Shown: in pieces, positions 1 to 28,964 of the stretch
Layout: each line of letters begins with the position of its first letter
Position numbering within the stretch: the stretch's first letter is position 1
Origin: an uncultured Myxococcales bacterium
GTDB taxonomy: Bacteria > Myxococcota_A > Polyangia > Palsa-1104 > JAEUJZ01
DNA: 28,964 bases
Direction: 5' to 3'
Assembly: GCA_964437195.1 (NCBI GenBank)
Contig: CAYTGC010000035.1
Coordinates: 1-28,964 of the forward strand
Made by a program: the position numbers and the translations under genes
The notes under the pieces: generated by a model
The model's database searches: none
Told to the model about the DNA's origin: nothing
What the model saw: only the letters and a program-made list of their open reading frames with translations

Positions 1-350
1 CGTACTTCGGTGACGGCGCTTTGCGGCAAGGCATGCTCAATGGCGGCATAGCGGACGTGCGGCAGCGCCTGTGTCTTTTGTCCGTCGAGCTGTGGCACCC
101 GCGTCGCTTCGTCCCAGGGATCGCTTGTCGGCGCAGACTCGGGCTTCTCACTTATCGCTGGAATCGGGGCTGGCGGGGTCGCTGGAATCGCGTCCGGCGG
201 AGGCGGCAGTGCGGTCAGACTCTCAATCGGTTCCGGGGACGCGAGAAGCAGGCCAAAGGCGCTGGCCGCGTGCTCGGCTTCGTAGAGCGTCGGCTCTTCC
301 AGCAGAGAACGCCGCGACGAGTCGGCTTTTTCTTCGCGCGGCCTGTGCAT
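1..350 (-). CDS. 5' portion (first ~116 codons) of a gene that runs off the left edge; Pro/Ala/Glu-rich low-complexity N-terminus (MHRPREEKADSSRRSLLEEPTLYEAEHAASAFGLLLASPEPIESLTALPPPPDAIPATPPAPIPAISEKPESAPTSDPWDEATRVPQLDGQKTQ...)
   Basis: Hand translation of the minus strand from the ATG at 350..348 stays open to position 3. The supplied track omits it because no stop lies inside the window. Third codon positions are GC-biased like neighbouring genes. The competing + ORF 21..473 is Arg-rich and looks like a wrong-frame artefact. Confidence 0.35.
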   Translation of the reverse strand, partial: MHRPREEKADSSRRSLLEEPTLYEAEHAASAFGLLLASPEPIESLTALPPPPDAIPATPPAPIPAISEKPESAPTSDPWDEATRVPQLDGQKTQALPHVRYAAIEHALPQSAVTEV

Positions 351-502
351 GGGACGGACTGTAGCGCAGCCCTCCCTGGGTGCTCGCAGAAAAACGGAGT
401 GAGCGTGGCACTCGGTGCTCGCGCGGCACACATCGGGACCATGCTGGGAAAGCGAAAAAACTTGGCTCTTTAGCGAGCCTAGGAGCCGTGATAGCCTAAC
501 CC

Positions 503-1543
503 TTGGTGTCAAAGCGTCCGCCGCTCCTCGGCTATAACCACAATGTTCGTCACGCTGGACGGCTGTTTCACGTTCAGACGGAGGACTCAGGTCCGGCGCG
601 TCCGGTCCTGACCACTCACCTGTTCATTGAGGGTACGATTCTCTCCTCGCAGAGGACGCCGTACTCGCTGGATGAGCCGGAGACGGTGACCCAGAAGCGG
701 ATGCAAGAGCAGCACAAAGGAATGCTCAAGCGTCTGCGCGATGGACTGTTTGACAACCTGCCGGAAGTTCAGCGCTTCCCGGTCCAAAAGAGCGATGCGC
801 ATGGCAGCGCTCCGACGGCAAAAGCGGCAGCGGGGGACACCCAGAAGATCGGGGCCCCCAAGCCAACCGGCGACGCTGCGGCAGCCAAACCAGATGGCTC
901 GTCCCCGATCATTTCTCCGGTTCCGCCACCACCGACTGGGCCCGGGGTGAGCACGTCGACGCTGGCCGAGCGCCTGAAGAAGATCAATGCCGGATCGGGC
1001 ACGGTTCCGGCACCCAGCGAGAGCAAAGTCATTGTTTCGCCTGAAGCAGCGCCGGACGACGCAGTTGTCGAGATCGAAGCGGCTGCTGACGACGATGAGC
1101 CGGCCCTGTCGTTCGAGGCTGAAGCTGACGACGATATGCTGAGCGAGAACACGCCGCTGCCGAAAGCCCGGCCTCTGGCGTCTCTCGATCAGGAGGATCA
1201 GACGGCTCAGTTTGGGGCAAATCAGATTCCGGTGGTGCAGCCTCCTGCTGCGAAGGCGCCGGCGGTGCTTACCTCGATTCCGCCAGTCCAGCGGTCGATT
1301 CCGTCCTATACCATTCCGCCGGAGCTGTTCAAGCCGCGGCCAACCGCCGAGGGTGTCACGCTGCGTCGCTCGCCACCTGTGCCGATCACTCGCACGGTCG
1401 CCGATCCGATCCGTACCACCATCGTCAGGGGTCGTCCGACGCGCCCTGCGCCGCTTGCGCCCACGCTCAAGCCGGGCCAGTCCCTCGCGGATGGCCCACT
1501 TGATGTCGAGATTCTCAGCTACCTGTCACGAATCAGCCAATAG
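503..1543 (+). CDS. Hypothetical protein: ~75-aa N-terminal region (LLGYNHNVRHAGRLFHVQTEDSGPARPVLTTHLFIEGTILSS) followed by ~270 aa of Pro/Ala/Asp-rich, probably disordered, sequence
   Basis: Long ORF with GC-rich codon usage. The start must be non-ATG (TTG 503 or GTG 506), because an in-frame stop lies at 497..499 and the first in-frame ATG is around codon 66. It is divergent from the partial gene at 1..350. The low-complexity tail has acidic runs (EAAADDDEPALSFEAEADDD). Confidence 0.5.
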   Translation: MVSKRPPLLGYNHNVRHAGRLFHVQTEDSGPARPVLTTHLFIEGTILSSQRTPYSLDEPETVTQKRMQEQHKGMLKRLRDGLFDNLPEVQRFPVQKSDAHGSAPTAKAAAGDTQKIGAPKPTGDAAAAKPDGSSPIISPVPPPPTGPGVSTSTLAERLKKINAGSGTVPAPSESKVIVSPEAAPDDAVVEIEAAADDDEPALSFEAEADDDMLSENTPLPKARPLASLDQEDQTAQFGANQIPVVQPPAAKAPAVLTSIPPVQRSIPSYTIPPELFKPRPTAEGVTLRRSPPVPITRTVADPIRTTIVRGRPTRPAPLAPTLKPGQSLADGPLDVEILSYLSRISQ

Positions 1544-1563
1544 TCTCGCCGTCGATATCGGAT

Positions 1564-2589
1564 CTACTTGGCGACGCTGAGCACGAAATTGTCGATCGCG
1601 ATTCGCGAGTTGTCGTCCTTGCGACCGTCGGTAAATGAGATCACTCCCCATGCATCGATCTTGCCCTCGGGAAGCACGCTCGGACTTCTTGGCGCACTGG
1701 CCGATAGCTGACCAAGCTCTGGATGGATGCCTGGCATGGCCTCCCAGATCGGGGCCGACACGCTTATCGTCGCTTTGGCATCGGCATCGTTGAACCCTGC
1801 GCCGCCGACCTTTGCTGCTGATGTCGCGCTGAGATACCAGGTACCGGCAATCCGCAGCGCCGCAAAGACGGAATTGTCAGGATTTCCATTGCTTACGCGG
1901 AAGCTTACGCTGACCAAGTTCTGTTTGGTCAGCGTGAGCGCACTGAGCGCTGGGACGCTTGCTGCGGTGAGCCACGCACTCTGTGGGGTCGCCAGGTTTG
2001 GAGAGCTTGCCGTGTTGCTGGTCCACAAAAACAGGACTTGCGGGGCCACATGCTGCGCGTCTGCAATCGACAAGAAACCGCGATCGGTCACAGCCGAGGT
2101 GTAGCCAATGTCCGCCGCACTGTTCGCGGCAGACGTCGCGGCTCCACTCGACAGACTCGCAAGCCATCCGGTGGGATTGAGCGCTGAACCGACATCGACC
2201 GCAGCCACCGTCGCATGCGCATTCCATCCGCTGGCGCCGATCGGCTGATCGCTTAAGCCACTTTGGAACAGCGCTGCATACGTGTTCGTTGGCGGTGGTG
2301 GGGTCGCCAAGTCTGGGGCCGTGGCCAGGTCAGGGTTGGTACCCGCTGCCATATCGCCTGCGGCCATGCGGCGGGGCTCACACTGCTCGGTGAGCATGTT
2401 GCAAACTTCGTTGGCCTGACAGGCATCTGGGCTGACAACACAGTTTGCACGGTTGATCTGGGCCAGTGGTTTCCAGAAGTCGGTGCATCCAGGTGCCGCT
2501 GCCGTCGTCGAGAATAGCAATACGGTCAGAGCAGGAATAGGAATCACAGATTGGCGAGTTTTCGGAGCTTTCGGAGTCTTCACAGACAT
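1564..2589 (-). CDS. Secreted hypothetical protein (~341 aa) with an N-terminal signal peptide, a Cys-rich segment and Pro-rich repeats (NPDLATAPDLATPPPP)
   Basis: ATG at 2589 is preceded by AAGGAGAGG. The N-terminus MSVKTPKAPKTRQSVIPIPALTVLLFSTTAAAPGC is a signal-peptide-like hydrophobic stretch. The longer track ORF (to 2655) adds 22 residues without an RBS. Convergent with 503..1543. Confidence 0.55.
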   Translation of the reverse strand: MSVKTPKAPKTRQSVIPIPALTVLLFSTTAAAPGCTDFWKPLAQINRANCVVSPDACQANEVCNMLTEQCEPRRMAAGDMAAGTNPDLATAPDLATPPPPTNTYAALFQSGLSDQPIGASGWNAHATVAAVDVGSALNPTGWLASLSSGAATSAANSAADIGYTSAVTDRGFLSIADAQHVAPQVLFLWTSNTASSPNLATPQSAWLTAASVPALSALTLTKQNLVSVSFRVSNGNPDNSVFAALRIAGTWYLSATSAAKVGGAGFNDADAKATISVSAPIWEAMPGIHPELGQLSASAPRSPSVLPEGKIDAWGVISFTDGRKDDNSRIAIDNFVLSVAK

Positions 2590-2710
2590 GCCTCTCCTTG
2601 TACTCTGCTGCGTTTGGTTGAACAAAGGGGGACCAAACAGACTCCTTATTAGCATACACCACAGGAGTCGCTTCGCCCTCCCAAACGACGGGCCATCGAT
2701 TCACAGAAGC

Positions 2711-5700
2711 TCAATGGGGGACGGTGCCCACCTGATGCAGCCTGCGGGCTCTGTCCCAAACCGCTTCGATACCCTGCGCAGAGATTCCTTGCAAAATCCA
2801 CGGTCCCCCAAGGGCTGGATCGGTGGTCAAGAATGTGCCTCGGCCAATCTGGCGCAGACCTTTGCTTTTTTCCAGGGGACGCTGGGACAGCGCAGAAAGC
2901 ACGCGGTCGCTATCCGGGGAGGCGTAGCTCTGGCCACTCTTTAGATCGATGGCGCTTGTCATATGGAGCCGCTGCCGTAGCGATGAATCGGGAAGTTGCG
3001 CGAGCCGCGCTAGCATCTTCGGATCGATGGACGGCACCACCAGTTGATCGGGACGAAGGTGCCGCAGCGGGTCCCAATCTGGGTCCGCATCGTCGGTGAA
3101 GTAGGGAATCCCATCCAGCGATCGTCCATTGTCGATGCTGTACACCCGAAATGGGGGGCCTTCCGAAACCAAAAAGTTGTCTGCGTAGTTGGCGTCCCCA
3201 TGTGCGATCAGGCACAAAAATGCCATGAGGTTTGAAACGCTACGCCGGTAATCGGGTTCGCTTGCGAAGCGCTGGGGGCTCCACAGACCCTCATGGAATT
3301 TTGTTGGAGTCTTTCCGTCCTCGACCCAAACGGTCAGCGCGCCCAGTACCAAGTGATCGTTTATCGTCGGAAATGTGGCCGGGATCTGCTCCCCAAGAAG
3401 CCGCGGAACACCCTTACAGCTTCGTTCGCACGGAACATTCCGATGCAGCGCACGAAGAACGACATCGGGGACCAGCTCACGCTGTGGATCACCAGCGGCT
3501 AAAAAGCGATCTATGTGACGCGCGGCCACTTCGCAGCGCGGCGCGTTGTTGCCATCGAAGCCTTCCTGGCTTTCGCTTCCCTCGACTCCCATCGGCTTCC
3601 ATTTGGCGGAAAACGTAATGTCCCTGCGTGAAAGCGTCAGCTTGTAGACCGCTGGATTGATCACCTCGACCGCAGCCAGCGCGAGATCATTGGCAAGGAG
3701 ATCTTCAGTGGAGACTCGACTCGATGCAGGTGGGATGGGATTCTGCGCGGAAGGCGTGAACAAGGGACGAGACAGGCGCGACAGAAACAGACCATCAAGT
3801 GGCAGCAGCTGCGCCTCTGCATCGACACGCTCCGAACTGACCAGATAGACGGGGCGACCAGCTTGAATCGCGGCATCTATTTCTTGTGGCGACTTCTGCG
3901 GGACATAGAAGCGCAGACTCAGACTCGTCAGGTGGTGGCGTGTGCGAAGCTCCGATGGGGGAATTCCGATGTACGGACGGACGATGGGCTTGCGTCGGGT
4001 ATAAAGCTGAAAATAGGAAGCGAGAAGTCTGTCATCGACCAGGATCTCTGCATCGGATTCCAGTGTCACAGAGAGCCACTTGGTAAGCTGACGGATGGGC
4101 TGTTCCTCTCTCTCTGCTGCTCCCGTGAACGTGCGGACAGACTCTGCCACTGCGATCGCACTGCGCTGACTTTGACCAATCAGGAATCCGAGCCACGCGA
4201 TGCTGATCGCGGCCACCGCTCGTGCGAATAGAGAGAAACGGGCAGGGCCGCAAAGACCCAGCGAGATGAGGAAAATCAAACCGAAGGAGGATGGACCCCA
4301 GGCTTCGGGATTCTCTGGCTGAAAAAAGAAAAAATGGACAAACAGGAGTCCCAACCAGAGCAGCAACCGACGACAGATCTGAGGCGCCAAGGAATGCGCA
4401 CGATGGGAAAGAAAAGCGAATCCAACCAGGCTGGCAAGCGCTTCACCAACTGGATGCGTGAGCGGAAAATCACCGACAAAGAACGTACGAACCCCGGTGT
4501 AGCAGTCGAGCAGGCGCTGTCCCAAAGATGTGGGCCACGACAGAAACTCTCCGGACAGATGATACTCAAAGAAGAAAGCGAACACTTGGCGCAGGCCCTT
4601 CGCTTGGCCGACAAATACAGCCAGGCCGATCAGCAGCGGCAAGACAAAGACGGTGGTAAGAAGCAGGATCGTTGCAATGTCTTGCGCGGAAGCCGAGTCC
4701 TTCCGCTGGGAACGGAGCGTGAATAGCAGATCGACACAGAGCCAGACAAACAGAAGTCCGCTTATCAGGTGGGCAAAGATCGCCAGTGAGAGCAGGACAG
4801 ACAGCAGTACTTGTCGACGCAGCAGCGTCCATCTGGGGTTGCGAAACAGTCCCAGGTCCCAGTGTTCCCGATGTTGGAGATACAGGACCTGAAACAGTGT
4901 GGCGAAAAAGAGAGCAACTTCCTTTTCCTCTCCTGAAAGTGTCAGTCGATAGCGTCCGCCAGCCAGCAGCATAAGCAGCACAGCGCAGACTGTGACCAAC
5001 AGTGCGTCGCCGGTATCTTTGCAGACCGCGCGAGCTGTCAGGCTGAGCAAACAGACAACGCCGCCCAAGAAAACCGACTCACGCACCACCACGGCAAGGA
5101 CTGGATCTTCCACGAAGAGCCGAAACGGTGCGGTCAGCGGAATGACGAGTGGATGCGCGAAGAACAGCCAGTCAGATGGCTCCACCGGCCGAACTTGGTT
5201 GAGTACGGATGCCGTCATAAGTGCATCCCAACCCGGCTCACCACCGTCGCGGAAGAGGATCTGAAAAGAGGTTGATAATATGCCTAATATAATCGACCAC
5301 CAGAGCCATCGTGAGGGTCGATGACCAGCCAATCGGGCAAGTCCCAGCAGCAGCGTAGTGCTCGGCAAGAGCAGTGGTGCAGCCAAGAGCAGAACAACAC
5401 TGGCTGACAAAAAACCAACCAGAAAGCCGTTGTTTTCGTGGAAGAACAGATGGGCTGGGCGTGGATGGTTGCGGCTACGGCTGGCGAGAAAACTTCCGCC
5501 AAGGACTCCGCACAAGAACGCGGAGACGAGCACTGCAACAAGGGGCCATGCGGAGAATGGGACCGAATGTGATGACAGCGCAGCGAGCCACAGGAAAACA
5601 GTCGCCAGGACGGCGGTCCAAGGTTCCGTGCTCCGTGCGGCATCGCTTCGCTGAAGGAGTGATCCGACAAACCCACCTACGAGCCAGCAGAGCAAAAGCA

Positions 5701-5848
5701 AAAACCACGTCGACGCACTGGCGCCAACACCACGATACGACAGGACTCCCAGCGTCACCTGAAGCTGTCCCAGCGCCATCCCGGTCAGGAATGCTTCGCC
5801 GAAACGATCCGAAGGGCGGTCGATTTTGTCGGCATGGGACATGGTCAT
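2711..5848 (-). CDS. Very large polytopic membrane protein (~1045 aa): ~15-17 predicted TM helices in the N-terminal ~590 aa plus a ~450-aa soluble C-terminal domain with a kinase-like catalytic-loop pattern (IAHGDANYADNF ... YSIDNG)
   Basis: Many long hydrophobic segments rich in W/F/L. The ATG at 5848 overlaps the TGA of the upstream gene (ATGA at 5845..5848), implying translational coupling. The track ORF extends to a GTG at 5878. The function assignment is inference from motifs only. Confidence 0.55.
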   Translation of the reverse strand: MTMSHADKIDRPSDRFGEAFLTGMALGQLQVTLGVLSYRGVGASASTWFLLLLCWLVGGFVGSLLQRSDAARSTEPWTAVLATVFLWLAALSSHSVPFSAWPLVAVLVSAFLCGVLGGSFLASRSRNHPRPAHLFFHENNGFLVGFLSASVVLLLAAPLLLPSTTLLLGLARLAGHRPSRWLWWSIILGILSTSFQILFRDGGEPGWDALMTASVLNQVRPVEPSDWLFFAHPLVIPLTAPFRLFVEDPVLAVVVRESVFLGGVVCLLSLTARAVCKDTGDALLVTVCAVLLMLLAGGRYRLTLSGEEKEVALFFATLFQVLYLQHREHWDLGLFRNPRWTLLRRQVLLSVLLSLAIFAHLISGLLFVWLCVDLLFTLRSQRKDSASAQDIATILLLTTVFVLPLLIGLAVFVGQAKGLRQVFAFFFEYHLSGEFLSWPTSLGQRLLDCYTGVRTFFVGDFPLTHPVGEALASLVGFAFLSHRAHSLAPQICRRLLLWLGLLFVHFFFFQPENPEAWGPSSFGLIFLISLGLCGPARFSLFARAVAAISIAWLGFLIGQSQRSAIAVAESVRTFTGAAEREEQPIRQLTKWLSVTLESDAEILVDDRLLASYFQLYTRRKPIVRPYIGIPPSELRTRHHLTSLSLRFYVPQKSPQEIDAAIQAGRPVYLVSSERVDAEAQLLPLDGLFLSRLSRPLFTPSAQNPIPPASSRVSTEDLLANDLALAAVEVINPAVYKLTLSRRDITFSAKWKPMGVEGSESQEGFDGNNAPRCEVAARHIDRFLAAGDPQRELVPDVVLRALHRNVPCERSCKGVPRLLGEQIPATFPTINDHLVLGALTVWVEDGKTPTKFHEGLWSPQRFASEPDYRRSVSNLMAFLCLIAHGDANYADNFLVSEGPPFRVYSIDNGRSLDGIPYFTDDADPDWDPLRHLRPDQLVVPSIDPKMLARLAQLPDSSLRQRLHMTSAIDLKSGQSYASPDSDRVLSALSQRPLEKSKGLRQIGRGTFLTTDPALGGPWILQGISAQGIEAVWDRARRLHQVGTVPH

Positions 5849-7335
5849 GGATCGGACATGACCTGCCGTGAAAGCCACAGGACACCGAAGAGGTTCTGTT
5901 CACTAAGCGGCTGCGCAGACAGTGTCACGAGTCGTACGGTCCGATCAGCGTAGACTTCGCCGCCTTCTGGATCGTGGGAACGCAAGGCGTGCTGCATCTG
6001 TGAAAGCGTAAACGGAAGGCTCTTCCCTGCATACAGGATCGCCAGTCCTGTCGAGTTTCCCTCAACCACCAGGAGGGAAGGGAAAGCCTGGGCTGCCGAG
6101 GCTGCAATCTGCTGACCCAGTGGATCGTGTAAGCTCGAACAGAGGCTCAGCGCTGCGACGCCACCCTCGCCAAGATGGCTTGCGATCTGCGCGTAGAAAC
6201 CCGGCGAATGCAGAAGCGCGAGCTGGGTCCGGTAGGGTGCCGGAACATCAAGCACGATCAGGTCATAGCGCTCGTGGCTCTGTGCGAGAGAGACGCGTGC
6301 ATCGGCAATCTCGACAGTGATGTCTTGCGCAGAGAGCTTGTGATGACTTGCGAACTGGCGAAACCCGATGTCGGCCACTGCGGCATCAAGCTCGATCACG
6401 CGGACGCGATAACCCAGCCGGTGAAGATGGGCAGCCGAGGAAAAACTGCCACTTCCGATCACCAGGGCAGACCCGTTGTGACGGGCAAGCAGCGCACCTG
6501 GGATCCGTGCCAGCAGCACATTGAAGGCATCCAAATCACCGGCCCGATAGAAGGGAACACCGTCGAGAAAAAGGATCTTCTCACCCTGCGAGGAGACAAC
6601 ATCCACGCGCTGATACGGTGAGTAGCGACTCTCTAGTAGCGTGGGTGTCGCGAGCTGATGAACGCGTTGATAGTACAGCTCGGATGCCTTGCGATCGAGT
6701 GTCTGTAGGTTCCCGGCCACAAGACACCCAGCCACTGCAAAGAGCAGTCCGTAGCGCACGCCGTACGACAACCCAAGGAGCAGTGCGGGCAGGAGCAAGT
6801 AGACTGTAAGGAGCGTCCTGTGCGACGGCACACTGGCGATGAGCAGGAGCATCAGGGCCGCACCGAGAAGCTCTCCAGCGTAGAGCCACGGAATCGAGCG
6901 AGGTGGTGATATATGAGGCAAAATAAATGAATAATATCCACAGAGCAGAGAGATTCCTGCAGTGATGACTGCGGCACTTGGTCCAAGCTGAGACGGGCCA
7001 AAAACAGAAACGATCGCGCGAATTCCGAACGGGAGCAGCCACTGGCAGAGGGCAGCCACACAAGACCAGGCAAACACGGTTCGGTCCGAGAGCCGAAAGC
7101 GCAGTGACAGAGCATATCCCAGGCTTGGTCCGAGCAGTGTGATCACGGTCGCGGCGATGAGAGACAGCTCGGTCACAAAAAACGTCGATCCAAGCTCACG
7201 CGAAGCGATGTACTGGCTGGCAAGCAGACTCGCCCCCGAAGCAGCCAACAGCAACAGGTGTCGAAGTGCTGGAACGGAAGGCGTCTCTGTCGGTCGATCG
7301 TCCTCTCGACTTTGTGCCACGCCAGAATCTACCAT
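5845..7335 (-). CDS. Membrane-anchored spermidine-synthase-like / class I SAM-dependent aminopropyl- or methyl-transferase-fold protein (N-terminal ~7 TM helices plus a C-terminal Rossmann-type domain)
   Basis: C-terminal half reads NGSALVIGSGSFSSAAHLHRLGYRVRVIELDAAV...YDLIVLDVP, typical of the SpeE/methyltransferase nucleotide-binding fold. The N-terminal half is hydrophobic. ATG at 7335, 9 nt after the stop of the cyclase gene. Confidence 0.5.
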   Translation of the reverse strand: MVDSGVAQSREDDRPTETPSVPALRHLLLLAASGASLLASQYIASRELGSTFFVTELSLIAATVITLLGPSLGYALSLRFRLSDRTVFAWSCVAALCQWLLPFGIRAIVSVFGPSQLGPSAAVITAGISLLCGYYSFILPHISPPRSIPWLYAGELLGAALMLLLIASVPSHRTLLTVYLLLPALLLGLSYGVRYGLLFAVAGCLVAGNLQTLDRKASELYYQRVHQLATPTLLESRYSPYQRVDVVSSQGEKILFLDGVPFYRAGDLDAFNVLLARIPGALLARHNGSALVIGSGSFSSAAHLHRLGYRVRVIELDAAVADIGFRQFASHHKLSAQDITVEIADARVSLAQSHERYDLIVLDVPAPYRTQLALLHSPGFYAQIASHLGEGGVAALSLCSSLHDPLGQQIAASAAQAFPSLLVVEGNSTGLAILYAGKSLPFTLSQMQHALRSHDPEGGEVYADRTVRLVTLSAQPLSEQNLFGVLWLSRQVMSDP

Positions 7336-7344
7336 GAAGGCATC

Positions 7345-8643
7345 CTACCCGAGCTTGTAAAGCTGAACGCTTTCTTCCCGGCCTTTGACCTGAACTGGGT
7401 CGAGCTTTTCGACATGGACGGATTCGCTCGGTAGTCGACTGACCACGGCCTCGGTCGCGAGAATCTGGGTGTTCAGGCCCTTGTTCAGACTTTCCACTCG
7501 GGCCGCTAGGTTGACGGCATCACCTATCACTGTGTATTCCCGCCGGAGCTGGGATCCGACGCTTCCTGTAACGACATCGCCGGCATGAAGTCCGATTCCG
7601 ATCCTCGTCTTGGGAATGAGCTGTGCGGCGCAAAGGGAATCAACTTTGGCGAGTAGTTCCAGCGCCGCGTGGACTGCGGACTGGCAGTGGTTTTCGTTTG
7701 CAATTGGTGCGCCAAAAATCGCGAGAAATCCGTCACCGAGGAACTTGTTGATGATGCCGCCGTGCTTGTCGATGATCTCAACCAGCGGACCGAACAGGGT
7801 GTTGAGGAAGCGGACGACTTCGCTCGGGGATTTCCCTTCCGAAAAGCGCGTAAAGTCACGGATGTCGAGAAACAGAATCGACACATTTCGTGTCTCTGTG
7901 ACCTGTCCCGCATGGGTTCCAAGGAGGCGTTCGGCAACCTGGGGTGAGACGTGTTGGCCGAACATTGCGACGGTGCGATCTCGTTCCAGCACGGCTTCAG
8001 CAGTCCGCATGAGCCGGGCGCGCAGATCGCGACTGACCAATGCGGCCCCCATTCCACAGACCACCAAAATGGAAGCGCGCAGGAACATCGGAACGGGTGA
8101 CGAAAAAATCGGATCGTGCTGTCTGGGCAGATGCGAAAAGGACCAAGAACCAAAGAGCAGATACTCCGCTGCACACAGGACTGCGACAAACAGCGAGTAG
8201 GGCATGCTCAGTCGCAAGATCGACAGCATGATAAGTCCCAGATAAATGAGAACAGGTGGGGCTGCGAGCGCAAACTCTGCCGAGGAAAAACGACCAATAA
8301 TCCACAGGAATCCGGTGATCCCTGTGACTTCAACAAAGGAGTTTGCGAGCAGGTAGACACTGGGAAGCGGCTTGTCGGCGTCAAGCTTGCGCTGGATTAC
8401 GAAGTACGAAAGCCAGCAGTACGCTGCGAAAATGCCAATGCCGATCCGAAGACGTGGGCCGACGAGGGAAAGCGGAGAGCTTGGGCTGCCGGTGATGCCA
8501 GGGTCGAGGAGGTTGAAGACCAACATCGCCAGAATGAATCCGAGCGTGAACACCACGGCCACGATGCGGGCGCGGGCTCGCTCGGTGGCCATGATCTCGC
8601 GGGCAAGCTGCTGGGCGAGCGCCCGCTCGTGACTCGGGTCCAT
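7345..8643 (-). CDS. Class III adenylate/guanylate cyclase with an N-terminal 6-TM membrane domain
   Basis: The C-terminal cyclase-homology domain is unmistakable: VSILFLDIRDFTRFSE...FLGDGFLAIFGAP...GIGLHAGDVVTGSVGS...YTVIGDAVNLAARVES. ATG at 8643. Confidence 0.85.
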   Translation of the reverse strand: MDPSHERALAQQLAREIMATERARARIVAVVFTLGFILAMLVFNLLDPGITGSPSSPLSLVGPRLRIGIGIFAAYCWLSYFVIQRKLDADKPLPSVYLLANSFVEVTGITGFLWIIGRFSSAEFALAAPPVLIYLGLIMLSILRLSMPYSLFVAVLCAAEYLLFGSWSFSHLPRQHDPIFSSPVPMFLRASILVVCGMGAALVSRDLRARLMRTAEAVLERDRTVAMFGQHVSPQVAERLLGTHAGQVTETRNVSILFLDIRDFTRFSEGKSPSEVVRFLNTLFGPLVEIIDKHGGIINKFLGDGFLAIFGAPIANENHCQSAVHAALELLAKVDSLCAAQLIPKTRIGIGLHAGDVVTGSVGSQLRREYTVIGDAVNLAARVESLNKGLNTQILATEAVVSRLPSESVHVEKLDPVQVKGREESVQLYKLG

Positions 8644-8694
8644 GGCTCATCATATCGCGGAGACGGGCACCACGGCGGCGAGTCTGCGTTGCGG

Positions 8695-8952
8695 CTAGGC
8701 GGTAGGAGATTTTCCGTCGGAAGGTGGTGGTTCAGACTTGCCGTGTGCAGCCGGGGTTTCCGGGTGCGCGCTTCCCCCACCCAAAAGTGAGTAGAGGAAG
8801 ATGATCGCACCGAGTCCCCACAGCAGAAGACCAAGACCCGCGTAGACAAAGAAAGCGGTCGGGTGAGACCAGCGAAGTGTGAGTGCCTCTACGACCAGGC
8901 CGAGTAGAACGAGGCAGGCAGCAATCCGCGTGCGCAGATGTTCCTTGCTCAT
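8695..8952 (-). CDS. Small (85 aa) two-TM membrane protein, last gene of the cytochrome operon
   Basis: The ATG at 8952 overlaps the TGA stop of the NapC-like gene (ATGA at 8949..8952). Sequence MSKEHLRTRIAACLVLLGLVVEALTL...FFVYAGLGLLLWGLGAIIFLYSLLG has two hydrophobic helices. The track ORF extends to 8973. Confidence 0.5.
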   Translation of the reverse strand: MSKEHLRTRIAACLVLLGLVVEALTLRWSHPTAFFVYAGLGLLLWGLGAIIFLYSLLGGGSAHPETPAAHGKSEPPPSDGKSPTA

Positions 8953-9554
8953 TTGACGGCCTCCGGTTTCCACAGAGGAAGGCTATCGACTTCGCTGGTG
9001 ACGTGAACCGTGTCGTGACAGTCCTTGCTGATGCACGACAGCTCGTTGCGTCGCATTTTTTCCATGCGGCCCGGCTCGGCGCTGTGGGTCTCCCCTTTTA
9101 GATAGCGCCGGGCACCTTCGTGACAGTGCAGACACTCACGATTGTTGTAAGGCTCATACAGCGCAAGCTTGTCCGGGATCTTGCCAAAGTAGTTCACCAG
9201 TACGTGCTTTACGCCGCGCAGCTTCGCCTGAAAATCACCGTACATGGTGTACGTGGTGTGACAGCTAAAGCAAGCGCGCTCACGAGGAATCCTGCCGCCT
9301 TGAAAGTGGGAAGCTGCCAGGATCGTGGTGTCATCGACGAGCAGACTCCGTCCGTGTTTTCCCATCACATGGCACGACGTACAGAAGGTGGTCTGCTTCG
9401 AGTTCTCGACATGCCGATCTACACCCATCACACTGACGGTCACTGGCAAGACAAACAGACCAGTAAACGCCAGCGTTTTGCTCGTATGGGCTGGCCGAAA
9501 CAGGATCACCGCGGCCAGCAAGATGGCGATCCCAAACAGTGCCGCTAACATCAT
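8949..9554 (-). CDS. NapC/NirT/NrfH/CymA-family membrane-anchored tetraheme cytochrome c (quinol dehydrogenase)
   Basis: N-terminal TM anchor (MMLAALFGIAILLAAVILF), then CTSCH, CFSCH and CLHCH plus a fourth CISKDCH (CX4CH) motif. Size (~200 aa) and layout are typical of the family. GAGGGAAGG RBS upstream of the ATG at 9554. Confidence 0.8.
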   Translation of the reverse strand: MMLAALFGIAILLAAVILFRPAHTSKTLAFTGLFVLPVTVSVMGVDRHVENSKQTTFCTSCHVMGKHGRSLLVDDTTILAASHFQGGRIPRERACFSCHTTYTMYGDFQAKLRGVKHVLVNYFGKIPDKLALYEPYNNRECLHCHEGARRYLKGETHSAEPGRMEKMRRNELSCISKDCHDTVHVTSEVDSLPLWKPEAVK

Positions 9555-9587
9555 CCTTCCCTCACCCCGCCAGCGTTTAGGAATCGC

Positions 9588-9941
9588 CTACTTCTTGGCC
9601 AGCTTGCGGACGAACAACACCAGACCTTCGAGCTGATCGCCACTGATCTCGGGAGTGGCTGGCATCTTCACTTCCTTGCCATCCTTCGTTTCGGTCTTGC
9701 CCTTGTTGATCATTTCCTTCAGCTCGGCGTCCTTGAATCGTTCCTGAACTTTGGGATCGGTGAGATCACGCAGCGGACCACCAAACTTCTTTTTCGCCTG
9801 CTCGGTGTCTCCCTTGCCGTCTTCACCGTGGCACGAAGCGCACTTGGCCTTCCACGCCCGCTTCACGCGTGGATCATTTTCATCGGCTGAGGCCGACAAG
9901 GCAAATGACAGAAGGGATGCGATGATGAGCAGCTTGCGCAT
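9588..9941 (-). CDS. Class I monoheme cytochrome c, periplasmic (signal peptide MRKLLIIASLLSFALSASA)
   Basis: Single CASCH near the N-terminus and a downstream KMPA Met-ligand-type motif. ATG at 9941 is preceded by AAGGAGAG. The track ORF starts at an upstream GTG (9965). Confidence 0.75.
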   Translation of the reverse strand: MRKLLIIASLLSFALSASADENDPRVKRAWKAKCASCHGEDGKGDTEQAKKKFGGPLRDLTDPKVQERFKDAELKEMINKGKTETKDGKEVKMPATPEISGDQLEGLVLFVRKLAKK

Positions 9942-9990
9942 GAGAGACTCTCCTTGGGACCGCACTTGACGTTGGTCTGTGTAGTTTTGT

Positions 9991-11052
9991 CTAGAGCGTG
10001 TGGCAGTAGCGGCACATGCCGTTGCGTACGATCTCTTGACGGTCGTGCCGCTCCGTCCATTCAGGTGGATGCGGATTTCCGCCGAGCCCGCCGACTTTGT
10101 GGCAGTTCACACAGTTCGAGCGCGGTCCTTGATCGTGGCAGCTTGCACAGCTTGTGATGTTACGACGTGCCGCAAGTCCATGGAACTGCGGAGTGCTAGG
10201 CGTGTTAAACCCAGGCGGATGTGGGTTTCTCGGATTGTCACTCCTACCGCTGACTCCCTGCTGGTTGTGGCAGTTTTCACAGAAGCTCTGACCATGGCAG
10301 CGCAGACATGAAGTCGGATCGGCACGAGATTCCATGCTGTGCCTGCCGACGAAGTCACCGCGATGAATCAGATCGCTGTCTGCTCGCTCTGGGAACTTGA
10401 GCTCAATTGGCGCAAAGACCGTCTTGGCATGACAGTCCGCGCAGAACGTCTGCTCGTGACAGGTTGCACAGCTATCCGGCGTCGAGCGGGCAGGGCGCGC
10501 GTGACCCAGCACGAAGTTCCCTTGATGCGAGAACTGGGTGATCGGCTTCTGCGGATACCGCTTCAGATCTTTGTGACAGCTTCCGCAACTTCCCTGCTCA
10601 TATTCCTGCTTGTGGGTATGGCAGCCGAAACACGACTCCATCGTTGGTGCGACGGCAGGCTGTCCTTTTTCCGACAGCGTCTTGTGGCAGCGCGTGCAGT
10701 CTTCCTTGGTCTGCTCGATGTGCTTGGCGTGCGACAGCTTGAGGGTCGATGGCTGGCGGCGATAGGAAGTCGGACGCACTGGATCAGTGTGACAATATCC
10801 GCAGTTTCCGTTCTTCTTGTTGTCCTCGTGACACTCAAGGCACTTGGACTCTTTGGGGAAGAAGTCCCCTTTCATGTCCTGCGCGTCATAGATGGTTTCA
10901 TGACAGACGAGGCAGTCCACTTTGGCTTTGGTGTGAACGCTGTGCGGAACCTTGATCGCGTCGCCCCCACCGATCTTGGCCCAGAAAGTCGCGCAGGCGA
11001 CGGTAAATAAAACGCTGGCGAGAAGGAGCCAGCGGAGGCCACGGGCGCTCAT
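9991..11052 (-). CDS. Periplasmic multiheme cytochrome c with 13 CXXCH motifs in 353 aa
   Basis: CLVCH, CLECH, CGYCH, CTRCH, CFGCH, CGSCH, CATCH, CADCH, CLRCH, CENCH, CASCH, CVNCH and CRYCH with abundant extra His. N-terminal signal/anchor MSARGLRWLLLASVLFTVACA. Its ATG overlaps the stop of the porin gene (ATGA at 11049..11052). Confidence 0.85.
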   Translation of the reverse strand: MSARGLRWLLLASVLFTVACATFWAKIGGGDAIKVPHSVHTKAKVDCLVCHETIYDAQDMKGDFFPKESKCLECHEDNKKNGNCGYCHTDPVRPTSYRRQPSTLKLSHAKHIEQTKEDCTRCHKTLSEKGQPAVAPTMESCFGCHTHKQEYEQGSCGSCHKDLKRYPQKPITQFSHQGNFVLGHARPARSTPDSCATCHEQTFCADCHAKTVFAPIELKFPERADSDLIHRGDFVGRHSMESRADPTSCLRCHGQSFCENCHNQQGVSGRSDNPRNPHPPGFNTPSTPQFHGLAARRNITSCASCHDQGPRSNCVNCHKVGGLGGNPHPPEWTERHDRQEIVRNGMCRYCHTL

Positions 11053-12311
11053 TCATGCACCTCACGGAAGACTTGCGTTGCGTTATACGCGAGCTTCACA
11101 ACAAACTCCACTCGGCGTTCCACAAACGGAGTCACGTCAGCAAATCCGGTGGCGACGAGCTTGAAACCACGGCCAAGATCTCCGGCCACGGTTCCGGTTC
11201 CAGTGAAAGAGTAACTCTGTCCGTTTATCGCCTGATCAAGGAAGTAACTGTTGGCACCTAGCGTGACGAACCACGAGGGGGAGAGCTTGTGGGTGCTGTA
11301 AAGACGCGCCTGCACATAGCCGTTGTTTGGTAGCTTGAGGAGTCGCAGCTCGCCGTTGATTGTGGTGTGATCGCGCTGCCCAAGTGCGACGGTGGCCTTG
11401 ATTCCGCCGCGTGCGCCTGCGCCCTCCATGTTCACCACGGCACGAAGGTCGCCGTAGAAGCGCAGCCTGCGAATCGGCTTAAAGAAGACGTTTCCGCCCA
11501 CTTCATCACGCGTCTCTTGTGAGAAGACAGAGAACACAGAGTTTAGCGGCAGAAAGAGATCCGGCGCGGTTCGGCGATAGTCCGCACCGATCTGGAACAT
11601 CAGGTTGGGAATCCAGGTTGCAGCGACGTCGGCTTCGGCAACGCGCGCTTCAGGAATCGAATACAGGGTGTAGCCGGTGAGCGCGACTTGCTCATGTGGA
11701 ACGTAGCGAGCGTCGACGGCAAGATCCTGCCGGGCTGCGCGTCCTTCGCCCATCACTTGATTGAAGGACACGCCGACTTCGGTATCGACAGAGTGTCGAT
11801 AGAACATCCGACCACCAAAGACCACGTCACCGCGGCTGACCGAGAAACGCGGTGTGACTGGCACTCCACCATACCCAGATATTCCAAGTCCCTTGTAGAT
11901 CTGGATCGTGGCAGAACCGCCATCAAGCTGGGTGCTGCGGGCGGCTCCACCGAACACAAACTGGCGCCCGAGTCGAAGCTGGACGCGCCGTTTCCAGAAG
12001 CTACCGTCGAGATAGCCGAGATCGATGTCTCCCGACCAGTACTGATCGCGACCAATGTCGAGCTGCACCGAACCCCAGCCCGACATCACGATGTTGATGC
12101 TGTCAAAGTACGGTCGCTTGATCTGCGCCGTGACCCCTAACGACTGATAGACCGGAACAACGGTGTGGATCTGTCCATCCCGCGGATCTGCGCGTCCTGC
12201 CAACAGCGTCGATACGTTGAATTCAACGGAGTCTGCATGTGCAGATCCACTGGCAAACAGAAGGCCACACAGGATGGTCCGGCAGAGTCTTGGATGGCGT
12301 CTAATTTCCAT
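11049..12311 (-). CDS. Outer-membrane beta-barrel (porin-like) protein; candidate porin of a porin-cytochrome complex
   Basis: Signal peptide MEIRRHPRLCRTILCGLLFASGSAHA. The 420-aa body is Gly/Tyr/Ser/Thr-rich with alternating hydrophobic beta-strand-like patterns and aromatic residues near the C-terminus (KLAYNATQVF). It sits between the periplasmic and lipoprotein cytochromes. Its start overlaps the stop of the upstream cytochrome gene by 11 nt. Confidence 0.55.
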   Translation of the reverse strand: MEIRRHPRLCRTILCGLLFASGSAHADSVEFNVSTLLAGRADPRDGQIHTVVPVYQSLGVTAQIKRPYFDSINIVMSGWGSVQLDIGRDQYWSGDIDLGYLDGSFWKRRVQLRLGRQFVFGGAARSTQLDGGSATIQIYKGLGISGYGGVPVTPRFSVSRGDVVFGGRMFYRHSVDTEVGVSFNQVMGEGRAARQDLAVDARYVPHEQVALTGYTLYSIPEARVAEADVAATWIPNLMFQIGADYRRTAPDLFLPLNSVFSVFSQETRDEVGGNVFFKPIRRLRFYGDLRAVVNMEGAGARGGIKATVALGQRDHTTINGELRLLKLPNNGYVQARLYSTHKLSPSWFVTLGANSYFLDQAINGQSYSFTGTGTVAGDLGRGFKLVATGFADVTPFVERRVEFVVKLAYNATQVFREVHE

Positions 12312-13932
12312 CAGAGACTCCGTTAAGATGCGTCGTGGTCATCGCGCCCGCAGAGCCAGTAAATACAATCGTCCCGTTTGCATCCATGGTCTTTGCGTGA
12401 CACTTCACGCAGTCGACGAGACGCATGGTTGCAACGTGATTGACATCTTTGGGGGGAATGCCGTGGCACGACCCGCACGAGCCCTGATTGGGGGCGGTCC
12501 AGATCGGCGTGCGGTTGACCGTCGGATTGGTATCGCCAAGGAGCTTGCTTCCGCCACCGTGGCAGTACGTGTTTGTACACTTCGCGGTTCCGCTGTTCCA
12601 GGTTGGTGTCGCGCCTTCCAGCGTACTCAGCTTGGCGCCAAGTGAGGCCGGGAAGATGGCGACTCCTTGTCCGCCGACTTTGTGGAGGTTGGTTCCTGAT
12701 ACGAGTAGCTCGACGCCACGGTGGCACTCCGTGCAAGCGATCGGAGCGCTCATCTTGTGTGTGGCGCTGACGTGAGCCGTGTGCGCCCCCACAGACAAAA
12801 TCGTTGAGTCCGTCTGTCGGATTAGGTTCTGAAACGCTGTGCTTCCGGTGAAGCCGTGACAAGAGGAGCACTGTCCTTTTCCATCACCGGCGTCGCTCTT
12901 TCCATCGACGTGTAGTGTTCCCGGGATGAACTCTTTGGCTTCATTTACGGTTCCGTTGTGGCAGATCACGCATCGCGTGGATGTCGCAGCGTGGCTGGCT
13001 GGAGGGGCACCGTGACAGGTTCCGCACTTGATCTCGCTGGACGTGCCGGTCCACTTCGGTGTGGTGTTCATGGCATTCAGATCACCGAGCACCGCACCGT
13101 GACAGTAAACGTTCGAGCACTGCTTGGTGCTTGCATCGAGCAGTGGCGGACTCAGACGATACATCGCATAGGGAGTCGCACTGGCCAGACTGCCAAACGA
13201 GATGATCGGCGGTGTGGTTCGCAGCGTCTCATCGGCATTGAAGACATGCCCCGGATCAAGCCATGACACCCGCTTGGGGTGACACTCTGTGCAAGCCAGC
13301 GAGCGTCCCAGCGTCGCTCCTTTGATGTGCGCGCGGTGTGCATTGGGGAGCCGCGAGTGACAGGTGTCACAAGTGGTCACGCCTTGCGGGTGGCATGTTA
13401 GACAGGAAACCTCCGCTGCTCCGCCGCTGAGATCCTTGCCATGGCAGTCCGAACATGCACTGAGCTTGTAGTTGGCCTGCCGCAGCAGCGCCCCGTGAAA
13501 CTGTCCGTTCGGATCCTCGGGATTCAAGATGCCTGCCTGATGGTAGACCGTCCGGGCGTAGGACATGTTGCAGTCCACCACCCAGCTTCGCAGGCTTTCG
13601 CGAACAGAGTCCGTGATGTTTTTGTGTGCTGCCGAGGTCGTGTCACTCGCGATGATTTGGAGGAGCTGGGAGTTGCTGTCACCAGCGACGGCACGGACTG
13701 GTACTTCGCCGCCCCCTAAGACCGACAGATAGTTCGCGGTATCTAGACTTGCGGCAGGACTTGCCCCACTGTGACAGCTTCCACAGTTGTCTTTGAGAAG
13801 AGGCGCGATTTCGTCTTTCCAACTGATGCACTGCGTGCGGGTTCCTTGCGGGGTCCGCGCGCTGCCGCAGCCAGTACCAACGAGCAATGCCACTGCGAAA
13901 AGCAGCGACGGATGTCTCAGCATCCGACCCAT
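12301..13932 (-). CDS. Multiheme c-type cytochrome lipoprotein (11 CXXCH plus 2 CX4CH motifs), probable outer-membrane/extracellular
   Basis: ATG at 13932 is preceded by AAGGAG. Lipoprotein signal MGRMLRHPSLLFAVALLVGTGC. Motifs CGSCH, CSDCH, CLTCH, CDTCH, CTECH, CSNVYCH, CGTCH, CVICH, CSSCH, CTECH, CTNTYCH, CGSCH and CVKCH. The track ORF extends to an upstream start at 14043. Only 4 nt separate it from the stop of the upstream decaheme gene. Confidence 0.8.
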   Translation of the reverse strand: MGRMLRHPSLLFAVALLVGTGCGSARTPQGTRTQCISWKDEIAPLLKDNCGSCHSGASPAASLDTANYLSVLGGGEVPVRAVAGDSNSQLLQIIASDTTSAAHKNITDSVRESLRSWVVDCNMSYARTVYHQAGILNPEDPNGQFHGALLRQANYKLSACSDCHGKDLSGGAAEVSCLTCHPQGVTTCDTCHSRLPNAHRAHIKGATLGRSLACTECHPKRVSWLDPGHVFNADETLRTTPPIISFGSLASATPYAMYRLSPPLLDASTKQCSNVYCHGAVLGDLNAMNTTPKWTGTSSEIKCGTCHGAPPASHAATSTRCVICHNGTVNEAKEFIPGTLHVDGKSDAGDGKGQCSSCHGFTGSTAFQNLIRQTDSTILSVGAHTAHVSATHKMSAPIACTECHRGVELLVSGTNLHKVGGQGVAIFPASLGAKLSTLEGATPTWNSGTAKCTNTYCHGGGSKLLGDTNPTVNRTPIWTAPNQGSCGSCHGIPPKDVNHVATMRLVDCVKCHAKTMDANGTIVFTGSAGAMTTTHLNGVSDGN

Positions 13933-13936
13933 CGCC

Positions 13937-16393
13937 TTACTCCTTTTCGCGTGAGTAGGGGGGCTTGTACGGGCTGCTGATGTTGTGGGCTTTGCTGACA
14001 GCGAACTCGGCACCTTCTCCATGGCAAACCATGCAGGTTTCAACCGGCTTGCCCATCGGATCTGTCCAGGTGTTTAGCGCCGCGTGTCCTGCAGCAGCAG
14101 AGGTATCGTGGCAGCCCAGGCACGCCATGGTATTGGCCTGCAGATACGCATTGTTTTTGCACTTGCCGGACACGCAGGCTTGGCCAACTCCGCACGGCGC
14201 GGTCGCCGAGCAGGTTGCATTCGAGTCACCGTGGCACTTGGTGCAGTTGCGCACATCCTGTGGGAACAGAAACTCCGAAAAATCGTTCGTGCTGTTCGAG
14301 TTTCCGATGTAGACCAACGCGCCCGGGTTAATGAGTCCGCCTCGCTCTGCGTATCCGCCCAGGTGTCGCGCAAAGTGAGTCGAGTGAATCATCGACGCAA
14401 ACTGAATGGTCTGTCCGGGCGTCGGGTCCACCGCGACAACGCAGGTGTCGAGCTTTCCATCGACGGGATTTACGTCTTGGCAGGTCTCCCAGCCTGCGGC
14501 GTTTCCTCGACACTGCGTGCTTACCGTGCAGGCCAGACCACGGGCTCCCACCGTGCGATCCACGGCGCCAGTGGTGTGACAGATCGAGCAGCCTTCGGCA
14601 TCACGACGGCTGCCTCCGTGCGCTTGGGCAGTGACGTGACAGGCATTGCAGGACTCTCGCTTGATGACATGGCGGGGCTGAATCGGCTGTGAACCACCGA
14701 CGCGGAAGTCCACCAGTGCAGTGCCTACATCGCGAACGTTCGTTCCTTTGTAGCTTGTCGTCTCAACGACATAAAGCCAAGCAGAGTACGTTCCTGCCGG
14801 ATTCGGTCGTGGCGTAAGACCCGTTGTGTTCAGCGGCGGCAGTGCACTCGCTGGCCACGTCGTCGCTGGGTTAAACGTATAGAGGTTGGTCCCAGAATCA
14901 AACGTCAGCGTACCGGTGGTCTTCACGTTGGTCGACGGATAAATCATCTGTCGATCGTTTGTCGGGCCACCGATAAGGAGCGTTCCAGAGAGCGCGGTAT
15001 TGGTCTTCAAATCGACGATCGGATTCCCTGTCCCATCAAGAAGCTTGAAGGTCAGCTTGGGTAAGTCGCCGACCATCATGGCTCCCATCGGACCCGATCC
15101 ACCTGCCATCACAACCTCAGACAGAGAGATCTTGCGGACACGCGTACGCGTCAGGATCTCGTGTTTGTCTGGTATGGGCGAAATTCCAGATGAGTCCGCG
15201 CTGTGGCAGGTTGCGCACTGCGAGTCGTCCGTCTGCTTCGGATGCGTGGCGGTCTCGCACAGCAGCGTCACGGTATTGCACTTGGCCAGGCTGCTCCTCG
15301 CGGCGCAGTCGGTATCGGTGGCACATGCACCTGTATAGGTGCGGACCGGATTGAGCGTTCCGGTATCAAAGAACAGCGAGTCATGACAAGCACCACAGGC
15401 CTGGCGTGACGGCTTCTTCAGATTTCGATCATCTTTGTGACACTTGGCGCAGTCTTTTTCTGCGTCAGGCATCGATGGGAAACCGACGTTCTTATACAGA
15501 GCCAAGGATGCGTCGGCAGGGACTCCGTACTCTGGATGGGCAACGCCTGCACTTGCTTGGTGCTCGCCTCGGTGTGCCGCGTGAACCTTGCGCACCGTCG
15601 TGTTTACACTGTATCCGTCCTGGTTGTGACAGACCTTGCAGGTCGCGATGGGGAATTGATCGAGCGCCCAGTTGCCGAGCGGTGAGAATCCCGGCTCGAT
15701 GTGATGCATGTAGAGCTTGCCACTCGCTGCTCCCTTGTGACAGTCGCCGCAGCTGGATGACTGAGGATCACCGGATGCGTACGTCTCGACGGTGGCGGTT
15801 CCAATCTGGAAGTCTAGGAGTGGGAAGATTTGCTGCTGCTCGTCTGGGGTCTTGGCCCACAGTGCCACCGTGTAGGTTCCCGCGGCTTCGCTGCTGATCG
15901 CAGCCAGCTGATAGACCAGAGTCCCGTCCTTTTCGGTGCTAAGTCCCGCTGCGTTGGGATTTGCGTACGAAGGACTCTTCAGGTTGATGTAGTGGTGCTG
16001 GCGATCCTTGGCCGCTCGGTCGGTGACGGCATTGAGCAGCCGATTGGCACTCCTCGTGGTGAGTGCTCCACGCGGACCGACGAGATAGAGATTCGCCGTG
16101 CCCAATTCCGAAGGCAGGAGCAGTCTGCTGCAGGTAGACCCCAGCTTGATGGTGAGCTTCGGAGCTTCACCCGGCAGGTAGTACGAACCCTGAGCGGGCG
16201 GGCTGAGCGCAAGCTCTGCCTTGAATCCTGGGGCATTTGGATCACATGACACCGCGGTCATGTTCTCGTCAGGAATCAAGGAGCCGGAGGGACCACTTGG
16301 GCCGACTGGGCCTTCGCAAGTGGCGACGAGCAAGGCACACAGGGAGAGAAGCCTACTGATTGGCCGCATGGATATTAGTCTCTTAAGGATCAT
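13937..16393 (-). CDS. Decaheme c-type cytochrome lipoprotein (~818 aa) with an MtrC/OmcA-like beta-domain / pentaheme / beta-domain / pentaheme layout
   Basis: GGGAGA RBS 6 nt upstream of the ATG at 16393. Signal and lipobox MILKRLISMRPISRLLSLCALLVATC. Ten CXXCH motifs fall in two clusters of five (CGDCH, CKVCH, CAKCH, CGACH, CATCH / CNACH, CSICH, CTKCH, CLGCH, CMVCH), separated by heme-free regions of ~280 and ~160 aa. The track ORF extends upstream to 16633 without an RBS. Confidence 0.8.
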   Translation of the reverse strand: MILKRLISMRPISRLLSLCALLVATCEGPVGPSGPSGSLIPDENMTAVSCDPNAPGFKAELALSPPAQGSYYLPGEAPKLTIKLGSTCSRLLLPSELGTANLYLVGPRGALTTRSANRLLNAVTDRAAKDRQHHYINLKSPSYANPNAAGLSTEKDGTLVYQLAAISSEAAGTYTVALWAKTPDEQQQIFPLLDFQIGTATVETYASGDPQSSSCGDCHKGAASGKLYMHHIEPGFSPLGNWALDQFPIATCKVCHNQDGYSVNTTVRKVHAAHRGEHQASAGVAHPEYGVPADASLALYKNVGFPSMPDAEKDCAKCHKDDRNLKKPSRQACGACHDSLFFDTGTLNPVRTYTGACATDTDCAARSSLAKCNTVTLLCETATHPKQTDDSQCATCHSADSSGISPIPDKHEILTRTRVRKISLSEVVMAGGSGPMGAMMVGDLPKLTFKLLDGTGNPIVDLKTNTALSGTLLIGGPTNDRQMIYPSTNVKTTGTLTFDSGTNLYTFNPATTWPASALPPLNTTGLTPRPNPAGTYSAWLYVVETTSYKGTNVRDVGTALVDFRVGGSQPIQPRHVIKRESCNACHVTAQAHGGSRRDAEGCSICHTTGAVDRTVGARGLACTVSTQCRGNAAGWETCQDVNPVDGKLDTCVVAVDPTPGQTIQFASMIHSTHFARHLGGYAERGGLINPGALVYIGNSNSTNDFSEFLFPQDVRNCTKCHGDSNATCSATAPCGVGQACVSGKCKNNAYLQANTMACLGCHDTSAAAGHAALNTWTDPMGKPVETCMVCHGEGAEFAVSKAHNISSPYKPPYSREKE

Positions 16394-16475
16394 AATAATT
16401 CTCCCTGCCTCGAAATGGGAAGCGGATAGTCGATCTTCGGCCTTGAAAGTTGTACGCGGATTCAGCAGATGGCTG

Positions 16476-16518
16476 CTCGATCGAGTCTGCAAATCTGCCG
16501 TAAGGATCGACTCGATCC
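16476..16518. promoter_or_regulatory. Pair of operator-like palindromes in the divergent promoter region between the cytochrome operon and the EF-hand gene: CTCGATCGAG (16476..16485) and GGATCGAcTCGATCC (16504..16518)
   Basis: Both are perfect palindromes sharing a TCGATCGA/TCGA-N-TCGA core. GATCGAGTC (16479..16487) and GACTCGATC (16509..16517) also form a 9-bp inverted repeat. They lie ~70-120 bp upstream of the ATG at 16393. Confidence 0.3.
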
Positions 16519-16650
16519 ATCTACTCCCTCCTGGCCGTCGTGGGCTCCGTGAACATCGTGGCCGGGACGACATGTGCGAGAACGTCGTCGAGAAACAGCG
16601 TGATATGGACAGCTCCCGAACTTGAGCCGACAATGCTGTCGGGGGTGTTT

Positions 16651-17214
16651 ATGTCCAGCATTCTGTCACCGCTTCAGGTTCGGAAGTTCACCACGCTGTT
16701 TTCCCACTACGATGTGAACGGAGATGGCGTTCTGTCAGAGGCAGACTTTCGCGAGCAAGCGCGACGGATTCTCGACAGCTTCGGCTGGACCAACGATGAG
16801 AATCGTTCCCGCCACGTCTATGACAGTCGGGCCGAGCTGTTTTTGCGCTTGGCCTCTGGCGCAGACAAAGATCGCAACGGGTCGGTCTCGCTCGAAGAAT
16901 TTCTGCGCTACTTTGAACGGCAGATCTTGGCTCATCGGGCCGCAGGGGTTGCTTCTCCATGGCTTGTCCAGGCCTGTCGCGATGTGATCGAAATCATCGA
17001 TCACGATGGCTCTGGCTGCATCACGGAACTGGAGTACGCACGGCTCCTCAAGTCGATGGGATCAGACGCCGATCCGCATGAGACGTTTCTGAAGATTGAT
17101 CGTGACAGCGACGGAAAGTTGTCACTAAAGGAGCTGATCGCACTCTCGCTGGAGTTTATGATCAGCGAAGACCCGGAAGCTCCCGGGAACTTCTTTTTCT
17201 GCGGTAAGGTGTAA
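16651..17214 (+). CDS. EF-hand calcium-binding protein with four canonical 12-residue loops
   Basis: The four loops are DVNGDGVLSEAD, DKDRNGSVSLEE, DHDGSGCITELE and DRDSDGKLSLKE. ATG at 16651 follows a G-rich stretch. An alternative ATG lies at 16633, and the track start at 16540 is unlikely. The gene is divergent from the cytochrome operon. Confidence 0.8.
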   Translation: MSSILSPLQVRKFTTLFSHYDVNGDGVLSEADFREQARRILDSFGWTNDENRSRHVYDSRAELFLRLASGADKDRNGSVSLEEFLRYFERQILAHRAAGVASPWLVQACRDVIEIIDHDGSGCITELEYARLLKSMGSDADPHETFLKIDRDSDGKLSLKELIALSLEFMISEDPEAPGNFFFCGKV

Positions 17215-17239
17215 GCGGAGTCAGCCGAGCAGCGTGGGG

Positions 17240-24526: not shown

Positions 24527-26629
24527 ATGAGGCCTTATCTGCCGATCTGGGGGTCGGCCCTCTGCTCTCGCCTTCGACTTGATTTCGTCGTCGCAGGGAC
24601 GTGGATGCTGCTTCCATTGGATCCCTCCGTTGCTCATGGTGAAGGCAAGTTCGAGGCCGTGGTCACCGCTGAAGATCCGGTTCTTCGGCAAGAGATCAGC
24701 AAGCAGACGCTGCACACCGAAGAGCTTCGCAAAATGCCTGGGACGCTCGGCGATCCGCTGCGTGCGATCGAGAACCTTCCGGGGGCGGCTCGCCCTCCGC
24801 TCAATACCGGACTGTTTATCATTGAAGGTGCCCGCCCGTCGGATTCGCGCGTGTATCTGGCCGCCGCCGAGGTGCCGCAGCTCTACCACTATGGTGGTTT
24901 CACGTCGGTCGTACCCGCGGACTTTTTGTCGTCAGTAAGTTATCTTCCGCACAACTTTGGGGTGCGTTACGGGCGTGCCACCGCGGGGACGATCGATGTC
25001 GAGCTGCGGGCAGGCAAAAAAGATCGCTGGCATGCCGCACTCGACGTAAATCCGATCCATATCGGGGTGGAAGTGGAAGGTCCACTGCCACCGAAAAACG
25101 CGCTGACAAAAGAGCCAAGTGGTTCGATTCTGCTGGGGCTGCGGCGCAGCTACATCGATGCAGGTTTGGCGCTGGCCGGGGCGGTGCTTGGCGATCCGCC
25201 GGGACTTCGCTTCACCAATGCGCCGGTCTATTGGGACTATCAAGCGGTACTCAAGTACGCGCTCGCGGGAGGGACGCTGCGCGTGATGGTCCTGGGGGCG
25301 GATGATCAGATCTCTCTCAAGTTTGCGCGGCCACAGGATGTGGATCCGTCGGTGAACGGGACTTTCGCAACCCACATCATGTTTCACCGCTTGCAACTCC
25401 GCTATCAAAGGCGATTTGCCGGTTTTGACATGCTGTTTCAGAGCACGACTGGCTACACCGAGACAGATCTGGCCCTAGGCCGCACCGTTTCAATGTCGGT
25501 GAAGACGCTTGGCAATGACTTTCGCATCGAAGCGGTGCGCGAGCTGTCTCCAAAGTTTCGGCTGCTGCTTGGTACCGACGTACAGACTTCGTATGCGTGG
25601 CTTGACGCGGCCGTGCCCGCTCCGGTCCGTGAAGGGGAGTTCCAGAAACCGCCGGGATCTCTGTCCCAAGTCGTCGCCCGCGATGAAGCGTACTTTGCAA
25701 ACCCGGCGCTGTATGCGGAGCTTTTTGCACAGCTTCATCCGCGACTGTCGCTCGTGACCGGAGTTCGGCTGGACTACTTCGGCTACTTGCATCGCCATTC
25801 GATCGATCCGCGCCTGACCGGGAAGCTCGCTGTTACACCACTGACAACGGTGAAGTGGGGATTGGGACTCTATTCCCAGGATCCAGCAGTGCAGGACTAC
25901 TTTTCGTCGTTTGGGAATCGCGAACTCCGACTCGAACGTGCAGCGCATGTGTCCCTTGCGGTTGAGCAGGCCATTTGGAAGGGACTCATCCTTGAGCTGA
26001 CAGGACTTTACAAATATCTGTGGGATTTTGCCGGGACTTCGACGCTGTCTCGTCGTTTTGGGAGCGGTGAAAGTCCACTCGATCTACGTCCCGAACGGAC
26101 GGCCTCCCAAGTTCATGGACGCATCTATGGCGGCACACTCCTACTGCGGCAGAGCCTTTCCAAGTACTTCTTTGGCTGGCTCAGCTATTCGCTCCTGCGG
26201 AGCGAGCGTGCAGACTGTCCACAGTGCGCCTATCGCCTGTTCGACTTCGACCAGACGCACATTTTGATCCTCGCGGCCCACGCATACCTGCCGTACAAGT
26301 TCGAGATCGGCCTGCGGTTTCGCTACATCAGTGGGATTCCACAGACTCCGGTACGTGGTGGATTCTTCGACAGTGATACGGACCTGTATCAGCCGGTTCC
26401 AGCGTCGGAACGAAACACGGAAAGACTGGCCCCCTTTCACCAGCTCGATCTGCGGATTGATCGGACCTTTGTGACCAAGCGGATGACCTTCAAGCTGTAT
26501 CTGGACATCTCCAACGTCTACAACAATCCGGCGCAGGAACAGCTTGTGTATTCCTACGACTATTCCCAGCGCGCAGCCATCACCGGCCTTCCGATCCTTC
26601 CTTCTATTGGTGTGAGAGGCGAACTGTAG
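24527..26629 (+). CDS. TonB-dependent receptor-like outer-membrane protein (plug + beta-barrel), ~700 aa
   Basis: Plug-domain signatures EAVVTAEDP...ISKQTLHTEELRKMPGTLGDPLRAIENLPGA...GLFIIEGARPSDSRVYL. The long C-terminal region has a beta-barrel-like composition. The start is uncertain: 24527 gives a signal-like N-terminus, and 24605 is an alternative. Confidence 0.65.
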   Translation: MRPYLPIWGSALCSRLRLDFVVAGTWMLLPLDPSVAHGEGKFEAVVTAEDPVLRQEISKQTLHTEELRKMPGTLGDPLRAIENLPGAARPPLNTGLFIIEGARPSDSRVYLAAAEVPQLYHYGGFTSVVPADFLSSVSYLPHNFGVRYGRATAGTIDVELRAGKKDRWHAALDVNPIHIGVEVEGPLPPKNALTKEPSGSILLGLRRSYIDAGLALAGAVLGDPPGLRFTNAPVYWDYQAVLKYALAGGTLRVMVLGADDQISLKFARPQDVDPSVNGTFATHIMFHRLQLRYQRRFAGFDMLFQSTTGYTETDLALGRTVSMSVKTLGNDFRIEAVRELSPKFRLLLGTDVQTSYAWLDAAVPAPVREGEFQKPPGSLSQVVARDEAYFANPALYAELFAQLHPRLSLVTGVRLDYFGYLHRHSIDPRLTGKLAVTPLTTVKWGLGLYSQDPAVQDYFSSFGNRELRLERAAHVSLAVEQAIWKGLILELTGLYKYLWDFAGTSTLSRRFGSGESPLDLRPERTASQVHGRIYGGTLLLRQSLSKYFFGWLSYSLLRSERADCPQCAYRLFDFDQTHILILAAHAYLPYKFEIGLRFRYISGIPQTPVRGGFFDSDTDLYQPVPASERNTERLAPFHQLDLRIDRTFVTKRMTFKLYLDISNVYNNPAQEQLVYSYDYSQRAAITGLPILPSIGVRGEL

Positions 26630-26640
26630 TCGCAACGTGG

Positions 26641-26659
26641 GCTGGGGGCGAAGTCCCCA
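26641..26659 (+). terminator. GC-rich hairpin CTGGGG-gcgaagt-CCCCAG, 12 nt after the TonB-dependent-receptor stop
   Basis: Perfect 6-bp stem with a 7-nt loop. There is no U-tract, so it may be a weak or factor-dependent terminator. Confidence 0.3.
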
Positions 26660-26766
26660 GATCGGGAAAGAGATCGGGAAGAAAACTCCCATCTTGTGTC
26701 CCTGGCTGATGCTTTGCGATGAGTGTTTGAAAAGAAGCCCGTTCGCAAAACCAAGGAGGAGACAGG

Positions 26767-27696
26767 ATGCGTAGTTCGCCACCAGAAGCCCGTTTCTCGC
26801 GAGTTCTGCCGTCGATTTCACGTCGCGTCACAGGAGCTCTGCTCGCCACATCACTGCTATTTTCTTTTCAGCAGAGTGCGTCGGCTCTTCCCGTTGGGAA
26901 TCCGGTCGAAGCCGCTGAGCAAGAAGAAAACCTTCCCACCTGGGAGGAGATCGATGCGGCAGCAGTGGATTTTACGGCGATCATCGCGCTGTCAAACTGC
27001 TCTGGATCGCTCGTGCGCTTCACGACGTCAAAGCCCGATGACTATGCGCTGGTGCTGACCAACGGACACTGCCTGAGCGGTTTTGTCGCCGCGGGCAATG
27101 CCGTCGTCGATCAGGCTTCAAGCCGTACGTTTACGCTGCTCGACTCGAGCGCACGATCGCTTGCCACACTCCGCGCGCAGCGAATGATCTATGCCACGAT
27201 GACGGGATCCGACTTCGCGATCTACAAGCTGACCCAGACTTATGCGCAGCTGTCATCGCGCTACCGCGTGGCGCCGCATACCATCAACTCTCGTCGATCG
27301 AGCGAAGGTACTCCGGTTCGAATCGTGTCCGGATACTGGCGCAAGATCTACTCCTGCTCGATCGACTACTTTGTTCCCGAGCTGCGCGAAGCGACCTGGA
27401 CGTTCCGTGACTCGATTCGCTTCAAGCAGCCTGGCTGCGAGACCATCGGTGGAACCTCTGGATCGCCGATCTTCGATGCAGAGACGCGAGCTGTCATTGG
27501 CATCAACAACACCGGAAATGAGAGCGGCGCTTCCTGCACGATGAACAATCCGTGCGAAGTAGATGCCAGCGGAAAGATCACAGCGACGAAAGGCGCGGCC
27601 TATGGCCAGCAGCTCTATCAGATCTACGCCTGCCTTGATGCCAGCAACAACATCGACCTAAACCGAGCTGGTTGCACGCTGCAAAAACCGAAGTGA
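26767..27696 (+). CDS. Secreted trypsin/chymotrypsin-like (S1 family) serine protease
   Basis: Strong RBS AAGGAGGAG before the ATG. Signal peptide LLATSLLFSFQQSASALP. Catalytic His context LTNGHC and Ser context GGTSGSPIF, with Cys pairs typical of secreted S1 proteases. Confidence 0.7.
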   Translation: MRSSPPEARFSRVLPSISRRVTGALLATSLLFSFQQSASALPVGNPVEAAEQEENLPTWEEIDAAAVDFTAIIALSNCSGSLVRFTTSKPDDYALVLTNGHCLSGFVAAGNAVVDQASSRTFTLLDSSARSLATLRAQRMIYATMTGSDFAIYKLTQTYAQLSSRYRVAPHTINSRRSSEGTPVRIVSGYWRKIYSCSIDYFVPELREATWTFRDSIRFKQPGCETIGGTSGSPIFDAETRAVIGINNTGNESGASCTMNNPCEVDASGKITATKGAAYGQQLYQIYACLDASNNIDLNRAGCTLQKPK

Positions 27697-27702
27697 TCGC
27701 CA

Positions 27703-27720
27703 GAAAGGAGGACTCCTTTT
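27703..27720. terminator. Hairpin GAAAGGA-ggac-TCCTTTT between the convergent protease (+) and hypothetical (-) genes; candidate bidirectional terminator
   Basis: 7-bp stem (one G-U wobble) and a 4-nt loop. A U-run lies in the 3' arm on the + strand. The complementary structure, also with a T-run, forms on the - strand. Confidence 0.35.
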
Positions 27721-27725
27721 CCAGG

Positions 27726-28907
27726 TTAGGAGTCTTCTTTTGGCACGCTCCCTTGTCGGCCCGGTTCCCCGGGTCGATGACTACGCAGCCGCTCGGTAAT
27801 CCGCGCGTAGGTCAGCTCCATGAGGACGGACATCGCCGAAGAGAGCATGTCCGGCTCGCTTGCCGCATCAAATAGCACCGCCAATCGGCCCGGCTGTTGG
27901 GTTGAGTCCCATGCGATTCGTGCGCTGTCGAAGTGGATCTTGAGTGCTTCTTGGACGTCGGAAGCGGCAAGGAAACGAATCAGCTCGCGGTACTGTGGAA
28001 GCTCCCGGTCATCCATTCTGAGTTCGATGCCGATTCGGCTGTCTTGCTCGGGATGGATGAGAAATTCGTAGCGGACAGAAATCGGCCATCCACGAGGGTA
28101 GATTGAGAGGGAATTCCCTCGGTGTTTGATGTTCTCGATCGGAACAGCAGCTGGACCTTGGTGGGCAAACTGAACTGCGAGTTCGAGAAGATTCGCCTGC
28201 GCCTGTTGTTGCTGTCCTTGTGCGATCAGTGTCGGCACCACAATGTCATTGTCGTCACCAGCGGTAAAGCGCTTGAGGGTCAGAACCGCGAACTGGATCT
28301 TGACGTTCTGGCAAAGGTAGCGACAAATCCGCTGCAGCTGGGCCGGGGCGCGATCGAGCACCATCACCATTCCGACACGACCCGCCGCAAGGTGTTCGCT
28401 CACTTGCTGCCACAGCGCAGTGTAACGATCGATGTCGCCTCTGCTGATCGTGCGCAGTGCTTCTTCCAGTTTTCCACCGAGTGCCGCGCTAAGGTTTTCG
28501 ATCCGAAACTGTGACAAAGACGAGACATGATCCAGAAGCTGTCCGAGGACCTCACGGGTGGACCCGAGGTTTCGCGAAAGGAGTGCTTCGCAGATCAGGA
28601 GTCGTCCATCACTGTCGAGGTAAAGACCTGCGACTCGTTCATCGCCTGGCAATCGGAACGATGATGCAAGCAGATGGATCGGCGTTCCCATTACCTGCTG
28701 AATCAGGAGCGGCGCTGCGGTGAGATCACGCTCGAGATCCTTTTCTTTTTCGTAGCGATGTTCTTGCAGCAGAGAGACCTGGGGCTGTGTACCCCGCTGA
28801 ATCCGCACGATGTGCATCGCACCAAGGTACTCGGTCCGCACGCGGCTTTTGTAACCGACAGAATTTCGCTGTGTCTTCGCGTACTTGCGCAAGCCGCTTT
28901 CTTGCAA
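27726..28907 (-). CDS. Hypothetical protein (~360-393 aa), apparently cytoplasmic, with no recognisable family motif
   Basis: Long ORF with GC-rich third positions. The 28907 start is TTG, and the first ATG is at 28817 (MHIVRIQRG...). Convergent with the protease gene. Confidence 0.45.
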   Translation of the reverse strand: MQESGLRKYAKTQRNSVGYKSRVRTEYLGAMHIVRIQRGTQPQVSLLQEHRYEKEKDLERDLTAAPLLIQQVMGTPIHLLASSFRLPGDERVAGLYLDSDGRLLICEALLSRNLGSTREVLGQLLDHVSSLSQFRIENLSAALGGKLEEALRTISRGDIDRYTALWQQVSEHLAAGRVGMVMVLDRAPAQLQRICRYLCQNVKIQFAVLTLKRFTAGDDNDIVVPTLIAQGQQQQAQANLLELAVQFAHQGPAAVPIENIKHRGNSLSIYPRGWPISVRYEFLIHPEQDSRIGIELRMDDRELPQYRELIRFLAASDVQEALKIHFDSARIAWDSTQQPGRLAVLFDAASEPDMLSSAMSVLMELTYARITERLRSHRPGEPGRQGSVPKEDS

Positions 28908-28964
28908 TCCGCGTGGGTCCTATCCTCGTAGGCGGTGGCCGCAGATAGTTCGAGTCACGGCTGT

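Follow-up and report, generated by a model that had tools for sequence, protein, structure and literature searches.

The conduits closest to the locus described here come from Shewanella, Geobacter, Anaeromyxobacter, Sideroxydans and other iron oxidizers. In Shewanella, MtrCAB and CymA carry electrons from quinol through the periplasm and a barrel to the cell surface; the barrel protein, MtrB, has ~650–700 aa and 26 strands. Geobacter encodes its quinol dehydrogenases, ImcH and CbcL, elsewhere in the genome. The OmbB-OmaB-OmcB and ExtABCD systems of Geobacter sulfurreducens join a small porin (18–22 strands) to a multihaem cytochrome on the periplasmic side and a lipoprotein outer cytochrome (PMC4245776), and Pcc group IV has been described as a two-gene cluster with 12 haems and 338–344 aa (Shi et al. 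2014, PMC4245776). The MtoA-MtoB-MtoD/PmcA-CymA(ImoA) system of Sideroxydans lithotrophicus encodes a class-I monohaem cytochrome and a tetrahaem protein of the NapC/NirT family alongside its conduit (PMC6295460), and PmcA has been shown experimentally to act as a monohaem shuttle between the outer membrane conduit and the inner membrane tetrahaem protein (PmcA-ImoA-MtoA; PMC13390432). The PCC3 and PCC4 clusters of iron oxidizers, whose hosts are Proteobacteria, are self-contained, with a porin, periplasmic multihaem cytochromes and an in-cluster inner membrane redox protein, a five-helix putative dihaem b-type protein; PCC3 additionally has extracellular multihaem cytochromes, and its cytochromes carry 21–60 haems and low-complexity repeats (He et al. 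2017, PMC5566968). Clusters with their own inner membrane quinol dehydrogenase are also known from Rhodoferax, Ferrimonas and Sideroxydans (PMC6295460) and from most MtrCAB groups (PMC8805035).

Here, a 28,964-nucleotide stretch of DNA from an uncultured Polyangia bacterium of soil or sludge (Myxococcota), referred to as the window, was analysed. It contains seven genes, g1 to g7, that are likely to encode a complete porin–cytochrome pathway for extracellular electron transfer.

Organization of the cluster

All seven open reading frames lie on the minus strand between positions 8695 and 16393, where the initial annotation had placed them, and its description of co-directional genes with tight junctions and the haem counts given was borne out. 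A 4-nt gap separates g1 from g2, with AAGGAG close upstream, whilst g2 and g3 overlap by 11 nt. Translational coupling is seen at two further junctions, g3/g4 (GAA-TGA/ATG) and g6/g7 (AAA-TGA/ATG), each of which has an ATGA common to both genes; g5 and g6 are instead preceded by gaps, of 49 and 36 nt, respectively. A contig with 94% identity has the same gene set in the same order and the g2-g3-g4 core recurs in ~40 independent Myxococcota genome loci, so that the arrangement lies far beyond chance. For nearly all of these core loci the taxon label is Myxococcales, Polyangia, Archangium, Anaeromyxobacteraceae or Bradymonadaceae, and their sources are peat, fen, soil, groundwater and activated sludge. 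Judged by their spacing, the seven genes may form one transcription unit. The gene layout places the presumed promoter region in the intergenic stretch (16394..16650, no strand assigned) between g1 and a divergent EF-hand gene. Promoter and terminator scans of the cluster returned nothing exceeding chance, the single weak sigma-70-like match (16421–16392, minus strand) being no stronger than expected by chance.

Lipoprotein cytochromes

The first gene, g1 (13937..16393, minus strand), encodes a decahaem lipoprotein of 818 aa from the MtrC/OmcA/MtrF superfamily that is predicted to be the surface terminal reductase. As in the Shewanella proteins, its 10 CxxCH motifs are arranged 5 + 5 (residues 215–393 and 582–787). 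It scores 105.2 bits against Pfam PF22113 (MtrC-MtrF_II-IV; cut-off 30) and 191.9 bits against TIGR03507 (OmcA/MtrC), slightly below the cut-off of 209.3. Within the PDB it matches MtrF (8.9e-12 as a single sequence, 6.2e-19 as a family profile) and, more weakly, UndA (0.0035) and MtrC (0.006). The lipobox in the window (VATC) is atypical, but homologues show a canonical ...[AG]C-EGP; the ...C-EGP is conserved in the family, and many homologues have a linker rich in Gly and Pro after it. These matches place g1, initially described as a decahaem outer-surface lipoprotein, in the MtrC/OmcA superfamily; a surface location is predicted.

The product of g2 (12301..13932, minus strand) is a 543-aa multihaem lipoprotein cytochrome with 11 CxxCH and 2 CxxxxCH motifs, in line with the 11–13 haems originally proposed for a second lipoprotein, and is predicted to be the outer membrane or surface partner of the barrel. 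It shares the atypical CxxxxCH motif with the Geobacter outer cytochrome and scores 76 bits (cut-off 27) against TIGR01904, the CxxxxCH/CxxCH domain defined on Geobacter, and 49 bits against Pfam GSu_C4xC__C2xCH. A lipobox (LVGTGC) is present, as in most g2 homologues, and in most of 44 loci g2 stands directly upstream of the porin gene, with the 11-nt overlap. The CxxxxCH motifs of the cluster are presumed to carry haem.

The outer membrane core

No haem motif is found in g3 (11049..12311, minus strand), which encodes a 420-aa outer membrane β-barrel that is predicted to sheathe a haem wire. The AlphaFold2 model is a confident barrel of ~22 strands (pLDDT 88), in agreement with the 20 or more strands sought at the outset; its loops are very short on either side, and it has neither a plug nor constriction loops. 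Identity as MtrB was ruled out, since g3 matched neither PF11854 in Pfam nor 6r2q_B, even with a profile, and is much smaller than MtrB in both length and strand number.

The 353-aa c7-type cytochrome encoded by g4 (9991..11052, minus strand) is predicted to lie on the periplasmic side and to thread the barrel. It has 13 CxxCH motifs at ~26 residues per haem, all 13 invariant across 61 homologues. The family profile matches the GSU1996 hexahaem fragment best in the PDB (1.1e-13), so that c7-type modules are shared with Geobacter, followed by ActA of ACIII (1.9e-9), PpcA-type c7 proteins (~1e-5) and MtrA (just 0.006). Membership of the MtrA/DmsE family was rejected on the basis of that last value, the lack of a TIGR03508 match in NCBIfam and the 13 c7-type haems. 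The initial proposal of a 13-haem periplasmic cytochrome thus holds for the haem number but not for a free periplasmic protein: Cys20 is an invariant lipobox cysteine, which makes g4 probably a lipid-anchored cytochrome. Its structure model is mediocre (pLDDT 75) and a fold search gave no informative match; the threading of g4 through g3 is accordingly a prediction.

The closest cultured counterpart of the core is found in Anaeromyxobacter, also a member of the Myxococcota. There the porin gene is followed by the cytochrome gene with overlapping stop and start codons, in the same order as g3-g4. The porin is 33% identical to g3 over its full length (E 2e-64), and its 12-haem partner, like g4 a lipoprotein of ~350 aa, is 41.6% identical to g4 (E 4e-81; 12 versus 13 CxxCH). 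By the published description rather than by locus tags, the Anaeromyxobacter pair fits 'Pcc group IV', and it is through Anaeromyxobacter and that description, rather than a direct sequence comparison with OmbB or ExtB, that g3 is tied to 'Pcc'. Across the ~40 core loci the g4 homologues always carry 12–13 CxxCH, and the 4-nt overlap between porin stop and g4 start is retained in at least 23. The Anaeromyxobacter cluster comprises two genes only, whereas the window goes beyond such a pair with the lipoprotein cytochromes g1 and g2, the predicted monohaem shuttle g5 and a NapC-like dehydrogenase with its small partner. In comparison with Geobacter Pcc/Ext, the window places a lipoprotein gene ahead of the porin, carries a 13-haem inner cytochrome that is probably a lipoprotein too, adds a decahaem protein of the MtrC family and encodes the quinol dehydrogenase inside the cluster. 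The porin and decahaem protein of Mto are MtrAB homologues, whilst the core of the window is of the Pcc type.

The inner membrane module

From its ATG, g5 (9588..9941, minus strand) encodes a 117-aa secreted class-I monohaem cytochrome c (1 CxxCH), a predicted periplasmic shuttle; the mechanical open reading frame begins earlier, at a GTG at 9965. The signal peptide ends ...SASA-DE, and Pfam Cytochrom_C (37.8 bits) and Cytochrome_CBB3 (36.1 bits) are both matched. Small class-I cytochromes c are the best PDB matches, and MtoD is absent among those at E ≤ 0.1.

A divergent membrane cytochrome of the NapC/NirT/NrfH family, 201 aa in length and a predicted quinol dehydrogenase, is encoded by g6 (8949..9554, minus strand). 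Like CymA, it belongs to the NapC/NirT family, as PF03264 (Cytochrom_NNT) shows (38.3 bits, cut-off 24.1, profile positions 8–167 of 174). It is nevertheless a weak family member, scoring under all NCBIfam equivalog cut-offs, among them TIGR03153 NrfH (E 3e-12), and reaching E 0.13–0.57 at best against NrfH in the PDB. Hydropathy indicates two N-terminal hydrophobic segments, and the first motif is CxxCHxM. The conserved stretches are FCxSCHxM, ACFxCHTxYT, NRECLHCH and SCxxxxCHxxVH, and the 3 CxxCH and 1 CxxxxCH motifs are kept in all 8 aligned homologues; the initial NapC/NirT/CymA tetrahaem assignment is supported as to family, and g6 would be a tetrahaem protein only if the CxxxxCH binds haem. 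The 85-aa product of g7 (8695..8952, minus strand) has two transmembrane helices by hydropathy, as expected of the small membrane protein first described, and a conserved RWxHPxAF turn. It matches no family in Pfam or NCBIfam and is predicted to be an accessory subunit of g6, whose stop codon its start overlaps, with GGAGG 10 nt upstream. The CxxxxCH as fourth motif and the obligate small partner set g6 apart from its Mto counterpart, and its c-type nature sets it apart from the b-type protein of PCC3/4.

In the metagenome loci, g5 stands ahead of g6 in 52 of 80 and g7 behind it in 56 of 80; g7 also follows g6 in all nine genome loci that have g6. Most metagenome loci carry g5-g6-g7 without g1-g4, which marks it as a separable, portable module. 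Flanking sequence reaches 4 kb or more on one side in 23 metagenome loci; in 15 of these the module comes after a 10-CxxCH protein (~310–460 aa) and a haem-free protein (670–870 aa), and two of these decahaem proteins score 268 and 242 bits against TIGR03508 (DmsE/MtrA family; cut-off 192). As g6/g7 occur in just nine of the ~40 homologous genome loci, the self-contained layout is one sub-variant. Inner membrane modules are interchangeable across the homologous loci: the NapC-like protein with g7 is one type, a Rieske/cytochrome b/multihaem set adjoins the core at another locus (L002) and a CbcL-like b/c fusion accompanies it at a third (L004).

Direction of electron flow and alternative functions

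We infer an outward flow of electrons through contacts between the seven proteins. In this pathway g6, with its two-helix partner g7, would oxidize quinol at the inner membrane and soluble g5 would shuttle the electrons across the periplasm, where lipid-anchored g4 inside the plug-less g3 barrel could pass them through the outer membrane. The lipoprotein cytochromes g2, with its Geobacter-like CxxxxCH haems, and g1 would then accept them outside; the final acceptors that they reduce would be insoluble or polymeric, for example Fe(III)/Mn(IV) oxides, humic matter or electrodes.

The same hardware could run inwards, with Fe(II) or with minerals or humics in their reduced state as electron donors outside the cell. 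Electrons would then travel via g4 and g5 and end either at a terminal oxidase or, climbing uphill through g6, in the quinone pool, as in Sideroxydans Mto. Class-I monohaem cytochromes c with a cbb3-type domain, such as g5, are usual oxidase feeders, and the Rieske/cytochrome b complex at L002 would suit such a route. In soil metagenomes g5-g6-g7 mostly stand behind a decahaem protein of the MtrA family and a large protein without haem motifs, which is the mtoA-mtoB-mtoD-cymA order of iron oxidation (PMC4412085; PMC13390432) and weakens the case for outward flow; CbcL/MtoC-type and CymA-type proteins are known in reducers and oxidizers alike (PMC6295460). Mto, however, lacks surface cytochromes and serves electron uptake, whereas the window encodes a pair of large lipoprotein cytochromes with a predicted surface location, one of them from the MtrC/OmcA family, which is typical of reducers of solids; since iron-oxidizer clusters typically lack mtrC (PMC4245776), g1 argues for solids reduction. 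Anaeromyxobacter, the closest cultured organism with the core pair, comprises Fe(III)/Mn(IV) reducers in which the periplasmic partner responds to Mn(IV), the periplasmic cytochrome Adeh_3392 being upregulated under Mn(IV)-reducing conditions (PMC4245776), and the window contains no carbon-fixation or oxidase genes. Inward flow is thus considered unlikely.

A respiratory role with a substrate that is soluble or periplasmic (nitrite, sulfite, selenite/tellurite or DMSO-like compounds), with the barrel for substrate entry or product export and the multihaem proteins as periplasmic reductases, is very improbable. NapC/NirT proteins often partner periplasmic reductases, NrfH is the top NCBIfam match of g6, selenite/tellurite reduction is tied to some Geobacter Ext clusters, and the NCBIfam ExtN/ExtO models gave weak matches in the module-context search. 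Yet g6 scores 46.7 bits for NrfH, far under the cut-off of 134.2, and none of the cluster genes encodes a molybdopterin, sirohaem or Fe-S protein. There is no NrfA/Cytochrom_C552 match and no CxxCK in the cluster, which is therefore not a Nrf operon, an outcome that would have spoken against the initial annotation; its other computational checks (barrel, MtrC family, NapC family) were likewise favourable. A plug-less barrel coupled by overlapping genes to a 12–13-haem cytochrome, and a member of a surface cytochrome family in g1, also fit poorly with a soluble substrate. Least probable of all is that the genes are mere neighbours, g5-g6-g7 being a general quinol:cytochrome c module and the porin–cytochromes being fed by other inner membrane enzymes. 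The frequent separation of the module from g1-g4, the majority of porin loci without g6/g7 and the gaps before g5 and g6 agree with this, but the module adjoins some porin–cytochrome-type gene pair in ~16 of the 23 well-flanked loci, and in the window and 8 other genome loci it runs in the same direction as the cluster at close spacing.

A probable mosaic conduit

The proposal of an undescribed hybrid conduit stands in part. Its hybrid nature is supported by an MtrC-family g1, a Pcc-type core and a module found elsewhere with MtrA-family decahaem proteins, whereas the built-in quinol dehydrogenase has precedents, and the self-contained clusters already known weaken that argument for novelty. 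On present sequence comparisons, the cluster is best regarded as an evolutionary mosaic, with g3-g4 of the Anaeromyxobacter type ('Pcc group IV'), a portable g5-g6-g7 and a g1 from the MtrC family. It recombines known parts in a new way and is not a new kind of machine; what look undescribed are the mixing of Mtr and Pcc elements and the unannotated porin family of the Myxococcota.

Organization of the gene cluster

The window is an entire contig from an NCBI metagenome-assembled genome. Seven co-directional open reading frames lie on the minus strand between positions 8695 and 16393 of the window (28,964 bp, G+C content ~58%), exactly where the initial annotation had placed them, and are here called g1 to g7 in the order in which they are read. 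The junctions that it described are likewise borne out, with a 4-nt gap between g1 and g2, an 11-nt overlap between g2 and g3, and an ATGA at both the g3/g4 and the g6/g7 junction; Shine–Dalgarno-like sequences are found upstream of g2 (AAGGAG) and g7 (GGAGG). Consensus scans for promoters and terminators returned no more sites than in shuffled sequence, and the view that the seven genes would be co-transcribed as one unit is therefore based on their spacing. No RNA genes, Rfam elements or tRNAs turned up when the window was scanned for them, and plus-strand ORFs overlapping g1–g7 were without support and were treated as GC-rich antisense artefacts.

Three more co-directional genes begin 51 nt downstream of g7, encoding a membrane-anchored adenylate/guanylate cyclase (7345–8643, minus strand), a membrane spermidine-synthase-like protein (5845–7335, minus strand) and a protein of 1055 aa for which Pfam gave no match (2711–5878, minus strand). 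Their conservation was found only in a close relative, the 94%-identical contig L001, and the operon could extend to include them. Divergent from g1 is a gene for a multi-EF-hand calcium-binding protein (16540–17214, plus strand) that is kept in L001; as the copy there is called as 187 aa, the true start is probably near 16651. Adjoining the cytochrome cluster is a 978-aa ORF (17240–20176, minus strand) that scores 68 bits against the Major Vault Protein domain MVP_shoulder and less against Vault_3 and Vault_4, and is a bacterial homologue of the eukaryote-type vault protein; a 982-aa homologue occupies the same position in L001. A 700-aa ORF at 24527–26629 (plus strand) gives a sub-threshold match to a TonB-dependent-receptor barrel (23.9 bits, cut-off 27).

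The porin and its lipoprotein cytochromes

The product of g3 (11049–12311, minus strand, 420 aa, no haem motif) had been proposed to be a beta-barrel porin, and its predicted structure agrees: an AlphaFold2 model built on 63 homologues (mean pLDDT 88, pTM 0.76) forms a barrel of ~22 antiparallel strands, in which most turns on both sides are 2–7 residues long and one longer conserved loop (residues 249–267) carries the family motif RRTAPDLFLP. No family match was obtained for g3, the porin profile had no match when compared by sequence with the PDB, and a single-sequence search gave only a chance match to vicilin. It was rejected as an MtrB homologue, having neither the ~26 strands nor the PF11854 domain of the MtrB/PioB family. 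The porin–cytochrome (Pcc) clusters of Shi et al. (2014) are described as having a barrel of 18–22 strands encoded beside a multihaem cytochrome, 5–14 CxxCH motifs in the periplasm-side cytochrome, and an outer-membrane lipoprotein cytochrome in which atypical motifs (CX3-15CH) are frequent (PMC4245776). The barrel of g3, encoded beside g4, is of this kind, and the window cluster fits all of these ranges.

The predicted periplasm-side cytochrome is g4 (9991–11052, minus strand, 353 aa), whose 13 CxxCH motifs are all invariant among 61 homologues. A profile of these homologues found in the PDB, as its top match, the hexahaem fragment of GSU1996 (1e-13), followed by ACIII ActA and PpcA-type c7 cytochromes, and matched MtrA (6r2q_A) at an E-value of 0.006 only; g4 is built from c7-type modules. 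Its haems are packed more densely than those of MtrA, at ~26 residues per haem, and it differs further from the MtrCAB systems in having 13 haems rather than ten and no match to the MtrA/DmsE model TIGR03508. The structure model of g4 is of moderate quality (pLDDT 75), and a Foldseek search of the PDB with it yielded nothing usable, ACIII ActA coming up at an E-value of 0.045. The predicted outer-membrane counterpart is g2 (12301–13932, minus strand, 543 aa), a lipobox protein with 11 CxxCH and 2 CxxxxCH motifs, the latter presumably also loaded with haem, which scores 76 bits against TIGR01904, the Geobacter CxxxxCH/CxxCH domain (cut-off 27). A conserved lipoprotein cysteine was found in all three multihaem families, in g1 and g2 and, unexpectedly, in g4.

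The porin family comprises 973 clusters at 50% identity (E ≤ 1e-3), or 676 at E ≤ 1e-10, and has no Pfam model. The species-representative genome collection contains 40 porin loci, whose sources are peat (fen and palsa), soils, groundwater and activated sludge; their labels, as given by the MAG depositors, are nearly all Myxococcales, Polyangia, Archangium, Anaeromyxobacteraceae, Bradymonadaceae or 'delta proteobacterium'. BLAST-based annotation of all porin loci, together with gene calls, showed a conserved core order in which a lipoprotein cytochrome (10–11 CxxCH and 1–2 CxxxxCH) is followed by the porin and then by a 12–13-haem cytochrome, the overlap between porin stop and cytochrome start being kept in at least 23 loci. 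An MtrC-like decahaem is usually present, either upstream (40–93% identical to g1) or downstream, where one protein, or two, each exceeding 1000 aa, take its place. A monohaem cytochrome is common, and the NapC-like g6 occurs with g7 in only nine loci. Two loci lacking g6 have other neighbours that are candidates for an alternative link to the quinone pool: a Rieske/cytochrome b/multihaem gene set in L002 (2616–5500), and in L004 (3228–7871) a 761-aa Ni_hydr_CYTB–multihaem fusion (CbcL-like) with a 492-aa NNT-domain cytochrome. In the Anaeromyxobacteraceae MAG locus L041 (1–6115), two tandem pairs of porin and 12-haem cytochrome flank a g2-like 12+1-haem cytochrome, which suggests duplication of the conduit core.

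The predicted surface decahaem cytochrome

The first gene of the cluster, g1 (13937–16393, minus strand, 818 aa, 10 CxxCH), encodes a predicted decahaem surface lipoprotein of the MtrC/OmcA type. It has a family-conserved lipobox, matches Pfam PF22113 (MtrC-MtrF_II-IV) at 105 bits (cut-off 30) and, like MtrC, carries its haems in two groups of five, the layout of pentahaem domains II and IV in this family, with ~190 residues between the groups. In the PDB, a profile of 15 orthologues found MtrF at 6e-19 and gave weak matches to UndA and MtrC. The score against NCBIfam TIGR03507 (OmcA/MtrC decahaem) is 191.9 bits, just under the cut-off of 209.3, and g1 is hence regarded as a divergent member. 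Within the pentahaem domains there are three inserted groups of non-haem cysteines that do not vary, at residues 357–379 (C363, C372 and C379, with C357 nearly invariant), 622–651 (C622, C628, C638 and C651) and 728–745 (C728, C734, C740 and C745). These probably form disulfide knots, and they differ from the single CX8C disulfide of Shewanella MtrC/OmcA. In many homologues of g1, the lipobox cysteine (C-EGP) is directly followed by 20–60 residues of collagen-like Gly-X-Y repeats, forming a Gly-Pro-rich linker (for example L003:6268–8808, in which Pfam Collagen is weakly matched, L012:3522–6170, L017:3260–5821 and L039:2921–5512), which may act as a flexible tether that raises the decahaem off the membrane. 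In the window only a short version of this linker, CEGPVGPSGPSG, is found.

A portable inner-membrane module

The remaining three genes are g5 (9588–9941, minus strand, 117 aa counted from the ATG, 1 CxxCH), which judging by its sequence is a secreted class-I monohaem cytochrome, g6 (8949–9554, minus strand, 201 aa) and g7 (8695–8952, minus strand, 85 aa), which has two hydrophobic helices, no haem motifs and no family match. The initial annotation had described g6 as a NapC/NirT/CymA-family tetrahaem protein. The family assignment stands, as g6 has a hydrophobic N-terminus and matches Pfam PF03264 (NapC/NirT) at 38.3 bits (cut-off 24.1) over profile positions 8–167 of 174, in keeping with an N-terminal membrane anchor and a tetrahaem domain; 'tetrahaem' has to be qualified, there being three canonical CxxCH motifs and a conserved CxxxxCH as the fourth. 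Nor does g6 reach equivalog-level similarity to NrfH, NapC or TorC: all NCBIfam scores are far below the equivalog cut-offs and NrfH is barely matched in the PDB (E 0.13–0.57), so that g6 is placed in a divergent sub-family and is not taken as orthologous to any named enzyme. Conserved across this sub-family are the motifs FCxSCHxM (the first, of the form CxxCHxM), ACFxCHTxYT, NRECLHCH and SCxxxxCHxxVH. Two consecutive hydrophobic segments (residues 1–25 and 27–46), both conserved in homologues, precede the haem domain, in place of the single one that is usual in NapC/NirT proteins.

Scanning metagenomes with the g6 profile gave at least 431 relatives, of which the best 80 loci were kept. Although many of these contigs are too short for both neighbours, g7 follows g6 in 56 of the 80 and g5 precedes it in 52; Pcc-type g3/g4 are present in only three (L049, L084 and L088). 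Where at least 4 kb of flank is available, in 15 of 23 loci the module comes after a 10-CxxCH protein (~310–460 aa) and a 670–870-aa haem-free protein. The two decahaems tested, from L070 and L073, score 268 and 242 bits against TIGR03508 (cut-off 192); they clearly belong to the DmsE/MtrA family and serve as the positive control for the absence of such a match in g4. The large haem-free neighbour is 670–800 aa long at L070:6221–8617, L073:6401–8521, L058:6196–8298 and L098:7001–9004 and reaches 870 aa in other soil metagenome loci; it has no Pfam match, MtrB_PioB included, and may represent another unannotated porin family, that of Mto-like conduits. The g5–g6–g7 module therefore recurs beside two unrelated kinds of outer-membrane conduit, and among the comparative arguments this is the strongest for its forming the quinone-pool end of such conduits. 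It also makes the window cluster a mosaic, and the earlier description of it as a hybrid holds in this sense, since elsewhere the module adjoins MtrA-family decahaems. The g6/g7 pair is currently annotated as a generic cytochrome and a hypothetical protein.

Relationship to known systems

Using an Anaeromyxobacteraceae porin as query, the family was traced to cultured Anaeromyxobacter (A. oryzae, A. terrae and strains SG22 and SG64). The porin there is 443 aa long and 33% identical to g3 (E 2e-64), and it is followed only by a lipoprotein cytochrome of 348–360 aa with 12 CxxCH that is 41.6% identical to g4. This arrangement fits the two-gene 'Pcc group IV', which was found in Anaeromyxobacter through its similarity to Geobacter OmbB/OmaB (Shi et al. 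2014; PMC4245776); its periplasmic member Adeh_3392 rises under Mn(IV)-reducing conditions (PMC4245776). Pcc membership as defined there also asks for sequence similarity of porin and periplasmic cytochrome to OmbB/OmaB (BLAST E < 0.01); for the window cluster such a likeness would run, indirectly, through its clear homology to the Anaeromyxobacter pair, the group having been matched by its published description. The cluster is not a member of the Mto systems (MtoAB–MtoD–CymA), its core not being of the MtrAB type, and shares with them only the inner-membrane and periplasmic logic; g5 is class-I like MtoD, yet MtoD is absent from its PDB matches at E ≤ 0.1. A Nrf-type nitrite/sulfite reductase operon, which the initial annotation had named as a finding that would overturn its reading, was rejected because no catalytic subunit is encoded, and both a CxxCK motif and a NrfA/Cytochrom_C552 (PF02335) match are absent from all seven products.

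The presence of all modules in one cluster had been offered as the reason for novelty, and this reason fails because self-contained clusters are already documented. Indeed, cymA or mtrH lies within mtr/mto clusters in Rhodoferax, Ferrimonas, Sideroxydans and Azoarcus (PMC6295460), almost every MtrCAB group has at least one member whose cluster encodes a CymA homologue (PMC8805035), and the PCC3 and PCC4 clusters include an inner-membrane redox protein (PMC5566968). Literature searches combining Myxococcota or Polyangia with porin–cytochrome, multihaem or MtrC found no description of a cluster of this type; the analogous clusters reported in a 2026 peat preprint are confined to Acidobacteriota and Verrucomicrobiota, and Baker et al. 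2022 (PMC8805035) do not mention Myxococcota. Nor was a description found in the searchable literature of a Polyangia/Myxococcales expansion of the Anaeromyxobacter-type pair, of an MtrC-family decahaem paired with a non-MtrAB conduit, of a cytochrome that threads a barrel while also being a lipoprotein, or of the g6/g7 sub-family with its conserved CX4CH fourth motif and two-helix partner.

Proposed route and direction of electron flow

In the best-supported route, quinol would be oxidized at the inner membrane by g6, together with g7, and g5 would then carry the electrons across the periplasm to g4. Lipid-anchored and threaded through g3, g4 would take them across the outer membrane to the surface cytochromes g2 and g1, which would pass them to insoluble Fe(III)/Mn(IV), humic substances or electrodes. 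What this analysis demonstrates are the motifs, the family assignments, the fold of the barrel, the conserved adjacency and the translational coupling, whereas topology, contacts between the proteins, haem occupancy of the CxxxxCH sites, co-transcription and direction are inferred. A recent experimental precedent comes from Sideroxydans, where PmcA, acting with ImoA and MtoA, is a monohaem shuttle that links a conduit to an inner-membrane NapC/NirT tetrahaem (PMC13390432). The main rival is that the same hardware runs inward, for electron uptake, a reading favoured by the class-I character predicted for g5 and by the Mto-like gene order in which g5–g6–g7 is found elsewhere; against this stand the two surface lipoprotein cytochromes, g1 and g2, and the physiology of Anaeromyxobacter, which is that of metal reduction.

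Implications for the Polyangia

The window cluster is not categorically new; it is a solid finding, useful for annotation and for ideas on modular conduit evolution. The broader proposal, to which we give even odds, is that the Myxococcota own a large unannotated conduit lineage, with a 22-strand barrel outside Pfam and with all three multihaem partners, the barrel-threading one included, being lipoproteins, and that the Polyangia recruited to it an MtrC-family decahaem and a module of monohaem cytochrome c, CX4CH NapC-like protein and obligate two-TM partner that is otherwise found on MtrA-type conduits. If true, this would count as direct evidence that components can be swapped in nature between the 'independently evolved' Mtr and Pcc systems, and a functional conduit would be a case in which Mtr-type, Pcc-type and Mto-like modules have been combined naturally in one cluster. 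Such a modular cluster would be useful for the engineering of synthetic electron conduits and for metagenome annotation. Polyangia are mostly regarded as aerobic predators and polymer degraders. If the proposal is true, widespread Polyangia of soil, peat and sludge would respire extracellular acceptors, and if the conduit is functional, uncultured members living in soil, peat, groundwater and activated sludge would be added to those organisms able to respire minerals, humic matter or electrodes.

Follow-up and report, generated by a model that had tools for sequence, protein, structure and literature searches.

A decaheme cytochrome of the MtrC/OmcA fold family encoded beside a porin-cytochrome module other than MtrAB in a Myxococcota bacterium

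MtrC-type cytochromes, the best-understood protein interface of microbes with minerals and electrodes and a component used in bioelectronic engineering, are normally treated as part of MtrCAB. The porin-cytochrome clusters of Geobacter (OmbB-OmaB-OmcB and ExtABCD) place a barrel gene beside a periplasmic multiheme gene and outer-membrane lipoprotein cytochrome genes (PMC4245776, PMC5585712). The two-gene pcc clusters of Anaeromyxobacter (Group IV) have a porin-like gene beside the gene for a periplasmic cytochrome of 338–344 aa with 12–14 hemes, and are described without an outer-membrane cytochrome gene (PMC4245776). In addition, MtrC-fold cytochromes syntenic with porins and periplasmic cytochromes occur outside the Gammaproteobacteria, in divergent porin-cytochrome clusters with 'MtrC-like' cytochromes of Acidobacteriota and Verrucomicrobiota (bioRxiv 10.64898/2026.05.27.727921) and in the MtrCAB of Desulfuromonadia, which keeps true MtrA and MtrB (PMC12133095); these systems, compared here by description, belong to other phyla than the locus reported below. 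For MtrC-type genes joined to non-Mtr porin clusters in Myxococcota, our literature search returned passing mentions and no explicit description.

The locus lies in a stretch of 28,964 nt from an uncultured Myxococcales bacterium of soil (assembly GCA_964437195.1, contig CAYTGC010000035.1, positions 1–28,964), referred to as the window, in which a RomY-domain gene is also present. Six genes on the minus strand form an operon, the decaheme gene first, with junctions of 4, −11, −4, 49 and 33 nt in order and a 305-nt gap after the last gene. Specifically, the second gene begins 4 nt past the decaheme stop codon, the start of the barrel gene overlaps the cytochrome gene upstream of it by 11 nt, and the start of the 13-heme cytochrome gene that follows overlaps the porin stop by 4 nt. 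A promoter and terminator scan of positions 8500–16800 gave counts at chance level. The operon probably builds an extracellular electron-transfer conduit. Its genes are:

13937..16393, minus strand: 818-aa c-type cytochrome with ten hemes, a lipoprotein from the fold family of MtrC, OmcA, UndA and MtrF (motifs, profiles and fold)
12301..13932, minus strand: second of the predicted lipoprotein cytochromes, with 13 hemes in 543 aa (motif count; lipobox LLVGTGC)
11049..12311, minus strand: 420-aa porin-like beta-barrel of the outer membrane with 22 predicted strands (AlphaFold2 model)
9991..11052, minus strand: 13-heme cytochrome, 353 aa, with an N-terminal c7-type triheme module and a lipobox-like LFTVAC (13 CXXCH)
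9588..9941, minus strand: class I cytochrome c, mono-heme and soluble, carrying a Sec signal; counted from Met9 of its ORF it has ~117 aa (Pfam)
8949..9554, minus strand: NapC/NirT/NrfH-type membrane-anchored tetraheme quinol dehydrogenase, 201 aa (Pfam and motifs)

The coordinates given for the decaheme gene in a preliminary description of this DNA are right: read on the minus strand, the ORF starts with ATG at 16393, ends at 13937 with the stop codon included, and encodes 818 aa. The longest ORF, of 898 aa (TTG start at 16633, 80 more residues), was discarded as the decaheme start, because homologs begin at a MILKRL-type signal peptide (817 aa in the homolog from L003) and because an RBS-like GGGAG stands ahead of the ATG at 16393. 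Calling the protein a lipoprotein was reasonable, since its signal peptide ends in LLVATC and Cys26, the residue predicted to be lipidated, is kept family-wide among homologs; Cys26 is aligned with the lipobox Cys of MtrF, and the Thr at −1 is atypical. Right behind the predicted lipid anchor lies a collagen-like tether, whose repeat runs from 3 to more than 20 units among decaheme homologs, many of which contain Pfam Collagen (PF01391). In the family-profile alignment, a short GxxGxxG occupies the same place in Shewanella MtrF, OmcA and UndA. The parts of the protein are:

16316..16393, minus strand: signal peptide and lipobox, residues 1–26, ending LLVATC (read from the sequence)
16280..16315, minus strand: short collagen-like G-X-Y tether EGPVGPSGPSGS (homolog comparison)
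15803..16225, minus strand: domain I, heme-free beta, residues 57–197, 7 strands (DSSP on the model, pLDDT ~90)
15143..15751, minus strand: domain II, first pentaheme, residues 215–417 (motifs, homolog alignment and model)
14699..15127, minus strand: domain III, second heme-free beta, residues 423–565, 8 strands (model, pLDDT ~95)
13988..14659, minus strand: domain IV, second pentaheme, residues 579–802 (motifs, homolog alignment and model)

The CXXCH motifs of the decaheme protein number exactly ten, CX3CH and CX4CH being absent, while 20,000 residue shuffles of its composition yield a mean of 0.05 motifs and a maximum of 2. The ten motifs are grouped five and five, as the preliminary description had claimed, starting at residues 215, 252, 315, 333 and 393 in the first pentad (215–397 in all) and at 582, 602, 717, 758 and 787 in the second (582–791). 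A heme-free beta-rich stretch precedes each pentad, so that the proposed order of beta, five hemes, beta, five hemes is also correct. The distances that accompanied this proposal need revision: the first pentad had been placed at residues ~380–560, which is wrong in the numbering of the 898-aa ORF as well, the second occupies the last 237 aa instead of the C-terminal ~200 aa, and the heme-free stretches measure ~188 aa (27–214) and 184 aa (398–581) instead of ~280 and ~160 aa. All ten motifs are retained in 48 of 48 aligned homologs, exactly ten in each, and 11 His residues outside the motifs are invariant, enough for and compatible with bis-His ligation.

Profile comparisons assign the protein to the MtrC/OmcA family. 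The Pfam model Mtrc-MtrF_II-IV_dom (PF22113) matches three stretches with 105.2 bits (cut-off 30), and the NCBIfam OmcA/MtrC family model TIGR03507 matches with an E value of 1.9e-56 and 191.9 bits, slightly under its curated cut-off of 209.3; by this score the decaheme protein is a divergent relative of the curated TIGR03507 subfamily. The profile search by which the preliminary description had proposed to check its assignment is therefore favourable (105 bits and 1.9e-56). Searching PDB sequences with a profile of the decaheme family retrieved MtrF (1e-26), OmcA (5e-16), UndA (2e-8) and MtrC (1e-4), the sole further match being a marginal one to NrfB (E 0.0098). Domain II aligns colinearly to MtrF residues 242–306 by HMMER, and domain IV opens with CNACHvtaqaHGGsRrdaegCsiCH, the signature that opens a pentaheme domain of MtrF, OmcA and UndA. 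Domains I and III are homologous (hhalign probability 98.5%, E 2e-15), and support for an internal duplication of I+II relative to III+IV covers the beta domains and, behind each of them, the first heme motif.

The structural model of the decaheme protein predicted by AlphaFold2 (pLDDT 84, pTM 0.77) contains four domains in the predicted order. Comparison with the MtrC/OmcA crystal structures bears out the beta/pentaheme/beta/pentaheme layout: in Foldseek, MtrC, OmcA and UndA account for the top 14 PDB matches of the model (E 1e-18 to 1e-13), followed by a gap to 4e-5, and strong PDB fold matches are confined to MtrC, OmcA, UndA and MtrF. The protein is thus an MtrC/OmcA-type cytochrome, predicted to be lipid-anchored and, we infer, located at the cell surface.

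Compared with the Shewanella reference set (PDB 4LM8, 6QYC, 3PMQ, 4LMH and 3UCP; TIGR03507 and PF22113), the decaheme protein shares with MtrC, MtrF, OmcA and UndA a lipoprotein N-terminus with a Gly-rich tether behind the lipid Cys, ten CXXCH arranged 5+5 (eleven in UndA), the domain order (PMC7096707) with an internal duplication, and the pentaheme opening CxxCH-x5-HGG-x-R-x5-CxxCH. However, identity in structural alignments is only 12–20%, and the protein has 818 aa against ~670–700 aa in the MtrC PDB chains. It also differs in its cysteines. Twelve extra conserved Cys lie in three hairpin inserts of the heme domains, one a four-Cys beta-hairpin insert in domain II (C357, C363, C372 and C379) and two four-Cys inserts in domain IV (C622/628/638/651 and C728/734/740/745), and a conserved pair, Cys50/Cys88, is assigned to domain I. 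In contrast, the CX8-15C disulfide in domain III, which is reported to be kept in every Shewanella clade of outer-membrane cytochromes and to gate flavin binding (PMC4486940), is absent: no cysteine lies between residues 398 and 581, and 44 of 48 homologs have none in the domain-III region. Flavin-assisted reduction may therefore not apply to the decaheme protein, and its family carries cystine-rich inserts and a collagen-like tether in place of the domain-III disulfide.

The partners of the decaheme protein are neither MtrA nor MtrB. Models for MtrA/DmsE and MtrB/PioB match no protein of the window, and where MtrCAB and MtrFDE have a 26-strand MtrB and a decaheme MtrA, the operon encodes a 22-strand barrel and a 13-heme cytochrome. 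The AlphaFold2 model of the barrel (pLDDT 85.6) shows the 22 strands; the protein matches nothing in Pfam and NCBIfam even at E<=1, its profile matches nothing among PDB sequences at E<=1, and MtrB is not among the top 50 Foldseek matches of the model. The 353-aa cytochrome, whose profile has no match to MtrA among PDB sequences, is predicted to be the trans-barrel wire. Its 13 CXXCH motifs are present in all 120 of the matches listed for it and the lipobox-like motif in 105 of these, and its residues 29–89 match Geobacter PpcA.

The second predicted lipoprotein cytochrome, with 11 CXXCH and 2 CX4CH, matches the NCBIfam CxxxxCH/CxxCH domain TIGR01904 (75.7 bits, cut-off 27), and no relative of it was found among PDB sequences. 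The mono-heme cytochrome c has one CXXCH and matches Pfam Cytochrom_C and Cytochrome_CBB3. The last protein of the operon combines 3 CXXCH and 1 CX4CH with an N-terminal hydrophobic helix, matches Pfam Cytochrom_NNT (38.3 bits, cut-off 24.1) and the NrfH model TIGR03153 (E 3e-12), and is the counterpart of Shewanella CymA.

The gene arrangement is that by which Pcc clusters are defined (PMC4245776), with overlapping genes at 12311–11049 and 11052–9991 and two predicted lipoprotein cytochromes upstream, and it recurs in 17–18 of 22 related loci. The operon thus shares with the Geobacter clusters a barrel gene next to genes for a periplasmic multiheme cytochrome and outer-membrane lipoprotein cytochromes, and furthermore a c7/PpcA-like triheme module and a GSu_C4xC__C2xCH domain, but differs from them in having an MtrC-fold surface cytochrome and a periplasmic partner with 13 hemes and a lipobox-like signal (8 hemes in Geobacter OmaB). 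Within the same phylum, the 353-aa, 13-heme protein resembles the Anaeromyxobacter pcc cytochrome in size and heme count only, and two outer-membrane cytochrome genes accompany it, unlike in the clusters described from Anaeromyxobacter. The preliminary description had spoken of a mosaic conduit in a Geobacter-style cluster; the mosaic part stands, with no match to MtrA or MtrB and with modules named after Geobacter, while 'Geobacter-style' extends to domain types and cluster logic.

The 22 informative loci, which have a decaheme homolog with 39% identity or more and downstream sequence of 3.5 kb or more, are metagenomic contigs whose named relatives are Myxococcota. The barrel is present in 18 of them, the 13-heme cytochrome in 17 and the CX4CH cytochrome in 17, and the decaheme protein, the barrel and the two 13-heme cytochromes are encoded together in about 18. 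Synteny with the window is complete in a Myxococcales MAG; gene order is otherwise shuffled, with at least three different orders. In the commonest (11 of 22 loci), the barrel gene follows immediately on the decaheme gene, and the series ends with the CX4CH gene. Four loci, including that of Anaeromyxobacter oryzae, have no adjacent barrel, showing that the decaheme protein can occur without an adjacent conduit. The named decaheme homologs are from Myxococcales, Polyangia and Anaeromyxobacter, and where names are given among the best 120 matches each of the barrel and the 13-heme cytochrome, they mark proteins of Polyangia or Myxococcales MAGs. The decaheme family is not rare: a profile search returned 466 clusters (50% identity) at E<=1e-30, and relatives are encoded on more than 350 metagenomic stretches. 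No MtrAB lies beside the distant, shorter homologs of L004, L072 and L086 (28–31% identity), whose neighbours (a PQQ dehydrogenase-cytochrome fusion, cupredoxin proteins, a GFO/IDH oxidoreductase and a two-component system) carry no information on the operon of the window.

In the proposed conduit, the NapC/NirT-type tetraheme cytochrome would oxidise menaquinol at the inner membrane, and the mono-heme cytochrome c would possibly carry the electrons over the periplasm to the 13-heme cytochrome, threaded through the 22-strand barrel. At the cell surface, electrons would pass to the two lipid-anchored cytochromes, the MtrC-type decaheme protein and the 13-heme CX4CH protein, which would act as reductases of acceptors that are insoluble or macromolecular, for example humic matter or oxides of Fe(III)/Mn(IV). 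The decaheme protein would thereby fill the role of Shewanella MtrC and OmcA, its two pentaheme domains potentially forming a branched heme wire flanked by the two beta domains, with the collagen-like tether keeping it off the membrane.

The same hardware could instead work inward. Its electrons would come from a partner cell, from Fe(II), or from minerals or humics in reduced form, and would leave by way of the mono-heme cytochrome c into a high-potential chain (bc1 and an oxidase) or by way of the NapC/NirT protein into the quinone pool. The class I mono-heme cytochrome c and NapC/NirT tetraheme protein beside a porin-cytochrome pair speak for this direction, as does the resemblance to clusters of Fe(II) oxidisers: mtoA-mtoB-mtoD-cymA of Sideroxydans comprises the same gene set of porin, multiheme cytochrome, mono-heme cytochrome c and NapC/NirT protein. 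Myxococcota are mostly aerobes, which also counts for inward flow, and several relatives (L002, L009 and L010) that have genes for Rieske proteins and cytochrome b at a distance of a few kb keep it in consideration. However, the cluster holds two large predicted surface lipoprotein cytochromes, unlike the conduits of Fe(II) oxidisers, which according to reviews have no surface MtrC homolog (PMC7096707; bioRxiv 10.1101/2022.03.26.485925), and the MtrC-family proteins tested experimentally are reductases only. We therefore regard inward flow as unlikely and outward flow as the probable direction.

Within an outward conduit, the decaheme protein might be a peripheral, OmcA-like accessory reductase off the barrel, fed by the 13-heme CX4CH lipoprotein, which would then be the cytochrome bound to the barrel, like Geobacter OmcB. 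It is the CX4CH gene, and not the decaheme gene, that adjoins and overlaps the barrel gene in the window, and at 4 of the 22 loci, that of A. oryzae among them, the decaheme homolog stands by itself, as omcA does in Shewanella (PMC7096707). The commonest order, in which the barrel gene adjoins the decaheme gene and the CX4CH gene is last, argues against this arrangement. Because both cytochromes almost always co-occur with the barrel, gene order cannot decide the docking partner; a purely accessory decaheme protein seems to us decidedly unlikely.

That the cluster is an extracellular or periplasmic reductase for a soluble substrate (in detoxification or in respiration of nitrogen or sulfur oxides) and no mineral or electrode conduit is highly improbable, since genes for a catalytic subunit, whether molybdopterin, NrfA-type, copper or Fe-S, are missing from the operon and every component is a pure heme wire or a barrel, even though NapC/NirT/NrfH-type quinol dehydrogenases usually serve such enzymes (weak NrfH and NapC matches) and MtrCAB itself acts on soluble species, reducing H2O2 for example in the course of iodate reduction (PMC9732548).

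The presence in one operon of an MtrC-type decaheme protein, an unrelated outer-membrane pore and further multiheme cytochromes suggests that the components with which bacteria wire themselves to external minerals can be exchanged among systems. We tentatively propose, at somewhat less than even chances, that soil Myxococcota, with Polyangia most often named, have a conserved four-part conduit in which an MtrC-fold cytochrome is joined to a trans-membrane module unrelated to MtrAB, namely the 22-strand barrel and the lipid-anchored 13-heme wire, together with a second 13-heme surface cytochrome. If this is true, such conduits would consist of separable and interchangeable modules, a 'terminal reductase' one at the surface and a 'membrane-crossing' one, which, if shown, would be useful for the design of hybrid conduits. 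The MtrC fold would then work without the flavin-gating disulfide, with cystine-stapled inserts and a variable collagen-like stalk, and the decaheme protein, as a natural MtrC variant lacking the redox-active disulfide, could serve to test the flavocytochrome model. Likely extracellular respiration would also extend, within a widespread soil lineage, to Myxococcota beyond Anaeromyxobacter.

The decaheme lipoprotein (818 aa) belongs, as a divergent member, to a fold family that is already known. It matches the Pfam model Mtrc-MtrF_II-IV_dom with 105 bits (cut-off 30), and its NCBIfam TIGR03507 score of 191.9 bits is slightly below the curated cut-off of 209.3. The single sequence, searched against all PDB sequences, matched only MtrF; a profile of 48 homologs retrieved MtrF (1e-26), OmcA (5e-16), UndA (2e-8) and MtrC (~1e-4), and no other PDB sequence except one marginal NrfB (E 0.0098). 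The profile segments are colinear with the Shewanella proteins across domains II, III and IV, and in the same alignments the lipobox Cys and the following Gly-X-Y stretch are aligned with their Shewanella counterparts. The MtrC superfamily is large: at E<=0.001 the profile picks up 2,488 clusters (50% identity), and at E<=1e-30 it still finds 466.

The AlphaFold2 model, built from the 48-sequence alignment, is of high confidence (pLDDT 84, pTM 0.77) and is composed of four domains: beta domain I (57-197), helical heme domain II (215-417), beta domain III (423-565) and helical heme domain IV (579-802). The top 14 Foldseek matches in the PDB are MtrC, OmcA and UndA (E 1e-18 to 1e-13), and the next-ranked are Ig-like domains (E 4e-5). 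The MtrC/OmcA-like structure proposed in the preliminary description is thus supported by profile searches, model and fold comparison. In a profile-profile comparison, beta domain I with the next heme motif is homologous to domain III with the next motif (98.5% probability, E 2e-15), which supports, for the beta domains, the pseudo-twofold duplication known for the MtrC fold.

The start adopted earlier, ATG 16393, is sensible because GGGAG lies just before it and the signal peptide MILKRLISMRPISRLLSLCALLVATC opens there; a TTG at 16633 (898 aa, minus strand, ORF end 13937) was set aside in its favor. The syntenic homolog of a Myxococcales MAG has 817 aa. The full 818 aa contain exactly ten CXXCH motifs, at residues 215, 252, 315, 333 and 393 and at 582, 602, 717, 758 and 787, and no CX3CH or CX4CH. 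Given these positions, and a mean of 0.05 CXXCH (maximum 2) in 20,000 shuffles of the residues, the claimed grouping into two sets of five, each preceded by a heme-free stretch, is real. Its dimensions had to be corrected: the first group lies at residues 215-393 rather than ~380-560, and the heme-free stretches, put at ~280 and ~160 aa, span residues 27-214 and 398-581. The family has eleven further invariant His, a number sufficient to give each of the ten hemes bis-His ligation.

For the Shewanella proteins, Edwards et al. (PMC4486940) report that flavin binding is controlled by a domain-III disulfide, CX8-15C, which every outer-membrane cytochrome clade conserves. By contrast, domain III of the decaheme protein contains no cysteine, and 44 of the 48 homologs are likewise cysteine-free there. 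The invariant non-heme cysteines of the family lie instead in domains I (C50/C88), II (C357/363/372/379) and IV (C622/628/638/651 and C728/734/740/745), and the model places them in beta-hairpin inserts. The tether following the lipid Cys (16280-16315, minus strand) is a collagen-like (G-X-Y)n of ~4 units. It ranges from ~4 to >20 triplets across the family, and many homologs match the Pfam Collagen domain. The tether may be a mere spacer, or it may trimerise the cytochrome by forming a triple helix.

The decaheme gene belongs to a set of six closely packed minus-strand genes, with junctions of +4, -11, -4, +49 and +33 nt and then a 305-nt gap.

Genes of the operon
16393-13937, minus strand: decaheme lipoprotein, MtrC/OmcA fold, ten CXXCH
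13932-12301, minus strand: second lipoprotein cytochrome, 543 aa, 11 CXXCH and 2 CX4CH
12311-11049, minus strand: barrel (porin-like), 420 aa
11052-9991, minus strand: 13-heme cytochrome, 353 aa, 13 CXXCH
9941-9588, minus strand: mono-heme cytochrome c, class I, Sec signal
9554-8949, minus strand: NapC/NirT/NrfH-type tetraheme cytochrome, membrane-anchored

The second lipoprotein cytochrome matches the NCBIfam CxxxxCH/CxxCH domain (75.7 bits), and no PDB relative was found for it. The barrel has no match in Pfam or NCBIfam even at E<=1, and its profile finds nothing among PDB sequences at E<=1. In fold, its model (22 strands, pLDDT 85.6) most resembles usher pores and Occ/OprD porins; the top 50 fold matches do not include MtrB. 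The 13-heme cytochrome matches Geobacter PpcA (cytochrome c7) at its N-terminus and does not match MtrA; exactly 13 CXXCH are present in all 120 listed homologs. Since 105 of these 120 carry a lipobox-like signal (LFTVAC in the window protein), this "periplasmic" wire, too, is likely to be a lipoprotein, and a lipid anchor would set it apart from MtrA and OmaB. No resemblance to MtrA or MtrB was found in the remaining window proteins.

The Myxococcales MAG (JAEUKA010000028) is syntenic over the entire operon and its flanks. We further searched 79 metagenomic loci encoding relatives with the window's proteins; 22 were informative (homolog of >=39% identity and >=3.5 kb downstream). The barrel is present in 18 of these 22, the 13-heme cytochrome in 17 and the CX4CH cytochrome in 17. 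Gene order varies: decaheme, barrel, 13-heme, CX4CH is commonest, in a handful of loci, the window's lineage among them, the CX4CH gene is second, and the barrel pair is inverted in one. That the linkage is conserved while the order is shuffled speaks for a functional unit. The decaheme gene stands alone in four loci, among them that of the complete Anaeromyxobacter oryzae genome. Distant, shorter relatives (28-31% identity, ~650-800 aa; L004 9617-12001, L072 9836-11956, L086 9449-12007) have no barrel gene nearby and lie in unrelated contexts; among their neighbours are a multi-cupredoxin protein, a 1353-aa fusion of a PQQ dehydrogenase with cytochrome c, and a GFO/IDH oxidoreductase accompanied by a HEAT-repeat protein.

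Several other genes of the window were noted. A 224-aa protein carrying several EF-hand motifs for calcium binding (16540-17214, plus strand) is divergent from the decaheme gene and separates the cytochrome operon from a bacterial major-vault-protein-like gene (17240-20176, minus strand; 978 aa, MVP_shoulder 68 bits, weaker Vault_3/Vault_4 repeat matches). In the Myxococcales MAG locus L003, ORFs of 198 aa (9194-9790, matching orientation) and 1004 aa (6101-9115, upstream of the decaheme gene) are likened to these two by position. Two large Cys-rich predicted lipoproteins (20361-22091 and 22283-24097, minus strand) each match, over a short length only, the MIDAS motif region in a model for MIDAS adhesins of the Bdellovibrio type (E ~1e-10, far below cut-off). 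A protein with an N-terminal domain of RomY, a Myxococcus motility-polarity regulator, is encoded at 503-1543 (plus strand; 93 bits, cut-off 50), in support of the contig being of Myxococcota origin. Located 305 nt downstream of the operon, an adenylate/guanylate cyclase domain gene (7345-8643, minus strand; Pfam 112.8 bits) has a counterpart in L003, equally placed and 55% identical, and might link the operon to regulation.

The best-supported reading is that the operon encodes an extracellular electron-transfer conduit on Shewanella/Geobacter logic. A CymA-like quinol dehydrogenase in the inner membrane would take electrons from quinol, periplasmic carriers would hand them on, a heme wire within the barrel would carry them across the outer membrane, and the surface lipoprotein cytochromes would contact insoluble acceptors. 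The analysis establishes the family, the operon structure, the motif counts, the signals and the linkage; where the proteins sit, which cytochrome docks, how the hemes are arranged, which way electrons flow and what the substrate is are inferred. The main rival is inward flow. The pairing of a mono-heme c with NapC/NirT resembles the Fe(II)-oxidiser mto cluster. Rieske or cytochrome b genes also lie close by in some relatives: in three from large contigs, bc-type genes occur no more than a few kb from the conduit cluster (L009 2962-4823, L010 18056-18496, L002 18379-18885) and may bear on direction. Against inward flow, Fe(II)-oxidiser conduits are reported without a surface MtrC homolog (PMC7096707; bioRxiv 10.1101/2022.03.26.485925). 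In a second rival reading, the decaheme protein would be peripheral, like OmcA, and the partner docked on the barrel would be the CX4CH cytochrome; the order of the genes favors neither cytochrome.

Anaeromyxobacter pcc clusters comprise two genes, for a porin and a periplasmic cytochrome of 338-344 aa that carries 12-14 hemes, and are described as lacking outer-membrane cytochromes (Shi et al. 2014, PMC4245776). The window's barrel and 13-heme pair fits them by size and heme count, whereas its cluster adds two predicted surface cytochromes. Myxococcota are unmentioned in the MtrCAB survey of Baker et al. 2022 (PMC8805035). MtrC matches in Myxococcota MAGs are mentioned in passing in the literature. 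True MtrCAB occurs in Desulfuromonadia, with mtrC at times separate from mtrAB (2025 study, PMC12133095), and divergent porin-cytochrome clusters with "MtrC-like" cytochromes are described in Acidobacteriota and Verrucomicrobiota (2026 preprint, bioRxiv 10.64898/2026.05.27.727921). Less expected is the conserved pairing of an MtrC/OmcA-type decaheme cytochrome with a non-Mtr barrel and wire, together with loss of the disulfide.
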